From Alphaproteobacteria bacterium (GTDB lineage Bacteria > Pseudomonadota > Alphaproteobacteria > SMXQ01), in the NCBI GenBank assembly GCA_033720855.1, contig JAWWBR010000003.1:3614-67613 (forward strand): a DNA stretch of 64,000 nucleotides, written 5' to 3'. Each line of letters opens with the position of its first letter. Positions within the stretch are counted from its first letter, which is position 1. Shown one piece after another: positions 1 through 64,000 of this stretch. The notes below the pieces were generated by a model. The model did not search any database, had not been told where the DNA came from, and saw only the letters and a list, made by a program, of their open reading frames with translations. The translations under genes were made by a program, and so were the position numbers.

Positions 1-114
1 ATGGACGACCTCAAGGCCCACGAGGAAATGTGGCGCAACTTCGTGAAACTGATGGCCTGCACGGCCGTCGCCACCGTCGCATGCCTGTCGCTGCTTGCGC
101 TGATTCTGCTCTAG
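1..114 (+). CDS. small single-pass membrane protein resembling bacterial aa3-type cytochrome c oxidase subunit IV (possibly 5'-partial at the window edge)
   Basis: ATG at nt 1 to TAG at 112-114 encodes MDDLKAHEEMWRNFVKLMACTAVATVACLSLLALILL. It resembles the ~45-aa Paracoccus/Rhodobacter subunit IV (HxE...F.GF...TW..V..A.L.FLAL). Not in the ORF track because it is under 60 aa. Confidence 0.35.
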   Translation: MDDLKAHEEMWRNFVKLMACTAVATVACLSLLALILL

Positions 115-157
115 GGGCTGCCCGAAAATCGGATTGATAGGTGCCATCGATCCGGGC

Positions 158-580
158 TCAGCCGACGATTTCCTCATCGGAAAAGAAGAATGCGATTTCC
201 TGTGCGGCGGTTTCCGGGCCATCGGAGCCGTGCACGGAATTGGCCTCGATGGACTTCGCGAAATCCTTCCTTATGGTGCCGGGATCGGCCTCGGCCGGAT
301 TGGTGGCTCCCATGATTTCGCGGTTTCGGGCAATGGCATCGTCGCCCTCCAGCACCTGGACCACCACAGGCCCCGACGTCATGAAGGTGCACAGATCGTC
401 GAAAAACGGCCGCTCCTTATGAACACTGTAAAATCGCTCAGCCTGCTCGCGGGTGAGGCGCAGGCGCTTTTGCGCGACGATTCTCAATCCCGCCTTCTCG
501 AACCTAGCGCAGATTTCTCCGGTCAGATTGCGTTCGGTCGCATCGGGCTTGATGATGGAAAGGGTGCGTTCAAGGGCCAT
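158..580 (-). CDS. ndk: nucleoside diphosphate kinase
   Basis: [14 protein letters not shown]...NSVHGSD is the classic Ndk signature. The true ATG is at 580 (verified in sequence), internal to the longer track ORF 158..688. Confidence 0.9.
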
Positions 581-692
581 GAATCCGGAACTCCATAACG
601 AATTTGCGGGGCGCTTATAGACGGAACCGACGGCGAGGGCAAGTCGCGGTGGGTCAGCCCACCCCTCACGACCTGAGCCGCCCCACATGCTC

Positions 693-1154
693 TCACAGCT
701 CCTGCTTTTCCCATCCGCCGCGCTCGCCCTGGCGCCAGTAGGTCAGGTCGTGGCCCGCCTCCTTGTAGGACACCCAGTGCCGCCGCGCCATCTCCAGTGC
801 GGCATCGTCGCGCCCGTCGAAGATCTCGAGGCAGCGTGCATACTCGCCGATCGCACCCGATTCGGCGCCATCCGTCAGAAACAGGACCTCGGCACCGGCC
901 GGATTGTCCTCATCCACGGTCAGCCAGATCGGCTGATCGGGCCCATGGCCGTCCTTGGCCGATCCGTGGGGCAGAAACGACCCCTGATCATATGTCCACA
1001 GTGCCGCATTCAAGGATTCGAGGCGCTCCTCCGAAGCCGCCTTAACCACGGCACGGAATCCGGCAGAGAGCGCTTTTTCCAGCAGCTGCGCCAGGGCCGC
1101 TTCGAGGCTCGAGCGCTCGAGGTGGTAAAAGGAAACCTGGGTCACCTGAAACAC
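693..1154 (-). CDS. holC: DNA polymerase III chi subunit
   Basis: ~150 aa protein with FYhL...ERL..LN..LW...F.PH pattern, located immediately downstream of pepA as in many proteobacteria. Confidence 0.7.
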
Positions 1155-1167
1155 CCTCTGTGGCGCG

Positions 1168-2682
1168 TCAGCGGCCTTCGTAGTGATCGGTCACCAGACG
1201 GTCGAGCAGGCGCACACCGAATCCCGTTCCCCCAGGTTCGGCCGTATCGGCGCCCTCCTTCGACCATGTCACTCCGGCGATATCGAGATGGGCCCAGGGC
1301 ACCTTGTTGACGAACCTCTGCAGGAACTGCGCCGCGGTAATTGAACCGGCGCCTCCCCCCGACGAAATGTTCTGAACGTCGGCCGCCTTGGAATCCATCA
1401 TCCTGTCGTAGGCGTCATCCAACGGCATACGCCACAGCTTTTCGCCCACCGCCAAGCCGGCCGCCGTGAGCCGCTCGGCGAGCTCGTCATCGTTTGAGAA
1501 CAGGCCGGCGTGATAGGCGCCCAGACTGACGATAATGGCTCCGGTCAAGGTTGCGAGATTGACCATGAAGCGAGGTTTGAAACGCTTTTGGCAATACCAC
1601 AGCGCATCGGCAAGAACGAGCCGTCCTTCCGCATCGGTATTGAGCACTTCTATGGTCTGCCCCGAATAGGACTTGACGATGTCGCCGGGCCTTTGGGCCG
1701 AACCCGATGGCATGTTCTCCACCAGTCCGACCACGCCAACCGCATTGACCTTGGCCTTTCGGGCAGCGAGCGCATGCATCAATCCGATGACCACGCCGGC
1801 GCCCCCCATATCCCACTTCATGTCCTCCATTCCACGCGAGGGCTTGATGGAAATGCCCCCGGAATCGAAGGTTACGCCTTTCCCGATGAACGCCACCGGC
1901 TGGGCCGACTTACCCTGTCGCGGACCGCCATTCCAGCGCATGACCACCATCCTTGGTGGGTGAGCGCTGCCTTGGCCCACGCCAAGGAGAGCGCCAAACC
2001 CGAGGGCCTTCATTTTCTTTTCGTCGAAGACCTCGACTCTCACGCCCAATTTGGAGAGCTTGCGGGCCTGTGCGGCAAGAGTCTGGGGATAAAGCACGTT
2101 GCTGGGCTCGGACACCAGATCGCGAGTGAGAAAGACGCCATCGGCGACCGCATCAAGGCGCGAAAACCGCCGTCGGGCGGCGGCGGTATCGGTCACGCCG
2201 ATATCGAGACGGGTGAGTTTGGGCTTATCTTCCTTCTTTTCCTTGGTTCGGTATTTGTCGAACCGGTAGGAGCGCAAGCGCGCGCCAACCGCAAAATGCG
2301 CGGCAAGATCGGCGACGGCGACCTTGCAGCCGGTCGGGGCTTCGATCAGCGCGACCGCCCGATTGTCATCGGCACGATTCAACGCGGCGACGGCAAGCCC
2401 CCCCGCTCGCTCGGCGATGAGATCCGTCACTTCCCCGGGTTTCCCCAGGCCGACCACCACGACACGGCTGATCTTCTTACGGCCGGGGGCGAGGACCACC
2501 TCGTTTTGGCCCGCTTTGCCCTTGAAACGGGATGCCGCCAACGCCCGGCGAATGGCTCCGCCAAGGGACCGGTCGAGGGATCGACCAAGTGCCGTCAGCT
2601 TAGGCGCGGATTTGTCCTCGCACGCCAAAATGATCACTGCGTCCTTTTCGGGCACTGCGGGCTTGGAAAACGCAATCCTCAT
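1168..2682 (-). CDS. pepA: leucyl aminopeptidase (M17)
   Basis: NTDAEGRLVLADALWY M17 active-site motif; 504 aa. Confidence 0.9.
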   Translation of the reverse strand: MRIAFSKPAVPEKDAVIILACEDKSAPKLTALGRSLDRSLGGAIRRALAASRFKGKAGQNEVVLAPGRKKISRVVVVGLGKPGEVTDLIAERAGGLAVAALNRADDNRAVALIEAPTGCKVAVADLAAHFAVGARLRSYRFDKYRTKEKKEDKPKLTRLDIGVTDTAAARRRFSRLDAVADGVFLTRDLVSEPSNVLYPQTLAAQARKLSKLGVRVEVFDEKKMKALGFGALLGVGQGSAHPPRMVVMRWNGGPRQGKSAQPVAFIGKGVTFDSGGISIKPSRGMEDMKWDMGGAGVVIGLMHALAARKAKVNAVGVVGLVENMPSGSAQRPGDIVKSYSGQTIEVLNTDAEGRLVLADALWYCQKRFKPRFMVNLATLTGAIIVSLGAYHAGLFSNDDELAERLTAAGLAVGEKLWRMPLDDAYDRMMDSKAADVQNISSGGGAGSITAAQFLQRFVNKVPWAHLDIAGVTWSKEGADTAEPGGTGFGVRLLDRLVTDHYEGR

Positions 2683-2965
2683 GCGTCACTCTCCTAAAGA
2701 TATCGTCGAACGGCCTGGCGCCGGGCCGGGAGTCTAACGGGATGAGGGGCAAAAATCTAATTTTAGAAGCCATCCCAGGCCGGAGCGCTTAGCCTGCCAG
2801 GGACGTGACCCCGGCTCCTCGGAAGCCGCCGCCCGGACGCAGGCGCGGCCGGTTCATCGGTCCGGGGAAAAGGAAAAGACTCGGAGGAGATCCCAGTCGC
2901 GGCGGGTTTGCCTCGGCCGCTTCCAAATGATGGCGGTCCCCGCCCCTCCCGCTATAATGCGGCCG

Positions 2966-4117
2966 ATGAACCACATGTTTCGCTATATGCTGCGCCAACT
3001 GCTCTGGCCACTGTTTTTCGCGGTTTTCATCGTGTCCGGAATCATCTGGATGTCGCAGTCACTGCGGTTCGTGGACCTCGTCCTCAATCGCGGGCTTCCG
3101 GCATACAACATGTTCTATCTCGCCTTCCTTGTCCTGCCCATGTACACCTCGGTGTTCCTACCCATCATCCTGTTTGCGGTGATGCTGTTCGCCTACACCA
3201 AGATGAATCAGGACAGTGAACTGGTGATTTGGCGGAGTTGCGGCAAAGGGCCGCTGGCTTTGGCGGCCCCCGGATTGTCGGCGGCGGTGGTGGTCATGAT
3301 TCTGTGCTACGCATTGAATGTTTATTACATGCCGAAAGCGTACCGGGAGTTCAAAGACCTCCAGACTTCGATCCGCCAAAACTATTCAGAAATTCTGTTG
3401 CGCGAAGGGGCCTTCAACGAGGTCGGCCGCAGCCTGACCATCTATGTCGGTGAGCGCGCTGCCAACGGTGAGCTTCGCGGCCTGCTCGTCTACGATCGCC
3501 GCGACGAACTCAATCCCGTCACCATGATGGCCGAGCGTGGGGCGCTGGTTCGCACGGAATTGGGACCGCGCGTCATCATGGTCAAGGGAAATCGGCAGAC
3601 CTTTAAAAGGACGCAGGACAAACTGACAATCCTATATTTCGATCGATACACTCTGGACCTGTCATTGACGCCGACGCGAGCGCGGGAGCGCGACCGGCAG
3701 GCCCGTGAGCGCTACCTCCATGAGCTGTTCGGGGCCGGTGATTCGAAGGGGGAATCGACATATGAAAAGAACCAGCGCCTGAGCTTTCTTGCCGAGGGGC
3801 ACCAGAGACTTGCCGCACCCTTGCTTGCCATGGCCTTCGCCTTGATCGCCCTGGTCACGGCGCTGACGGGGGACTTCAATAGGCGCGGTCAAGGCGTTCG
3901 GGTCAGTTTAGCCTGCGCCGTCATCGTTCTCGTTCAGACGCTCAACATCGGTCTGTACCATACGGCCGCCACCACCCCCTCGGTAGTGCCGCTGATGTAT
4001 TTGTTGCCGATCTGCGCGATCGGCATTTCGCTCTGGCTTCTGTTGCGGTCCCCTCGCAGAAGCGGGACACCAGCGTTACGCGGCAAAGGTTTAGGTGAGA
4101 TGAGGTCCGAGGCATGA
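2966..4117 (+). CDS. lptF: LPS export ABC permease LptF (YjgP/YjgQ family)
   Basis: FRYMLRQLLWPLFF N-terminus and multi-TM YjgP/YjgQ architecture. The stop overlaps the lptG start (ATGA). The start is ambiguous: ATGs at 2927, 2966 and 2975. A TATAAT hexamer at 2953-2958 argues against 2927. Confidence 0.75.
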   Translation: MNHMFRYMLRQLLWPLFFAVFIVSGIIWMSQSLRFVDLVLNRGLPAYNMFYLAFLVLPMYTSVFLPIILFAVMLFAYTKMNQDSELVIWRSCGKGPLALAAPGLSAAVVVMILCYALNVYYMPKAYREFKDLQTSIRQNYSEILLREGAFNEVGRSLTIYVGERAANGELRGLLVYDRRDELNPVTMMAERGALVRTELGPRVIMVKGNRQTFKRTQDKLTILYFDRYTLDLSLTPTRARERDRQARERYLHELFGAGDSKGESTYEKNQRLSFLAEGHQRLAAPLLAMAFALIALVTALTGDFNRRGQGVRVSLACAVIVLVQTLNIGLYHTAATTPSVVPLMYLLPICAIGISLWLLLRSPRRSGTPALRGKGLGEMRSEA

Positions 4118-5220
4118 CGCATCAGGCCCGCCTGTCCAGGACCCTGTCGCGGTACATCGCCATTCGCTTTGCCGGCAGTTTTCTCCTGGTCCTGGCAGCC
4201 CTTGGCGGCATCGTCCTTCTTGGCGAAATCGTGGAGCTGCTGCGCAGGGCGAGTTCGCGACCCGAGGTGACGTTCCAGCTGGTCATGGAAATGGCCATCC
4301 TGAAATTCCCCCACTCCCTCGAACAGGTCGTTCCTTTCGTAACCCTATTCGGAGGGATGCTCGTGTTTTGGCGGCTCACGCGCAACAGCGAACTGATCGT
4401 CGCCAGGGCCTCGGGATTCTCGGTCTGGCAGTTTCTCGCCCCTGCGGTCACCATGGCGGTTCTGATCGGGGTATTTTTCATCGCCGCGATAAATCCGCTT
4501 GGCTCGACCATGCAGCTTCGGTTCGAGCAGCTCGAGGGCGACCATTTCAAGGGCCGGACCTCGGATCTCGCGATTTCGCGCTCAGGAATGTGGCTGCGCC
4601 AGAGCGGCAAGACGGGTAAATCGGTCATCCATTCGCCCCGAATAAATCCCGTGGACATGACCCTGCGCACGGTCACGGTCTACCTGTTCGATGAGAAAGA
4701 TCAATTTTCCGGGCGCCTGGATGCGCCCGAGGCGCGCCTTACGCCCGGGCGATGGGAACTTAAGGATGTCATGGTCACGAAACCCGGCAAACCCCAGGAG
4801 CGCCAGGCCAGCTATACGCTGCCTACCGATTGGACCACAGCCAAAATCAAAGATAGCTTCTCGCCGCCGGAGACGCTCTCCTTTTGGCACCTTCCGGGCT
4901 TCATCGCGGTGTTGGATAAGGCCGGATTTACGGCAACCCGGCATCGAGTCCACTGGCATTCGCTTCTCGCGATTCCGCTCATGCTCGGCGCCATGGTAAT
5001 GGTGGCGGCGTGCTTTTCTCTCCGCATCGCCCGCCGCGGCGGGGTCGCGCTCGTTATCGGCGCCGGCATTCTTTTTACGTTTTTCATCCTGTTCCTGACG
5101 GACGTGGTTCACGCGCTGGGGCTGGCCGATACAATTCCTGCGGCGCTCGCTGCCTGGACACCGGCTGGGGTCACGTTGCTGACCGGACTTTCGATCCTGC
5201 TCTACATCGAGGAAGGGTAA
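4114..5220 (+). CDS. lptG: LPS export ABC permease LptG
   Basis: YjgP/YjgQ-family paralogue (RYIAIRFAGSF...), translationally coupled to lptF. Confidence 0.8.
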   Translation: MTHQARLSRTLSRYIAIRFAGSFLLVLAALGGIVLLGEIVELLRRASSRPEVTFQLVMEMAILKFPHSLEQVVPFVTLFGGMLVFWRLTRNSELIVARASGFSVWQFLAPAVTMAVLIGVFFIAAINPLGSTMQLRFEQLEGDHFKGRTSDLAISRSGMWLRQSGKTGKSVIHSPRINPVDMTLRTVTVYLFDEKDQFSGRLDAPEARLTPGRWELKDVMVTKPGKPQERQASYTLPTDWTTAKIKDSFSPPETLSFWHLPGFIAVLDKAGFTATRHRVHWHSLLAIPLMLGAMVMVAACFSLRIARRGGVALVIGAGILFTFFILFLTDVVHALGLADTIPAALAAWTPAGVTLLTGLSILLYIEEG

Positions 5221-5238
5221 AAGCATGGCGGCGCGCGG

Positions 5239-7437
5239 ATGATGCGCGAGGAGGCGATGGCGCTGGCGAGAAAGGCCCTTTCGGCGGCTGCTTTGGTGGC
5301 TCTGCTGTGGGGCCCGCCGGTCATGGCACAAGCCCCTACGGCCAAAGGCGCGGACAGGTCGGCGCCCGCTGCAAAGATCGAACCCTACGTTATCCTGCGC
5401 GCCGATGAGGTGACGTTCGACGAAAACACCGAGATCGCCACCGCCACCGGAAACGTCGAAATCGCCTATCAAGAACGCATGCTTCGCGCCGATAAAGTGA
5501 CCTATTCGAAAAGGACGGATACCTTTAGCGCTTGGGGCAATGTCGTCGTCGTGGAACCCAACGGCGACGTGATCTTCGGCAATAAGGCGGAATTCACCAA
5601 TCGCTTCAAGGACGGCTTTGTCGAAGGATTTCGAATGCTGTTCGAAGACAATTCCCGCCTCGCCGCGACGGGTGGGCGACGGGTGGGAGGCGTCGTCACC
5701 TCGCTTGCCAAAGCGGTGTATTCCCCATGTGACCTGTGTAAGGAGGATCCGAGCCGGGCGCCACTATGGCGCATTCGGGCGGTCCGCGTGATTCATGACA
5801 ACGTGCGCCAGGACGTCGAGTACAAAGACGCCTTCCTTGAGATCTACGGCGTGCCCATCGCCTATCTTCCCTATTTTTCCCACCCGGGACCGTCGGTCAA
5901 GCGACGCTCGGGTTTTTTGATTCCCACCTACGGCTCGGACAGCGATTTCGGGCTGACCTTACGTGTGCCCTATTTTTGGGCCATCGACCCTTCCCAGGAT
6001 CTTCTCGTCACGCCTGTGATCTACGGCGATGAGTCTCCGCTTCTTGCGGCCGCCTACCGCAGACGTTTTGCCCATGGGGAAATCGCAGTGGACGGCAGTG
6101 TCACGCAACCCGACGACACGACGGGGTTGCCGGATACCCGCGGACATTTCTTCATCGACGGGCGGCACGACATAGATCGCACCTGGAGAGCCAAATATCA
6201 GCTGCAATATGCCAGTGACGACACCTACATGCGCCGCTACGACTTCGACGAACCGGTCAATCAGACCCTGCAATCAAGTTTCAACATTGAAGGTTTCAGG
6301 GGCCATAACTATGCACAGCTTTCCGGGTATCACTTCAAGGGTCTCCGTGAGAGTGACGATTCCGATGAGTTTCCCTTTGTGCTGCCGCTGGCGGAATATC
6401 ACTATGTTTCCAGGCCACGGGCCAAAGGTTCCTACCTGACCGCGCAGGCCAGCGTCATGGCCCTTCATCGCGAGAAGGGATCCGACAGCCGCCGCATCTC
6501 TCTCAAGGGCGGATGGCATCTGCCCTATACGGCGCGAACGGGTGAGGTCTACGAGTTGTCGGCAATAGTGCAGGGTGACCTATACGCCGTGAACGACGTC
6601 GATACCGGTAGCGGCCCCGAGAACGGCGTCACGGGACGGGTCTTTCCCCAAATCGTTGCGAAATGGCGCTATCCTTTTGTACGCAAGGAAAAGAACGGAA
6701 GTCAATTGATCGAGCCGATCGCCGCGGTCGTGCTCGGCCCCAATGGCGGCAATCCTTCTCTGATCCCCAATGAAGACAGCCAGGACGTTGAATTCGACGA
6801 CACCAATCTGTTTTCCGCCAATCGGTTTACCGGCGTCGATAGGGTCGACGGAGGCCAGCGCTTCGTCTACGGCGTGAACTGGGGTCTTTATGGCGACCAT
6901 GGCGGCGCCATCGAGGCATTCCTGGGGCAAAGCTACCATCTTCGGTCCAACAACGAATTCCCGCCTGGGTCGGGATTGCGTGAAAAAGCGTCGGACATCG
7001 TCGGTCGGGTCAGGATTTCCCCGGCGCAGTATTTGGATCTTCTGTACCGCTTCCGATTGGACACGGACGATTTCAAAGCCAAACGCAGCGACGTGAAGCT
7101 ACTGGTGGGACCGAGCTGGCTGCGCGCCAACATAAATTATTTCTTCGTGGATGAAGAAACCGGTAGCGGAGAATTCGGCGACCGCGAGGAAATATCCCTG
7201 GGTCTTACCGGCAAAATCAGCAAGTATTGGACGGCGAGAGCGCATTTGCGGGAGGACTTGACCTCCGATGGTGGGACCATATCCGAGGACATCGGCTTCA
7301 CTTACGCCGACGAATGCTTGACCTTCGATATAAAATTTGAGCGCAGCTTTACCAGGGACCGTGACTTGAAACCAAGAGACACGATATTTTTCCAATTTAT
7401 TTTCAAACACTTGGGCGCCATCAAGGGCACCGGTTGA
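5239..7437 (+). CDS. lptD: LPS-assembly outer membrane protein LptD (OstA)
   Basis: 732 aa with signal peptide, N-terminal OstA domain and large beta-barrel; conserved lptD-surA-pdxA-rsmA synteny. Confidence 0.85.
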   Translation: MMREEAMALARKALSAAALVALLWGPPVMAQAPTAKGADRSAPAAKIEPYVILRADEVTFDENTEIATATGNVEIAYQERMLRADKVTYSKRTDTFSAWGNVVVVEPNGDVIFGNKAEFTNRFKDGFVEGFRMLFEDNSRLAATGGRRVGGVVTSLAKAVYSPCDLCKEDPSRAPLWRIRAVRVIHDNVRQDVEYKDAFLEIYGVPIAYLPYFSHPGPSVKRRSGFLIPTYGSDSDFGLTLRVPYFWAIDPSQDLLVTPVIYGDESPLLAAAYRRRFAHGEIAVDGSVTQPDDTTGLPDTRGHFFIDGRHDIDRTWRAKYQLQYASDDTYMRRYDFDEPVNQTLQSSFNIEGFRGHNYAQLSGYHFKGLRESDDSDEFPFVLPLAEYHYVSRPRAKGSYLTAQASVMALHREKGSDSRRISLKGGWHLPYTARTGEVYELSAIVQGDLYAVNDVDTGSGPENGVTGRVFPQIVAKWRYPFVRKEKNGSQLIEPIAAVVLGPNGGNPSLIPNEDSQDVEFDDTNLFSANRFTGVDRVDGGQRFVYGVNWGLYGDHGGAIEAFLGQSYHLRSNNEFPPGSGLREKASDIVGRVRISPAQYLDLLYRFRLDTDDFKAKRSDVKLLVGPSWLRANINYFFVDEETGSGEFGDREEISLGLTGKISKYWTARAHLREDLTSDGGTISEDIGFTYADECLTFDIKFERSFTRDRDLKPRDTIFFQFIFKHLGAIKGTG

Positions 7438-7511
7438 ATATCTGCTTGAGACCCCTGTATCTTGGTAGAGCTTGCGGCGAAGCTTCCCCCGCAGCAAGGG
7501 TTTGAACGTCT

Positions 7512-8867
7512 ATGGCAGGGATTGGTGTGAACGGCGCGCGCAGTGATATGCAGCCATTTGGGTCGCCGCTGGGCTTGGTGGCCCCGGCATTGCTCGCGGC
7601 ACTCATATTGGCCGCAAGCCCACCGGCTTTCGGCCAAGCCAAGGGCAATGGCGCCCCGGCGCAGCCGGTTGCCGTCCTTGGTATCCTTGCCGTCGTCAAT
7701 GACGAACCGATTTCCGCCTTCGATCTCAGCCAGCGCCTGAACTTCATCATCCGATTGTCCAACCTCAAGGACAACGCCAAGACTCGCCGGGCGCTGGCGC
7801 CTCGTGTATTGCGATCCCTGATCGACGAAACCCTGAAACTCCAGGAAATCAAAAACCAGAATATCACCGTGACGGAGGCGGAAATTCAGCGCGTCATGAG
7901 GCAGTGGGAACGACAGAATCGTCTGCCTCGCGGCCAGCTGCTGCCATTCTTGAAGTCGCGCGGAATTTCACCTTCGACCCTTACCCAGCAGGTGCGGGCA
8001 GCGATTGGCTGGCCGGCGGTAATTCGTCGCAGGTTCATACGGAATATCGTCATCAGCGAAGAAGAGATCGACCGCGCGCTGGAACGATACACCGCTTCTC
8101 TTCAAAAGCCCCGACACAAGGCGGCGGAAATCTTCCTCCCCGTGGAACGGCCCGAGGACGAATCCCGGGTACGAGACAACGCCAATAAGCTCCTCGAAGA
8201 ATTGCGCAGGGGCGCCGATTTTGCCCTTCTCGCGCGCCAGTTTTCGCAGAGCTCATCGGCCATTCGGGGAGGAGACCTCGGCTGGGTCGGCCCCGGGTTG
8301 CTGCCTCCGGAAGTCGAATCGGTCTTGGAAAAACTGCCAGTGGGAACGATTTCCAAACCGATCCGCTCGGCCACCGGCTATCACCTAATTTTTCTCCGCG
8401 AGCGGCGCGCGGCCGACGCAGTGACCGGCCAGGACGCGACCGTCGTTTTGCGCCAGATTTTGCTGCCGGTTCCGGACAGTGCCCCGCCATCGGCATGGGA
8501 AAGTCAGGCCAATCTCGCCAAGACGATAAAAGACACGGCGACCGGCTGCGCCGATTTCGACACCATCTCCAAGGAGCTGGGATCGACCCTTTCCGGAAAC
8601 CTTGGCCGTATCAAGGTCCGGGAGTTACCGGCGCAAATCCGGGGCCTCGTTGCAACCATCCCCATCGGGGTTGCGTCTGATCCTCAACGGGTCGAGGGCG
8701 GCCTGCGGGTGATCATGGTCTGTGCCCGGACCGGCAAGGCGAGCGGCCCGCCGACACGGGCCCAAATTCGGCGGATGCTGCAGGTTCGGCAGCTCGAGGT
8801 TCGAGCCCGGCACTATCTCCGGGACCTACGCCAAGAGGCATTCATAGACATACGGTCGCCACGGTGA
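7512..8867 (+). CDS. surA: periplasmic chaperone / peptidyl-prolyl isomerase SurA
   Basis: Signal peptide, SurA N-domain and parvulin domain (GYHLIFL); synteny. The start could be the internal ATG at 7548. Confidence 0.85.
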   Translation: MAGIGVNGARSDMQPFGSPLGLVAPALLAALILAASPPAFGQAKGNGAPAQPVAVLGILAVVNDEPISAFDLSQRLNFIIRLSNLKDNAKTRRALAPRVLRSLIDETLKLQEIKNQNITVTEAEIQRVMRQWERQNRLPRGQLLPFLKSRGISPSTLTQQVRAAIGWPAVIRRRFIRNIVISEEEIDRALERYTASLQKPRHKAAEIFLPVERPEDESRVRDNANKLLEELRRGADFALLARQFSQSSSAIRGGDLGWVGPGLLPPEVESVLEKLPVGTISKPIRSATGYHLIFLRERRAADAVTGQDATVVLRQILLPVPDSAPPSAWESQANLAKTIKDTATGCADFDTISKELGSTLSGNLGRIKVRELPAQIRGLVATIPIGVASDPQRVEGGLRVIMVCARTGKASGPPTRAQIRRMLQVRQLEVRARHYLRDLRQEAFIDIRSPR

Positions 8868-9907
8868 GTTCCTCCCGTCCGCCGCTCGCACTGACCATGG
8901 GTGAACCCGCCGGCATCGGCGGTGAAATCACCCTTAAGGCGTGGCTTGCCGAAAGGCGCTCCGGTCAACCGTTTTTTGTGATCGACGATCCCGATCGCCT
9001 CGAGGCGTTGGCGCGGCACCTCGCTTTGCCGGTTCCCATCTCCGTCATCAGGCAGCCCGCGGAGGCAAACTCGGCTTTTGCCCGGGCCCTTCCCGTTCTC
9101 CTGCAGCCGCTGCCCCGACAGGTCGAACCCGGCAAGCCCAACCCGTCCAACGCGCAAGCGGTATTGGAGTCGATTCGCCGGGCGGTCGCGGTGACGAGTT
9201 CGGGAGATGCGGCAGCGGTGGTGACCAACCCAATTCACAAGAAAAGCCTTGCCGAGGCGGGTTTTGGCCATCCCGGCCATACCGAGTTCCTCGCCGACCT
9301 CACGGGCACCAGCGAACCCGTCATGATGCTTGCCTGCCCCGGTTTGCGTGTCGTCCCTCTGACGGTCCATGCCCCCCTTAAGCAGGCCATCGGCCAACTC
9401 AACACGGAAATGATCGTCGCCAAAGGACGGATCACGGCCGCCGCGCTGCGCCGCGATTTCGCGGTGCCCGTCCCCCGTTTGGCCATTGCCGGGCTCAATC
9501 CCCATGCGGGCGAAGACGGAATGCTGGGCCGCGAAGAGGCTGACATCATCATCCCGGCGGTCGAGCGGCTCCGTGGCGACGGTCTGGTCGTGAGCGGGCC
9601 GGCCCCCGCGGACAGCCTATTTCATGCCGGCGTCCGCGATACCTATGACGCCGTGCTCTGCATGTATCACGATCAAGCCTTGATTCCGCTCAAGACGATC
9701 GATTTTGATCACGGCGTTGATATTACCCTCGGCTTGCCGTTGGTGCGCACTTCGCCGGATCATGGCACGGCATTCGATATCGCCGGCCAGGGGACGGCAC
9801 GGGAAACGAGCCTCCTCGCGGCGCTTCGACTCGCCCGACTGATGGCGGCGAACCGGGAGGCCGCGGGGCGGCAGCGCCGCGGCGAAAGACGCGCCCTTGC
9901 GCCCTAG
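8864..9907 (+). CDS. pdxA: 4-hydroxythreonine-4-phosphate dehydrogenase
   Basis: LALTMGEPAGIGGEI...GHTEFLA...TSPDHGTAFDIAG; overlaps surA and rsmA. Confidence 0.9.
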   Translation: MSSSRPPLALTMGEPAGIGGEITLKAWLAERRSGQPFFVIDDPDRLEALARHLALPVPISVIRQPAEANSAFARALPVLLQPLPRQVEPGKPNPSNAQAVLESIRRAVAVTSSGDAAAVVTNPIHKKSLAEAGFGHPGHTEFLADLTGTSEPVMMLACPGLRVVPLTVHAPLKQAIGQLNTEMIVAKGRITAAALRRDFAVPVPRLAIAGLNPHAGEDGMLGREEADIIIPAVERLRGDGLVVSGPAPADSLFHAGVRDTYDAVLCMYHDQALIPLKTIDFDHGVDITLGLPLVRTSPDHGTAFDIAGQGTARETSLLAALRLARLMAANREAAGRQRRGERRALAP

Positions 9908-10790
9908 CAAGAGGGCCATGGCGAGCCTGCCGCCGCTCCGCGATGTCATCGCGACACACGGGCTCGCGGCGCGAAAATCCCTCGGTCAGCATTTTCTCCT
10001 GGATCTCAATCTGACCGCGCGCATCGTCAAGGCGGCGGGAGACCTGCACGGGGCGACGGTGATCGAAATCGGGCCCGGGCCGGGGGGCCTCACCCGAGCG
10101 CTGCTCGACGCCGAGCCCGACTGCGTCATCGCCATAGAAAAAGACAGGCGCTGCCGTGATGCGCTCACCGCCTTGGATGCCGCGGCCGGCGACCGCTTGC
10201 GGTTGATCGACGCCGACGCCCTCGAAATCGATGAAGGCGAACTCGCGCAATCCGAAGGGGTCGCGGAGCGGGGTCTCCACGTCGTTGCCAATCTGCCTTA
10301 CAACATCTCCACCGTGCTGATCCTCAAATGGCTGCGCCAGAGCGCCGAACGGCCGGGTCTCTATCGCAGCCTCACCCTGACGGTTCAAAAGGAGGTTGCC
10401 GAGCGTCTCTGCGCGCGCCCCCGCACCAAGGCCTATGGGCGGCTTTCGGTGATGTGCCAATGGCAAGCCGAAGCCACCCTGTGTTTCGATATCTCGGCCC
10501 GCGCCTTCACGCCGCCGCCCAAGGTCACATCGTCGGTGGTGCGGCTCGTCCCCAGGGTGGCACCCATCGCCTGCGGCTCCTGGCAGGCTCTGGAATCCGT
10601 CACCCGCGCGGCTTTCGGTCAACGGCGAAAGATGATGCGTTCGAGCCTGCGCGGCCTGGCCCTCGCGGGCGACGGCGCCGCCGTGCTGGCCGCGGCCGGA
10701 ATTGTCCCGACGGCGCGCGCGGAGGAGGTCGATATTTCAGGCTTCTGCGCCCTGGCACGGGCCTATCAAACCTTGGCTACGAAAAACTGA
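9897..10790 (+). CDS. rsmA: 16S rRNA (adenine1518/1519-N6)-dimethyltransferase
   Basis: LGQHFLLDLNL...VIEIGPGPGGLT...NLPYNIST is the KsgA signature. Confidence 0.9.
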   Translation: MRPSKRAMASLPPLRDVIATHGLAARKSLGQHFLLDLNLTARIVKAAGDLHGATVIEIGPGPGGLTRALLDAEPDCVIAIEKDRRCRDALTALDAAAGDRLRLIDADALEIDEGELAQSEGVAERGLHVVANLPYNISTVLILKWLRQSAERPGLYRSLTLTVQKEVAERLCARPRTKAYGRLSVMCQWQAEATLCFDISARAFTPPPKVTSSVVRLVPRVAPIACGSWQALESVTRAAFGQRRKMMRSSLRGLALAGDGAAVLAAAGIVPTARAEEVDISGFCALARAYQTLATKN

Positions 10791-10809
10791 TGGGCCCGCC
10801 GGCGCCCGC

Positions 10810-11448
10810 CTACTGGCCCTCGCGCAAGCCTTTGATAACCTCCGCCAAGCCCGTCAAACGCTCGCGTTTGAGGCGTTCCGCGGCAAGGATCGACTGCACC
10901 TGAGCGACGCTCTCCTCAATATCCTTATTGACGATGATGTAGGTGTATTCGGGGTAATGGCTGATCTCATCGGCCGCCTTGGACATGCGCGCGGCCACCA
11001 CTTCGGCGGAGTCCTGCGCCCGGGTCGTCAGCCTACGCTCCAGCTCCGCTGTCGATGGCGGCAAGATGAACACCGTGGCCACGTCGCGCGCGGCGTTCTC
11101 CACCAGTTGCTGGGTGCCCTGCCAATCGATGTCGAACAGGACGTCTCGCCCATCGACCAGGAGCTTCTCCACCGGTTCCCGCGGCGTGCCGTAGTAATGG
11201 TCGAACACTTTGGCGTATTCCAGGAATTCGTGGCGGTTAACCATCAGGTTAAATTCCGTGGGGTCGACGAAATGGTAGTCGACGCCCTCTACCTCACCGG
11301 GTCGCTTGGGCCGGGTCGTGACCGAGACCGACATGGAGATATTGGCATCACGTTGAAGAAGCAGCCGTGAAATCGTCGTCTTGCCGGCGCCCGAGGGCGA
11401 CGATAACACCAACATCACGCCGCGCCGCCCTATTCCCCCATCGCTCAT
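10810..11448 (-). CDS. gmk: guanylate kinase
   Basis: SSPSGAGKTT P-loop, TTRPKRPGEVEGVDYHFV. Confidence 0.9.
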   Translation of the reverse strand: MSDGGIGRRGVMLVLSSPSGAGKTTISRLLLQRDANISMSVSVTTRPKRPGEVEGVDYHFVDPTEFNLMVNRHEFLEYAKVFDHYYGTPREPVEKLLVDGRDVLFDIDWQGTQQLVENAARDVATVFILPPSTAELERRLTTRAQDSAEVVAARMSKAADEISHYPEYTYIIVNKDIEESVAQVQSILAAERLKRERLTGLAEVIKGLREGQ

Positions 11449-11482
11449 GGATCGACCTACCTTCGCCGGACCGCTTCCGGGC

Positions 11483-12370
11483 CTATTCGATATTTTGGAC
11501 TTGTTCGCGAAACTGCTCGATCGCCGCCTTGAGGTCCAAGCCGATGCGGGTCAGCTCCAGGTCCTGAGCCTTCGAGCATAGGGTGTTGGCTTCGCGATTG
11601 AACTCTTGGGACAGGAAATCCAGTCGGCGTCCAATGGCGCCGCCTTGTTTCAACAACTCCCGCGCCTGCCCCACATGGGCATCGAGCCGGTCGATCTCCT
11701 CCCGCACGTCGGCCTTGGCGACGATCAGGGCGATTTCCTGGGCAAGCCGTTCCTCAGTGACAGGCAGGCTTTCCGCAACCAGTTCATCCATCTGGCGGCG
11801 GATGCGCGTACCAATGGCCTCTGGCTGCACGGCGGCAAGGTCCCGGGCCTTGGCGGCGAGGGACTCGATAGTGTCCAGAAACCCGCTCAGAATCGGCGTC
11901 AGCCGAGCGCCTTCCTCATTGCGGGCCGCCGCCACCTTGCCGAGCGCCGCCGCCAAGCTCTCGGCCATGGCATTTTCCCGCGCGGCGCGGGAATCATCGT
12001 CGCCCCCGGGTTCCTCGGGTTCAAGAATGCCGCGCAACCGCAATAAAGCGTCCGCCTGTAGTGGCGCGCCGCCGACTCGCCCACGGACGTCCTCGGCGAT
12101 CTCGATGACCCGCGCAAGCAACGCCTCGTTCAAGCGATAACCGGCGAAGCCCGGCGTCTCGGTCAGGTTCAGGCTGATGTTGAAGCTGCCCCTTTTGAAC
12201 CGCTTGCCAACGGCGTCGCGGACCCGGATTTCAAAACTTTCCATCCCCGGGGGCAGCCTCACGCGCACGTCAAGCCCGCGATTGTTGACGCTGCGCAGTT
12301 CCCAGCGCCATGAAAAGGCATCGAATTCGCCCTCTTCGCGGGCAAAGCCGGTCATGCTTTCGATCGCCAT
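11483..12370 (-). CDS. yicC: YicC-family stress-induced protein (endoribonuclease YicC-like)
   Basis: MTGFAREEGEFDAFSWRWELRSVNNRGLD is typical of the YicC N-domain; the gmk-yicC pair is conserved. Confidence 0.8.
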   Translation of the reverse strand: MAIESMTGFAREEGEFDAFSWRWELRSVNNRGLDVRVRLPPGMESFEIRVRDAVGKRFKRGSFNISLNLTETPGFAGYRLNEALLARVIEIAEDVRGRVGGAPLQADALLRLRGILEPEEPGGDDDSRAARENAMAESLAAALGKVAAARNEEGARLTPILSGFLDTIESLAAKARDLAAVQPEAIGTRIRRQMDELVAESLPVTEERLAQEIALIVAKADVREEIDRLDAHVGQARELLKQGGAIGRRLDFLSQEFNREANTLCSKAQDLELTRIGLDLKAAIEQFREQVQNIE

Positions 12371-12548
12371 TACCCTCGGATTCCCGCTGATTTAGTGGCC
12401 GAAACGTGGCCAACCACTATATCCGGTGGTAAATGCCGCAACAAGACAGGAAATCGCGACCGTCACCGCACTCCAGCCAAGTCCCGACATAGCGGCCGTG
12501 GCATCACTAGTGCTCCTCTTAAGGCTCGGACTGGTCTAGGCTTCCGCC

Positions 12549-13394
12549 ATGATCCCGGCGACACCTAGGCGGATTCTCATAACCGGGGCGTCGTCCGGTA
12601 TCGGCGCCGCTTTGGCCCGCGCCTACGCCGAGGCCGGCGCGGTTCTCCATCTCGGTGGCCGTGACGAGGATCGTCTCTCTGCCGTAGGGGCTCGGTGCCG
12701 GGAATGGGGGGCAAAGGCATTCACGCGCATTCAGGATGTCACCGATCGCTCCGGCATGGCCCGCTGGATCGCCGAGGCGCACGCCGATGGGGGTCTCGAC
12801 CTGGTCATCGCCAATGCCGGGGTGTCGGGGCGGACCAGTGCCCCGGCAGATGGCAATGGGGCCTTGTCAAACGCGGAAGGCCAGAGGCAACTCCGAGAGG
12901 TCATGACGGTCAATATCGATGGTGTCGTGAACACGGTCTTCCCGGCGCTCGAACACATGCTGGCCAATGCGGCGGACCGCCCGCGGGGCGGACAGATCGC
13001 CATCATGAGTTCCCTTGCAGGCTATCGGGGTTTTTCCGACGCTCCGGGCTATTGCGCCAGCAAGGCCGCGGTTAAAGTTCTGGGGGAGGGGCTTCGCGGT
13101 ATGGCCGCCCGGCATGGCATCGGCGTTACCGTTATCTGCCCGGGATTCATCCGCACCCCGATGACCGAGAACAATCCCTTCCCCATGCCGTTCCTGATGG
13201 AAAGCGACCGTGCCGCGGCGATCATCAAGACCGGCCTTGCCCGCAATCGGGCCAGGATCTCTTTCCCCTGGCCGCTGGCGGCGATGGTTTGGTGCTTGGC
13301 GGCTCTTCCGCCTTCTTGGGTCGACGCGCTGTCCAAGCGTGTGTCGGGCGAACCTGCGGCGCCACGCCGCTCGGCGATGACCAAGTCACGGTGA
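12549..13394 (+). CDS. short-chain dehydrogenase/reductase (SDR)
   Basis: ILITGASSGIGAAL Rossmann motif and YxxxK (YCASKAA). Confidence 0.7.
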   Translation: MIPATPRRILITGASSGIGAALARAYAEAGAVLHLGGRDEDRLSAVGARCREWGAKAFTRIQDVTDRSGMARWIAEAHADGGLDLVIANAGVSGRTSAPADGNGALSNAEGQRQLREVMTVNIDGVVNTVFPALEHMLANAADRPRGGQIAIMSSLAGYRGFSDAPGYCASKAAVKVLGEGLRGMAARHGIGVTVICPGFIRTPMTENNPFPMPFLMESDRAAAIIKTGLARNRARISFPWPLAAMVWCLAALPPSWVDALSKRVSGEPAAPRRSAMTKSR

Positions 13395-14411
13395 TGTAGC
13401 CTTGCCGGCCTCGCCCGTAATCGCGCCCCGGTTCTTCAGCCGACGCCATCGGCGAACGTTGCGATTGTGCTCGTCGAGGGTGCGCGAGAATGCGTGCCCA
13501 CCGCTTCCGTCGGCGACGAAATACAGGGCTTTCGTGGGGGCGGGATGGAGCACGGCCAGGAGCGCCTCGCGCCCCGGATTGGCGATGGGATCGGGTGGCA
13601 ATCCCTTGTTGAGATAGGTGTTGTAGGGCCCCGGCGTGGCCAGATCGGCCCGGGTGAGGGCGCGGCCGAGGATCCTCTGCGACGCCGCCTCCCGCACGGC
13701 GATGCCATAAGCGACCGTCGGGTCCGACTGCAAGGCCATCCCCTTTTTGAGCCGATTTAAAAAAACTGCGGCAACGAGTGGGCGTTCTTCCGGTTTTGCG
13801 GTCTCGCGCTCGACGATGGATGCCAGTATCACCGCCTCCCTTGGCGACCGAAGCAACAGCCCGTTCATTCGCTTGGGCCAAAGCTCGGCCACGGCGCGGG
13901 TCATGGCATGTTCCATTCGCAGGATCATTTGCGCCCGCCCGTCACCATAGGAATAGTGATAGGTATCGGGCATCAGCGAGCCTTCCTCCGGCACCTCGAC
14001 GAGGGGGCCGTCAAGGCCGTAGGCCCCATGAACCAATTTGACGACCTGCGCCGACGTCAGACCCTCGGGCACGGTCAACTTGCGGACCACGGTACGGCCG
14101 CTTACGAGAATATCCATAACGCCACGAGCCGACACCCCGCCGGGAAAGTCGTATTCCCCCGCGCGCAGCGCGGATTGCTTCCCCGCAAGCCTGACCCCTG
14201 CGACGAAAAGCAGCGGCGAAGAGATGATACGGTGCCGCTCGAGCAGCCGGCTGATCTCGGCCACGCCCTTGCCCTTGGGAATCACGACCACGGCGTGGCC
14301 TTCAAGCGGCCCCCGACGATCGAGAGAATGATGGAGGAATGCCAGCCCCGCCAGGGCGACGGCACCCAAAAGAAGGGCCGCGAACGCGGATCGTCGCAAC
14401 CAAAGTCGCAC
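13386..14411 (-). CDS. mltG: endolytic murein transglycosylase MltG (YceG-like)
   Basis: N-terminal TM helix plus YceG domain; located downstream of fabF as in many bacteria. Confidence 0.8.
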   Translation of the reverse strand: MRLWLRRSAFAALLLGAVALAGLAFLHHSLDRRGPLEGHAVVVIPKGKGVAEISRLLERHRIISSPLLFVAGVRLAGKQSALRAGEYDFPGGVSARGVMDILVSGRTVVRKLTVPEGLTSAQVVKLVHGAYGLDGPLVEVPEEGSLMPDTYHYSYGDGRAQMILRMEHAMTRAVAELWPKRMNGLLLRSPREAVILASIVERETAKPEERPLVAAVFLNRLKKGMALQSDPTVAYGIAVREAASQRILGRALTRADLATPGPYNTYLNKGLPPDPIANPGREALLAVLHPAPTKALYFVADGSGGHAFSRTLDEHNRNVRRWRRLKNRGAITGEAGKATSP

Positions 14412-14418
14412 CGTGGCC

Positions 14419-15702
14419 TCAGTCCATGTCGGTAAAGATCAACGAGGCATTGGTCCCGCCAAAACCGAAGGAATTGGAAAGCGCGTTGCGGATCTTTCGT
14501 TCCTTGGCTTGGAGTGGCACCAGATCGATGTCACATCCTTCGGACGGATTTTCAAGATTGAGGGTCGGCGGGACGACCCCGTTATGGACGGCGAGAATGC
14601 TGAAAATGGCCTCAACCGCCCCGGCCGCGCCCAAGAGGTGGCCGATCGCGGATTTCGTGGACGACATTGAAATCCGATATGCGTGATCGCCGAAGAGCCG
14701 CTTGACGGCGCCCAACTCGATCTCGTCACCGAGCGGCGTCGAGGTTCCGTGGGCATTGACGTAATCGATGTCTTCGACGTTAAGGCCGGCGCGACGCAAA
14801 GCGCTCTCCATCGCGCGATAGCCGCCGTTGCCGTCCTCCGCCGGAGCGGTGACGTGGTAGGCATCTCCGGACAGGCCGTAGCCGGTGATTTCGGCATAGA
14901 TCTTGGCGTTTCTTTTTTTTGCGTGCTCCAGTTCCTCGAGCACGACCACGCCGGCACCCTCGCCCATTACGAACCCGTCGCGATCCCGGTCCCATGGCCG
15001 CGAGGCCTGTTCGGGCCTGTCATTGAAGTTTGTCGAAAGCGCCCGCGCCGCGGAAAAACCGGCGATGCCCAATCGGCAGACCGCCGCTTCGGTGCCGCCC
15101 GCCACCATGACATCGGCATCATCCATGGTAATCAAGCGCGCCGCATCGCCAATGGCATGGGCCCCGGTGGCGCAGGCCGTCACCACCGCGTGATTCGGTC
15201 CCCGAAACCCGTATTTGATGGAGACGTGCCCGGAAGCGAGGTTGATGAGAGCGGAGGGGATAAAGAACGGGCTGATCCGTCGGGCGCCGCGTTCCTGCAG
15301 GGTGATGGATGACTCGGCGATCGCCGGAAGGCCGCCGATCCCGGACCCGATCATAACCCCCGTGCGGTCGCGATCCTCATCGCCGTCGGGCATCCAACCG
15401 GAATCTTCCACCGCCTGGATCGCCGCTGCGAGCGCGTACACGATGAAGCGGTCCATCTTGCGCTGTTCTTTGGGTTCGACCCAATCATTGGCGTTGAAGG
15501 TCCCGTTCTCGCCATCGCCCGCCGTCACCTCGCCGGCGATGCGACAGGGAAGGTCGGAGACGTCGAAAGCCTCCACCGCACCGATTCCGGACTGGCCGTC
15601 GATCAAGCGGTCCCAGGTTATTTCGACCCCAGTGCCCAAGGGTGTGATCAGGCCCAGGCCGGTTACGACTACGCGTCTCATGAGAGGCTGTAGACTTCCC
15701 AA
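14419..15702 (-). CDS. fabF: 3-oxoacyl-ACP synthase II
   Basis: RRVVVTGLGLITPLG, active-site Cys (ACATGAHAIG) and His-His motifs. Confidence 0.9.
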   Translation of the reverse strand: MGSLQPLMRRVVVTGLGLITPLGTGVEITWDRLIDGQSGIGAVEAFDVSDLPCRIAGEVTAGDGENGTFNANDWVEPKEQRKMDRFIVYALAAAIQAVEDSGWMPDGDEDRDRTGVMIGSGIGGLPAIAESSITLQERGARRISPFFIPSALINLASGHVSIKYGFRGPNHAVVTACATGAHAIGDAARLITMDDADVMVAGGTEAAVCRLGIAGFSAARALSTNFNDRPEQASRPWDRDRDGFVMGEGAGVVVLEELEHAKKRNAKIYAEITGYGLSGDAYHVTAPAEDGNGGYRAMESALRRAGLNVEDIDYVNAHGTSTPLGDEIELGAVKRLFGDHAYRISMSSTKSAIGHLLGAAGAVEAIFSILAVHNGVVPPTLNLENPSEGCDIDLVPLQAKERKIRNALSNSFGFGGTNASLIFTDMD

Positions 15703-15744
15703 ACGGTTCGCAACGGTATCTGCCGAGCGTCCCGAATCGTCGGT

Positions 15745-15978
15745 TTACGTATGGGATTCGATATAGCCGATGGCATCCTTGACGGTGAGGATCTTCTCGG
15801 CGGCGTCATCGGGGATCTCGCATCCGAATTCCTCTTCGAAAGCCATGACGAGTTCGACGGTATCAAGGCTGTCCGCGCCAAGATCGTCGATAAAGCTCGC
15901 GTTTTCCGTGACCTTTGAATCATCCACGCCAAGGTGTTCTACGACAATCTTGGTCACGCGTTCGGCAATATCGCTCAT
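15745..15978 (-). CDS. acpP: acyl carrier protein
   Basis: [12 protein letters not shown]...[20 protein letters not shown] (phosphopantetheine Ser). The ATG at 15978 was verified; the 106-aa track ORF is an upstream overcall. Confidence 0.9.
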
Positions 15979-16165
15979 TTCTTCATCTTTCCTCGGATAT
16001 TGTTCCGGGGGAAAGTCCCCCTGCACAGGTTCCATCGGGTTGGTTCGGCTCTCTTCCCTTGACACTTGCGCCGGTCGCGCACGCTGCCGAAGCCCTCAGA
16101 AACGTGCCGTTGGTATCATACTTTTTTGACCTTGGCCACCCTCCGGCAAACGAGTTGCGGGCCGG

Positions 16166-16903
16166 TCAGATCATGGCCATGCCGCCGTTAACATGGAGCG
16201 TCTGACCTGTGATGTAGGCCGCCTCCTCACTGGCCAAAAACACCGCCGCTGCGGCGATATCGGGAGGCTCTCCAAAACGGCCTTGGGGGATGGCGGAAAG
16301 TATCCGCTCGCGCTGCGCCTCGGTCAGGACGTCGGTCATGGCGGTGGTGATAAAGCCGGGCGCGATGCAGTTCACCGTGATCCCGCGCGCAGCGACCTCG
16401 GCGGCGAGTGACTTGGTCATTCCCGTCAACCCCGCCTTGGATGCCGCGTAGTTGACCTGGCCGGGATTGCCGGTGGCGCCGACGACCGAGGTGATGGAGA
16501 TAATCCGGCCCCAGCGCGCTTTCATCATGTTGCGGATGACGGCACGACTGAGGCGGAAAGCGGCGGTCAAATTGACGTCGATGACCGCTTGCCAGTCATC
16601 GTCGCTCATCCGCATCGCCAAACCGTCACGGGTTAGCCCGGCATTGTTGACGAGGACGTCTATGCCGCCCAGGACGTCCTCCGCGGCGGCGGCGAGGCCC
16701 TCCGCGCCGTCCGCGCTACCAAGGTCGGCGGGCACGGCATAGGCCCGATCGCCGAGTTCGTCGGCCAGGCCCTCCAAGGCTTCGGCACGCGTGCCCGACA
16801 GGGCCACCGCCGCGCCCGCGCCATGTAAAGCGCGGGCGATGGCGCCCCCGATTCCACCACTGGCGCCGGTCACCAGTGCCCCACGGCCTTCAAGACGGAA
16901 CAT
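16166..16903 (-). CDS. fabG: 3-oxoacyl-ACP reductase
   Basis: ALVTGASGGIGGAIA...NNAG...YAASKAG. ATG at 16903 preceded by a GGAGGGG RBS; the track M at 16906 is a GTG. Confidence 0.9.
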   Translation of the reverse strand: MFRLEGRGALVTGASGGIGGAIARALHGAGAAVALSGTRAEALEGLADELGDRAYAVPADLGSADGAEGLAAAAEDVLGGIDVLVNNAGLTRDGLAMRMSDDDWQAVIDVNLTAAFRLSRAVIRNMMKARWGRIISITSVVGATGNPGQVNYAASKAGLTGMTKSLAAEVAARGITVNCIAPGFITTAMTDVLTEAQRERILSAIPQGRFGEPPDIAAAAVFLASEEAAYITGQTLHVNGGMAMI

Positions 16904-16923
16904 CACCCCCTCCCCTCGGACGC

Positions 16924-17862
16924 CTAAAGAAAGGCCTCGATATCGTCGGGCCCTGAAAGCGAAAGCGCCTCCAAATCCTTGTCGATTCGCCGCGCCAGGC
17001 CGGACAGCACTTTACCCGCCCCCAGTTCAACCAGACGCCCGACGCCGTGGTCACGCATCCACAAAACCGATTCCCGCCAGCGCACGACCCCCGTGACCTG
17101 TGCAACGAGTGCCGCCCTGATGTCTTCCGGTGCACTGATTGCCTCCGCCTTGACGTTGGCGACAACCGGAACTGGCGGCACCGCAATATCGACGGAGGCC
17201 AATGCGTCCGCCATGACCTCCGCCGCCGGAGCCATCAGGGGACAATGGGACGGGACCGTGACGGGAAGCATCACCGAGCGCCGTGCGCCCCGCTGCTTGG
17301 CGAGCTCGACGGCGCGGGCGACTGCCTCGGCATTGCCGCTCACCACCACTTGTCCTGGCGCATTATCGTTTGCAGCCGTGCATACATCGCCCTCGGCCGC
17401 GGTTGCGGCGATCTCCGCAACTTCGTCGAAGTCGAGCCCCAGCACCGCCGCCATTGCGCCGACACCGACCGGCGCCGCCTCCTGCATCGCCCGCCCTCGC
17501 GTCTTCAGCAGGGTCGCAGCATCGGCGAGGGAGATGGAGCCGATGGCCGAGAGGGCCGAATATTCGCCCAAAGAATGTCCCGCGACGAATCGCGCGCTGC
17601 CGCCGAGGTCGAGTCCTCCCTCGCGTTGCAATACCCTCACCACGGCCATGCTGACCGCCATCAGCGCGGGCTGGGCGTTTTCGGTCAGGGTCAGCACATC
17701 ATCGGGCCCTTCGAAGATGGTCCTGCTGAGATGCTGTCCCAGGGCCTCGTCGACCTCCTCAAACGTTTGCCGCGCCGAAGCGAAGGCGGCCGCCAGGTCA
17801 CGGCCCATGCCGACGGCCTGCGATCCTTGGCCGGGAAACACGAATGCTTGATCCAGAGCCAT
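16924..17862 (-). CDS. fabD: malonyl-CoA:ACP transacylase
   Basis: FVFPGQGSQ...GHSLGEYSAL active site. Confidence 0.9.
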   Translation of the reverse strand: MALDQAFVFPGQGSQAVGMGRDLAAAFASARQTFEEVDEALGQHLSRTIFEGPDDVLTLTENAQPALMAVSMAVVRVLQREGGLDLGGSARFVAGHSLGEYSALSAIGSISLADAATLLKTRGRAMQEAAPVGVGAMAAVLGLDFDEVAEIAATAAEGDVCTAANDNAPGQVVVSGNAEAVARAVELAKQRGARRSVMLPVTVPSHCPLMAPAAEVMADALASVDIAVPPVPVVANVKAEAISAPEDIRAALVAQVTGVVRWRESVLWMRDHGVGRLVELGAGKVLSGLARRIDKDLEALSLSGPDDIEAFL

Positions 17863-18108
17863 TTGCGTCCTTTACGCGGATTGACGAAGGCCGAGTGATA
17901 ACCTTCTCACCCGCCCTGTCAAGGCCGCGATCCATGATGACTCTGCCGGGGTTGATCATCGCCGGCAATTGTGTATATTGCGCCGCCTTGACATTCCTTG
18001 CCGGGCGCACGGGCGTGCCGGCTAGGTTCGGAATGCCGGGCTTCGCGACCGGTCAGGAGACGGAGCCAAGGACGCCGGACCAGGAACAGCCATAAGGAGT
18101 GTTTGTTC

Positions 18109-18576
18109 ATGCCGCTTTACGAAAGCGTGTTCATCGCACGCCAGGACATATCCTCGTCGCAAGCCGAGGCCCTGGCGGACAGTTTCGCCGATATCGTCTC
18201 CAATTCCGGGGGCACCGTTTCCAAAAAGGAATACTGGGGCCTGCGTAACCTCGCCTACCGCATCAAGAAGAACCGCAAAGGCCATTACACGCTCCTCAAC
18301 ATCGATGCTCCGGCCGGAGCGATCGCAGAGATGGAACGCAACATGCGCCTGCACGAAGACGTCTTGCGCTTCCTGACGGTGCGTGTCGATGACCTCAACG
18401 AAGGACCCTCGCCCATTCTCAGAAGCCGCGAGGAGCGGGGTGCGCGCGGTGGACGGGGTCGGCGCGAGGATGGCGACCGCCCGCGCCGCGACGACCAGCC
18501 CAAACCCCAGCGTGCCGAAGCCAAACCAGCCGCTGAAAACAAAGCCGAAAAAGCGACAGAGGGAGAAGATCAATGA
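18109..18576 (+). CDS. rpsF: 30S ribosomal protein S6 with a charged C-terminal tail
   Basis: [13 protein letters not shown]... The ATG at 18109 was verified, preceded by AAGGAG. The track ORF from 17998 is an upstream overcall. Confidence 0.9.
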
Positions 18577-18812
18577 GAGGCCCCGGTGCACGCCGTCCGT
18601 TTTTCCGGCGCCGCAAGACGTGTCCGTTTTCCGGCCCCAATGCGCCGAAGATCGACTACAAGGACGTCCGTCTCTTGCAGCGGTTCGTCTCCGAGCGCGG
18701 CAAAATCGTCCCCAGCCGCATCACTGCCGTGTCCAACAAGAAGCAGCGGGAACTCGCCAAGGCGATCAAACGGGCCCGGCACCTGGCGTTACTGCCGTTC
18801 GTGGTGAGCTAG
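18573..18812 (+). CDS. rpsR: 30S ribosomal protein S18
   Basis: [59 protein letters not shown]. Confidence 0.9.
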
Positions 18813-18857
18813 CGGACATCGTGGGCCCGGCGCAACCAGCCCGGCCGGGACTGAGAC

Positions 18858-19787
18858 ATGACACGGGATTTTGCGATCGCGGCAGCCGGAGGGCTTTTGA
18901 GTGCGCTCCTCTATCTGTCGGCGCCTTGGGGGTTATTCGGTCCGTTATTGGCGCTTTTTTCGCCCTTCCCGCTGTTCGCCGTGGGATTTGGCCTGGGCCT
19001 CACCGCCTGCGCCCTGGCCGTAGCGGCCGCGCTCCTTACCGCAGCGGTCCTGGGCGGCCTCAGCGGCATGCTTCTGTTCGCCGTGATTTACGGCGTGCCA
19101 GCCTTGATGATCGTGCGGTTCGCGCTCCTCAGCCGGCCCAACGCCGAAGGACAGACCGAATGGTACCCGCCGGGACTTTTGTTGACTTGGATCGCCCTTT
19201 ATGCCGCGGGCGCCTTCGTGGCAACGGCTATCTTCATTACGGGTCCGGACGGGCTGGAGCGCGCGATTTCCCAGCACATCGACTCGCTCCGCGAGATTTT
19301 CCCGCGATCTGGACAGGACGGGGCGCCGATCGATCAAGCGTTGGCGGCGACAAAACCGCTGTTTCCGTTCCTCGTTGCAACCTGGTGGATGGCATTCACC
19401 ATCGTCAATGGCACCCTTGCCCAGGGGGTCCTCGAACGCCGCGGCTTGGCTCTACGACCCTCTCCCGATCTCACCACCACCGCCTTGCCTCACTGGTTCG
19501 CCGGCGTGATGGTTGCCGCGATAGTGGTGGCCTTGCTAGGATCGGGGTGGCTCAGCTTCTTGGGGGGCAATGTCGCGCGCATCCTCTGCGTTCCGTATTT
19601 CCTGGTAGGGCTCGCGGTGGTGCATTCGGTTTCGACGGCATGGCCAGGCAGAAGGGCGATCCTGTTTGCCGTATACCTCCTCTTGTTGCTGCTGGGCTGG
19701 ATCGCGGTGGTGGTGGTTGCCGGACTTGGTTTTTTGGATTATTGGGCCGGTTTGAGACAGCGTTTCGGCCGCCCCGACCGCGGTTGA
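18858..19787 (+). CDS. polytopic inner-membrane protein (DUF2232-like) embedded in the rpsF-rpsR-rplI operon
   Basis: 309 aa with ~8 predicted TM helices and no catalytic motif. Its position between rpsR and rplI recurs in alphaproteobacteria. Confidence 0.55.
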   Translation: MTRDFAIAAAGGLLSALLYLSAPWGLFGPLLALFSPFPLFAVGFGLGLTACALAVAAALLTAAVLGGLSGMLLFAVIYGVPALMIVRFALLSRPNAEGQTEWYPPGLLLTWIALYAAGAFVATAIFITGPDGLERAISQHIDSLREIFPRSGQDGAPIDQALAATKPLFPFLVATWWMAFTIVNGTLAQGVLERRGLALRPSPDLTTTALPHWFAGVMVAAIVVALLGSGWLSFLGGNVARILCVPYFLVGLAVVHSVSTAWPGRRAILFAVYLLLLLLGWIAVVVVAGLGFLDYWAGLRQRFGRPDRG

Positions 19788-19802
19788 GAAAGGAAAGAGG
19801 TT

Positions 19803-20471
19803 ATGGAAGTCATCTTGTTGGAGCGGATTGAAAAACTCGGTCAGATGGGAGACATCGTCAACGTCAAGGCAGGCTATGCACGGAATTTCCTGCTGCCGCA
19901 AAACAAGGCGTTGAGGGCGACAGCCCAAAACCGGGAGCAGTTCGAGGCGCGGCGCGCCGAATTGGAAACCGCCAACGCGGAACGGCGGTCCTTGGCGGAA
20001 AAGGCCGCCACGGGCATAGAAGGCAGTTCGGTGGTCTTGGTCCGCCAAGCAAGCGACGCCGGCCAACTCTACGGTTCGGTCCGTCCCCGCGACATTGCCA
20101 ATGCACTCAACGAACAAGGCGCCGAAATCGACCGTACCCAGGTCAAGCTTGACACCCCCATAAAGATGATCGGGCTTCATACCGTGCGTATCGCCGTCCA
20201 CCCCGAAGTGGTGGTGGAAATTACGGCAAACGTCGCCCGCTCCGAAGATGAAGCGGAGCTCCAGGCCCAGGGCAAGTCCTTGATCGACGCTGACGCAGAG
20301 GAGACCGAGGCCGATTACGAGGAGGCCTTGGAGGCCGAAGAAGAGAAGATCGCGGGTGAGGTCGAAGACCTGACCGAGGAGGAAGAGGCCGGTTCCACGA
20401 ACGTCGCCATGGAGGCGGCGGAGGATCAGGCAGGGGCAGACTCAGGTGAAGAGGAGTCCCGCGCCACATGA
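19803..20471 (+). CDS. rplI: 50S ribosomal protein L9 with a ~70-aa acidic C-terminal extension
   Basis: MEVILLERIEKLGQMGDIVNVKAGYARNFLLPQ; 222 aa versus ~150 for typical L9; tail rich in E/D/A. Confidence 0.9.
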   Translation: MEVILLERIEKLGQMGDIVNVKAGYARNFLLPQNKALRATAQNREQFEARRAELETANAERRSLAEKAATGIEGSSVVLVRQASDAGQLYGSVRPRDIANALNEQGAEIDRTQVKLDTPIKMIGLHTVRIAVHPEVVVEITANVARSEDEAELQAQGKSLIDADAEETEADYEEALEAEEEKIAGEVEDLTEEEEAGSTNVAMEAAEDQAGADSGEEESRAT

Positions 20472-20519
20472 CAGGTTGACGCGATGCCCTAGCGCGGAGA
20501 CCCGACAGGGGGAGGGGAG

Positions 20520-21749
20520 ATGCTGCTTGCACGTTTGTTGAGGAAGCTGGTCCGTTCCGGGTCATTGACCTTGATTGACGCCAAGGGCGGAGAGCACCAG
20601 ATCGGGGATGGGACGGGCCCCCAAGTCACGATAAAGGTCCACGACCAGCTGACTCAGCTGAAAATCAGCGTCAATCCCGCGCTCTATGTCGGCGAGGCCT
20701 ATATGGACGGCACCCTGACCATCGAGCAAGGGACCCTGTATGATTTTCTCGACCTCGCCACGCGCAGCGTGTGGGACCCCGGGAACAACAGCATCATCAC
20801 CGCGCTGGTCTCGATGCGAAACATCGTCCGCTTCCTGCGCCAACGCAACCCCCTGGGTCGCGCGAAATCCAACGTTGCGCATCATTACGACCTCTCAGAC
20901 GCGCTCTACGATTTGTTCCTCGATTCCGATCGCCAATATTCCTGCGCGTATTTCGCACATCCGGACCAGGCCCTCGAAGAAGCCCAGGAAAACAAGAAAC
21001 GGCATATTGCCGCCAAGTTGCTGCTCGACCGGCCGGGGCTCAGGGTGTTGGATATCGGTTGCGGTTGGGGCGGCCTGGCCCTCTATCTTGCCGCCGAAAC
21101 CGGCGCCCAGGTGACCGGCATTACGCTTTCGGAAGAACAACTGAAGGCCGCACGCCTGCGCGCCGAGCGGGCTGGCCTCGCCGACAAGGTCAGCTTCCAT
21201 CTGCGTGACTACCGCCTGGAACAGGGCGTTTATGATCGTATCGTCTCGGTTGGAATGTTCGAACATGTCGGGACGCCGCATTACTCGGCCTATTTCGGGA
21301 AAATTCGCGAGCTGCTGACCGACGACGGTGTCGCCTTGCTTCATACCATCGGCCGCGCGGACAAGGCCGGATCCACCAATCCCTGGATCGAAAAATACAT
21401 TTTCCCGGGGGGGTACACGCCCGCCCTGTCCGAAGTCATGCCGCATATCGAGCGGCAGATGCTTTTTGTGACCGATATCGAGGTCTTAAGGCTCCATTAC
21501 GCGTACACGCTGCGCGAATGGCGGCGGCGTTTCATGGAAAACCGTGATCGCATCAAGGACATTTACGACGAGCGGTTCTGCCGCATGTGGGAATTCTATC
21601 TCGCCGGCGCGGAGAACGCCTTCCGCAATGAATATCAGGTCGTGTTTCAATTACAGATGACCAAGGATCAGGAGGCGGTGCCTCTGGTCCGCGATTACAT
21701 CACCGACTGGGAACGGACCCACCGCACCAAATCGGCCGCCGCCCAATAG
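20520..21749 (+). CDS. cfa: cyclopropane-fatty-acyl-phospholipid synthase
   Basis: SCAYF...VLDIGCGWGGLA SAM motif, 409 aa CFA/mycolic-acid synthase family. Confidence 0.85.
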   Translation: MLLARLLRKLVRSGSLTLIDAKGGEHQIGDGTGPQVTIKVHDQLTQLKISVNPALYVGEAYMDGTLTIEQGTLYDFLDLATRSVWDPGNNSIITALVSMRNIVRFLRQRNPLGRAKSNVAHHYDLSDALYDLFLDSDRQYSCAYFAHPDQALEEAQENKKRHIAAKLLLDRPGLRVLDIGCGWGGLALYLAAETGAQVTGITLSEEQLKAARLRAERAGLADKVSFHLRDYRLEQGVYDRIVSVGMFEHVGTPHYSAYFGKIRELLTDDGVALLHTIGRADKAGSTNPWIEKYIFPGGYTPALSEVMPHIERQMLFVTDIEVLRLHYAYTLREWRRRFMENRDRIKDIYDERFCRMWEFYLAGAENAFRNEYQVVFQLQMTKDQEAVPLVRDYITDWERTHRTKSAAAQ

Positions 21750-21854
21750 GGCCGAGGGGCGTATTTCGCGAATTTTCTTGGCGGCTTTTCCCCACTAGTA
21801 CTAGGCTGTGGATTATTTTCCTGTGGGTCCAGGCCCGCCAGGCCGTTTTCCGCT

Positions 21855-23408
21855 TTGGGCACGAAACGGCCTTCTGTAAGTTTCGCGGTCATGGTTGATG
21901 TAACGCCCGATTCGAAAATTACCCCGCTGAGAGATGGTGACGGCCCGGATACGGTCGCCAACCTGCCCCATAACTTCGAGGCCGAACAGGCATTGCTCGG
22001 CGCCATCCTGATCAATAATGATGCCTATAACCGGGTCTCGGAATTCCTCAAGCCGGAGCACTTTTACGACCCCGTTCACGGGCGTATTTTTGCCGCCTGT
22101 GCGACCCTGATCGAACGGCATCAGATTGCCAACCCGGTCACCCTCAAACCGTTGTTCGAGGCCGACGAATCCCTCTCCGACGCCGGCGGAGCCAAGTATC
22201 TGGCGCGGCTCGCGGCATCGGCGGTGACGGTGATCAACGCCGCCGATTACGGGCGGACCGTGTTCGACCTTCACCTCAGGCGGCAACTCATCGAATTATC
22301 CTTGGAAATGCGGGATCAGGCGCTTGACCCCGATCTCGAGTCCAGCGGCCAACAGCAGATCGAGGCCGTCGAGCAGCAGCTTTTCGACCTCGCCACCACC
22401 GGCGAATACGAAGGCGGGTTTCGCTCCTTCACCGACGTGCTCACCAGCGCCATAGAGATCGCCGAGGCCGCATACAAGCGGGAGGGTCAGCTCACCGGCG
22501 TGGCCACCGGGTTCAGCGATCTGGACAGGCTCCTGGGCGGCTTGCAACGCTCGGATCTGGTGATCCTGGCCGGCCGTCCCTCCATGGGCAAGACGGCGCT
22601 GGCGACCAATATCGCCTACCATGCGGCCCGCGTCTGCCGCCGGGAAAACGATGACCAAGGACACGTCACGGTAACCGACGGCGCCGTGGTGGGCTTCTTC
22701 TCGTTGGAAATGTCGGCCGAGCAGCTGGCAACGCGGATCCTCTCGGAGGCGGCAGGGGTTAGCTCCGATAAGGTGCGCAAGGGCGATCTTTCCAACGCCG
22801 ATTTCCAGAAGGTGGTGGAGGCCAATCAGGTTCTGGCCAAGATCCCCTTCTTCATCGACGACACGCCCGCGCTTTCGGTGGCGCAGCTCAGGACCCGCGC
22901 ACGGCGCCTGAAACGCCAACAATCCCTGGGCCTTGTGGTGGTCGACTACCTGCAGCTGCTGCGCCCCTCCTCCACACGGGCCAGCGACAACCGGGTGCAG
23001 GAAATCTCCGATATCACCCGCGGCCTCAAGGCGCTGGCCAAGGAGCTCGATGTCCCCGTGCTGGCGCTGTCGCAGCTGTCCCGCGCGGTCGAACAGCGCG
23101 AGGACAAGCGCCCGCAATTGGCCGATCTCCGGGAATCGGGCTCCATCGAACAGGACGCCGATGTGGTCGCATTCATCTATCGACCCGAATATTACCTCTC
23201 GCGCCTGGAACCGGAGGAGCACGGCACCGAAGCGTACGAGAAATGGCAGGCGAGGATGGAAGAGGTCCACAATCTCGCCGAGGTGATCATCGGCAAGCAG
23301 CGCCATGGCCCGACGGGGACGATCAAGCTGGTCTTCGAGGGCGAGTTGACACGGTTTTCGGATCACGCACGGGACGATCAGATTCCCGACCAGGATGTCC
23401 CGTTCTAG
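21855..23408 (+). CDS. dnaB: replicative DNA helicase
   Basis: PHNFEAEQALLGAIL N-domain, GRPSMGKTALA Walker A, H4 motif. Confidence 0.9.
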   Translation: MGTKRPSVSFAVMVDVTPDSKITPLRDGDGPDTVANLPHNFEAEQALLGAILINNDAYNRVSEFLKPEHFYDPVHGRIFAACATLIERHQIANPVTLKPLFEADESLSDAGGAKYLARLAASAVTVINAADYGRTVFDLHLRRQLIELSLEMRDQALDPDLESSGQQQIEAVEQQLFDLATTGEYEGGFRSFTDVLTSAIEIAEAAYKREGQLTGVATGFSDLDRLLGGLQRSDLVILAGRPSMGKTALATNIAYHAARVCRRENDDQGHVTVTDGAVVGFFSLEMSAEQLATRILSEAAGVSSDKVRKGDLSNADFQKVVEANQVLAKIPFFIDDTPALSVAQLRTRARRLKRQQSLGLVVVDYLQLLRPSSTRASDNRVQEISDITRGLKALAKELDVPVLALSQLSRAVEQREDKRPQLADLRESGSIEQDADVVAFIYRPEYYLSRLEPEEHGTEAYEKWQARMEEVHNLAEVIIGKQRHGPTGTIKLVFEGELTRFSDHARDDQIPDQDVPF

Positions 23409-24534
23409 GCTCGGCAGCGATCACGTGAGCGGGTCGGGTGGTGTCCTGACCATCGACCTCGATGCCATCGCCGTAAATTACCGGCTGCTTTCCGACCGCT
23501 CCGGCCCGCGGGCGGAATGCGGCGCGGTGGTCAAGGCCGATGCCTACGGGCTCGGTCTCGAGCCCGTCGCCGTCACCCTTTGGCAGGCCGGCTGCCGCAG
23601 CTTCTTCGTCGCCCTGCCCGAAGAAGGCCTCGCCTTGCGGGCCTGCCTTTCCGATGCGGCGATCATCGTCTTCAATGGTGTCGACGCGGACAGTGCCGGT
23701 GATATGGCGGCCGCCGGGCTCGTCCCCGTCCTGAACCACCTAGGGCAGGTCGAGGCGTGGAGGGCCCGGGCCCAGGCCGAGGGAACCGATTTGCCGGCGA
23801 TCCTACACCTGGATACGGGAATGAACCGCCTGGGACTGAGTGAAGCGGATGCCCGGGCCCTGGCGGGCACCTCCGGCGCGACAGAGGGGCTCGACGTCAC
23901 CGCGGTGATGAGCCACCTCGCCTGCGCCGAAGAGCCCAATCACCCCTTGAACGAGGAGCAGCGCGCGCGCTTCATGGCGGGCCGGGACAGTCTCGCCCCT
24001 CTGGGAGCGATGAAAGCGAGCCTCGCCAACTCCTCAGGCGTCTTTCTCGGCTCGCGATTCCACTTCGACCTGGTTCGGCCAGGCGCCGCCATCTACGGCC
24101 TGAATCCGATCCCGTCGGGCCCCAACCCCATGTCGCAAGTCGTTAAATTACAAGGAAAAATCCTGCAAACCCGTATGATTGACACCCCTTCGACCGTTGG
24201 CTATGGTGCCACCCACCGGGCGGAGAGCGGGCAGCGCATCGCGACCCTCGGGCTAGGCTATGCCGATGGTTTTCTCCGTTCTCTGTCCAATTCGGCCAGC
24301 GCCTTTGTCGGCGGCGTCCGGGTTCCCGTTGTAGGGCGCGTCTCCATGGATCTCATCACCGTAGACGTTACCGCCGTCCCCGAAGAGGCCACCCGTCCCG
24401 GTGATTTCGTCGACATCATTGGCCCCGAACACACGGCGGATGCCTTGGCGCGGGAGGCCGGCACCATCGGCTACGAAATCCTCTCGGCACTGGGCGGGCG
24501 TTTCCAGAGACACTACGTGGGCGGCGCGTCATGA
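23395..24534 (+). CDS. alr: alanine racemase
   Basis: VVKADAYGLG PLP-lysine motif; overlaps the dnaB end. Confidence 0.85.
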   Translation: MSRSRLGSDHVSGSGGVLTIDLDAIAVNYRLLSDRSGPRAECGAVVKADAYGLGLEPVAVTLWQAGCRSFFVALPEEGLALRACLSDAAIIVFNGVDADSAGDMAAAGLVPVLNHLGQVEAWRARAQAEGTDLPAILHLDTGMNRLGLSEADARALAGTSGATEGLDVTAVMSHLACAEEPNHPLNEEQRARFMAGRDSLAPLGAMKASLANSSGVFLGSRFHFDLVRPGAAIYGLNPIPSGPNPMSQVVKLQGKILQTRMIDTPSTVGYGATHRAESGQRIATLGLGYADGFLRSLSNSASAFVGGVRVPVVGRVSMDLITVDVTAVPEEATRPGDFVDIIGPEHTADALAREAGTIGYEILSALGGRFQRHYVGGAS

Positions 24535-25337
24535 GCCTCGCGGCCCCCGAAAATCATCTCCTGATCCGTGTCTTGTCGTCGGTCGGACGCGTGTTCCTGA
24601 ACTTTCTCGGGGCCGTGGGCCGGCTCTCCGTATTCACCGGCAATGCCTTGCTCCACTGCGTAACGCCACCCTTCTATTTTCGTCTGGTGATCCGGCAGAT
24701 GATCGACATCGGGTATTACTCCCTCCCGGTCGTCGGATTGACGGCGATCTTTACCGGGATGGTCTTGGCGTTGCAGAGCTACTCCGGTTTTTCGAGGTTC
24801 TCCGCGGAGGGCGCGGTGGCCACGGTGGTGGTGCTGTCGATGACCCGGGAGCTCGGCCCGGTCCTTGCCGGTCTCATGGTGGCGGGACGGATCGGCGCCT
24901 CGATGGCGGCGGAGATCGGTACCATGAAGGTCACCGAGCAGATTGACGCGCTGACCACACTCTCGACCAACCCATACAAATATCTTGTCGCGCCCCGCCT
25001 GATTGCCGGCCTCACAATGATGCCCCTCCTCGTACTCGTCGCCGACATCATCGGCGTTTTCGGCGGCTTCTTGATCGGCGTGAACAAACTCGATTTCAAC
25101 CCCGCCAATTACCTGACCCAGACCTTCGAATTCCTGGAAACCAAGGATGTCGTCTCGGGCCTGACCAAGGCCGCGGCGTTCGGCTTCGTGATTTCCCTGA
25201 TGGGCTGCTACCACGGTTACAATTCCCGGGGCGGCGCCCAGGGGGTCGGCACCGCGACCATCAACGCGGTGGTCTCGTCGCTGATCCTCATCCTGATCCT
25301 GAACTACATCATCACGGAGCTCTTCTTCGCGCGATGA
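24531..25337 (+). CDS. mlaE: phospholipid ABC transporter permease MlaE
   Basis: MlaE/Ttg2B family pattern (YSLPVVGLTAIFTGMVLALQSY). Confidence 0.85.
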   Translation: MSLAAPENHLLIRVLSSVGRVFLNFLGAVGRLSVFTGNALLHCVTPPFYFRLVIRQMIDIGYYSLPVVGLTAIFTGMVLALQSYSGFSRFSAEGAVATVVVLSMTRELGPVLAGLMVAGRIGASMAAEIGTMKVTEQIDALTTLSTNPYKYLVAPRLIAGLTMMPLLVLVADIIGVFGGFLIGVNKLDFNPANYLTQTFEFLETKDVVSGLTKAAAFGFVISLMGCYHGYNSRGGAQGVGTATINAVVSSLILILILNYIITELFFAR

Positions 25338-26110
25338 ATACCGAGATCCCGAAAATCCGGCTTCGTGGCGTCTGCAAGGCGTTCGGTCCCAAGGTGGTTC
25401 TGGACGGGGTTGACCTCGACGTCGCGGTCGGTGAATCCGTCGTCGTCATCGGCGGGTCGGGAACCGGAAAGTCGGTCCTGATCAAATGTATCTTGGGCAT
25501 CCTGCAGCCCGACGCCGGCCTGATCGAGATCGACGGTGTGGACGTTTCGGAACTCAACGGCGCCGAGCGTGAAGAGCTTATGACAAAGTTCGGCATGCTG
25601 TTTCAGGGTTCGGCCTTATTCGACAGCCTGCACGTCTGGGAGAATGTCGCCTTTGGGCTGATCCAGGCGCAGGGCGTGGATCGCGACGCGGCGCGCACGA
25701 TCGCGCTGCAGAAGCTCGCCGCGGTGGGCCTGGGGCCCGAGGTCGGCATGCTGTACCCCGCCGAACTGTCCGGCGGCATGAAGAAGCGAGTCGCCCTTGC
25801 CCGCGCCATCGCCACCGAACCGGAGATCATATTCTTCGACGAACCCACCACCGGACTCGATCCCATCATGGGTGACGTCATCAACGATCTCATCGTCAAA
25901 TGCGTGCGCGAACTGGGTGCGACGACCCTGTCCATCACCCACGACCTGGCCAGCGCCCGAAAGATCGCCGATCGCATCGCCATGCTCCATGGCGGAAAAA
26001 TCATCTGGCAGGGGCCGGTCTCGGAAATCGACGATTCCGGAAACCCGTATGTCGATCAGTTCATTCACGGCCGGGCCGAAGGCCCCATTGAGATGCAGGT
26101 CTCGACATGA
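25334..26110 (+). CDS. mlaF: phospholipid ABC transporter ATP-binding protein MlaF
   Basis: GGSGTGKS Walker A, LSGGMKKRVALARA signature. Confidence 0.85.
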   Translation: MNTEIPKIRLRGVCKAFGPKVVLDGVDLDVAVGESVVVIGGSGTGKSVLIKCILGILQPDAGLIEIDGVDVSELNGAEREELMTKFGMLFQGSALFDSLHVWENVAFGLIQAQGVDRDAARTIALQKLAAVGLGPEVGMLYPAELSGGMKKRVALARAIATEPEIIFFDEPTTGLDPIMGDVINDLIVKCVRELGATTLSITHDLASARKIADRIAMLHGGKIIWQGPVSEIDDSGNPYVDQFIHGRAEGPIEMQVST

Positions 26111-26158
26111 CCCAGATGGTGCGGCGCCGAGACAAGCGGAACCGATCGCGAGGATAGC

Positions 26159-27652
26159 ATGGCCCGGGCCGCAACGCGCTACGTCTGCCAGGAATGCGGG
26201 ACCGAACACCGAAAATGGGCCGGGCGCTGCGAGGGATGCGGCGCGTGGAACGCCATTGTCGAGGAGGTCGTGAGCGGGGGAACGGCGGCTGCCCGGCGAA
26301 AGGCGTCATCAGGAACGCGCCTTGATCTCGAGGGCCTCAAGGGCGAAGGCGCGGCTCCCCGCCGGCGTTTGACCGGTATCGGAGAGTTCGACCGGGTGCT
26401 CGGTGGCGGCCTGGTCCCCGGGTCGGCCGTTTTGGTGGCCGGCGACCCCGGCATCGGCAAATCGACGCTCCTGCTGCAGGTAAGCGCCGCGCTGTCGAAG
26501 GCGGGTACCGAGGATCCGCGGGATGCGGTCTACGTCTCCGGTGAAGAGGCGACGGATCAGCTGCGTATGCGGGCCGCGCGCACGGGCCTTGGCGAGGCGA
26601 ACGTGGCCCTGGCGGCGGCAACTTCGGTGAACGACGTGATCGCAACCCTGGAGGCTTTGCCGCCGGACCAACGTCCGGCCTTGCTGGTCATCGACTCGAT
26701 TCAGACCATGTACCTGAACGAACTCGACTCTGCCCCCGGTTCGGTCACTCAGGTTCGCGGCGCCGCCCAGGCATTGATCGCCTTCGCCAAGCGCGCCGCC
26801 CTTGCCGTGATCCTGGTCGGCCACGTCACCAAGGAGGGGCAAATCGCCGGCCCCCGGGTGCTCGAACACATGGTCGATACCGTGCTCTATTTCGAGGGCG
26901 AACGCGGGCAGCAGTTCCGCATATTGCGGGCGGTTAAGAACCGGTTCGGCCCAACTGATGAAATCGGCGTTTTCGAGATGACGGACGGCGGCCTCGGCGA
27001 AGTCAAAAACCCCTCGGCGATGTTTCTCGGTCTTGGCGCCGATGCCGCCGGCCCCGGCGGCGGGCCGGTGCCGGGCGCCGCGGTGTTTGCGGGGATCGAA
27101 GGCACCCGGCCGGTCCTGGTGGAGATTCAGGCCCTGGTTGCCGCCTCCTCCCTGGCCGCGCCGCGGCGCGCCGTGGTCGGGTGGGATTCCGCCCGCCTGG
27201 CCATGGTCGTCGCGGTATTGGATGCGCGTTGTGGCCTCAATCTTTCCGGTCAGGACATCTATCTCAGCGTCGCCGGCGGGTTACGGATCTCCGAGCCGGC
27301 AGCCGACCTTGCCGTGGCCGCCGCGCTGGTGTCCGCGCTCAGTGATCGCCCCGCGCCCGAGGCCACCCTTTTCTTCGGCGAGGTCGCCCTGTCGGGGGAG
27401 GTCCGGCCGGTCAGCGGTCGGGAGGGACGCATTCGAGAGGCCCGGAAGCTCGGATTCCGGCGGGCCGTGGTGCCGCCCGGCAAGGATGGGGGTTCGAGGC
27501 TCGAGGAAGAACATTTCGAAATCACCGAAATCAAGGCCATCGGGGAATTGCTTGCCCTTTTCGGCGCCAGCCCGCAACACGGCCGCGAGCGCGGGGTCGA
27601 GCGCATGGGCCGCTTCGGTCGCGAGAACAGTGGCCGGGGCGGCAGGATTTAG
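26159..27652 (+). CDS. radA: DNA repair protein RadA (Sms)
   Basis: C4 zinc finger CQECG...CEGCG, GDPGIGKSTLLLQ, KNRFG motif and Lon-like C-domain. Confidence 0.9.
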   Translation: MARAATRYVCQECGTEHRKWAGRCEGCGAWNAIVEEVVSGGTAAARRKASSGTRLDLEGLKGEGAAPRRRLTGIGEFDRVLGGGLVPGSAVLVAGDPGIGKSTLLLQVSAALSKAGTEDPRDAVYVSGEEATDQLRMRAARTGLGEANVALAAATSVNDVIATLEALPPDQRPALLVIDSIQTMYLNELDSAPGSVTQVRGAAQALIAFAKRAALAVILVGHVTKEGQIAGPRVLEHMVDTVLYFEGERGQQFRILRAVKNRFGPTDEIGVFEMTDGGLGEVKNPSAMFLGLGADAAGPGGGPVPGAAVFAGIEGTRPVLVEIQALVAASSLAAPRRAVVGWDSARLAMVVAVLDARCGLNLSGQDIYLSVAGGLRISEPAADLAVAAALVSALSDRPAPEATLFFGEVALSGEVRPVSGREGRIREARKLGFRRAVVPPGKDGGSRLEEEHFEITEIKAIGELLALFGASPQHGRERGVERMGRFGRENSGRGGRI

Positions 27653-27665
27653 GTAAACCGACGCC

Positions 27666-28307
27666 ATGTCACCGGACATCATCACCGATATCGTCGTGAT
27701 CGGCGTGATTCTCGTCTCGGGTCTGTTGGCGCTGTTCCAGGGATTCGTCAAGGAGGTGCTGTCGATCGCGAGTTGGGTCGGGGCTCTCGTGGTGACGATT
27801 TTCGGCTACGCCGCGACGTTGCCCGTCATCAAGGGCTTGATCGACTGGCCCGGGGCGACGGTGCCGATCACCATAGGCGTTCTCTTCATCGGCAGTCTGA
27901 TCTTATTCTCCATCGCCGCCCATTTCGTCTCGAAGTTGGTTCACAGCATTGGCATCGGACCACTGGACCGCACCCTGGGATTCGTATTCGGGCTGGTCCG
28001 GGGCGTGTTGATCGTCATGGTCCTCTATATCTTCGCCAGCTACTTCGTTGCCGGCGCGGCAGAGCAGCCCCGTTGGTTCGCCAACGCACGAACCATGCCG
28101 CTGACGGCGGCGGCGACCGCCGCCGTGGCGTCAATCCTGCCCAAGCAGTGGCGAGACAAGCTGCCGACCCTGGTCAAGCCTGCGCCGCGCGCTCAGGCGC
28201 CGGCTTCCGGCACCACCAGCACCTCGGACAAAACGCGGCCCGGCTATCCGGAAACCGACCGTAGGGGCATGGACCGCTTGATGGAAGGCGTCAGTCAGGG
28301 TAATTGA
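27666..28307 (+). CDS. cvpA: colicin V production protein CvpA
   Basis: CvpA membrane-protein family; conserved radA-cvpA-purF order. Confidence 0.8.
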   Translation: MSPDIITDIVVIGVILVSGLLALFQGFVKEVLSIASWVGALVVTIFGYAATLPVIKGLIDWPGATVPITIGVLFIGSLILFSIAAHFVSKLVHSIGIGPLDRTLGFVFGLVRGVLIVMVLYIFASYFVAGAAEQPRWFANARTMPLTAAATAAVASILPKQWRDKLPTLVKPAPRAQAPASGTTSTSDKTRPGYPETDRRGMDRLMEGVSQGN

Positions 28308-28335
28308 AGGCTGAGATAGGAGTATCGAACCGCCC

Positions 28336-29808
28336 ATGAGCAAAGCCATCATCATCGACCCCTTCGAAGGCGACGCCTTTCACGACCATTGCGGCGTGTT
28401 CGGGGTTTTCGGCCATGACGACGCCGCCGCGCTGACCGCGCTCGGCCTGCACGCCCTGCAACACCGCGGCCAGGAAGCTGCGGGAATGGTCACCTACGAC
28501 GGCAGCCATTTTCATTCCCGCCGGGGCCTAGGCCACGTTGCCGACAACTTTTCCAGCGAAGAAGCCATCGCCGGTCTCGCGGGTGCCATGGCGATCGGTC
28601 ACAATCGCTACTCCACCGCAGGGGAAACGGTCGAACGCAATATTCAGCCCCTGTTCGCGGATTTCGAATTCGGCGGCTTCGCCATTGGCCACAATGGCAA
28701 CCTGACGAACGCCGTGACGCTGCGACGCGAATTGGTCAAGCGCGGCAGCCTGTTCCAGTCCACGACGGATACCGAAGTGATCATCCACCTGATCGCCACT
28801 TCCAGCTACATCACCGTGGTCGACCGTTTCATCGATGCGCTGAAGCAGGTGGAGGGGGCCTATTCCCTGGTGGCGATGACCCAGGACACGCTGATCGGCG
28901 TCCGCGACCCCCTTGGCGTACGGCCGCTCGTTCTGGGCAAACTCGATTCGGCTTACATTCTCGCATCGGAAACCTGTGCCTTGGACATCATCGGCGCGGA
29001 TTTGGTGCGCGATGTCGAGCCCGGGGAAATGGTGGTGATCAGTGCCGACGGCGTGCTCAGCCTCCATCCCTTCCCGCCGCAGCCCCGACGTCTTTGCATA
29101 TTCGAATTCGTGTACTTCTCTCGACCGGACAGCGTCTCCGACCACCGCAGCATTTACGAGACACGCAAACGGATCGGTGCCGAACTGGCGCGCGAAAGCC
29201 ACGTCGATGCGGACATGGTGATCCCGATTCCAGATTCCGGCGTACCCGGAGCCATCGGCTACGCTCATGAAGCCGGTGTGCCGTTCGAACTCGGCATCAT
29301 CCGCAATCATTACGTCGGCCGCACCTTCATCGAGCCGTCCGACCAGATCCGGCATTTGGGGGTGAAGCTCAAGCACAATGCCAATCGCGCCCATGTCGAA
29401 GGCAAGCGCGTGATCCTGGTGGACGACAGCATCGTTCGCGGCACCACCTCGGTCAAAATCGTCGAGATGATGCGAGCGGCGGGCGCCAAGGAGGTGCATA
29501 TGCGCATCGCCAGCCCGCCGACCACCAATCCTTGTTATTACGGCGTCGACACGCCGCAACGCTCGGAACTGATGGCCGCCAATATGGACATCGAGGCCAT
29601 GCGCAAGGAAATTGGCGTCGACACCCTCGCCTTTCTCTCCATGGACGGGCTTTATAGGGCCGTCGGCGAAACCGGTCGGAACGACGCCTGCCCGCAATAC
29701 TGCGACGCCTGTTTTTCCGGCGACTATCCCATCCGGCTGACCGACCAGGAAGACGGCTCCCACGCGGCGCAACTTTCATTCTTGACGGAGGTTGCCGGGA
29801 AACGATGA
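28336..29808 (+). CDS. purF: amidophosphoribosyltransferase
   Basis: N-terminal Cys (HDHCGVFGVFG) Ntn-glutaminase, PRT motif VILVDDSIVRGTT, and C-terminal 4Fe-4S cysteines (CYYG...CPQYCDAC). Confidence 0.9.
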   Translation: MSKAIIIDPFEGDAFHDHCGVFGVFGHDDAAALTALGLHALQHRGQEAAGMVTYDGSHFHSRRGLGHVADNFSSEEAIAGLAGAMAIGHNRYSTAGETVERNIQPLFADFEFGGFAIGHNGNLTNAVTLRRELVKRGSLFQSTTDTEVIIHLIATSSYITVVDRFIDALKQVEGAYSLVAMTQDTLIGVRDPLGVRPLVLGKLDSAYILASETCALDIIGADLVRDVEPGEMVVISADGVLSLHPFPPQPRRLCIFEFVYFSRPDSVSDHRSIYETRKRIGAELARESHVDADMVIPIPDSGVPGAIGYAHEAGVPFELGIIRNHYVGRTFIEPSDQIRHLGVKLKHNANRAHVEGKRVILVDDSIVRGTTSVKIVEMMRAAGAKEVHMRIASPPTTNPCYYGVDTPQRSELMAANMDIEAMRKEIGVDTLAFLSMDGLYRAVGETGRNDACPQYCDACFSGDYPIRLTDQEDGSHAAQLSFLTEVAGKR

Positions 29809-30539
29809 ACGCTCCCCCGGGACGTCTGGAAGGGCGCATAGCGCTGATCACCGGGGCATCGCGCGGCATCGGCGCGGCGGTCGCCAAGACTTTTGCCGCG
29901 GAAGGCGCCCACGTCATCCTCGTCGGCCGGACCCAAGGCGGGCTCGAGGACGTGGACGACGCCATCCGCGCCGCGGGCGGATCCGCCACCCTTTTTCCCG
30001 CCGATCTCACCGATTTCGACCTTATCGACCGCATGGCGCTGGCCGTCCACGAACGCTTCGCCCGCCTCGACATTCTGGTCGGGAATGCCGGAATCCTCGG
30101 CTCTCTCACGCCTATGCACCATATCGAGCCATCCCAGTGGGACCAGGTGATGGCCGTCAACCTCACCGCCAATTGGCGCCTCATCCGGGCATTCGATCCG
30201 CTGCTGCGGCTCTCGACCGCGGGGCGGGCGGTGTTCGTCACCTCCGGGGCGGGGGACGGGCGCCACCCCTATTGGGGCGCCTATGCGGTCAGCAAGGGGG
30301 CTCTCGAGATCATGGCCAAGACCTGGGCAGCGGAACTCGAGAACACGGACATCCGGGTCAATCTGATCAATCCCGGGGGAACCCGCACCGCCATGCGTGC
30401 CGAGGCCTTTCCCGGAGAGGATCCCGATACCTTGCCGAGCGCCGAAGAGATCGCGCAGGCATTCGTTCCCCTGGTCGAAGAGAGCTGCACCCGCAACGGG
30501 GACGTCATCAATGCGCGCGAGGTTCTCGCCGTTCGTTAG
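29805..30539 (+). CDS. short-chain dehydrogenase/reductase (SDR)
   Basis: ALITGASRGIGAAVA...YAVSKGA. Confidence 0.7.
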   Translation: MNAPPGRLEGRIALITGASRGIGAAVAKTFAAEGAHVILVGRTQGGLEDVDDAIRAAGGSATLFPADLTDFDLIDRMALAVHERFARLDILVGNAGILGSLTPMHHIEPSQWDQVMAVNLTANWRLIRAFDPLLRLSTAGRAVFVTSGAGDGRHPYWGAYAVSKGALEIMAKTWAAELENTDIRVNLINPGGTRTAMRAEAFPGEDPDTLPSAEEIAQAFVPLVEESCTRNGDVINAREVLAVR

Positions 30540-30548
30540 CGGACCGCT

Positions 30549-31928
30549 TTAGCCGCCCGACGCATAGGGGTTTTTTCCGCCGCGAGGGATCAGGCGGAGT
30601 GGCACACCCTCAAGCCCGAAGGAGTCTCTTAGGCCGTTTTCGAGATAGCGCAGATAGCCGGCGGGGACCATTTTCGGCCGGCTCGCGAACAGGACGAATG
30701 TCGGTGGCCTGGCCTTGGCCTGGGTGATGTAACGGAGGCGCACGCGCCGCCCGCTTACGGCCGGCGGCGGGTGACGCTGGACGAGTTCCTCCAGCCACCG
30801 GTTGAGAGTCCCCGTGGCGATCCGCCGGTTCCAGGTGTCGTAGGTCCGGAAAACGGCAGACATCAACCGGTCCAGGTTCCGTCCGGTCAACGCCGAAACG
30901 GTGACGGTGGCGACCCCCTTGATTTGCGGCAGTGATGTCTCCAGCCGGTCACGCAATTTGCCGAGGGCCCGGTCGGGGTCGGCGACGAGGTCCCATTTGT
31001 TGGCCGCGATCACCAGGGCCCGGCCTTCCTCGACCACTTGCCGCGCGATGGCGAGGTCCTGACGTTCCAACATCACCGTCGCATCGATGACCAGGACCAC
31101 CACTTCGGCGAGACGGATCGCGCGTTCGGTCTCGGCGACCGAAAGCCGTTCCAGCCTGGCCGTGACATGGGCGCGCCGGCGCAACCCCGCGGTGTCCACC
31201 AGGCGGACCGGACGCCCATCGTAATCCCAGTCCACGGGCACGGCATCGCGCGTGATGCCGGGCTCGGGCCCCGTCACCATCCGTTCGGCCCCGATCAAGC
31301 CGTTGACCAGGGTCGATTTGCCGACATTGGGCCGCCCGACTATGGCCAACCGCAGGGGGCCCGTTTCGCTTTCTTCCTGCTCCCATTCGCCGATAGGACC
31401 TTCGCCTTGCACCTCTTCGCCGGGCTCTTCGAACGGCTGGAGCGCCTCACCCAGAGCCTCGGCGAGCCCTTCCATACCGCTCCCGTGTTCCGCCGAAACC
31501 ATCAGCGGATCACCCAGGCCCAGGGCGAACCCCTCAAAGGCGCCCGACCTTGCCTCGGATGACTCGCATTTGTTGGCGATGAGGATGACCGGTGTTCCGG
31601 TTTCCCTGAGCCAATCCGCGAAATGCCGGTCGAGAGGGGTGATGCCGGCGCGCGCGTCGAACACCAAGAGTGCGACATCGGCCTGTTCCAGCGCGCCTTC
31701 CGCCTGCTGCCGCATGGCGGCCTCCACCGTGCCGGCACGCGCCTCTTCCAGGCCCGGCGTATCGAGGAGTCGGAACTCAAGATGTCCGAGGCGGCCGGTA
31801 CCTTCCTGCCAGTCCCGGGTGACGCCCGGACTTGGCTCGACGATCGCCAAACGTTTGCCCACCAGGCGATTAAACAGGGTGGACTTGCCCACATTGGGAC
31901 GACCGATAATCGCCACCGTCGCGGCCAT
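30549..31928 (-). CDS. der: ribosome-associated GTPase Der (EngA)
   Basis: Two GTPase domains ([10 protein letters not shown] twice) and a KH-like C-domain. Confidence 0.9.
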
Positions 31929-31931
31929 GGG

Positions 31932-33260
31932 TCAACGCCAGGCGATCAGGTCGGAGTCGCGGGTCAGCAGGTAAAGGGTGTCGCGGGCAACGATCGGAGC
32001 GACTTCGACGCCATCGTCGACCTTGATCTGCCCCAGCAGGTCGCCGGTGTAGGGCGAGACGGCGAGCACGGTTTTATTGGTCCCGGCAAGGATCAAGCGG
32101 TCCCCAGCCAATACCGGGCCAGACCATGTGATCCAGTCCCGCCGCGCTTTTTCGTCCTCGTAGCGACGGAGGGACCGGCCCCATACGATACGGCCGTCTC
32201 GACGGCTCACGCATAGGAGAACGTTATCATTGCTGACCAGATAGATGAAATCTCCGGCCACCCATGGGGTCTCGGTGGCGCCGATCGCCTGCTGCCAGAC
32301 TCTCGTCCCCGAGGCAAGGGATAGGGCAACCATGACGCCGGCGTTGCTGACGGCGATAACCCGCCCCCTGTCAATGACCGGAGAGGCACGAATATCGGCA
32401 ATGGTACTGATGCCACTGGTCCGTCGGCGCTGGGAAAGAAAGTCCGACCAAGATTCACGGCCGTTATCGGCCCTCAAGCCGAACAATTCCCCCGAGGAAT
32501 AGGCGACCACCAGCGTCCCGCTCTCATAGGCGGGGGAGGCGCTTCCCAAAAGCGCAGCCTGTTCAACCGCACCGCGATGGGTCCAAAGCGGATTTCCCGT
32601 CTCGGCCTCGAGGGCATGGGTTCTGTTGTCGGTGGAAACGGCGAAGACCCGCCCGTCGGCGACGGTGGGCGCCGACCGAACCGGCGCCGAAACCTGCCGG
32701 CGCCAGAGAACCCGCCCGTCCCCTGCGTCCAATGCCAACACCTGGGCAAACCCGGTGGTCACGTACACGCGGCCGCCGAAAGCGGCCAGTCCCCCGCCCA
32801 AGGTCCCGTCCTGCTCCTCCCTCGGCCTCAGATCTCGCGCCCATAGCCGCCTGCCGCTCGCCGCATCGAACACATAGATACGGGCCAGGGCGTCGAGAAC
32901 GAACAAGCGCCCCGCCTCGTCGATCACCGGTTGCGCCAGCAGACGCCGGTAGTCGGTCGAACCGCGGCCGGCACTGACCCTGAACGCCTGCCTGGGCGCC
33001 GGGGCCAATGACACGTGGTACACGGCATGGGTGGCAGATCCGGCCAGCTGCGGCCAGGCGGCATTGGCAACGGGCGGGGCGATGGCAATTTCCCGCGTCG
33101 CCGCCTCATTGTCGACCCTGAGGTTCGATCCTTGCACCATTACCGCCAAACGTTCACCGCGGAGAGGCGGGTCTTTCGCCTGGCCAAACGTGCAGGCACC
33201 GAGCGACACGGCGGCGAGCACCGGACAAACGACCGACAGACGCAGGGAACGGTGCCGCAT
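31932..33260 (-). CDS. bamB: outer-membrane assembly lipoprotein BamB (PQQ-repeat beta-propeller)
   Basis: Lipoprotein signal (LGAC), repeated VxxG..DG.vyAld PQQ-like blades; conserved yfgM-bamB-der order. Confidence 0.75.
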   Translation of the reverse strand: MRHRSLRLSVVCPVLAAVSLGACTFGQAKDPPLRGERLAVMVQGSNLRVDNEAATREIAIAPPVANAAWPQLAGSATHAVYHVSLAPAPRQAFRVSAGRGSTDYRRLLAQPVIDEAGRLFVLDALARIYVFDAASGRRLWARDLRPREEQDGTLGGGLAAFGGRVYVTTGFAQVLALDAGDGRVLWRRQVSAPVRSAPTVADGRVFAVSTDNRTHALEAETGNPLWTHRGAVEQAALLGSASPAYESGTLVVAYSSGELFGLRADNGRESWSDFLSQRRRTSGISTIADIRASPVIDRGRVIAVSNAGVMVALSLASGTRVWQQAIGATETPWVAGDFIYLVSNDNVLLCVSRRDGRIVWGRSLRRYEDEKARRDWITWSGPVLAGDRLILAGTNKTVLAVSPYTGDLLGQIKVDDGVEVAPIVARDTLYLLTRDSDLIAWR

Positions 33261-33274
33261 TGCCGACTCCCGAC

Positions 33275-33925
33275 CTAGGTCCCTAGGACCGCGAGATATT
33301 CCGCCGCCCGCACCCGCAGCTTGGGAGGCGCAGTCTCGTCATCGGCAAGTTTTTGGTAGATAGCCTTGGCTGCGGCAACATCGCCCCGCCGGCGATGCAG
33401 CAACGCCGTGATTTCAAGCGCGGAAAAGCGCCATGGGTTGCCCGCCTCGGTAAGGGGTTTGACGCGTTCGGCAAGGGCCTTGGGATCCGCGCGGTCGGCG
33501 GCATTAAGGGCGTAGAGCAAAAGCGCGAGATTGCGAAACAAGGGGTCGACGCCGTCGTCTTTGGCAAGGGCATCGTAGACTTCCGCAGCAGCGGCCTCGT
33601 TGCCCTGGCGCGCCAACACAGCCGCCTCCTGGAAACGCGCGAGATCGCTGTAGCCTGCGGCGCCTTCCCGGCCCAGGGCCTTAAACGCGGCCAGGGCTTC
33701 CTGGGTCTTGCCGGCGGTAACGAGCTCGATGGCGCTGACGTAGCGCAAACCGGCCTCGATGCGCTGGTTCGCCTGATACTGCCGCCATCCGACACTCCCC
33801 GCGACGACAATCAAGACCAAAAGTGCGGCGCCGACGACGAGCCTGCCATACTTCCGCCAGAGCTCCTGGTAGCGTTCGCGTTTTAGTTCCTCGTCGACTT
33901 CTTCAATAAAATTGTCCATGGGCAC
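33275..33925 (-). CDS. TPR-like membrane-anchored protein, YfgM family
   Basis: N-terminal TM helix plus TPR-like periplasmic domain; position upstream of bamB-der. Confidence 0.6.
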   Translation of the reverse strand: MPMDNFIEEVDEELKRERYQELWRKYGRLVVGAALLVLIVVAGSVGWRQYQANQRIEAGLRYVSAIELVTAGKTQEALAAFKALGREGAAGYSDLARFQEAAVLARQGNEAAAAEVYDALAKDDGVDPLFRNLALLLYALNAADRADPKALAERVKPLTEAGNPWRFSALEITALLHRRRGDVAAAKAIYQKLADDETAPPKLRVRAAEYLAVLGT

Positions 33926-34156
33926 GCTTGCCTCGCTTTTTGCGGCGCTACCATACCCGCCCCACCCGGCGCATGCAATCGGGCCGAAGCGCCCTCGCCG
34001 GACGCCAGATCCCGGTCGAAAAGCGAGCCTTGCGAGTGACGGCGCACGGTTCTCTTGAAGGGGACATCTGACCCAGAAAAGGCGGCCTGCCCCGGAGAGC
34101 GAGAACGATAGGAGGCACCGGTCCCGCCACCGCCGCGGCCCGGCGCCTCTTGGGCG

Positions 34157-34477
34157 TTATCCGGTACGTTGGATCAAGTGATAGCCGAAATCGGTCTCGA
34201 TCACGCCTGAGGTTTGGCCGATCTCCAAAGAGAACGCCGCATCCTCGAATGGGCCGACCATCTGGCCCCGGCCGAAGGTGCCGAGGTCGCCGCCACGCTG
34301 CCCCGACGGGCAATCGGAATGTTCCGCCGCCAGTCGCTCGAAATCCCCGCCTTCGGCGAGTTCGCTGGCCAATGCCTCGATTTCGGCCAACGCCTCTTCC
34401 TTGCTGCGGGTCGCGGTCGAGCGCGCCGATCCCTCATACATGAGAAGGATATGGGATGCTTGAACTTGGTCGGTCAT
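34157..34477 (-). CDS. parvulin-type peptidyl-prolyl cis-trans isomerase (PpiC)
   Basis: ASHILL...LA...SDCPS...GGDLG.F.RGQMV.PFE.AAF.L......VIETDFGYHLI is the canonical ~100-aa parvulin. Confidence 0.7.
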   Translation of the reverse strand: MTDQVQASHILLMYEGSARSTATRSKEEALAEIEALASELAEGGDFERLAAEHSDCPSGQRGGDLGTFGRGQMVGPFEDAAFSLEIGQTSGVIETDFGYHLIQRTG

Positions 34478-34512
34478 GGTCTCGTCCCTTTCTGGGGCCT
34501 AGGCAACAGAAC

Positions 34513-36069
34513 CTATTCCCATTCGATGGTTCCGGGGGGCTTGGAGGTTACGTCATAGACAACCCGATTGACACCCCGCACTTCATTGATGATCCGATTG
34601 GCGACGCGGCCAAGGAAATCGTGGTCAAAGGGGTAATAGTCGGCCGTCATGCCATCGGTGGACGTCACCGCACGCAACGCCAACGCAAATTCATAAGACC
34701 GTTCGTCGCCCATCACACCGACGGTACGCACCGGCAGCAGCACGGCGAACGCCTGCCAAATAGCGTCGTAAAGCCCGGCGGCGCGGATCTCCGCCAGGTA
34801 AATGGAATCCGCCTTGCGCAAAACATCGAGTTTGTCGGCGGTGATCTCACCGGGAACGCGGATGGCGAGTCCCGGCCCCGGGAAGGGATGGCGGCCGACC
34901 ATGGTCTCTGGCAGTCCGAGTTCACGGCCCAGCGCCCGCACCTCGTCCTTGAACAATTCGCGCAAGGGCTCCACCAGGTCCAAGGCCATCCGCTCCGGCA
35001 ACCCCCCAACATTATGGTGTGACTTGATGGTGGCACTAGGCCCGCCGGACACGGAAACAGATTCGATGACGTCGGGATACAAGGTCCCTTGGGCCAGGAA
35101 ATCCGCGCCACCGGCGTTCCTCGCCTCCTCCTCGAAGACATCGATGAAAGTACCGCCGATGACCTTGCGCTTGGTCTCGGGATCGGTCACGCCGGCAAGC
35201 TTCGAAAGAAAAAGATCGGCGGCATCCTTATGAATCAGGGGAATGTTGTAGTTGTCCCGGAACACCGAGACGACGTCCTCCGCCTCGCCTTCGCGCAAGA
35301 GCCCGGTATCGACGAAGACACAGACGATCTGGTCGCCAATGGCCTCATGAATCAACACCGCCGCCACCGAGGAATCGACCCCGCCGGACACGCCGCATAT
35401 CACCCGTCCATCGCCCACCTGTTCGCGAATCGCCGCAACCGAGCGGGTGCGGAACGCGCTCATTGTCCAGTCGCCTTTCAAGCCGGCAATGCGGAAAAGG
35501 AAGTTTGCTATCAGTTTTGCGCCGTCGGGGGTATGGACCACTTCCGGGTGAAACTGCAGCCCGTAAAACTTGCGCTTGACGTCTGCGATGGCGGCGAACG
35601 GCGCGCCGTCGGTCCGGGCGATGACCTCAAAGCCCTTCGGAATGTCGATTACCCGGTCGCCGTGACTCATCCAAACCTGTTCGCGGCCGCCTTCGGCCCA
35701 TACCCCCTCGAAAAGGGGCGGCGACGATACAACCTCGATGAAAGCCCGCCCGAACTCCCTGTGTTCGGCGTTTTCGACCCGTCCTCCAAGCTGGTCGACC
35801 ATGGTTTGCTGGCCATAGCAGATACCCAGGACGGGCACCCCCAAGGAGAACACCTCGCGCGGCGCGCTGGGCGCCGCGCCAGCGGTAACCGAAGCCGGAC
35901 CGCCCGAGAGGATGATGGCCGCAGGCCGAAGCGCGGCAATCGCCCGTTCGGCGTCATTGAATGGCGCAATCTCGCAATAGACGCCGGCTTCCCGCACGCG
36001 TCTTGCGATAAGCTGGGTTACCTGGGAGCCGAAATCCAAGATCAAAACCGACTGGCGGGACTCGGTCAT
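34513..36069 (-). CDS. guaA: GMP synthase (glutamine-hydrolysing)
   Basis: [31 protein letters not shown]. The ATG at 36069 was verified; the track ORF extends 33 codons upstream. Confidence 0.9.
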
Positions 36070-36076
36070 CAGGCGT

Positions 36077-37582
<1,506 letters not shown>

Positions 37583-37708
37583 CTATCATACACATAAGCA
37601 TGCCCTTGCCAAGCGGATTGAACCTTGGACGAGAAGGGCCCTTTTTTGTGGCTGAAAAACGACGAGAAATGCCCATATTAGGGGTGTCATGACAAAGGGG
37701 GAGCCGTA

Positions 37709-38164
37709 ATGCGCGCAGTCAAACCCACGACTTGGATCGTCATCTGTGACGGGGCCCGAGGGCGTGTCCTCGTCAATCGGGGTAAGGGGACGGGGCTGAA
37801 TGAGATTTCCAATTCCGAGGACGAGGATGCCCGTACGCCAACGCGCGACCTCGGTGCGGATCGGCCCGGGCGGACATACGATTCGGGCGGCCGGGGACGA
37901 CACGCCATGGTGCCGCCGGTCGACTGGCACCGGTTCGAGAAGGAGCAGTTCGCCAAGAGCATGGCCGAGATCGTCAATTCTGCAGCCCTTGAAAATCGGT
38001 TCGACCGTGTCGTTCTCGTCGCCCCGCCGCGGGTCTTGGGCGATTTGCGCCAAGCGCTGAAACCCCAGGTGAAGGAAAAGCTTGCCGGCGAAATCGGCAA
38101 GGACCTGACGCAGGTCGCGGTTCACGACCTGGGCGAACATCTCGGCGATCTGGTCAGGCTTTAG
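37709..38164 (+). CDS. host-attachment-protein family (Hap, Pfam Host_attach-like; proposed eRF1-like fold)
   Basis: ~150 aa; N-terminal KPTTWIVICDGARGRVLVNRG resembles alphaproteobacterial Hap proteins; good RBS AAGGGGGA. Confidence 0.5.
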   Translation: MRAVKPTTWIVICDGARGRVLVNRGKGTGLNEISNSEDEDARTPTRDLGADRPGRTYDSGGRGRHAMVPPVDWHRFEKEQFAKSMAEIVNSAALENRFDRVVLVAPPRVLGDLRQALKPQVKEKLAGEIGKDLTQVAVHDLGEHLGDLVRL

Positions 38165-38907
38165 GCCGCGGGGTGGGAATCCTCACGGCCGCGAAATCCC
38201 ATTGCAACGACATAGATCTCGGCGGACTCCTTGCGGCTGGCGGGCGGTTTGACGTGCCGGACCGAGCGGAAATCGCGTTTCAGGGCAACAAGAAGATCCT
38301 TTTCCGTCCCTCCCCGCAGAACCTTGCCGATGAAGGCGCCCCCTGGTTTCAGGATTTCCCGCGCAAAGGCATAGGCCGCCTCCAATAATCCCATGATCCT
38401 GAGGTGATCGGTGCCCGCATGGCCCGTCGCCGGCGCCGCCATGTCGCTCAATACGACATCCGCTGTGCCGGCCACGACATCCCTTATGCGATCGGCAGCG
38501 TCGGCGCACAGGAAATCCATCGTCAGATTGGCGACGCCGGCCACGGCATCCATTTCCGACAGATCGACGGCGAAGACGCGACCACCGCCGGGGCGGCCGG
38601 CCTTGACGCGGTCAGCCGCGACCTGTGACCAGCCGCCGGGTGCCGCCCCAAGATCAACCACCACCCCGCCCGGCTTCAGAAACTGGAATCGGTCGTCCAG
38701 TTCGATCAGCTTGAAGGCCGCTCTGGAGCGATATCCCCGTCTCTGGGCCGCGGCGACATAGGGGTCGCGCAGTTGCCGGGTGAGCCACCGGGTCGAAGAT
38801 ATGCGGCGGCCCTTGGCTGAACGCAGTCTTTTCGATCGGCCATCTGCGCCGCCCCTGCCCGAGGGCCGCTTCTTTCCCCCAGGCCTGGTGCCACTGGTTC
38901 GGGGCAT
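38161..38907 (-). CDS. rlmE: 23S rRNA (uridine2552-2'-O)-methyltransferase RlmE/FtsJ
   Basis: SRAAFKLIELDDRF...VVDLGAAPGGWSQV. Confidence 0.85.
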   Translation of the reverse strand: MPRTSGTRPGGKKRPSGRGGADGRSKRLRSAKGRRISSTRWLTRQLRDPYVAAAQRRGYRSRAAFKLIELDDRFQFLKPGGVVVDLGAAPGGWSQVAADRVKAGRPGGGRVFAVDLSEMDAVAGVANLTMDFLCADAADRIRDVVAGTADVVLSDMAAPATGHAGTDHLRIMGLLEAAYAFAREILKPGGAFIGKVLRGGTEKDLLVALKRDFRSVRHVKPPASRKESAEIYVVAMGFRGREDSHPAA

Positions 38908-38910
38908 CTG

Positions 38911-39885
38911 CTAGGCTCCGTCCACGCCCGGCCGCGCCTCGAGCTCCATCAGGCCAAGCAGTATCCCTTCGCGCACGCCGCGATCTGCGACCCTAAGCCG
39001 GCCCACGCGCCAGGTTCGACAGATCGCCTCGAGAATGGCACAGCCGGAAACGACGAGGTCGGCGCGGGCGACGCCGACGCACGGCTCCTCGCTGCGCCCT
39101 TGGCAATCAAGCTGCATCAGGTGCCGCGTGACGGCAGCGACATCGCCGAATTCCAAGAACGACCCGTCCACCACGGAACGGTCGTAGACCGGGAGACCAA
39201 GGTGAATCCCCGCCAGGGTGGTTACCGTCCCCGAGGTCCCGAGCATCTGGACCTCTCCTTTCTCTATGTGACCAGCGATGTCATTGCGCCTCTCGAAAGC
39301 CATGAATTCCGCGGCGATCACGCGCACGATGGTTTCGAACTGGTCCTCGTTGATCTCGCCGCCGCCTTGGATTTCCGAGAGATTGACCACGCCTATGGGA
39401 AGCGACAGAGTCTCTATGACGGCAACACTGCCGTCACCTGGCGTCTCCACCCACATGATTTCGGTCGATCCGCCCCCGATATCGAAGACGATGCCGTAGC
39501 GGTATCCTTCCACCAACAATGGCACGCATCCCGAAAGCGCGAGACGGGCTTCCTCTTCGGTGGTGATGATTTCGAGCTGGATGCCGGTTTGCCTGTCGAT
39601 GCGGTCGAGAAACTCCTTGCAATTGGCGGCCCTGCGGCAGGCCTCGGTGGCAACGCTCCGCGCCTTGATCACGTTTTTGCGCGCCATTTTTGAGGCGCAA
39701 ACCCTGAGCGCGCTGATGGTGCGATTCATGGCCGCCTCGCCGAGGCGGCCGGTCCTCTCCAATCCCTCTCCCAGGCGGACGATGCGGGAAAACGCATCGA
39801 CCACGCGAAATCCCGGTTCCTCGCGTTCCGCCACCAAAAGGCGGCAATTGTTGGTTCCGAGATCAAGAGCCGCGAAAGCGGGCAT
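38911..39885 (-). CDS. ppx: Ppx/GppA-family exopolyphosphatase / pppGpp phosphohydrolase
   Basis: ALDLGTNNCRLLVAE and IFDIGGGSTEI actin-like ATPase motifs. The track ORF to 40233 runs across the tRNA-Gln and must be truncated; the real start is the ATG at 39885 or 39987. Confidence 0.75.
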   Translation of the reverse strand: MPAFAALDLGTNNCRLLVAEREEPGFRVVDAFSRIVRLGEGLERTGRLGEAAMNRTISALRVCASKMARKNVIKARSVATEACRRAANCKEFLDRIDRQTGIQLEIITTEEEARLALSGCVPLLVEGYRYGIVFDIGGGSTEIMWVETPGDGSVAVIETLSLPIGVVNLSEIQGGGEINEDQFETIVRVIAAEFMAFERRNDIAGHIEKGEVQMLGTSGTVTTLAGIHLGLPVYDRSVVDGSFLEFGDVAAVTRHLMQLDCQGRSEEPCVGVARADLVVSGCAILEAICRTWRVGRLRVADRGVREGILLGLMELEARPGVDGA

Positions 39886-40151
39886 CGCCCCGCGTTTGGC
39901 GCGGTGGCTTGGCCGTTGCGGATGGTGCCTACCCTGCGCCAGTTGCTGCCGAGGCCGGCCGAGCGCTTTGGATTGATCGGTCTTCATGACAAAGATGTTA
40001 CTGAAACTTGGCGCTTCGGCGAAGCGGTAAGTCATCTCCCGAGCCGGAACCCCGTCCATGCCGATAGGCATGCGAAGCTTGCTCTTGCAACGGATCCTTA
40101 GGAAAAATATGTTACAAAGCTGATTGCGGGCGCGCCCCGCACCACCCCGGG

Positions 40152-40225
40152 TGGGGGATAGTTTAACGGTAGAACGAGCGGCTCTGACCCGCTTAGTCCT
40201 GGTTCGAATCCAGGTCCCCCAGCCA
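40152..40225 (+). tRNA. tRNA-Gln (anticodon CUG)
   Basis: Hand-folded cloverleaf: 7-bp acceptor stem UGGGGGA/UCCCCCA with U1-A72, G73 discriminator and encoded CCA. T-arm CCUGG-UUCGAAU-CCAGG; anticodon loop CUCUGAC. Confidence 0.8.
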
Positions 40226-40271
40226 ACTTTCATTTAGGCAAACACATTGCGGCTTGCGGCGGGTCGGCCAT

Positions 40272-40308
40272 AAAAAAAGAACCGTAGCGAGCTACGGTTC
40301 CTTTTTTT
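40272..40308. terminator. bidirectional rho-independent terminator between tRNA-Gln (+) and the cox operon (-)
   Basis: AAAAAAA-GAACCGTAGC-GA-GCTACGGTTC-CTTTTTTTG: perfect 10-bp GC-rich stem flanked by an A-run and a T-run. Confidence 0.6.
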
Positions 40309-40341
40309 GTGGAAGCACGAGAATCGTGAGACGGCCGCGGG

Positions 40342-40671
40342 TCAGGGCGCGAAGAAAATGGTCCGCGTCAGGAACGTGTAACCCGATTCCGAGGTCATCA
40401 GCGCGGTGAACAAAAGCACCGCGGCGGGCGGCGCAAGGATGGCGTAAATCAATGCCAGGCGCTCCCACATCATGTGCATGAAGACGGCGACGATCAGCCC
40501 CGCCTTGGCCACCATGAAAATGAGGATAAGGGTCCAACGCAGCATGCCCTGGACGTGGAAATAGTCGACCATGTACGACGCCGTGCTGAGGACGAACAGC
40601 CATCCCCAGATCTTGAAATAAACGCCAAGCGGATGTTGCTGGCCCTCAACGTGTTCGCTTTCCTGTGCCAT
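40342..40671 (-). CDS. heme-copper oxidase subunit IV (prokaryotic COX4/CyoD-like, 3 TM)
   Basis: 109 aa, three hydrophobic helices, last gene of the oxidase operon. Confidence 0.6.
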   Translation of the reverse strand: MAQESEHVEGQQHPLGVYFKIWGWLFVLSTASYMVDYFHVQGMLRWTLILIFMVAKAGLIVAVFMHMMWERLALIYAILAPPAAVLLFTALMTSESGYTFLTRTIFFAP

Positions 40672-40680
40672 GTGATCGTC

Positions 40681-41406
40681 CTACCAAAGATAGAAAAACG
40701 CGAAGATGAAGACCCAGACCAAATCGACGAAATGCCAATACAGGCCCATGGTCTCGACGTGTTCGTAGCTGCCCCTACGGCTGGTGAAGAAACCCTTTTC
40801 GCCGCGATCGTATTCGCCCCTTATGACCTTGCGCGCCACGATCAGCAGAAACACCACGCCGACCGAAACGTGGAACCCGTGGAACCCCGTGATCATGAAG
40901 AAGGTCGAACCGAATTGTGCCGCCCCCATCGGGTTGCCCCAAGGGCGCACGCCTTCGTCGACGATCAATTTGGTCCACTCAAAGGCCTGCATGCCCACGA
41001 ACGTGGCCCCGAACAGGGCCGTAACGACCAGGAGAACCGCCGTCTTGGTCCGGTCCTTTCGGTATCCGTAATTGACGGCCAAGGCCATCGTGCCACTGCT
41101 GGTAATGAGGATGAAGGTCATGATGGCGATCAGGATCAGCGGTATCGGATCGCCCCCGAAGCTCAACGCAAAGACTTCGCTCGGGTTGGGCCAGGGCACC
41201 GTCGTCGACATCCGCACCGTCATATAGGACAGCAGGAAGCAACTGAAAATGAATGTGTCCGATAGGAGGAAGATCCACATCATGGCCTTGCCCCAGGGGA
41301 CGCCCTTGAACGTCCTCTGATCCGAAGACCAATCGGCTACGAACCCTTCTAGGCCGGAGGGCCGGGGCTGGGGAGTTCCCGAATCTGTCACAGTGGCTTC
41401 AGACAT
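40681..41406 (-). CDS. heme-copper oxidase subunit III paralogue (CoxP-like)
   Basis: Subunit-III fold with conserved HGFHV and YWHFVD motifs. The ATG at 41406 was verified with a GAGGAC RBS; the track ORF is overextended to 41490. Confidence 0.75.
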   Translation of the reverse strand: MSEATVTDSGTPQPRPSGLEGFVADWSSDQRTFKGVPWGKAMMWIFLLSDTFIFSCFLLSYMTVRMSTTVPWPNPSEVFALSFGGDPIPLILIAIMTFILITSSGTMALAVNYGYRKDRTKTAVLLVVTALFGATFVGMQAFEWTKLIVDEGVRPWGNPMGAAQFGSTFFMITGFHGFHVSVGVVFLLIVARKVIRGEYDRGEKGFFTSRRGSYEHVETMGLYWHFVDLVWVFIFAFFYLW

Positions 41407-41422
41407 TTGTTTTTTGTCCTCG

Positions 41423-42040
41423 TTACGTAAACAACAGCAGCCCGAACAGGACCAGCCAGACGACGAAAAGGAAGTGCCAATAGATGGCACACAAATCGAT
41501 GCTTTGCCTCATATCCTCCAGAGCGGTACCGCGATACATCTTGACGAGGGCCCGGCCCAGGGCAAACAAGCCCCCCAACACGTGCAACCCGTGAAGCGCG
41601 GTCAGCACGTAGAAAAAGGCATTGGCGGCATTAGAAGCGGCGAAATAGCCCAGCCCGATCAATTCCTGCCAAACCAAAACCTGGCCGAACAGGAAGGCAA
41701 GGGAGAACCCGCCACCGGTCAAGAGGCCTATCCTGGCATCATCGGCGCGCCCGCGACGGGCCGAAACCGTCGCCCAATGCAGGGCCGCGCTGCCGAAAAC
41801 CAGCATAAGGGTATTGGGCCAGAGCAGCCAGGGCTCCGGCATGGCTTTCCAGTCGGAAAACACCATACGGTCGCTGTAGGAAATGATGAAGAGGGAGAAC
41901 AGGACCGTCGCCACCAACATGATGATGCGGAGCCCGAGGGTTGCCTTGGGCACCACGGCGATATCGTTGCCCGGCGCGGGATCGGTCTCCCCACCCGCGT
42001 CGAGCCAGGGTTTCTGCATCAATTCCCGAAAGAAATTCAC
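41423..42040 (-). CDS. heme-copper oxidase subunit III (CoxO-like)
   Basis: 205 aa subunit-III family (LHGLHVLGG, YWHFLF); start overlaps the subunit I stop (ATGA). Confidence 0.75.
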   Translation of the reverse strand: MNFFRELMQKPWLDAGGETDPAPGNDIAVVPKATLGLRIIMLVATVLFSLFIISYSDRMVFSDWKAMPEPWLLWPNTLMLVFGSAALHWATVSARRGRADDARIGLLTGGGFSLAFLFGQVLVWQELIGLGYFAASNAANAFFYVLTALHGLHVLGGLFALGRALVKMYRGTALEDMRQSIDLCAIYWHFLFVVWLVLFGLLLFT

Positions 42041-43833
42041 GTCTGATGGGCCTCCTGCCCGCTCGCGGCGGCACCCGAACTCGGCGTGTTCTGTGGGATG
42101 AAGTCGTCGGGCGCGCCGGGAACGCCGTAATCATAGGCCCAACGGTACACCACCGGCAGCTCTGCACCGAAATTGCCGTGCCCCGGCGGCATTCCGGAGG
42201 CCTGCCATTCCAGCGATGCCGCCTTCCACGGATTCTTTTCCGCCACCTTGCCGTGCCTCATGCTCCACATGATGTTGAAGAGGAACAGCATCTGAGCGGC
42301 GCCGACCAATAGCGCCACCACGGTGATAAAGGCATTCAGATCGTGCGCCGAAGCGGGAATGAAGCTGGTCTCTCCCATTTCGAAGTACCGCCGCGGCACC
42401 CCGAGCAGACCGAGGTAGTGGATCGGCAGGAAGATCGCGTAAGCGCCGATGAAGGTGATCCAGAAATGAATCTGCCCCATTGTCTCATCGAGCATCCGGC
42501 CGGTCATCAAGGGATACCAATGGTAGATGGCACCGAAGACCACGAGGATCGGCGCGACGCCCATCACCATGTGGAAATGGGCCACAACGAACATGGTGTC
42601 GGAGAGCGGCACGTCGACCACGACGTTGCCCAGGAACAAACCGGTGATGCCGCCGTTCACGAAGGTGACGATGAAAGCCAGCGCGAACAGCATCGGCAAG
42701 GTCAGGTTGATGTTTGCCCGCCACAATGTCAGCGTCCAGTTGTAGACCTTGAGCGCCGTGGGCACCGCGATGATCAGGGTCGTGGTGGCGAAAAAGAAGC
42801 CGAACCAGGGGTTCATGCCGCTGACATACATATGGTGGGCCCAGACGATGAAGCTGAGCGCGCCGATGATCACGATCGCCCAGACCATCATCCGATACCC
42901 GAAAATATGCCGTCGCGCGTGGACGCTCAAGAGATCGGAGACGATGCCGAAGGCCGGCAGGGCAACGATGTAGACCTCGGGATGACCGAAGAACCAGAAC
43001 AGATGCTGGAACAGGATCGGGCTGCCGCCGCCGTAGCTCAGCTGTTCCCCGGCCTGAATAATCGTCGGCATGAAGAAGCTGGTGCCGAGTATCCGGTCCA
43101 GCGTCATCATCACCGCGCCCACGAACAGCGCGGGGAACGCCAGCAGGGCCAGGATGGTGGCGACGAAGATGCCCCAAATGGTCAGAGGCAGGCGCATCAA
43201 CGTCATCCCCCGGGTCCGGGCCTGCAGCACCGTGACAACGTAATTGAGGCCGCCCATGGTAAAACCGATGATGAACAGCGCCAGCGATATCAGCATCAGA
43301 ATGATGCCGCCTCCGGCCCCGGGATCCGCTCCCGGGGTGCCCGGCAGGATCGCCTGAGGCGGATAGAGGGTCCAGCCGGCGCCGGTCGGACCGCCGGGCA
43401 CGAACATGCTGGCGACGAGAATGCCGACGGCCGCCAGATAGACCCAGAAGCTCAACATATTGACGTAGGGGAACACCATGTCCCTGGCACCGACCATCAG
43501 CGGGATCAGGTAATTTCCGAACCCTCCCAGGAATAAGGCCGTCAACAGATAGATCACCATGATCATGCCGTGCATGGTGATAAACTGGTAATAGTCGGTT
43601 GCATCGATGAACGCGAAGCTCTCTGGGAAACCGAGCTGCAGTCGCATCAGCCAAGACATCATCAGCCCGACCAATCCAATGGCAATCGCCGTGCTGGAGT
43701 ATTGGATGGCGATCACCTTGGCATCCTGGGAAAAGACGTATTTGGTCCACCAGCTCTTGGCGTGGTAGAGCTCGACGTCTTCGACCTCTGCGGCCGGAAT
43801 TTGATCGGTTGTGGTTGGTGTGATATCGGCCAT
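42037..43833 (-). CDS. cytochrome c oxidase subunit I
   Basis: 598 aa, 12+ TM, His ligands (WAHHMY, HFHMV), classic COX1. Confidence 0.9.
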   Translation of the reverse strand: MADITPTTTDQIPAAEVEDVELYHAKSWWTKYVFSQDAKVIAIQYSSTAIAIGLVGLMMSWLMRLQLGFPESFAFIDATDYYQFITMHGMIMVIYLLTALFLGGFGNYLIPLMVGARDMVFPYVNMLSFWVYLAAVGILVASMFVPGGPTGAGWTLYPPQAILPGTPGADPGAGGGIILMLISLALFIIGFTMGGLNYVVTVLQARTRGMTLMRLPLTIWGIFVATILALLAFPALFVGAVMMTLDRILGTSFFMPTIIQAGEQLSYGGGSPILFQHLFWFFGHPEVYIVALPAFGIVSDLLSVHARRHIFGYRMMVWAIVIIGALSFIVWAHHMYVSGMNPWFGFFFATTTLIIAVPTALKVYNWTLTLWRANINLTLPMLFALAFIVTFVNGGITGLFLGNVVVDVPLSDTMFVVAHFHMVMGVAPILVVFGAIYHWYPLMTGRMLDETMGQIHFWITFIGAYAIFLPIHYLGLLGVPRRYFEMGETSFIPASAHDLNAFITVVALLVGAAQMLFLFNIMWSMRHGKVAEKNPWKAASLEWQASGMPPGHGNFGAELPVVYRWAYDYGVPGAPDDFIPQNTPSSGAAASGQEAHQT

Positions 43834-43916
43834 TACGAAGCCCTCTTCACTCTCTCGTCAAAATCTATGTCTCGCCGTCGATCTGGCGTCCGGTTCTCGG
43901 CTGCTGCCGCCTATGG

Positions 43917-44777
43917 TTACTTCGACCCCTCGGCCGCAGCCAAACTCGATTCCTTCTCCGATTGCAGTTCCGCCTCACGGACGAACTGCGCGAAAGTCTT
44001 TTGCTTGGCAAGCCACGCCTGATAGTCGCTCGCGCTGTCGACCACGACCTTGCCGCGCATCGCATGATGGCCGACTCCGCACAGCTCGAAGCAGAGAATA
44101 TCGAACTTACCCGTGCGCGTGGGCTTGAGCCAGAAATAGGTCACCATCCCGGGCACCATGTCCATCTTGGCGCGGAATTCCGGCACATAGAAATCGTGCA
44201 GGACGTCGAGCGACCGCAGCAGGACCTTGACTGGCCTGTCGATGGGGACATGAAGATCGTCGCCGGAAATGAGGAGATCGTCCTGTCCGTTGGGGTCCTT
44301 GGGATTGATGCCAAAGGGGTTCTTATCGTTGACGAACTTGACAGCGGTCGTTCCCAGGGTCCCGTCCTTGCCGGGGAGGCGAAAACTCCACTGCCATTGC
44401 TGCCCCATAACCTCGAACTGATCGGCATCCTCAGGCACGGTGACGTACTGATTCCATACGAACAGGCCAGGGGTCAGCATGCCGATGACGCCCAGGGTCG
44501 TTAGAGACGTCAGCCACCATTCGAGTTTCTTGTTTTCGGGATTGTATTCGGAGCGGCGCCCTTCCTTATGGGAAAAGCGCAATATGCAGTAAGCCGAGAA
44601 TACGATGACGGCGACAAACACGACGCCGGTGATCCAGAAGGTGAGAATTATGGTGTCGTCAATGTATCCCCAGTTGGACGCTATTGGCGTGAACCACCAT
44701 GGGCTCCAGAAGTGAAACGCGACCGTGCCGGCGGCCACCAGAAAAAGCATTAGCGCTACGAAGAATCCTTTGTTCAT
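43917..44777 (-). CDS. cytochrome c oxidase subunit II (CuA, no heme c)
   Basis: Two N-terminal TM helices plus cupredoxin domain with CuA motif H...CFELCGVGHHAM. No CXXCH, so an aa3-type cytochrome c oxidase rather than caa3 or a quinol oxidase. Confidence 0.9.
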   Translation of the reverse strand: MNKGFFVALMLFLVAAGTVAFHFWSPWWFTPIASNWGYIDDTIILTFWITGVVFVAVIVFSAYCILRFSHKEGRRSEYNPENKKLEWWLTSLTTLGVIGMLTPGLFVWNQYVTVPEDADQFEVMGQQWQWSFRLPGKDGTLGTTAVKFVNDKNPFGINPKDPNGQDDLLISGDDLHVPIDRPVKVLLRSLDVLHDFYVPEFRAKMDMVPGMVTYFWLKPTRTGKFDILCFELCGVGHHAMRGKVVVDSASDYQAWLAKQKTFAQFVREAELQSEKESSLAAAEGSK

Positions 44778-45307
44778 CCTTTACCTCTACAAGCCCTGGG
44801 CAAGCATCGCAACGGCGGACGTTTCAATGCGCCCCGATCCTGCACCGTTTCGAAAAACGCAGCCCGCAACACGGATGAGCGGACATGCCCCCTGACGGTA
44901 TCGCCAGCGTTCGCATGACACAAAAAAGTCCTACCCCGAAAAATGAAGAAACCGCCCCCACAAACCCCACTGCCGAGCCCATCGATAGGCTGCTCAACTT
45001 CTCGCTCCCCGTCCTGCGAAACATTCATCGCGACCCGCACGCAGCCGCGGATTGGTCGGGGCGAATTCAACGCCCACGGTCCGCGTCTAAACGCACGTTG
45101 GGTCATGGAATTAACATACCGAAACCATGATTGCGAGGAATTTTCGAAAACCTGACACACCCGCGAAAATGTCGTCGATTTGCGCCTCCATCGGCTGGCC
45201 TCACGGGCCTGGAGGAGAACATCGCAAGCCCGAGATCCGCCCCAGTTCGAAAGACCACGCATGGTTTGTGTGTACAGGTACCCCAGAATGAGAGAGAATA
45301 TTTTTAA

Positions 45308-45319
45308 CGATCGATCGTA
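45308..45319. promoter_or_regulatory. perfect 12-bp palindrome ACGATCGATCGT in an AT-rich patch of the cox / DUF2189 intergenic region
   Basis: Self-complementary 12-mer read directly from the sequence; the local A+T content is much higher than the window average. Confidence 0.3.
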
Positions 45320-45480
45320 TCACCAACGATAATCGACTGAAAAAAACAGTCATATCTGAGAGGCGAATTATTCGGGCTAAAAAACAAAGCTTACGGTCGA
45401 ACATCTCTCGCGGACATGCCGGTCTGCGGTATTTGGCTGTTGAGAACTGGCTCGAGTCCGAAAACTGAGGAGGCGAAACC

Positions 45481-46281
45481 GTGTCCAATGATAAGGCGTT
45501 TGCCGATCGCGCTACCGTCGACGTGCCCAGCGACGAACCAAAGGTCCGCAAGATCGGCATCCATGACCTGATCGATGTTTTGGCCAAAGGTTTCGACGAT
45601 TTCAAGGCTAAGCCCAGTCATCTTGTCTTGTGCGTCATGATTTACCCCGTGGTGGTTTTCGTCATCGCCAAGATCGACGCGGGGCATGAGATCCTCCCGC
45701 TGATCTGGCCGCTATTCTCGGGGGTTGCACTGGTGGGGCCCCTGCTCGCCATGGGGCTTTACGAAATGAGCCGTCGGCGTGAGCAGGGATTGGAGGTGTC
45801 CTTGAAGGATGGGTTCCGGGTTTTGCGCTCACCCTCTCTCGGCGCCATCCTGATCCTCAGCTTGGTGATGATCGCGATCTTCCTGGCTTGGCTGCGGACG
45901 GCGCTGGCAATTTACGACTGGGTCTTCAGCGGCGGCGAAGCGGTGGAGATCGGCGATTTCATTCAACAGGTCCTCTACACGGCCAAAGGCACGGAATTGA
46001 TCATCATCGGCACGGCTGTCGGTTTCGGCTTTGCCGTAATGGTGTTGTGCCTCAGCGCGGTGTCCTTTCCCCTGTTGCTGGACCGCAAGGTCGGCGCCCT
46101 GACCGCGGCCAAAACCTCGGTCCGCGTGGTCCTCGCCAACCCCGTCACCATGGCGGTCTGGGGTATCATCATCGCGGCGCTGTTACTGGTCGGATCTTTG
46201 CCGCTATTCGTCGGACTGGCCGTGGCCATACCCGTGCTCGGTCATTCGACTTGGCACCTTTACCGCAAGACCGTCGAGTAA
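45481..46281 (+). CDS. integral membrane protein, DUF2189-like
   Basis: 266 aa, GTG start with GAGGAGG RBS, ~5 TM helices; this family is typically encoded next to cytochrome oxidase operons. Confidence 0.45.
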   Translation: MSNDKAFADRATVDVPSDEPKVRKIGIHDLIDVLAKGFDDFKAKPSHLVLCVMIYPVVVFVIAKIDAGHEILPLIWPLFSGVALVGPLLAMGLYEMSRRREQGLEVSLKDGFRVLRSPSLGAILILSLVMIAIFLAWLRTALAIYDWVFSGGEAVEIGDFIQQVLYTAKGTELIIIGTAVGFGFAVMVLCLSAVSFPLLLDRKVGALTAAKTSVRVVLANPVTMAVWGIIIAALLLVGSLPLFVGLAVAIPVLGHSTWHLYRKTVE

Positions 46282-46284
46282 GCT

Positions 46285-47487
46285 CTAAGCGACACCTTGA
46301 ACCTGGGATTGCCAGGAAATCCCTCCCAGCCCCGGCAGATTTGGGGTTCGCCCTGCAACTTCCAGCACCCTGGGGTGGTCGAGAACGGCCATGCGCTCGC
46401 CATCGTGGACCTTGCGGCCACCGATGGTCAGGGTACCGCCGCGAATTTCGCAAGCCGTATGCAGGTTGTAGGGGAAATCCTTGTCGCGCCCCCCCTGCCC
46501 CAAATGGATGTGCAGACTAGAGGGATGGAAAGAGGCGATGAATTCGCGGTAGTCCTCGTCGGCACATTCCGACGGTGAGATCAAGGCAGAGGGGTGCACG
46601 CCGCCGTGCGGTGCCCGCATCTCATAGGCATGATCCTCGCCGATGGAGTTGGCGAGCGCCGCCAGGAAAGCGCGCAGGGTGTCGGCCTCTGCACCCCCTT
46701 CGACCTTGACTATATGGGTGTCCTTCACCGTGACCGTGACCGGTTCGCTGAAATGTGGCGGCACCCCGATGTTATGGGCCCAGACGGGCATCATGCGGTC
46801 GAAAATGTAAATTCCCTCGCAGTCCACCGGGTTGACGGCGGGATATATGCCATCGGGAAAGGGGCGGTAGAAGCCGTCCCGGCGCCAATACACATAGGTG
46901 GGCCGGGTCTTCGGGCCGGGACCGACTTTGCCCGTCAGGTGGGTCCCGTTGGGATGAGTCAGCTCCCATGGCTCGCCGGCGACGACCAGCTCCCCCATGC
47001 GGTAGCGGATTTCGGCAATCAGGTCATGGGGGGTACGCGCCCAATCGGTCATCAACAGCGATGCCGTCGTCGCCATGTTGCGGACCATGGGCAATTCGTA
47101 CTCGCGCAATGTTTCCGGCAGTTCCTTCAGATGCTCTTCGGAGGACAGATCGAATACATGGCTGATCAGGATATCCGCTTCTTTCATGGCCGCCTTGACA
47201 TCGCCCGGGATGCGCCAAACCGTCTCCCTGGTGGCGATGTCGGGCCAGATCAGCTGCGGTCTGTCCGGCATATCCACCCACATCACCTTGGCGTCCGCGC
47301 CACGCTTGCGAACGCCGTCCGCAATCCACCCGACCGTGGCCTGATCGACGATGTTGGCGCCACCGTTGAGGCCGTCATTGGCGGCCAAGATCAGGACGTT
47401 CTGGCCAGCCTGGATGCAGGCGCAGTTATCCAGAAGATCATTGACCGCGGTGGCGGCCTTGTCCGGGATGTCAGGCAAGTCGTTCAC
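46285..47487 (-). CDS. M29 (aminopeptidase T/AmpS)-like metalloprotein, possibly NicX-like dioxygenase
   Basis: 400 aa; N-terminal AVNDLLDNCACIQAGQNVLILAANDG and C-terminal ...HIVKVEGGAEADTLRAFL... follow the M29 family layout. Catalytic residues not verified. Confidence 0.45.
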   Translation of the reverse strand: MNDLPDIPDKAATAVNDLLDNCACIQAGQNVLILAANDGLNGGANIVDQATVGWIADGVRKRGADAKVMWVDMPDRPQLIWPDIATRETVWRIPGDVKAAMKEADILISHVFDLSSEEHLKELPETLREYELPMVRNMATTASLLMTDWARTPHDLIAEIRYRMGELVVAGEPWELTHPNGTHLTGKVGPGPKTRPTYVYWRRDGFYRPFPDGIYPAVNPVDCEGIYIFDRMMPVWAHNIGVPPHFSEPVTVTVKDTHIVKVEGGAEADTLRAFLAALANSIGEDHAYEMRAPHGGVHPSALISPSECADEDYREFIASFHPSSLHIHLGQGGRDKDFPYNLHTACEIRGGTLTIGGRKVHDGERMAVLDHPRVLEVAGRTPNLPGLGGISWQSQVQGVA

Positions 47488-47556
47488 GGTGTCCTCCCAG
47501 ATCCTAGTCCTTGTCTAGCTATCCCGCCGCCCGCTTCGGAGGCCGCCGCGATCGCA

Positions 47557-48330
47557 TCACCGGCGTGTACGGCCCGCGGTCGCCCCGCCGTCCAAAACGA
47601 TCACGGCACCCGTCAGATAGCCCGCCGCCTCGGACGCCAGATACGACACCATATGGGCGACATCGGCGGTGGTGCCCCGGCGGCCGATGGGGATGTTTTC
47701 GGGTGGGGATTGTTCCTCCGACGCGCTCCCCGGCCGGTGACGGATGGACCCGGGCGCGATGCAGTTGACGGTAATACCGTAGGGTCCCGCCTCCACGGCG
47801 AGGACCTTGGTCAGCATCGCCACCGCCGCCTTCGAGGCCGCATAGGCGCCGCCCGTTGCATAGGGCGAAAGGCCGCTGATGGAGCCGATATTGACGATGG
47901 CGCCACGACCATGCTGTTTCATATAAGGGAGCGCACGTTGACTGCAGAGCATGGTCCCCTCGACATTGACGCGGAAGGTTTCGCGCCATGTACCCGGGTC
48001 GTGGTCTTCGATCAATTCGAGCGGGTGAACGGCGGCGTTATTGCACAGGAGGTCCAATCGGCCAAAGGTTTCAACGGCACTGTCGATGGCATGGCGCGCC
48101 CCGTCTTCGCTGCCGATGTCGGCCTCCACGAAACGCAATCTCCCGGTTTCGTCGCCTGCCGCCGATGCCGCCGAGCACGCACCTCCGTCCCTATCGGCGG
48201 CGACGACCGACATCCCCTCGCCGGCCAAGTGCCGGGCGATGGCATATCCGATGCCGCTGGCGCCTCCGGTGACGACGGCAACACGCGAGGTTTCAGCCAA
48301 TACCACGTCCTCCGGCCCGTCCGCGAACAC
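47557..48330 (-). CDS. short-chain dehydrogenase/reductase (SDR)
   Basis: VAVVTGGASGIGYAIA...NNAA...YAASKAA. Confidence 0.75.
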   Translation of the reverse strand: MFADGPEDVVLAETSRVAVVTGGASGIGYAIARHLAGEGMSVVAADRDGGACSAASAAGDETGRLRFVEADIGSEDGARHAIDSAVETFGRLDLLCNNAAVHPLELIEDHDPGTWRETFRVNVEGTMLCSQRALPYMKQHGRGAIVNIGSISGLSPYATGGAYAASKAAVAMLTKVLAVEAGPYGITVNCIAPGSIRHRPGSASEEQSPPENIPIGRRGTTADVAHMVSYLASEAAGYLTGAVIVLDGGATAGRTRR

Positions 48331-49131
48331 TCAAGCCGCCAGCACCGGCTCGGGTCTTGGCTGACGTTTGTCGATCGAAGGCGGAATAAGGCCCGAGGCC
48401 TCGAAACACCACACGCCGACCTGGTCAGACCAAATGCGGTTGACCTCCTGCCTTTCCCGCATCGCCGCCAAACAGGAATCCTGCTTCTCCCTTGTGTCGG
48501 CAAACTGGTCCAAAAAATCGAGCGGCGCATCTCCATGACCGCCTTCGCCGCCGTCGGCGGCGTCCGCCGAGTCCCAATGCGCCAAAGCCGTTTCGGAAAG
48601 CCCCAGGGAGGCAAAGGTGTCTCGCGAGGTGCGGGCCCGCTCGCCGACGCGCTCGATCATCGCCTTGCCGCGGGCGACCTCGTTGCCGGCGATGGCCGCG
48701 AAGGCTTCGAGCCACGGCTTGGTTCGGCTCACCCAATCGCAGTATGCGATTCGCATCTTGGTGACGGGGGCGCCGGTATAAGCAAGAACAAATTCTCTCT
48801 CGGCACCCAGTTCGTCGACGAAGTCGACCAGGCTCTCGTAGTGGCCGGTGGGGATCGTGGGGTCCTTGACCTCCTCCACGAACATATTTTCGATCAGGTA
48901 TTTGCGCACCTCGAGGTGAGGGCAGTTGCCCGTGATATTGGCCAACCAGCGGGGAAAATTCGCCGCGAACACGCAGTGCTCCAAGCCGTACACCAATGCC
49001 CCTTCACGCGTGAGATGATTGCGCAAAAAATCCTCGAGGATCGTCGGCGTATCCCATCGCATTTCCTGCAAAAGATCGAGAATGGCCTCCCTGAATTGCT
49101 CGGACGTTCGTGTCATCGCACCGTCTCCCAT
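48331..49131 (-). CDS. heme-oxygenase-like fold protein (TenA/PqqC/CADD iron-containing redox enzyme family)
   Basis: 266 aa all-helical protein with E/H-rich segments (GLEHCVF, ENMFVEE, GHYESLVDFVDELG) resembling HO-like diiron enzymes; tentative. Confidence 0.45.
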   Translation of the reverse strand: MGDGAMTRTSEQFREAILDLLQEMRWDTPTILEDFLRNHLTREGALVYGLEHCVFAANFPRWLANITGNCPHLEVRKYLIENMFVEEVKDPTIPTGHYESLVDFVDELGAEREFVLAYTGAPVTKMRIAYCDWVSRTKPWLEAFAAIAGNEVARGKAMIERVGERARTSRDTFASLGLSETALAHWDSADAADGGEGGHGDAPLDFLDQFADTREKQDSCLAAMRERQEVNRIWSDQVGVWCFEASGLIPPSIDKRQPRPEPVLAA

Positions 49132-49318
49132 CCTTTGTTCCCGAGTTTACCGGGCGTTGCCGATCAGGGTACGGCAAGGAGCGGCCACCGCACAACGGTG
49201 TTGGCAATATGGTTGCTGGCACCCAGCCGGATGCGACGCCGGGGGCACCTGGAGCGGTGCGGATATGAGTCGCGACCGCCCCGGTCGGATCGATGAGTGT
49301 TAGGGATTGTGGCGGCGT

Positions 49319-50821
49319 TCAGGCGCTCTGGCGCATCAAAGCCGCCAAAGCCTCTTCCGGCTTCGGGGTCTTCGGCTGGGTGGCCTCGCTCTTGACGAAG
49401 AGGTTGAGCATCGCATCGCGAACGTTGTCCGGCGTGAACTGCGGCGAAATTCCCTCGAACTTACATGCCGACAGCACTTGCGAAACGATGAACTGCGGGT
49501 GGAAATAAGCCAGCGGCGCATCATTGGCCCGAATTTCGTCCAACACCTGCTGATAGATCTCTTCGCTAAGCTCGATGCCTTCCTTATTCGAGACATCCTC
49601 AAACACCTTGCGGAAGAGTTCCTCCGAAGGCTCCACGGTCTCCAGCTTGTACGTGATGCGGCGCAGGAATGCGGGGTCCATCAGGTCGTTGGGATGCATA
49701 TTGGTGGAGAAGATCACCAGTTCGTCGAAGGGAATCTGGAAAGACTTACCGGTGTGCAGATTCAGGTAATCCACCCGATCGTTCAAGGGCATGATCCAGC
49801 GGTTGAGAATGTGCTCCGGCTCCACTCTCTGACGACCGAAATCGTCGATCAGGAAGACGCCGTTCAATGCCTTGATCTGTAACGGCGCCTCATAGAACTT
49901 GGAAATCTCGCTGAACTGGAGGTCGAGCATATCGAGCGTCAACTCTCCCCCGGTCACCACCATCGGCCTGTGACACGGAACCCAGCGCTTGTCCATCACT
50001 TCACGGTGAAGGGTGGGCCGGGAATCCACCCCGGCCGCGGCGTCGCTGATCGGCTTGTGAACACTGGGATCGAAAACCTTGATGATCTGGCCGTCGACCT
50101 CGAAACAATGGGGGATATAGACGACGTTGCGGAACATTTCGGCGATGATCTGTGCGACCGTCGTCTTGCCATTGCCTGCCGGCCCATAAATCAGAATCGC
50201 GGTTCCGGAATTGATCGCCGGCCCGAGGCGATTGATAAAGCGATCCGGGATGACGAGGTGCTTGAAAGCCTCCCGGATGTCATCCAAATTCACCCACTCA
50301 TTGGTAACACGCTGCAGAGCGACGCGCTCCTGATACGCCTCCAGGCTCACCGGCGCCGGGCCGAAATACTGACATTGATCCAGCGATTCGTTGGCCCAGT
50401 CGCGTCCCAGGCTGGTGAGCTGATACCGCATCTCCGAAAACAGGGTGCTCGCCGAATCGGCTTGCCCCACGATTTCGGCCATTTTTCGCTCCACCGCATC
50501 TTGCAGCAGCTCGTTGACCAACGCGTTGGGAAGCCGCATCGCTTCCGACATCTGTGATGGTGTTTCGAAATTCTCCGTGTGCATGCCCTTGATCATGAGC
50601 TGCAGCAACATCATGGGATCAACGTCGATTTCACTGAGATTGCGTGGCGCTTCGGGGGTCTCGCCCAGGACGGCGTTTATATCGTCCTCGCTGATGACGC
50701 CAAGGGCCACGAGACAATCGCCAAAGCGCCCTCCGTTCTCGTGCTGATATTTCAATCCCTGCTCAATATCGGCAGGCGTAACCAAGCCCTTGGCTACCAA
50801 AATGTCGCCCAATAACAGCAT
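49319..50821 (-). CDS. fusion protein: T2SS-E N-terminal (MshEN-like) domain plus CbbX/SpoVK-type AAA+ ATPase
   Basis: The N-terminus has two tandem 24-aa motifs, LLGDILVAKGLVTPADIEQGLKYQ and RFGDCLVALGVISEDDINAVLGET, separated by a 5-aa spacer. The AAA+ part has Walker A ILIYGPAGNGKTTVA, Walker B VFLIDDFG and sensor-2 FLRRITYKLE. Start chosen at the ATG at 50821 with an AAGGAA RBS; alternative at 50920. Confidence 0.65.
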   Translation of the reverse strand: MLLLGDILVAKGLVTPADIEQGLKYQHENGGRFGDCLVALGVISEDDINAVLGETPEAPRNLSEIDVDPMMLLQLMIKGMHTENFETPSQMSEAMRLPNALVNELLQDAVERKMAEIVGQADSASTLFSEMRYQLTSLGRDWANESLDQCQYFGPAPVSLEAYQERVALQRVTNEWVNLDDIREAFKHLVIPDRFINRLGPAINSGTAILIYGPAGNGKTTVAQIIAEMFRNVVYIPHCFEVDGQIIKVFDPSVHKPISDAAAGVDSRPTLHREVMDKRWVPCHRPMVVTGGELTLDMLDLQFSEISKFYEAPLQIKALNGVFLIDDFGRQRVEPEHILNRWIMPLNDRVDYLNLHTGKSFQIPFDELVIFSTNMHPNDLMDPAFLRRITYKLETVEPSEELFRKVFEDVSNKEGIELSEEIYQQVLDEIRANDAPLAYFHPQFIVSQVLSACKFEGISPQFTPDNVRDAMLNLFVKSEATQPKTPKPEEALAALMRQSA

Positions 50822-51086
50822 CACACGCGTTCCTTTTTCATCAATCCGGCCACGGCGCCACCCTGCCACCCGGGGGTACGGCTGGGCCACGGGACCTCTC
50901 GCGTCAATGGCCTCAAGCAAAAGGCTTTGGGCCCTGCGCGACGCTAACCTGAATTTATTGACGAAAAGTTATCCCTTACCGTGACCGAACAGATGGAGGA
51001 CGGCTCCGGTCCGATAAGCCCTTGCCGGCGGCTCCGCGTGTGAGCAGTTGCTATAATCCAGCCCGAAACTGAAGGGAGGTCCCATC

Positions 51087-51773
51087 ATGCGCCTGACCTT
51101 GACCGAGTGGCAGGATTTTGCCTTCGTTCAACTTTCCGCGGAAGCGGCACCCGATGGGGATCCGCGGACCGAAACCGAAAGCCTGTTCGCGGAATTTTCC
51201 CAAGCGCTCGCTGCCGAGGATCTATCGCTCGCCAACACCGTGCGGAGCCGGATTTATGGGCGCGACCGAAGTGCCCGGGATGCCGCCAGCGACGTTCGTC
51301 GGGACGCGCTTTCGGGGCGAGCACGGGCCGCGACATCGAGTTACATCGCACCGTCGAGGTTCGCATCGAAAGCCAGCGTCGCCATGGACCTGATCGCACT
51401 ACGGCCCGCCCCCGGGCTTGACAAGGTCATCCGCGAAAACGATCCCCCGAGGCTTCCCTGCCGGTACCTGACTTGTGGCCCGCTGATCGTCTTCTCCGGA
51501 CAGACCGCTGTCCTGCCCGGTCTGGAAACCCAACTGGAGACCGATATCCTGCCGCGATTAACCGCGTATTTGGACGAGGCGGGCAGCACTTGGAAGCAAG
51601 TTGTCCGGACCGTCTGCTATCTGCACACCAGCCAAAGCCCCAAGCGCCTGCACGAAATTCTCGATAATCAACTCCCCTGCCTTCCCCAGCGATTGGACGT
51701 CCGTTTCGTCGACGGGTACTCCGCAGAGGGCAAGCTGGTCGAGGTCGAGGTGACGGCCCTACGCGAGCGCTGA
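51087..51773 (+). CDS. RidA/YjgF-family protein (two RidA-like segments)
   Basis: The C-terminal half matches the RidA pattern (FSGQTA...L.EAGS...VV.T.C.L...). An N-terminal degenerate repeat of the same fold is suggested. Confidence 0.45.
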   Translation: MRLTLTEWQDFAFVQLSAEAAPDGDPRTETESLFAEFSQALAAEDLSLANTVRSRIYGRDRSARDAASDVRRDALSGRARAATSSYIAPSRFASKASVAMDLIALRPAPGLDKVIRENDPPRLPCRYLTCGPLIVFSGQTAVLPGLETQLETDILPRLTAYLDEAGSTWKQVVRTVCYLHTSQSPKRLHEILDNQLPCLPQRLDVRFVDGYSAEGKLVEVEVTALRER

Positions 51774-51922
51774 AGGGCCGCAGAACGCATTGCTCCGGAG
51801 CCTCGGTCTTGCAATAGGACTATGATGCGGTTTTTTATCCGCATAACCTTCCTTCCGCTTGAGGGGCACCCATAAACAGGCATGAGCGTCCTAAGCGATC
51901 AGAAATAGGGGAGCATATCCGC

Positions 51923-52747
51923 ATGGAAAACACCGCAAACAGCGCCGCGGAACAAGCAATACAAATTATCAGTGCCTACGGGCTGAACGTCGTGGGTGCA
52001 ATCATCATCCTCATCGTCGGCTTCGTTGTCGCGGGCTGGGCGGCTCGCTTGACCAGCCGGGCGCTCGGCAAAACCGAAAAGATCGACGAAACCATCAGCC
52101 GATTTCTTGCCAGCCTGGTCCGCTATGCCGTGATCATCTTCACGGTCCTGGCGGTACTCGACCGCTTCGGCGTCGAAACCACAAGCTTCATCGCCGTCCT
52201 GGGTGCCGCGGGGTTGGCCATTGGCCTCGCGTTCCAAGGCACGCTCAGCAATATCGCCGCCGGCGTCATGCTGCTTCTTTTCCGTCCGTTCCGTATCGGC
52301 CAGTTCATAGAGGCGGCGGGAATAGCGGGCACGGTGGAATCGATCACCCTGTTCATGACCGAACTGAATACGCCCGACAACGTTCATATCATCGTTCCCA
52401 ATGGTCAACTGTGGGGCGCCGCGGTGAAGAATTTCAGCCACAACACAACGCGACGCGTCGACATCAATGTCGGGATCGGTTACGACGATGACATCGGCAA
52501 GGCCTTCACGGTGATCAAGGATCTCGTCTCCAGCGACAGCCGCGTCCAAGGTGATCCGGAGCCTATGGTTATGGTGACCGGGCTCGGCGACAGTTCCGTC
52601 GACCTTCAGATACGTATGTGGTGCGCCGCGTCGGATTACTGGCCGCTCCGCTTTGATCTGACCCGGCAAGTCAAGGAAAGCCTGGATAACGCCGGCATCA
52701 CCATACCTTATCCGCAACGGACGGTTCATATGGTGGCCGAATCCTGA
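51923..52747 (+). CDS. small-conductance mechanosensitive channel (MscS family)
   Basis: 3 TM helices plus MscS beta domain (NFS..T.RVDI.VGI.YD.D). Confidence 0.8.
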   Translation: MENTANSAAEQAIQIISAYGLNVVGAIIILIVGFVVAGWAARLTSRALGKTEKIDETISRFLASLVRYAVIIFTVLAVLDRFGVETTSFIAVLGAAGLAIGLAFQGTLSNIAAGVMLLLFRPFRIGQFIEAAGIAGTVESITLFMTELNTPDNVHIIVPNGQLWGAAVKNFSHNTTRRVDINVGIGYDDDIGKAFTVIKDLVSSDSRVQGDPEPMVMVTGLGDSSVDLQIRMWCAASDYWPLRFDLTRQVKESLDNAGITIPYPQRTVHMVAES

Positions 52748-52824
52748 CACGCGTCGGGACTGTTGCCGAGACGCCATGACGCCGGCCAATCACACCATCG
52801 GGTGGGACTGAGGAAGGAGACACT

Positions 52825-53805
52825 ATGGGAGACCTCACTCTCGATATCGCAATAAGCGATTACGACCACGTTCGAGACCTCGTCGATGGCAAGGTCAAGG
52901 CCCCGGGCATTGCCCTCAACCACATTGACCTTCCGGTAGAGGATATCTTCTCTCGCTTCACCGAGCACCGCGAATGGCATGTATCGGAAATGTCCCTCGC
53001 CCGTTTTGTCTCCCTGACCTCTCAGGGCGACGAAAACCTGACGGGGATTCCGGTGTTCCCGTCGCGGTTCTTTCGCCAACACGCGATTTACGTGACTTCC
53101 GATAGCCCTTTGACCTGCGCCGCGGACTTGGCCGGAAAAAAAGTCGGCATCCCGGAATGGGTCCAGACCGCGATCGTCTACGTTCGCGCCTGGCTCATGC
53201 ATGATGTCGGCATCCCGATGGAAGACATCCAGTGGTTTCGTGCGGGGATAAACAGTCTTTCCAATTGGAGCCAGGTCAAGGGGATCATCCCAGAAGGGGT
53301 ATCCTATCAGGAGGTGACCGACCGATCGCTGATGGACATGTTGCTGACGGGAGATTTGGACGCAGTGATCTGCGCCCACCCGCCCGACCTGTTCCAGGCG
53401 AGAGATCCCCGCATCCGGCGCTTGATCGCCGATTTTCAGCCCCTTGAGGAAGCCTATTGGGAAAAGGAAAAGATCTTTCCGATGATGCATACGGTGGCCA
53501 TCCGCAGGGATGTCTACGATGCCCACCCGTGGATCGGCCCCAGCCTGTTCGGTGCCTTTAGCGAAGCCAAGAACCGAAGCCTGGAACGCGCACTGGACGG
53601 CAACATATGCCGCTTCCCGATCCCTTGGTGTTTTGCCTATGCGGAAAAATCACGAGACATGTTCGGCGACGACTTCTGGCCTTACGGGGTGGAGGCGAAC
53701 CGCCCAACCCTCGAGGCTTTCGTGAGGTTCTGCGACGAACAAGGCGTGACCCACAGGCCCGTCTCCGTGGACGAACTTTATCCGAAAAACGTGCTCGACC
53801 TGTGA
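52825..53805 (+). CDS. NMT1/THI5-like periplasmic-binding-fold protein, 4,5-dihydroxyphthalate decarboxylase (PhtD)-like
   Basis: N-terminal LTLDIAISDYDHVRDLVDGKVK matches the PhtD-like family signature; cytoplasmic (no signal peptide). Confidence 0.4.
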   Translation: MGDLTLDIAISDYDHVRDLVDGKVKAPGIALNHIDLPVEDIFSRFTEHREWHVSEMSLARFVSLTSQGDENLTGIPVFPSRFFRQHAIYVTSDSPLTCAADLAGKKVGIPEWVQTAIVYVRAWLMHDVGIPMEDIQWFRAGINSLSNWSQVKGIIPEGVSYQEVTDRSLMDMLLTGDLDAVICAHPPDLFQARDPRIRRLIADFQPLEEAYWEKEKIFPMMHTVAIRRDVYDAHPWIGPSLFGAFSEAKNRSLERALDGNICRFPIPWCFAYAEKSRDMFGDDFWPYGVEANRPTLEAFVRFCDEQGVTHRPVSVDELYPKNVLDL

Positions 53806-53844
53806 TCCTGCAGCCCGGTGAGGAGGCACAAAGTGGGCCTAGCT

Positions 53845-54759
53845 TCACCGGTCGTCCGTGGGGCCTTCAGGGTCGGTGGCGTCATCGGATTCGCCTTCGG
53901 CGAAATCTTCGAAAACACGATCGTGGAATGCACTCGGATCGCCGACAATGGCTTTCGACTCCGCGCCGTGCGCACCGCTCTGTGCAGCAGTGGTCGCAAG
54001 GCGACGATAGGACCTGACCGAAAAGGGGATCGAGACAAGGTATAGGAACAAGAACACGGACATGGTGACCCACGTCGCCATCGCCAGCAGGGCGGCGATC
54101 AAGCCGACCGAGAGGAGGAAGGGCATAACCAATCGGTGGGGCACCCGGGCCTGTTTCAGGGCGAAGGTGGGAATGCGGCTGATCATGAGGACGGCGACAA
54201 AAACCATGACCGGAATATTGACGACCGGGTGGGCCAGGGCGGCGTTGTCGAAAGCGAAACTCAAGATCATCGGCAGAAGAACCAGTCCGCCGCCGGCGGG
54301 GGCCGGCACGCCGGTAAAAAAGTTGGAGGCCCAGGCCGGCATGTCGGAAATTCCTAGCCGCGTATTGAACCGCGCAAGGCGCAGTGCCGCACAGACCACG
54401 AAAACAAGGGTAATTATCCAGCCCAGTTCCTGAGCGCCGTGGAGGGACCATAAGAAGACAAGCAGTGCCGGCGCCACGCCAAAGCTGACGAAATCGGATA
54501 GTGAATCCAATTCCGCACCGAATTTGGTCGATCCACCCAACAGTCGCGCCACGCGCCCGTCCAGTGCATCGAGGACGGCGGCAATAACTACGGCGAGCAC
54601 GGCAAATTTCCATTTGCCCTGGTAGCCATAAAGGATTCCGGTTAGTCCGGCGCAAAGCGCCAGAACCGTCAAAATGTTGGGAATCAGCCTGTTGAAATGG
54701 AGTCCTCTCAACCGTTCCCGGGTCTGTGATGCGACCTTCCGTCTGGGCCTTTGTGTCAT
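53845..54759 (-). CDS. pssA: CDP-diacylglycerol--serine O-phosphatidyltransferase
   Basis: CDP-alcohol phosphatidyltransferase motif DALDGRVAR...GAELDSLSD; downstream of psd. Confidence 0.8.
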   Translation of the reverse strand: MTQRPRRKVASQTRERLRGLHFNRLIPNILTVLALCAGLTGILYGYQGKWKFAVLAVVIAAVLDALDGRVARLLGGSTKFGAELDSLSDFVSFGVAPALLVFLWSLHGAQELGWIITLVFVVCAALRLARFNTRLGISDMPAWASNFFTGVPAPAGGGLVLLPMILSFAFDNAALAHPVVNIPVMVFVAVLMISRIPTFALKQARVPHRLVMPFLLSVGLIAALLAMATWVTMSVFLFLYLVSIPFSVRSYRRLATTAAQSGAHGAESKAIVGDPSAFHDRVFEDFAEGESDDATDPEGPTDDR

Positions 54760-55466
54760 GGGGCGATGTCTCCATCCTTTGGCAGGGACGCGTCGTCGCC
54801 GGGCGCGTTTGCGTGTTCCCTTCGCGCGATAACGGTCTCGCCGGCGGTGACGATGCGCCCAGCCGACACACAGGCATCGTAACCGTCGGGCAAATAGACG
54901 TCGACGCGGCTACCGAAGCGGATGATGCCGAATCTCTCCCCGCGGCGAACCGTCTGACCGGCATCGATCGTGCTGCGAATGCGGCGCGCGATCAGACCAG
55001 CGATCTGGACGACGGCCAAATCCTCGCCGGTGTCGAGCCGCATATGGATGGAAAGTCGTTCGTTATGCGCGCTTGCCTTGTCGAAAGACGCGTTAAAAAA
55101 TCGCCCCGGCCGATAAAACGTATTGACGACGGTCCCATCGGCAGGAATGCGGTTCACATGGACATTGAAGATGTTCATGAAAATGCTGATCCGCGTTCGC
55201 GGCGCGACCCCCATGCCCAGCTCCTCGGGCGGTGGGGTCATGGCAATAGGAAGAACCCGACCATCGGCCGGAGCAACGATCACCGCCGCCGCATCCGGAG
55301 GGACCCGATCGGGATCACGAAAGAACCAGACACACCAGACGCTGATAACGGTTCCCGCCCCGCCCAGCGGCGGCCAAATCGCCCATAGCGCGGCTGTCGC
55401 CAGCAGGAAACTGGCAATGATGGGCCAACCTTGACGATGGATGGGTAGGCGCATGTGAGCGATCAC
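54756..55466 (-). CDS. psd: phosphatidylserine decarboxylase proenzyme (short form)
   Basis: ~235 aa; GERFGIIRFGSRVDVYLP contains the G-S self-cleavage region; psd-pssA operon. Confidence 0.8.
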   Translation of the reverse strand: MIAHMRLPIHRQGWPIIASFLLATAALWAIWPPLGGAGTVISVWCVWFFRDPDRVPPDAAAVIVAPADGRVLPIAMTPPPEELGMGVAPRTRISIFMNIFNVHVNRIPADGTVVNTFYRPGRFFNASFDKASAHNERLSIHMRLDTGEDLAVVQIAGLIARRIRSTIDAGQTVRRGERFGIIRFGSRVDVYLPDGYDACVSAGRIVTAGETVIARREHANAPGDDASLPKDGDIAP

Positions 55467-55662
55467 TATTCCTGCGTGTTCGGGGCGCGCGAGTGTAGCC
55501 TATCTCCACTCGCTTGCTAAGGGCGGCCTTGGCACTCGATGCCCTGACGGTATCCTGCGGCGACCGGTTTATCCCTTGGCCAAAGGCCGTTGTCTCTGAG
55601 GGCAAGACCGCGCAGACCCCCACATTAACCGGTTTTAAACGCGGCACTGATAGGTAACCGCG

Positions 55663-56214
55663 ATGGCTATCGAAGCATCGCATAGGTCTTGCCACGCGCC
55701 CCTGCAGACCATCAGCGCCTTCGCCCTGACGGCGAGCAAGGGCGTCTGCACCGTCGATTTCGGGTCCCTACCCCAGTCTAACGATATCCTCAGCGATATC
55801 GGTGGGAATGGGTGCAAATTCCTGTTCTCTTATGGCGAATTGCCGGTTGCCGGAGAAATTTGTGCCGATGGTGCGCCCGAACTGCGTCTTCAGATTGACG
55901 CAGGGGCGATCCCTTACACCATCGAATCGCGGGATGGACGTGAACGTCTGCTTCATGTCAGCAAGGCGTTAAACGGCCTCAACAGCACGGCCTTCAGGGT
56001 CGAACCGGGTCAGTACATTCGCGTTCGTGCGAACGCGCCACTTGAACCTCCGGTGACCGCGGCGCAGCTGCTCGCTTCCATCGTCGGCCTATTGTTGGAG
56101 GTCCATCCCGTTCTGCAGTGCCTTGCAGAATACCTTCCAGACCTCGCAGGGGTGATCCCGAATTGGCAATCGGCCAGCGAGACAGCACCGCAGGGTAACA
56201 GGCCGGGAGCCTGA
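55663..56214 (+). CDS. hypothetical protein
   Basis: 183-aa ORF with no recognisable motif in a region otherwise free of convincing genes; coding status unverified. Confidence 0.3.
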   Translation: MAIEASHRSCHAPLQTISAFALTASKGVCTVDFGSLPQSNDILSDIGGNGCKFLFSYGELPVAGEICADGAPELRLQIDAGAIPYTIESRDGRERLLHVSKALNGLNSTAFRVEPGQYIRVRANAPLEPPVTAAQLLASIVGLLLEVHPVLQCLAEYLPDLAGVIPNWQSASETAPQGNRPGA

Positions 56215-56257
56215 TTGCGGTCAGCGCCGAACCGCGACGGCATAGAACTCAATCCGA

Positions 56258-57373
56258 CTAATTCAGAGATGTTTTCCGCGGTAGGGTAAAAATCTGGCCG
56301 GGATAGATCAGGTCGGGATCGCGGATCTGGTCCTTGTTTGCCTCATAAATGACCGTGTACTGCAACCCGCTGCCATAGGTCGAGCGCGCGATCCTCCACA
56401 GGCTGTTTCCCGGTTGGACCACCTTGATGCCTCCGGCTGGGAGGTCCTTTATGGAGGCGGCCCGGCTGAAGGGTATCTCGATCCGGCGTGCGACCCGCCC
56501 ATGGGACTGCAATTCGTCCACCCGCAGCCTGTAGGTGCCCGGCGCCACGGGCTTTTCCGGGCGGAAGGACCAACGGCCGCGGGCGTCAGCCACGGCATCG
56601 CCAAGTGGCGTATTATCCAGATAGATGCGGACCCGGGCGCCGGGACGGGCCGCGCCACCGACAACGATCCGTCCCTCACGATCATAGTCGATGCTATCGA
56701 CGGACAGTGCCCCACCCTTATCGGCCGCGGAGGCCCCTTCGCCTGAGGTGCCCGGCTTCTGCAAAACGCGGCTTGCCATTGGGCCGCCGGTCTCACCTTC
56801 TTTGGGGCCCCTCGGCACCTTCAGCGCGATCGCACCGGAGGGGCGAGTGACGGCACGCCCGGCCACATCGCGGCCGGGCTCAGGAACCACAAGCACGACG
56901 TCACCGGCAGACTCCAGGACCGAACCGTCGGGCAATTTCGCCCGCAGGCGCAATCGTCTCCCTCCCGGCGGCAACGGCTTGGCCGGCACCAGGACCCATT
57001 CGCCCCTCGCGTCGGCCGTCACTTCGCCGACGACGGTAGCCCCATCCATCACCGTCACGCGCGACCCCGGCGCCGCGCGCCCCGCAATCACCGCGTTGCC
57101 GTCCGGCCCGATCCGGACAATGTCGAAACTTGGCAACCGCCCACGCCCCAAGGCGTCGGGCGGGGCAAGGCCATCGGGTGATGCCCGTTCGGGCGTTGGC
57201 AACCCGATAAAACCGCCCCTCGGGCCGTCGGGGCCACCGGCGGCGTTAACGGAGGGCGCTCCCGCTTCCGGCTGGCTCGACTCATCGTCATCCCAAGACG
57301 CGTAGAAGTTCAGCGCCAACGATGCAGCAAGCACCATGGCACCTACGACGGCGATAACGAGGGCCCGATTCAC
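56258..57373 (-). CDS. LysM peptidoglycan-binding protein with Ig-like repeats
   Basis: C-terminal LysM (YTVIYEANKDQIRDPDLIYPGQIFTLP). Two internal ~45-aa Ig-like repeats (GEVTADARGEWVLVP / GDAVADARGRWSFRP). N-terminal TM anchor. Confidence 0.7.
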   Translation of the reverse strand: MNRALVIAVVGAMVLAASLALNFYASWDDDESSQPEAGAPSVNAAGGPDGPRGGFIGLPTPERASPDGLAPPDALGRGRLPSFDIVRIGPDGNAVIAGRAAPGSRVTVMDGATVVGEVTADARGEWVLVPAKPLPPGGRRLRLRAKLPDGSVLESAGDVVLVVPEPGRDVAGRAVTRPSGAIALKVPRGPKEGETGGPMASRVLQKPGTSGEGASAADKGGALSVDSIDYDREGRIVVGGAARPGARVRIYLDNTPLGDAVADARGRWSFRPEKPVAPGTYRLRVDELQSHGRVARRIEIPFSRAASIKDLPAGGIKVVQPGNSLWRIARSTYGSGLQYTVIYEANKDQIRDPDLIYPGQIFTLPRKTSLN

Positions 57374-57491
57374 GTCGGCCGTTTCCCTTTTTGCGCCCAG
57401 CCCCGCAAGAAAAACTCATGGCATGTCTTTTCGGGCCGGATGGATAACCTAGCTTTTCACCTTGCAGGGTGCAACGGTCGCGGCCTCCCGC

Positions 57492-58490
57492 TCACCTCGT
57501 GCCCGATGCCGCCTTCGGTTTGGCTGAGGGCTGGAACACGACCGGTTTCAAGGATTTCAGGTATTCGGCGATTGCCCGCCGATCGTCATCGGTAAGCTTG
57601 GAGGTCCCGTACTCGACCACGTCGGCCATGAGAGAGCCGAATTCATCGCCGTCCGGTAGCGACCCAGACTCGAGGGAATCCACGATTTCGTCAAAACTCC
57701 ATCGGCCGATCCCGGTCTTCAAATCGGGCGTGATATTTGGCACCCGCTCCCCCTCGGGGCCATCGGCGTTGCCGCCAAGCCAAAGCTTGCGCCTTAAGCC
57801 CCCGAGCGCGGTGCGCGGCGTGTGGCATTCGCCGCAATGGGTCACGGCCTCGACCAGATAGGCGCCCCTGTTCCAACTTTGGGAACGCCCGGGCTCGGGC
57901 ACGTAAGGCCCCTTGCTGAGATAAAGGACCTTCCACAGCCAAACGCCCCAGCGAATATTGAATGGAAAATTGAGCTCATGCCTGCGGCTTGGCCGCGCCA
58001 CCGGCGGCACCGTCAGCATATGGGCCCAAAGATCCTTGAGATCGCGGTCGGTCATGAGGGTGAAGGACCCGTAGGGAAAGGACGGATAGTAATGGCGCCC
58101 GTCCGGGGAAACCCCCGCGCGCATGGCGCGGATGAAATCGCTTTCGCTCCAGGCGCCGATGCCGAACGTCTTATGTGGGCTGATATTGGGACCGTAGAAC
58201 GTGCCGAAAGGCGATTTGATGGGCGCCCCGCCGCCCAGTAGCGGTCCCTTTTTGCGCCGGTCGGTATGACAATTTGCGCAGCCCGCGGCATCGAACAGGT
58301 ATTTCCCGCGCTGGGCATCGCCTGCCTCGGCGCCACCGACCAACCCGGGCGGCAATATCGCAATGAACGAGACAGCGACAGCGGCAAAGATCCCTCGATA
58401 GAGAGAGGCGAACCGGATCATGGCCGGGCTATTTCCATATTTGGGCAAATGAAAAGGCCGCCGAGTCCCCTCGGCGGCCCTTACCATCAA
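57492..58490 (-). CDS. diheme c-type cytochrome
   Basis: Two CXXCH motifs (CANCH, CGECH), each in a class-I cytochrome c-like domain; N-terminal signal/TM. Confidence 0.7.
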   Translation of the reverse strand: MMVRAAEGTRRPFHLPKYGNSPAMIRFASLYRGIFAAVAVSFIAILPPGLVGGAEAGDAQRGKYLFDAAGCANCHTDRRKKGPLLGGGAPIKSPFGTFYGPNISPHKTFGIGAWSESDFIRAMRAGVSPDGRHYYPSFPYGSFTLMTDRDLKDLWAHMLTVPPVARPSRRHELNFPFNIRWGVWLWKVLYLSKGPYVPEPGRSQSWNRGAYLVEAVTHCGECHTPRTALGGLRRKLWLGGNADGPEGERVPNITPDLKTGIGRWSFDEIVDSLESGSLPDGDEFGSLMADVVEYGTSKLTDDDRRAIAEYLKSLKPVVFQPSAKPKAASGTR

Positions 58491-58493
58491 AAC

Positions 58494-59003
58494 TTATTTG
58501 GGTTTTGGCCCGCGGTACCGCTTGTGGCAGCCGCCGCAGCCCATCGCCTTCATCGCCGCGCTGACGCCTTTGGCGTCCCCGGCCTTGGCGGCCTTGGCGC
58601 CATCGGCCGCCGCCTTTTGCATCTTGGTCAGGCGCTTGTTGAAATCGGCTTCGTTCTGCCAGATAGCCGGCTTGGCGCGCCCCTTGACCATGTCGCTGCC
58701 CGACCCCTTGGGCCAGATGCCCGTAAGCTGCTTGGCAAGGGCTGCGATCTTCTCTGCCTGCGCGACCTCGGCGGGGCCTATGCTGCCGGCCTTGGCCTTC
58801 TTGCGAAGCCCCTTACGGGCGCCGCTGATCGCCTTCATCAGTTTCCGGCGCTTTTCGGAAATAGCCTGAGCATTAGTTTGGGCAATGGTCACTGCTTGCC
58901 CTTCGGCCTTGGTCGTATCCGCCTGACTTGCGCTTGCAAGCGCCAGGGTTCCGGCCAAGAGCGCCGCCAGGGCAAATGTCGGAACAAGGAATCGAACTTT
59001 CAT
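58494..59003 (-). CDS. class II cytochrome c (cytochrome c'/c-556-like)
   Basis: Signal peptide MKVRFLVPTFALAALLAG, helical ~145-aa mature protein with a single CGGCH heme site at the extreme C-terminus. The track ORF is overextended upstream; the start at 59003 is inferred from frame arithmetic. Confidence 0.6.
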   Translation of the reverse strand: MKVRFLVPTFALAALLAGTLALASASQADTTKAEGQAVTIAQTNAQAISEKRRKLMKAISGARKGLRKKAKAGSIGPAEVAQAEKIAALAKQLTGIWPKGSGSDMVKGRAKPAIWQNEADFNKRLTKMQKAAADGAKAAKAGDAKGVSAAMKAMGCGGCHKRYRGPKPK

Positions 59004-59185
59004 GTATACCTCCTGATTATCGGGCCGGTGGCCGACCAACCCCTTGCGATCACACCACCGGCAGCATCTTAGGCACCCCCCTACATGAAAAATCCCTCTC
59101 CACCGGGCACGAAACACGGCGAGCCGGAATCGACACGGGATACCGCAGACGCAATCAAGACGACAAATTGGGGCATGATCAAGGC

Positions 59186-59265
59186 AGCGTGAGGGAAGGT
59201 CGCGGTTTCCTAGCCGGCGATGGATGGTTATAACCCCGACAGGTCGTGTAGGAGCGTGAGGGAAG
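59186..59265 (+). repeat. 13-bp direct repeat AGCGTGAGGGAAG x2 (59186-59198 and 59253-59265) in the cytochrome c' / LOG divergent promoter region
   Basis: Identical 13-mers 67 bp apart; the second copy supplies the LOG gene RBS. Confidence 0.4.
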
Positions 59266-59850
59266 ATGACGGGTGTCAGGTCAGTTTGCGTTTACTGCGG
59301 CTCTTCCTTGGGCCATGACCACCGCTATCGCGAGACCGCCGGTGCGCTCGGACGGTTGATCGGCGAGGCCGGAATCGAACTGGTTTACGGTGGCGGCAAC
59401 ATCGGTCTCATGGGTGTCATCGCCGATGCCGTCATCGCCGCCGGGGGCCGCGTGACGGGCGTGATCCCGGACGACCTGAAGCGCGCCGAACTTGCCCATG
59501 AGGAGCTCCATGAACTGGTCGTCGTCGACTCCATGCACGCGCGCAAGAGGTCCATGTTCGAACGCGCGGACGCATTCATCGTTCTTCCCGGCGGGCCCGG
59601 CACCCTCGATGAAACCATTGAGATCATTACGTGGCGCCAGTTGCGCCTGCATGACAAACCGATCGTGATCCTCGACGATGGCGACTATTGGCGGCCTCTG
59701 ATCGCGCTCTTCGAGCACACCATCGCGCACGGCTTCGCCCGCGACAGCTTTCGCGGCCTGTTCACCGTGGTTGGCGAGGTCGATGCGGTGCTGCCGACCC
59801 TGGCCGGTCTCGGTCCTTCCCATCGCAGGGCGAAGCCCGATCGACTCTAG
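59266..59850 (+). CDS. LOG-family protein (cytokinin riboside 5'-monophosphate phosphoribohydrolase-like, TIGR00730)
   Basis: VCVYCGSS...GGG.GLMG...PGGPGTLDE signature. Confidence 0.85.
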   Translation: MTGVRSVCVYCGSSLGHDHRYRETAGALGRLIGEAGIELVYGGGNIGLMGVIADAVIAAGGRVTGVIPDDLKRAELAHEELHELVVVDSMHARKRSMFERADAFIVLPGGPGTLDETIEIITWRQLRLHDKPIVILDDGDYWRPLIALFEHTIAHGFARDSFRGLFTVVGEVDAVLPTLAGLGPSHRRAKPDRL

Positions 59851-59985
59851 GCCGCGGAACGGTGCCCAGCCCGCTTGCGCTCCATCCCAAGTCTGATATG
59901 TTGCGCGCCGTAATTCTCGGGGACGGCCGCAATCGCCACCCGCGAAATTCAACCGAATCTCAGCAAGCGCGCGGGAGAGAGCCGA

Positions 59986-61200
59986 ATGGCCAAAATTAAG
60001 GTCAAGACCCCCATCGTCGAACTGGATGGCGACGAGATGACGAGGATCATCTGGCAGTTCATCAAGGACAAGTTGATCCTGCCTTATCTCGACATCGACC
60101 TGAAATACTACGACCTGAGCATCCAGAAGCGCGACGAAACCGACGACCAAATCACCATTGATGCGGCCAACGCGATTAAGGAATACGGCGTCGGCGTCAA
60201 ATGCGCGACCATCACCCCCGACGAGGCCCGGGTGGAGGAATTCAACCTCAAGCAGATGTGGCGATCGCCCAACGGCACCATCCGCAACATCGTCGGCGGC
60301 ACCATTTTCCGCGAACCCATCATTTGCGAGAACGTCCCCCGCCTGGTGCCGGGCTGGACCCAGCCGATCGTGGTCGGCCGTCATGCCTATGGCGACCAAT
60401 ACCGTGCAACCGACTTCCTGGTGCCGGGCAAGGGCAAGCTGACCCTCACCTTCGAGCCCGAGGACGGGTCCCAGGCGATCGAACGCGAGGTCTTCGATTT
60501 CCCCGGATCCGGCATCGCCATGAGCATGTACAACCTCGACGATTCGATCCGGGGCTTCGCCGAAAGCTGCTTCAATTACGCCCTGCAGCGCGGCTATCCG
60601 CTCTACCTCTCGACCAAGAACACCATCCTCAAGGTCTATGACGGCCGCTTCAAGGACATCTTCGAGGAGGTCTACGAGAGCAGGTTCAAAGAGAAGTTCA
60701 CGGAGGCCGGTCTCACCTACGAGCATCGGCTGATCGACGACCTGGTCGCCTGCGCCCTGAAATGGAGCGGCGGTTTCGTCTGGGCCTGCAAGAATTATGA
60801 CGGCGACGTGCAATCGGACACCGTGGCCCAGGGCTATGGCTCGTTGGGTCTGATGACCAGCGTGCTGATGACGCCGGACGGAAAGACCGTCGAGTCCGAG
60901 GCCGCCCACGGCACCGTGACCCGGCATTACCGCGAACATCAGAAGGGCAACCCGACGTCGACCAATCCCATCGCCTCGATCTTCGCCTGGACGCGGGGGC
61001 TCAAGTACCGCGGCCAGTTCGACGAGACCCCCGACGTCGTGGCCTTTGCAGAGGCCCTTGAAGAGGTCTGTGTGGAAACCGTGGAATCGGGCTTCATGAC
61101 CAAGGACCTGGCGCTGCTGATCGGCCCCGACCAGGCCTGGCTGAACACCCAGGAGTTCCTCGACAAGCTCGATGAGAACCTCCAGTCCAAGATGGACTGA
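59986..61200 (+). CDS. icd: NADP-dependent isocitrate dehydrogenase (eukaryotic-like dimeric type)
   Basis: [23 protein letters not shown]... and 404-aa length are typical of type II IDH in alphaproteobacteria. Confidence 0.9.
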
Positions 61201-61253
61201 CCGCCTGGGGCACCCATGGTCGCCTCGGGGGCGATCCGCGCCCATGGATAGGG

Positions 61254-61289
61254 AAAGGCCCGCGGCGACAGCGCGGGCCTTTGCATTTT
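61254..61289 (+). terminator. rho-independent terminator after icd
   Basis: AAAGGCCCGCG-GCGACAG-CGCGGGCCTTTGCATTTTC: 8-bp GC stem followed by a T-rich tract. Confidence 0.55.
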
Positions 61290-61320
61290 CGCAACCTCGC
61301 GTGAGGATCGGACGGAGAGT

Positions 61321-63975
<2,655 letters not shown>

Positions 63976-64000
63976 GACAAGTTGCGGCTCCGCCCTCCCG

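Follow-up and report, generated by a model that had tools for sequence, protein, structure and literature searches.

A three-gene unit encoding HO-like, SDR, and NicX-fold proteins is conserved across phyla of uncultured bacteria and may serve the catabolism of an aromatic-type acid

Four open reading frames on the minus strand of a 64,000-nt stretch of alphaproteobacterial DNA (the window) run in the same direction (49319–50920, 48331–49131, 47557–48330, and 46285–47487, designated here genes A, B, C, and D) and are separated by gaps of 187, 0, and 69 nt. Which of these genes belong together, and what could their products do? An earlier note had taken all four as one unit; its coordinates, gaps, and family assignments are borne out, the last by profile and fold matches (A, MshEN/AAA+; B, heme-oxygenase-like, or HO-like; C, SDR; D, M29/NicX-like). 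The start of B is most likely the ATG at 49116 (48331–49116, minus strand, 261 aa; the longest reading frame begins at 49131), which agrees with the 261-aa NCBI call and lies 8 nt downstream of a GGGAG ribosome-binding site, and that of A is most likely the ATG at 50821 (49319–50821, minus strand, 500 aa). With B starting at 49116, the A–B gap becomes 202 nt. The start of C (47557–48330, minus strand, 257 aa) abuts the stop codon of B, and D (46285–47487, minus strand) encodes 400 residues. The note had also placed the genes in a less-conserved block 3′ of tRNA-Gln, a setting that resembles an island. However, the region is core chromosome of ordinary GC content, syntenic in relatives, with cox genes, psd/pssA, and MscS in the surroundings and GuaA/GuaB, PurF, and DnaB further off.

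The order and the strand of genes B, C, and D are the same at 40 unique loci, pooled from two independent scans. In the scan of genome contigs anchored on D, the B-C-D order and strand are kept at every locus whose D homolog has an identity of ~58% or higher, and in the scan of metagenomes anchored on B, 27 of 35 loci have an SDR next to B and 18 of 24 contain D. Every triad locus in the genome collection comes from a metagenome-assembled genome, labelled Alphaproteobacteria, Binatia/“delta proteobacterium”, or Gemmatimonas; the module is found only in such uncultured lineages of soil and sediment, and is missing from most genomes. Gene A behaves differently. It adjoins the triad at 5 of the 40 loci, all of them close relatives of the window, and is not found upstream of B in locus L086, whose B is 83% identical. 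Its family has at least ~8000 matches, compared to 123 for D and 219 for B, and exceeds theirs at least 30-fold; the neighbors of A homologs in L070–L072 are unrelated. Since A is absent from 35 of the 40 loci, belongs to a far larger family, and has unrelated neighbors elsewhere, we judge it to lie outside the module. The conserved unit thus consists of the three genes B-C-D, spanning phyla in uncultured bacteria, so that the proposal of a small, non-housekeeping metabolic module stands for these three and fails for A, a separate, widespread gene whose adjacency reflects recent synteny only.

The product of A matches the MshEN c-di-GMP domain (NF053729, 57.7 bits compared to a cut-off of 38) and contains two tandem MshEN motifs of the 24-residue type (residues 3–23 and 32–52), as well as a P-loop (Walker A, 213–220); its matches in the PDB are to the N-terminal domains of PilF and MshE. 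Binding of c-di-GMP is predicted. The practical correction is that this c-di-GMP ATPase should not be read together with the enzymes encoded by B, C, and D.

The triad appears to have a control region of its own. An element upstream of B, at 49170–49196 on the minus strand (GTTGTGCG...TCCxTGCCxTA), followed by the conserved GGGAG ribosome-binding site at 49125–49129, is kept in all six aligned relatives, including L086, which lacks A and in which the element is duplicated. It is retained whatever gene stands upstream, also where another gene replaces A, and occurs once in the window, compared to 0.03 occurrences expected. Searches of the A–B gap found no Rfam family, no unusual RNA structure, and no terminator-like site. 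The element could be the promoter or an operator through which B-C-D is controlled.

The product of B scores above the cut-offs of two Pfam families, Haem_oxygenas_2 (31.7 bits, cut-off 28.9) and TENA_THI-4 (28.4 bits, cut-off 22), and its AF2 model (pLDDT 91.4) shows the seven-helix HO-like fold, matched by Foldseek with a probability of 1.0 to 4lqx, CADD, PqqC, BesC, UndA, and HrmI. The HO-like dimetal oxidases/oxygenases (HDOs) are defined by a ligand set of three histidines and three carboxylates (PMC7848743, PMC13108848). Five residues invariant in the B family, Glu86, His97, Glu151, Asp193, and His199, align with ligand positions of CADD, whereas the sixth position is occupied by Ala or Gly (residue 189), with an invariant His185 four residues earlier in the sequence alignment. 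Counting along the sequence of 1rcw, as a check on the numbering of the CADD ligands, places Tyr27 and Lys152 correctly. With five of the six ligand positions kept, B is a candidate HDO, although its metal dependence is only putative, because the same fold is common to the metal-free PqqC and TenA.

Gene C encodes a classical SDR (adh_short_C2, 192.5 bits; adh_short, 185 bits) that contains all of the expected motifs: TGGASGIG (21–28), NNAA (97–100), Ser150/152, and Y163xxxK167. The presence of Asp46 after strand β2 suggests a preference for NAD(H). Its nearest relatives of known structure are generic (BacC, PtmO8, and FabG).

The fold of D is that of NicX. The homologs of D carry the precomputed Pfam assignment PF26233 (“NicX”), while D itself has no match in our local copy of Pfam; a profile of D reaches 7cn3 in the PDB (E 1.2e-5), and hhalign aligns it to NicX over 307 columns with 99% probability (E 4e-18). 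In Foldseek comparisons of the AF2 model (pLDDT 88.8), the best match is again NicX (7cup/7cn3, E 7.5e-17, TM 0.62/0.70), followed by PepS and AmpS. In NicX, Fe(II) is bound by His265, Ser302, His318, and Asp320, and the substrate is positioned by His105, Glu177, and His189 (PMC7910607). The corresponding columns in D hold, for the metal ligands, Ala292 (A/G/C/N), His328, His343, and Ala345 (A/T/S), only His318 being identical, with an invariant histidine (His294) two residues off register (+2) from the column of His265, and, for the substrate residues, Ser115 (S/P/T/V), Thr197 (variable), and Pro209. The invariant residues of D are His294, His298, His326, His328, His343, Cys308, and Glu267, which would be compatible with an all-His candidate metal site. 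With all three substrate residues and Asp320 of NicX absent and an all-His candidate site present, we rejected the assignment of D as a 2,5-dihydroxypyridine dioxygenase; D could be a hydrolase instead. None of the triad loci contains genes of the nic/pic lower pathway (deformylase, maleamate amidase, hydroxylase; NicC, NicD, NicF), which are present in the genuine NicX loci L073–L076, and an isochorismatase-family gene is found only in a Binatia variant lacking B.

The neighbors of the triad vary between lineages and include LysR regulators (divergent in 18 loci), TctC (directly after D in 17) or ABC solute-binding proteins, VOC proteins resembling extradiol-dioxygenase and glyoxalase domains, a hydratase-aldolase closest to PhdJ/NahE (E ~1e-33, compared to 1e-17 for DHDPS), and decarboxylases of three families (a dihydroxyphthalate-decarboxylase homolog, UbiD, and Amidohydro_2). 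The first of these is found in the window as well, at 52825–53805 on the plus strand (326 aa), and matches 4,5-dihydroxyphthalate decarboxylase (9jp7) over its full length (E 4.4e-59). In L006, L083, and L085 this gene remains close to B-C-D, and in L086 it stands directly beside B in divergent orientation. Paralogs occur close to the triad in L007 and close to a D-like gene in L047, a locus that also has a full TctCBA transporter. In certain lineages, the decarboxylase homolog may be an accessory of the module. The window's own lineage has no LysR, TctC, VOC, or hydratase-aldolase gene, and part of the catabolic setting is therefore taken from orthologous loci. Neighbors involved in uptake, regulation, and degradation make catabolism more likely than the tailoring or biosynthesis suggested previously, and biosynthetic core genes were present in none of the triad loci examined. 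Counting against a catabolic role, enzymes of the HDO type have been described mainly from natural-product biosynthesis (PMC13108848).

From the gene content, the conserved order, the folds, and the conserved residues, we infer a catabolic role, an order of steps, a chemistry for each enzyme, and a class of substrate. B-C-D, under its own control region, would be the oxidative core of a pathway that degrades an aromatic or N-heteroaromatic carboxylic acid after its import, a reading to which we assign about an even chance. B would activate O2 at a dimetal site and oxygenate the substrate, by hydroxylation or oxidative decarboxylation; C would dehydrogenate the resulting hydroxyl or dihydrodiol with NAD; and D would open or hydrolyse the ring at its His-rich metal site. 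Accessories differing between lineages would provide uptake, regulation, and funnelling (LysR, TctC/ABC, VOC, hydratase-aldolase, and the three kinds of decarboxylase). We can speculate further, tentatively and expecting the odds to be against us, that this is an undescribed oxidative route, with B in place of a Rieske or flavin hydroxylase and D representing a new functional class of the M29/NicX fold, its all-His centre ancestral to the Ser/Asp site of NicX, acting on an unrecognised environmental aromatic or heteroaromatic acid. If the catabolic reading is true, the conserved association of an HO-like enzyme with an SDR and a NicX-fold enzyme would broaden the roles known for HO-like enzymes, B-C-D would give enzymologists a defined three-protein system, and the module may mark an unrecognised trait of carbon turnover, the degradation of aromatic-type acids.

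A different substrate, a modified amino acid or a small peptide or amide, has a rather low probability, although several observations point to it. B would then oxidise the side chain, C would act on the product, and D would be an M29-type metallohydrolase (amidase or aminopeptidase). The M29 aminopeptidases PepS and AmpS are among the matches of the D model (E ~1e-11), the many conserved histidines of D together with Glu267 could make a binuclear hydrolytic site, and amino acids are the main substrates of the HDOs characterised so far (PMC13108848). The Binatia variant lies beside an Opp-type SBP_bac_5 ABC transporter, an isochorismatase-family amidase, and a nitrile-hydratase-like protein, and in L080 hydantoinase/oxoprolinase genes pair with B homologs. 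However, in fold NicX is nearer to D than the M29 peptidases are (E 7.5e-17 compared to 3e-11), the sequence profile of D reaches NicX only, and the PhdJ/NahE-like hydratase-aldolase, the VOC protein, and the aromatic-acid decarboxylases better fit pathways of ring fission.

Salvage or remodelling of a cofactor-type heterocycle (a pyrimidine or pyridine, for example one related to thiamine or PQQ), with B as a metal-free protein similar to TenA or PqqC, is improbable. It would account for the TENA_THI-4 match and the fold of B, for the JGI label of its homologs (“PQQ biosynthesis protein C”), for the NMT1/THI5-like proteins adjoining the triad in L100, and for ThiC less than 5 kb away in L022. 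Yet in that locus unrelated genes lie between ThiC and the triad, the triad has no other pqq or thi neighbors, and the absence of the module from most genomes is unlike a cofactor pathway. The invariant Glu, His, and Asp residues of B fall on dimetal ligand positions of CADD and do not correspond to the metal-free members. Catalytic residues are specific to each family, a Cys nucleophile in TenA thiaminase II and a His/Tyr/Arg/Lys set in PqqC, and the similarity of B to these enzymes that was observed is one of fold and of a weak Pfam match.

A four-gene, possibly c-di-GMP-regulated A-B-C-D operon for tailoring or biosynthesis is very improbable and largely refuted by the neighborhood data, since the shared direction, the gap lacking a terminator-like site, and the position of A upstream of B in the five closest relatives with enough sequence are outweighed by the distribution and family size of A, the control element conserved between A and B, and the absence of biosynthetic core genes.

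Like the HDOs CADD, UndA, BesC, SznF, and HrmI, B has the seven-helix fold, with the invariant Glu86 and His97 in core α1, Glu151 in α2, and Asp193 and His199 in α3 aligned to ligand positions of CADD. Unlike them, it has Ala/Gly in place of the first His of core α3, with His185 one turn earlier, a three-residue insertion before His199, an extra invariant pair Glu51-His52, and a catabolic setting instead of a natural-product cluster; the solved structure nearest to it is 4lqx, for which no function is known. With the naphthalene, phenanthrene, and phthalate clusters, triad loci share accessories homologous to PhdJ/NahE, VOC (NahC), and 4,5-dihydroxyphthalate decarboxylase, as well as an SDR (compare NahB) and a divergent LysR gene. 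They differ in that the core has an HO-like enzyme in the place of a Rieske or flavin hydroxylase, in that the constant candidate for ring processing has the NicX fold and is not a VOC, LigB, or cupin protein, and in that the accessories vary between lineages.

The two-domain fold of D is also shared with the M29 aminopeptidases AmpS, PepS, and AmpT (Foldseek E ~1e-11 to 1e-8), although its sequence profile does not reach M29 and the TM score is only ~0.5. With NicX from P. putida (7cn3/7cup, PF26233), D has in common the fold, the invariant His343 (His318 in NicX), Arg314 (Arg293), Asp105 (Asp95), and a GGxEA motif. The identity is only ~13–19%, D has His328 and Ala/Thr/Ser345 where NicX has the Fe ligands Ser302 and Asp320, and Ser, Thr, and Pro stand in place of the substrate residues; the His-rich clade that contains D is small, distinct, and uncharacterised. 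To our knowledge, no non-peptidase of the M29 fold other than NicX has been characterised, and the Ser ligand of NicX is regarded as peculiar. In the alignment, most of its uncharacterised relatives have His at that position, and the clade of D, as a second branch of the NicX family, is a natural comparison for the evolution of the NicX metal site.

The four co-directional minus-strand ORFs described in the earlier note are found in the ORF listing at the coordinates it claimed: A, coding for an MshEN domain and an AAA+/P-loop ATPase (49319–50920 as the longest ORF), the heme-oxygenase-like (HO-like) gene B (48331–49131, also the longest ORF), the SDR gene C (47557–48330), and D, a gene of the NicX/M29 fold (46285–47487), with gaps of 187, 0, and 69 nt between them, as had been reported. 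Judging from the sequence, the most probable start of A is the ATG at 50821, preceded by AAGGA and followed directly by the MshEN domain, and that of B the ATG at 49116, with GGGAG 8 nt upstream; the latter agrees with the 261 residues called by NCBI for a protein identical to B. With these shorter starts, the A–B gap becomes 202 nt. A protein identical to D has been recorded in an Alphaproteobacteria MAG. At its 3′ end, D converges with a DUF2189 membrane-protein gene on the plus strand at 46281–46285, an arrangement kept in the homologous loci L004–L006, L043, L082, L083, and L085; since the two stop codons are only 3 nt apart, there is no space between these genes for an intergenic terminator.

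Two independent scans define the conserved unit. A D-anchored scan, in which each species was represented by a single genome, gave 66 loci. All of these are from MAGs, and their neighbors were scored by tblastn with the proteins of the window. The order HO-like, SDR, NicX-like and the common strand are kept for all D homologs of about 58% identity or more, in MAGs labeled as Alphaproteobacteria, Rhizobium, "delta proteobacterium"/Binatia, and Gemmatimonas, and neither B nor C was found in these 66 loci near D homologs of less than 50% identity. A B-anchored metagenome scan returned 79 loci. For B homologs of at least 58% identity, an SDR adjoins B in 27 of the 35 loci with enough sequence, and D is present in 18 of 24. 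After pooling and de-duplication, 40 loci besides the window carry the B-C-D triad, and A adjoins it in only five; B is at least 85% identical in all five, which also keep the wider synteny (DUF2189, a RidA-like gene, MscS, and a decarboxylase homolog). A is absent in L086, where B is 83% identical and 8 kb of upstream sequence is available. The family of A comprises at least about 8000 matches, versus 123 for D and 219 for B, and three of its members, 59–68% identical to A and located in other genomes, have unrelated neighbors and no triad. The neighborhood tests, the L086 locus, and the size and neighbors of the A family thus exclude A from the unit, and the four-gene cluster of the earlier note is reduced, with high confidence, to the three genes B-C-D, with A a neighbor through recent synteny.

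The B–SDR pair was also considered as a deeper conserved unit, an idea that is weakly supported: of 22 loci in which B is less than 58% identical, 3 have the pair. In L080 (4651–12303) and L081 (1–7523), B homologs of ~50% identity are directly followed by an SDR and have other partners: a Rieske LigXa-like oxygenase, an isochorismatase, and hydantoinase A/B in the former, and Rieske, cupin, and TPP enzymes in the latter.

Consensus scans revealed no promoters or terminators on the minus strand and did not settle the operon question. Alignment of six relatives reveals a conserved block upstream of B, GTTGTGCG...TCC(A/T)TGCC(G/T)TA(G/C)TCT, located 55–95 nt before the start codon and followed downstream by a conserved GGGAG. 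Only one copy of this element is present in the window, at 49170–49196; 0.03 would be expected by chance. The block is also present in L086, where a divergent decarboxylase gene takes the place of A upstream of B, and it is tandemly duplicated there; the duplicated motif (CTTGTGCGTGCGGCGACCTATG) lies at about 7900–7990, upstream of B. Such a duplication is more in keeping with a binding site for a regulator than with a bare promoter, and we infer that B-C-D may have a promoter or operator of its own. A riboswitch or other structured leader ahead of B is rejected, since no Rfam family matched the gap above noise and the RNA structure predicted for it was unremarkable (z = −0.6).

The label of A as MshEN/AAA+ is right, with NF053729 matched at 57.7 bits against a cut-off of 38. 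This match defines an MshE-type domain predicted from sequence to bind c-di-GMP; A includes two tandem MshEN motifs, a Walker A motif GPAGNGKT, and a Walker-B-like VFLIDD, and the scores of Pfam AAA models are near or under their cut-offs. Both c-di-GMP-binding motifs are intact, and the body of the protein is covered by no Pfam model. Members of the family are roughly 490 residues long and come mostly from alphaproteobacterial assemblies. A (49319–50821) appears to be functionally uncharacterized, with variable neighbors. A role in anti-phage defense was considered as well and rejected; PADLOC gave only P-loop-level matches for A and none for B, C, or D. Divergent from A is a RidA/YjgF-like gene (51087–51773, plus strand, 228 residues), its product bearing an N-terminal extension of ~120 residues without a family match; its position is kept in the close relatives L006, L083, L084, and L085.

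The less conserved block that the earlier note placed 3′ of tRNA-Gln is not borne out. The window runs through PepA, LptD, SurA, FabF, DnaB, RadA-like, PurF, GuaA, GuaB, tRNA-Gln, and cox genes, and then DUF2189, the triad, A, the RidA-like gene, MscS, the decarboxylase homolog, and pssA/psd. The region is flanked by core genes, its GC content is ordinary, and relatives share its synteny, which marks the window as core chromosome with no sign of an island. One ORF in an otherwise well-annotated core region (18383–19831, plus strand, 482 residues) has no Pfam match at E ≤ 1e-5; it could be a protein without assignment or a spurious high-GC ORF.

The assignment of B as HO-like is correct, with the Pfam cut-offs of both Haem_oxygenas_2 and TENA_THI-4 passed. 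AF2 models it (pLDDT 91.4) with the seven helices of the HO-like fold, and the nearest structures are 4lqx (function unassigned), CADD (Fe/Mn), the metal-free PqqC/TenA, and the diiron enzymes BesC, UndA, and HrmI. Residues E86, H97, E151, D193, and H199, invariant in 22 sequences of 45–100% identity, align with E81, H88, E142, D178, and H181 of CADD, a numbering cross-checked by a count along the printed 1rcw sequence. The position of the sixth ligand, the first His of α3, is occupied in B by Ala or Gly, with an invariant His185 one helical turn earlier; a three-residue insertion precedes H199, and there is an extra invariant pair, E51–H52. B is probably a metal-dependent oxygenase with an atypical α3. 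C is, as had been proposed, an SDR, of the textbook classical type (TGGASGIG, Asp46, NNAA, and Ser150/152-Tyr163-Lys167), and its nearest solved relatives are generic and give no hint of its substrate.

The M29/NicX-like label of D is confirmed by homologs, a profile, and a model. D had no match in local Pfam, NCBIfam, and single-sequence PDB searches, and a family profile was needed. Its homologs carry the precomputed PF26233, named "NicX"; the family profile finds the NicX structure 7cn3 in the PDB at E 1.2e-5 and aligns with genuine NicX sequences, profile to profile, at 99% probability (E 4e-18, 307 columns). For the AF2 model (pLDDT 88.8), NicX ranks first (E 7.5e-17), followed by the M29 aminopeptidases PepS and AmpS. 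The Fe(II) in NicX is bound by His265, Ser302, His318, and Asp320, and the substrate is positioned by His105, Glu177, and His189 (PMC7910607). His318 and Ser302 correspond to the invariant H343 and H328 of D, Asp320 to Ala, Thr, or Ser at position 345, and His265 to Ala, Gly, Cys, or Asn at position 292, with an invariant H294 two residues further on; the substrate residues are replaced by S115, T197, and P209, respectively, and Arg293, which positions Asp320, is kept as R314. With the columns of Ser302, Asp320, and His265 different and the substrate residues replaced by Ser, Thr, and Pro, D is not a 2,5-dihydroxypyridine dioxygenase. The H-x-H motif (H326/H328 in D) is common among uncharacterized relatives in the NicX superfamily (alignment A5, intermediate representatives), with L-x-S302 of NicX being the exception, and the serine iron ligand of NicX thus looks like a derived replacement of histidine. 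The candidate metal site of D is His-rich (H294, H298, H326, H328, and H343, plus E267 and C308), and its clade is small and separate, with 64 representatives at E ≤ 1e-30 among 1.84 billion. M29 peptidase ligands cannot be mapped onto D by sequence, and even the superfamily profile misses M29 structures; D may be either an oxygenase or a hydrolase.

Three types of context surround the triad. In the lineage of the window (type i), a decarboxylase homolog comes first, then MscS, RidA-like, and A genes in varying combination, and then B-C-D, with the convergent DUF2189 gene downstream. The decarboxylase homolog (52825–53805, plus strand, 326 residues), which has no Pfam or NCBIfam match, resembles 4,5-dihydroxyphthalate decarboxylase over its full length (PDB 9jp7, E 4.4e-59). 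Within this lineage it remains a neighbor of B-C-D, and in L086 it lies directly divergent from B; paralogs occur in L007, close to the triad, and in L047, close to a D-like gene. In the largest group (type ii), a divergent LysR gene precedes B in 18 loci and a TctC/Bug binding protein directly follows D in 17, often with a ~195-residue VOC protein (nine loci), similar to extradiol-dioxygenase and glyoxalase domains, and a 318-residue "DHDPS-family" protein (eight loci). The latter matches PhdJ and NahE, the hydratase-aldolases of phenanthrene and naphthalene degradation, at E 5e-33 to 2e-30, versus 3e-17 for the best DHDPS. In the Binatia-like loci (type iii), an SBP_bac_6 binding protein lies beside the triad, and L100 adds a UbiD-family decarboxylase, two NMT1-like proteins, a second HO-like gene, and Amidohydro_2. 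In L047, a Desulfobacteraceae MAG, a D homolog of 42% identity lies in a co-directional gene run, with a decarboxylase homolog and an IclR regulator upstream and a full TctCBA transporter directly after it. On a Haladaptatus plasmid (L078, 1–3243), a distant NicX-like "hypothetical protein" with no equivalent of His265 lies between a TcuA-type flavoprotein and a TctC binding protein, echoing the link between the NicX fold and TctC around D.

Regulators, uptake proteins, decarboxylases of three families, and ring-fission-type accessories point to catabolism of an imported aromatic-type carboxylate, although the lineage of the window itself is without most of these accessory genes. Observed are the genes themselves, how they are conserved, and their folds and conserved residues; beyond this, we infer a route in which a carboxylate would be taken up, oxygenated by B with O2, dehydrogenated by C with NAD, and subjected to metal-dependent ring opening or hydrolysis by D, with decarboxylation and aldol cleavage as lineage-specific final steps. 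Drawn from context, this catabolic aromatic-acid reading has, as a whole, about an even chance of being right. Its main rival, a module processing amino acids or amides, with D acting as a hydrolase, is unlikely, and salvage of a cofactor more unlikely still. A four-gene biosynthetic operon, the tailoring or biosynthesis role suggested earlier for the co-directional cluster, is highly improbable, as no NRPS, PKS, or other biosynthetic core genes are found in any triad or variant locus and the neighbors are those of the catabolic reading.

None of the three protein superfamilies is new, and a catabolic gene cluster, as the likely role, is nothing out of the ordinary in kind; a literature search on the pairing of these families and on PF26233 and PF14518 in catabolism found nothing relevant. 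The novelty lies in the combination and its conservation, which places an HO-like enzyme of the dimetal type in a degradative context, in the His-rich clade of the NicX fold, and in the restriction to uncultured lineages. A likeness to known systems is seen in a variant without B from Binatia/Thermodesulfobacteriota MAGs (L023, L027, and L029, around 5000–19000), in which D, Amidohydro_2, VOC, a C-like SDR (62%), and an Opp-type ABC transporter form a group divergent from isochorismatase-family and nitrile-hydratase-alpha-like genes, a layout reminiscent of the pic/nic lower pathways.

Follow-up and report, generated by a model that had tools for sequence, protein, structure and literature searches.

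In c-di-GMP networks the enzymes of signal synthesis and breakdown far outnumber the known receptors, and MshEN_N is among the few portable receptor modules for this nucleotide. The described systems closest to the gene reported here are MshE, PilB and PilF, in which an MshEN (GSPII) domain is placed N-terminal on a secretion ATPase of the T2SS-E/PilB type (5HTL; PMC5013675). Wang et al. also listed proteins that carry the MshEN_N half only, among them EpsG (MshEN_N-AAA_31), Bd2402 (REC-MshEN_N-UNK), and CheX and Peptidase_M23 fusions (PMC5013675). The gene described here follows the same principle of a 53-residue portable input on unrelated outputs, with an output absent from their architecture table, namely a winged helix followed by an unnamed family of AAA+ ATPase. 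EpsG itself is a ParA/MinD-like tyrosine kinase and not an AAA+ protein. FleQ is likewise an AAA+ protein regulated by c-di-GMP, but it binds the nucleotide on the AAA+ domain itself and not on a separate module.

The gene was found in a window of 64,000 nucleotides, the whole stretch of DNA that was analysed. Its coding sequence runs from 49319 to 50821 on the minus strand and encodes 500 aa plus a stop. The open reading frame 49319..50920(-), 533 aa from a TTG, is an extended version of the same gene. Translation probably begins with the ATG at 50821, which has AAAGGAA upstream. The same 500-aa start was chosen by gene calls on two metagenome contigs, and all homologues begin at the equivalent position with the N-terminus MxLGD. 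Comparison with database homologues showed 58-78% identity over the full length. A + strand reading of 49319-50920 was ruled out, as its translation is full of stops; the strings quoted in the earlier note, which gave no strand, are all present on the minus strand. An Rfam scan around the gene returned nothing meaningful (one sub-threshold miRNA match), and a promoter and terminator scan of the same region detected neither a σ70-like promoter nor an intrinsic terminator.

49319..50821, minus strand: coding sequence of the MshEN_N / winged-helix / divergent AAA+ ATPase (open reading frame; ATG with upstream AAAGGAA; two metagenome gene calls; full-length homologues)
50822..50920, minus strand: 33 codons of the TTG-extended open reading frame, upstream of the MxLGD start of homologues and of the start at 50821 used by gene callers, with no homologue alignment; probably a 5' untranslated leader and not protein

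Residues 3-55 of the protein form a bipartite MshEN_N motif of 24 + 5 + 24 residues, the layout common to MshE, PilB and PilF.

50744..50815, minus strand: MshEN motif I, LLGDILVAKGLVTPADIEQGLKYQ, residues 3-26; position 1 has Leu in place of Arg, position 24 keeps Gln
50729..50743, minus strand: spacer HENGG, residues 27-31; five residues in 149/149 motif-fitting homologues
50657..50728, minus strand: MshEN motif II, RFGDCLVALGVISEDDINAVLGET, residues 32-55; position 1 keeps Arg, position 24 has Thr in place of Gln

Judged by sequence, the match to MshEN_N is far beyond chance. The NCBIfam model NF053729 ('c-di-GMP_motif, MshE-related') scored 57.7 bits against the protein (E = 7e-16, model positions 2-52 of 53), where the curated cutoff is 38 bits, and phmmer against the PDB found the MshE N-domain (5HTL) at 3e-7 and PilF (6F8L) at 3e-8. 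Of 467 family sequences scanned, 149 homologues matched the motif pattern, and the motif statistics were taken from these. The spacer was five residues long in every one of the 149, and its Gly pair was conserved at 94% and 75% among 36 diverse representatives. AlphaFold2 predicted four helices in the N-terminal module (residues 3-10, 16-29, 33-39, and 45-54; pLDDT 84-95), in agreement with the four-helix bundle of MshEN_N. Pfam PF05157 (T2SSE_N) gave no match at E ≤ 1; the α/β MshEN_C subdomain is absent and a winged helix replaces it. An N-terminus of GspE/PilB type, as proposed before from the sequence, was supported for the bipartite MshEN_N motif and not for a full MshEN/T2SSE_N domain.

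We then compared the residues that contact c-di-GMP. In each motif the Arg at position 1 stacks on guanine and the Gln at position 24 hydrogen-bonds to ribose-phosphate. Like MshE, PilB and PilF, the protein keeps the Gly and hydrophobic positions, the motif I Gln (Gln26; Gln in 146/149 motif-fitting homologues, 98%) and the motif II Arg (Arg32; Arg in 136/149, 91%). In contrast to those proteins, motif I position 1 is Leu3, a position that is variable family-wide (Arg in only 8/149), and motif II position 24 is Thr55, a position occupied by Ala, Val or Thr family-wide (Gln in only 2/149). The earlier note had reported the Arg to Leu change in motif I and the retained Arg in motif II, both of which we confirmed, but it overlooked the Gln to Thr change in motif II. 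Deviation at two of the four key polar positions makes c-di-GMP binding by the N-terminal module uncertain.

The literature on the effect of such deviations is mixed. In PilF GSPII-A, four hydrogen bonds come from the two Gln residues, and binding was abolished where Ser took the position of the motif II Arg; in engineered PilF GSPII-A the loss of one Arg had this effect (PMC12002112). Wang et al. considered that many MshEN domains probably no longer bind (PMC5013675). Changes at MshE Arg9, however, reportedly shifted affinity by less than five-fold. These observations bear on a real possibility, if not the reading that we favour: that the module is a degenerate MshEN_N which does not bind nucleotide, like XpsE or the GSPII-A of PilF, and serves as a structural cap or as a docking or oligomerisation module of the same ATPase. 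The two family-wide deviations are consistent with this, as are the motif II Arg, only 50% conserved among the 36 diverse representatives, and the acidic bundle (net charge -6 in this protein), which counts against nucleotide sensing. On the other side, NF053729 was built for c-di-GMP-binding MshE-related domains and was matched well above its cutoff. Also kept are G5 and G34, which are backbone hydrogen-bond donors, the motif I Gln (92-98%), and the exact five-residue spacer, and the conservation of these Gly residues, Gln and spacer exceeds what the fold itself needs. The N-terminus argues in the same direction. An N-terminal extension of helix α1 was shown to block binding in PilF GSPII-A (PMC12002112), while nearly all MshEN-bearing members have the motif from residue 2-3 onwards, which leaves the N-terminus free of such an extension; unlike MshE, PilB and PilF, the protein also has no basic N-terminal patch. 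Since the ATPase bears at its N-terminus the c-di-GMP-binding module of pilus motors, it is plausible from these motifs that the gene product is a new second-messenger effector, and an AAA+ ATPase under cyclic-dinucleotide control is a plausible hypothesis.

Between the motif and the ATPase we found a winged-helix domain that had been overlooked before, joined to the ATPase by a conserved linker.

50372..50626, minus strand: winged-helix domain, about residues 66-150 (AlphaFold2 model; weak Pfam DnaD_N match)
50348..50368, minus strand: linker YFGPAPV, residues 152-158 (conservation in 58 diverse sequences)

In the AlphaFold2 model the winged helix consists of three helices, a two-strand wing and one further helix, with pLDDT mostly 92-98 and a fall to 70 in the wing loop (residues 121-130). 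Its net charge is -9 here and the family mean is -2.1, with a third helix that is about neutral. In the linker, G154 and P157 were invariant, and Y152 and V158 were at least 90% conserved, across the 58 diverse sequences.

The remainder of the protein is an AAA+ core with the following features.

49637..50254, minus strand: AAA+ α/β domain, about residues 190-395
50162..50185, minus strand: Walker A GPAGNGKT, residues 213-220; G213, G216, G218 and K219 invariant, and the centre of all Pfam P-loop matches
49871..50107, minus strand: insert between β2 and α2, residues 239-317, from the secondary structure of the model; FDPxxH, DxRW and TGGELT motifs conserved
49829..49858, minus strand: Walker B VFLIDD followed by FGRQ, residues 322-331; D326, D327, G329 and Q331 invariant (58 diverse sequences)
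49730..49774, minus strand: predicted pre-sensor-1 β-hairpin, residues 350-364; strands 350-354 and 360-364 between α3 and β4
49697..49711, minus strand: end of β4 with sensor-1 Asn374 (FSTNM); N374 invariant
49658..49663, minus strand: Arg387-Arg388 at the end of α4, positioned from the model, as candidate arginine finger(s); R388 invariant, R387 at least 90%
49394..49624, minus strand: four-helix lid domain, residues 400-476; predicted helices 400-413, 420-432, 442-456, and 464-474

Walker A, Walker B, sensor-1, a candidate Arg finger (within FLRRITYKLE, residues 385-394) and an α/β domain with helical lid are all present, which places the protein in the AAA+ superfamily. The invariance of Walker A, the Asp-Asp pair, the sensor-1 Asn and the Arg-Arg pair (R387 at least 90%) supports this assignment. 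Walker B reads Asp-Asp in place of the usual Asp-Glu, and the β2-α2 insert, about 75 residues long, is specific to the family, with D251, H255, D277, R279 and P286 invariant. The AlphaFold2 model used was built from an alignment with 66 more diverse sequences (pLDDT 89); a shallow alignment of 37 sequences gave pLDDT <50 at residues 287-395 and was not used. Pfam PF00437 (T2SSE) did not match the protein, while the same search method found T2SSE in the CpaF genes that neighbour its relatives at 1e-59 to 1e-66. This bears out the view that the ATPase is not of the T2SS/T4P secretion type, in contrast to MshE, PilB and PilF. The closest structure to the AAA+ core was 8P49, an uncharacterised hexamer from Pyrococcus furiosus (Q8U0N8) with an AAA+ ring and a flexible N-terminal domain; at about 15% identity, archaeal and without MshEN_N, it offers no functional lead. 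The hairpin-clade and LonB comparators are LonB-type AAA+ proteins (4ZPX, 3K1J), σ54 activators (FleQ, NtrC) and MoxR proteins (CbbQ, NorQ), from which the protein differs in having no protease domain, GAFTGA motif or VWA partner and in its Asp-Asp Walker B.

Gene neighbourhoods were examined for possible partners. Around the gene lie housekeeping genes, among them psd/pssA, mscS and cytochrome oxidase, and the MshEN-bearing genes are orphans. No conserved partner of these genes was seen in five gene-annotated loci, nor in an all-against-all clustering of open reading frames within 5 kb at 85 loci; SDR, GGDEF-EAL and PAS-kinase neighbours were about as frequent as expected by chance, and their positions were scattered. 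Tad genes were found neither within the 64-kb window nor near MshEN-bearing loci (0/56). Of the 29 MshEN-less loci, 7 had two or more Tad core genes within 5 kb, 9 had a CpaF-type ATPase in that range, and 9 lie beside or inside Tad pilus operons. A place within or beside tadZ-cpaF-tadB-tadC, as for a locus-encoded Tad accessory, was seen for 7-9 of the 29 MshEN-less relatives and not for this gene. The operon tadG-tadZ-cpaF-tadB-tadC-homologue was confirmed by Pfam, and locus L090 is an independent Tad-linked case. The Tad-linked loci come from Acidobacteriota, Chloroflexota and Rhodobacterales and differ in gene order. Cultured carriers are Sneathiella chungangensis, Geomonas paludis and Sandarakinorhabdus rubra for the MshEN form and Marivita geojedonensis for the Tad-linked form. 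No MshEN domain was seen on the CpaF motor itself in the loci examined.

Our tentative preference, at slightly less than even confidence, is for a soluble and probably ring-forming AAA+ switch or remodeller in which the N-terminal bundle binds c-di-GMP or a related nucleotide and the ATPase acts on a partner protein, pointing to Tad or adhesion. The conserved core comprises the winged helix, the YxGPAPV linker and the AAA+ domain with its β2-α2 insert, pre-sensor-1 hairpin and Asp-Asp Walker B, and the segment in front of it, in this protein the 53-residue MshEN_N four-helix bundle, is the input module. Binding of c-di-GMP or a closely related guanine nucleotide to the bundle would act via the short Pro-rich linker and the winged helix on ATPase oligomerisation, possibly as a hexamer, on ATP turnover or on partner binding. 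The ATPase would then behave as a slow nucleotide-state switch or remodeller acting on a protein partner and not on DNA; a protein target is favoured because the winged helix is acidic. Operon-embedded relatives point to the type IVc (Tad) pilus machinery or cell-surface adhesion as the target, which is extrapolated from relatives at ~40% identity because Tad genes are absent near the MshEN-bearing loci and from the window and the neighbourhood is not conserved. A wider proposal, which we consider unlikely, is that the winged-helix AAA+ core serves type IVc (Tad) pilus or adhesion machines as an accessory ATPase not recognised before, that free-standing versions acquired MshEN_N, FHA or HDOD, and that in Alphaproteobacteria, Acidobacteriota and Geobacterales the MshEN_N form conveys c-di-GMP in trans to machines of the Tad type.

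Switches of the initiator or loader type typically carry an Asp-Asp Walker B. Together with the winged-helix fold of the model and a JGI 'MarR family' label on two relatives, the presence of such a Walker B here raises the alternative of a regulatory ATPase in which the winged helix sits on DNA and the AAA+ domain is a c-di-GMP-responsive transcription or chromosome switch, similar to FleQ or Orc/Cdc6. We regard this as improbable. The charge of the winged helix and its third helix speaks against DNA, the 85 clustered loci showed no conserved neighbouring target gene, and relatives follow tadC inside pilus operons and are not divergent as regulators are. A σ54 enhancer-binding protein in particular was rejected, since PF00158 (Sigma54_activat) matched the P-loop only, below threshold (E = 0.05), and the sequence has no GAFTGA.

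A classical-clade remodeller of the CbbX/SpoVK/EccA type, which would thread or remodel substrates under c-di-GMP control, had been the earlier assignment of the ATPase and is now very improbable. In PDB profile and sequence searches the P-loop and Arg-finger segments do match spastin, Vps4, p97 and FtsH, two relatives carry the JGI label 'SpoVK/Ycf46/Vps4 family', and by eye the Arg-Arg pair is like the Vps4/katanin motif. However, the P-loop, sensor-1 Asn and Arg pair shared with CbbX, SpoVK and EccA are general AAA+ features. Pfam AAA (PF00004) scored 20.9 bits against a gathering score of 21.2 and covered only 37 P-loop residues, no AAA_lid family was matched in the Pfam search, and the 25 NCBIfam matches listed, out of 64, include none of CbbX, SpoVK and EccA. 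Classical members would have no pre-sensor-1 hairpin and would be the nearest structures; neither applies here. The model contradicts the classical assignment, as its hairpin and its large β2-α2 insert are foreign to that clade, and Walker B has Asp-Asp in place of Asp-Glu. An anti-phage defence ATPase related to IetA, suggested by weak matches (PADLOC IetA, E = 1.4e-8; NCBIfam IteA, NF042959, 31.7 bits), was rejected on threshold and genomic context as scarcely credible, because the score is far under the NF042959 cutoff of 510, the matches are confined to the P-loop and the Arg-finger region, the protease partner gene is absent at the locus, and housekeeping neighbours and 58-78% identical orthologues in many genomes are unlike a defence island gene.

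The reading that we favour, a signal-gated switch ATPase, also agrees with the variation at the N-terminus of the family. N-terminal modules were typed on 10 representatives, together with the distribution of N-terminal lengths, which vary across the family. Relatives at 35-40% core identity bear FHA or HDOD in the MshEN_N position, some have no N-terminal module, and a Kordiimonas homologue with 53% identity lacks the MshEN_N module; the segment before the winged-helix/AAA+ core is a swappable input module. These exchangeable modules, the Tad-operon context of relatives and the Asp-Asp Walker B had been overlooked or underplayed in the earlier note. The protein is probably an uncharacterised switch of this kind. 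As had been supposed, it has no established identity: its only names in the sources are 'ATPase', 'AAA family ATPase' and 'hypothetical', and we found no published description of this MshEN_N / winged-helix / AAA+ architecture or of a Tad-associated AAA+. MshEN_N here sits on an AAA+ family that has no Pfam or NCBIfam model and no solved structure. If the module binds c-di-GMP, the protein would define a new class of effectors, present in Alphaproteobacteria, Acidobacteriota and Geobacterales; even without binding, the exchange of FHA, HDOD and MshEN_N inputs identifies the core as a signalling output that merits characterisation, for which the Tad-operon context of relatives supplies a concrete candidate partner. 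The core family contains at least 7,994 protein clusters, is present in at least 538 species genomes and is widespread in soil and aquatic bacteria.

The ORF search returned a single long minus-strand reading frame (49319..50920), which starts at a TTG and spans 533 aa, and plus-strand translation at these coordinates was interrupted by stops. An ATG at 50821, with AAAGGAA just 5' of it, was the start in two independent metagenome gene calls, and all homologues start at the matching position (MxLGD...). The gene is therefore 49319-50821 on the minus strand, encoding 500 aa, and all strings quoted in the earlier note were found in this protein:

Residues 3-26, minus strand, motif I (first 24-residue half of MshEN_N)
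Residues 27-31, minus strand, spacer HENGG
Residues 32-55, minus strand, motif II (second half)
Residues 213-220, minus strand, GPAGNGKT
Residues 322-331, minus strand, VFLIDD-FGRQ
Residues 385-394, minus strand, FLRRITYKLE

The N-terminus matched NCBIfam NF053729 ('c-di-GMP_motif, MshE-related') at 57.7 bits against a cutoff of 38 (E = 7e-16), and phmmer against the PDB, over residues 4-73 only, matched the MshE N-domain 5HTL (3e-7) and PilF 6F8L (3e-8). These results bear out the GspE/PilB-type bipartite motif proposed from the sequence. The Pfam search showed no T2SSE_N match in the protein, the MshEN_C half is missing, and AlphaFold2 predicted four helices (3-10, 16-29, 33-39, and 45-54). 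Of 467 family sequences, 149 satisfied a strict regular expression describing the bipartite motif, all with a spacer of 5 residues and 115 with the motif starting at residue 2. Motif I kept its final Gln (I-24) in 146/149 and motif II its first Arg (II-1) in 136/149, while Arg at I-1 occurred in just 8 (otherwise Leu, Ser, Asn or Lys) and Gln at II-24 in just 2 (otherwise Ala, Val or Thr). Among 36 diverse representatives (clusters at ≤50% identity), conservation was 92% for Gln I-24, 94% and 75% for the linker Gly-Gly, and only 50% for Arg II-1. The module and the winged helix meet at a short PxxP[R/K] motif (50642-50656, residues 56-60, PEAPR); such a motif occupies this boundary in most family members irrespective of the upstream domain.

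Published work cuts both ways on c-di-GMP binding. Changes of Arg9 in MshE shifted affinity less than five-fold (PMC5013675). In PilF GSPII-A four hydrogen bonds come from the two Gln, the engineered domain lost all binding when the motif II Arg was replaced by Ser, and the site is blocked where helix α1 is extended at its N-terminus (PMC12002112); in contrast, the family described here has no residues ahead of the motif, which counts for binding. We judge the chances that this MshEN_N binds c-di-GMP to be about evenly balanced. Control of the ATPase by c-di-GMP is unproven and is weakened by the two non-canonical contact residues; a degenerate, non-binding bundle is a serious possibility, if the less probable one.

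The AlphaFold2 model (built on 66 sequences that share 38-79% identity with the query; pLDDT 89.3, pTM 0.83) predicted the following features downstream:

About residues 66-150, winged-helix domain
After the winged helix, conserved YFGPAPV linker
Residues 213-220 and 322-327, Walker A and Walker B of the AAA+ α/β domain
Residues 239-317, insert of ~75 residues with two hairpins, separating Walker A from Walker B
Residues 350-364, β-hairpin that follows α3 and precedes the sensor-1 strand
Asn374; Arg387-Arg388 where α4 ends
Four-helix lid

Across 58 sequences sharing 30-48% identity with the query, invariant residues included G213, G216, G218, K219, D326, D327, G329, Q331, N374, and R388, so that Walker B is Asp-Asp family-wide. 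The winged helix is acidic, with a net charge of -9 here and a family mean of -2.1, which argues for protein contact rather than DNA binding and makes a DNA-binding regulator unlikely. The earlier note had placed the ATPase in the classical clade, near CbbX/SpoVK/EccA. This assignment is unsupported, because Pfam AAA scored 20.9 bits, below the gathering score of 21.2, and covered 37 P-loop residues and no more; a profile search of PDB sequences aligned just the P-loop and Arg-finger segment; and the top Foldseek match in the PDB was 8P49, a hexamer of the uncharacterised P. furiosus protein Q8U0N8 (E = 3e-12), followed by LonB ATPase, BchI, and RuvB. The modelled AAA+ module looks like a distinct lineage in the pre-sensor-1-hairpin part of the superfamily. 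A CbbX-type remodeller is thus quite improbable, and we give a defence ATPase hardly any weight.

A first homologue search gave at least 7,994 clusters (8,000 candidates), the best 120 of which were full-length at 58-78% identity, mostly from alphaproteobacterial MAGs (Rhodospirillaceae, Dongiaceae), and named only 'ATPase', 'AAA family ATPase' or 'hypothetical'; the exceptions were some JGI names, evidently transferred in error. Among representatives clustered at 50% identity, an exhaustive search gave 705 at E ≤ 1e-30, and a species-genome scan confirmed at least 538 loci; carriers among the matches listed included Sneathiella, Kordiimonas, Sandarakinorhabdus, Marivita, Geomonas, Granulicella, Terracidiphilus, Roseiflexus, Nitrospirota, Myxococcaceae, and Phycisphaerae. 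The core (winged helix, linker, and AAA+) has no model in Pfam or NCBIfam, and its nearest solved structure, Q8U0N8, is itself without known function. In many relatives the alignment begins only at residue ~55, and the core is preceded by FHA (P0176, P0184), by HDOD (P0208), by long low-complexity stretches or by nothing at all. The Kordiimonas sediminis homologue (L023:6007-7329), 53% identical over the core, lacks MshEN_N, with no copy upstream in any frame; the module is gained or lost between fairly close relatives. The position ahead of the core thus behaves as an exchangeable slot for input or targeting. By eye, three further N-termini (P0226, P0255, P0257) appear coiled-coil plus PAS-like, without Pfam confirmation. 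One alphaproteobacterial genome (4,897,822-bp MAG contig) carries two MshEN-bearing paralogues (L004 and L019, the latter in record CBDEHK010000001.1), which share 63% and 48% identity with the window protein and lie ~3.4 Mb apart.

MshEN_N on diverse outputs is established, and the many architectures tabulated by Wang et al. do not include the present winged-helix AAA+ output (PMC5013675). The literature searched held no description of the MshEN_N/winged-helix/AAA+ architecture, in line with the proposal of an uncharacterised fusion. On balance the evidence best fits an AAA+ switch that would assemble into a ring and receive its signal at the N-terminal slot; with MshEN_N in that slot here, c-di-GMP or a related guanine nucleotide is the probable signal. 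Contact with a protein partner would be made through the winged helix and the conserved insert. The invariant Asp-Asp Walker B recalls initiator- and loader-type AAA+ proteins, and on that analogy it points to slow hydrolysis and a switch-like mode of action. The protein is a good candidate for experiment, with c-di-GMP control as the hypothesis.

Gene context gives a single lead to a partner of the orphan forms, the Tad-type pilus machinery. With CpaF, TadB, TadC, and TadZ as queries, two or more core genes lay within 5 kb at 7/29 MshEN-less loci vs 0/56 MshEN-bearing loci. Because a Tad locus makes up considerably less than 1% of a genome, we infer that chance cannot explain this association. 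It was found in three phyla with differing gene orders. In two Chloroflexota loci the CpaF gene begins 12-16 nt past the homologue; in L067 (423-7314) the Pfam-confirmed order is tadG-tadZ-cpaF-tadB-tadC-homologue, the homologue start overlapping the tadC stop; the Tad genes of the Marivita locus were also Pfam-confirmed; and L090 (500-8146) reads TadZ-CpaF-TadB-TadC-...-TPR-homologue. An AAA+ of this core type was not described as a Tad component in the literature searched. At L084 (7518-12587), too, an MshEN-less relative lies inside or beside a Tad pilus operon (tadZ-cpaF-tadB-tadC).

The Tad search found no Tad genes in the 64-kb window, and ORF clustering within 5 kb of 85 loci found no conserved partner of the MshEN-bearing genes. 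A RidA-like gene lies divergently upstream of the ATPase gene, with mscS and psd/pssA beyond it. A tight same-strand pack (46285-49131) starts 187 nt downstream, with no terminator-like site between:

48331-49131, minus strand, TenA/haem-oxygenase-like
47557-48330, minus strand, SDR
46285-47487, minus strand, NicX-like

Cytochrome oxidase genes lie past this group. The arrangement is unconserved in homologous loci, and four further annotated loci had wholly different neighbours. A 900-aa ORF at 46594-49296 on the plus strand, antisense over the three genes, was rejected as a shadow ORF; such ORFs are common in GC-rich DNA, and GC content here is 62%. HEPN plus nucleotidyltransferase toxin-antitoxin-like pairs (L088:9819-10599 and L089:5714-6425) lie <2 kb from two Chloroflexota orphan homologues, probably by coincidence.
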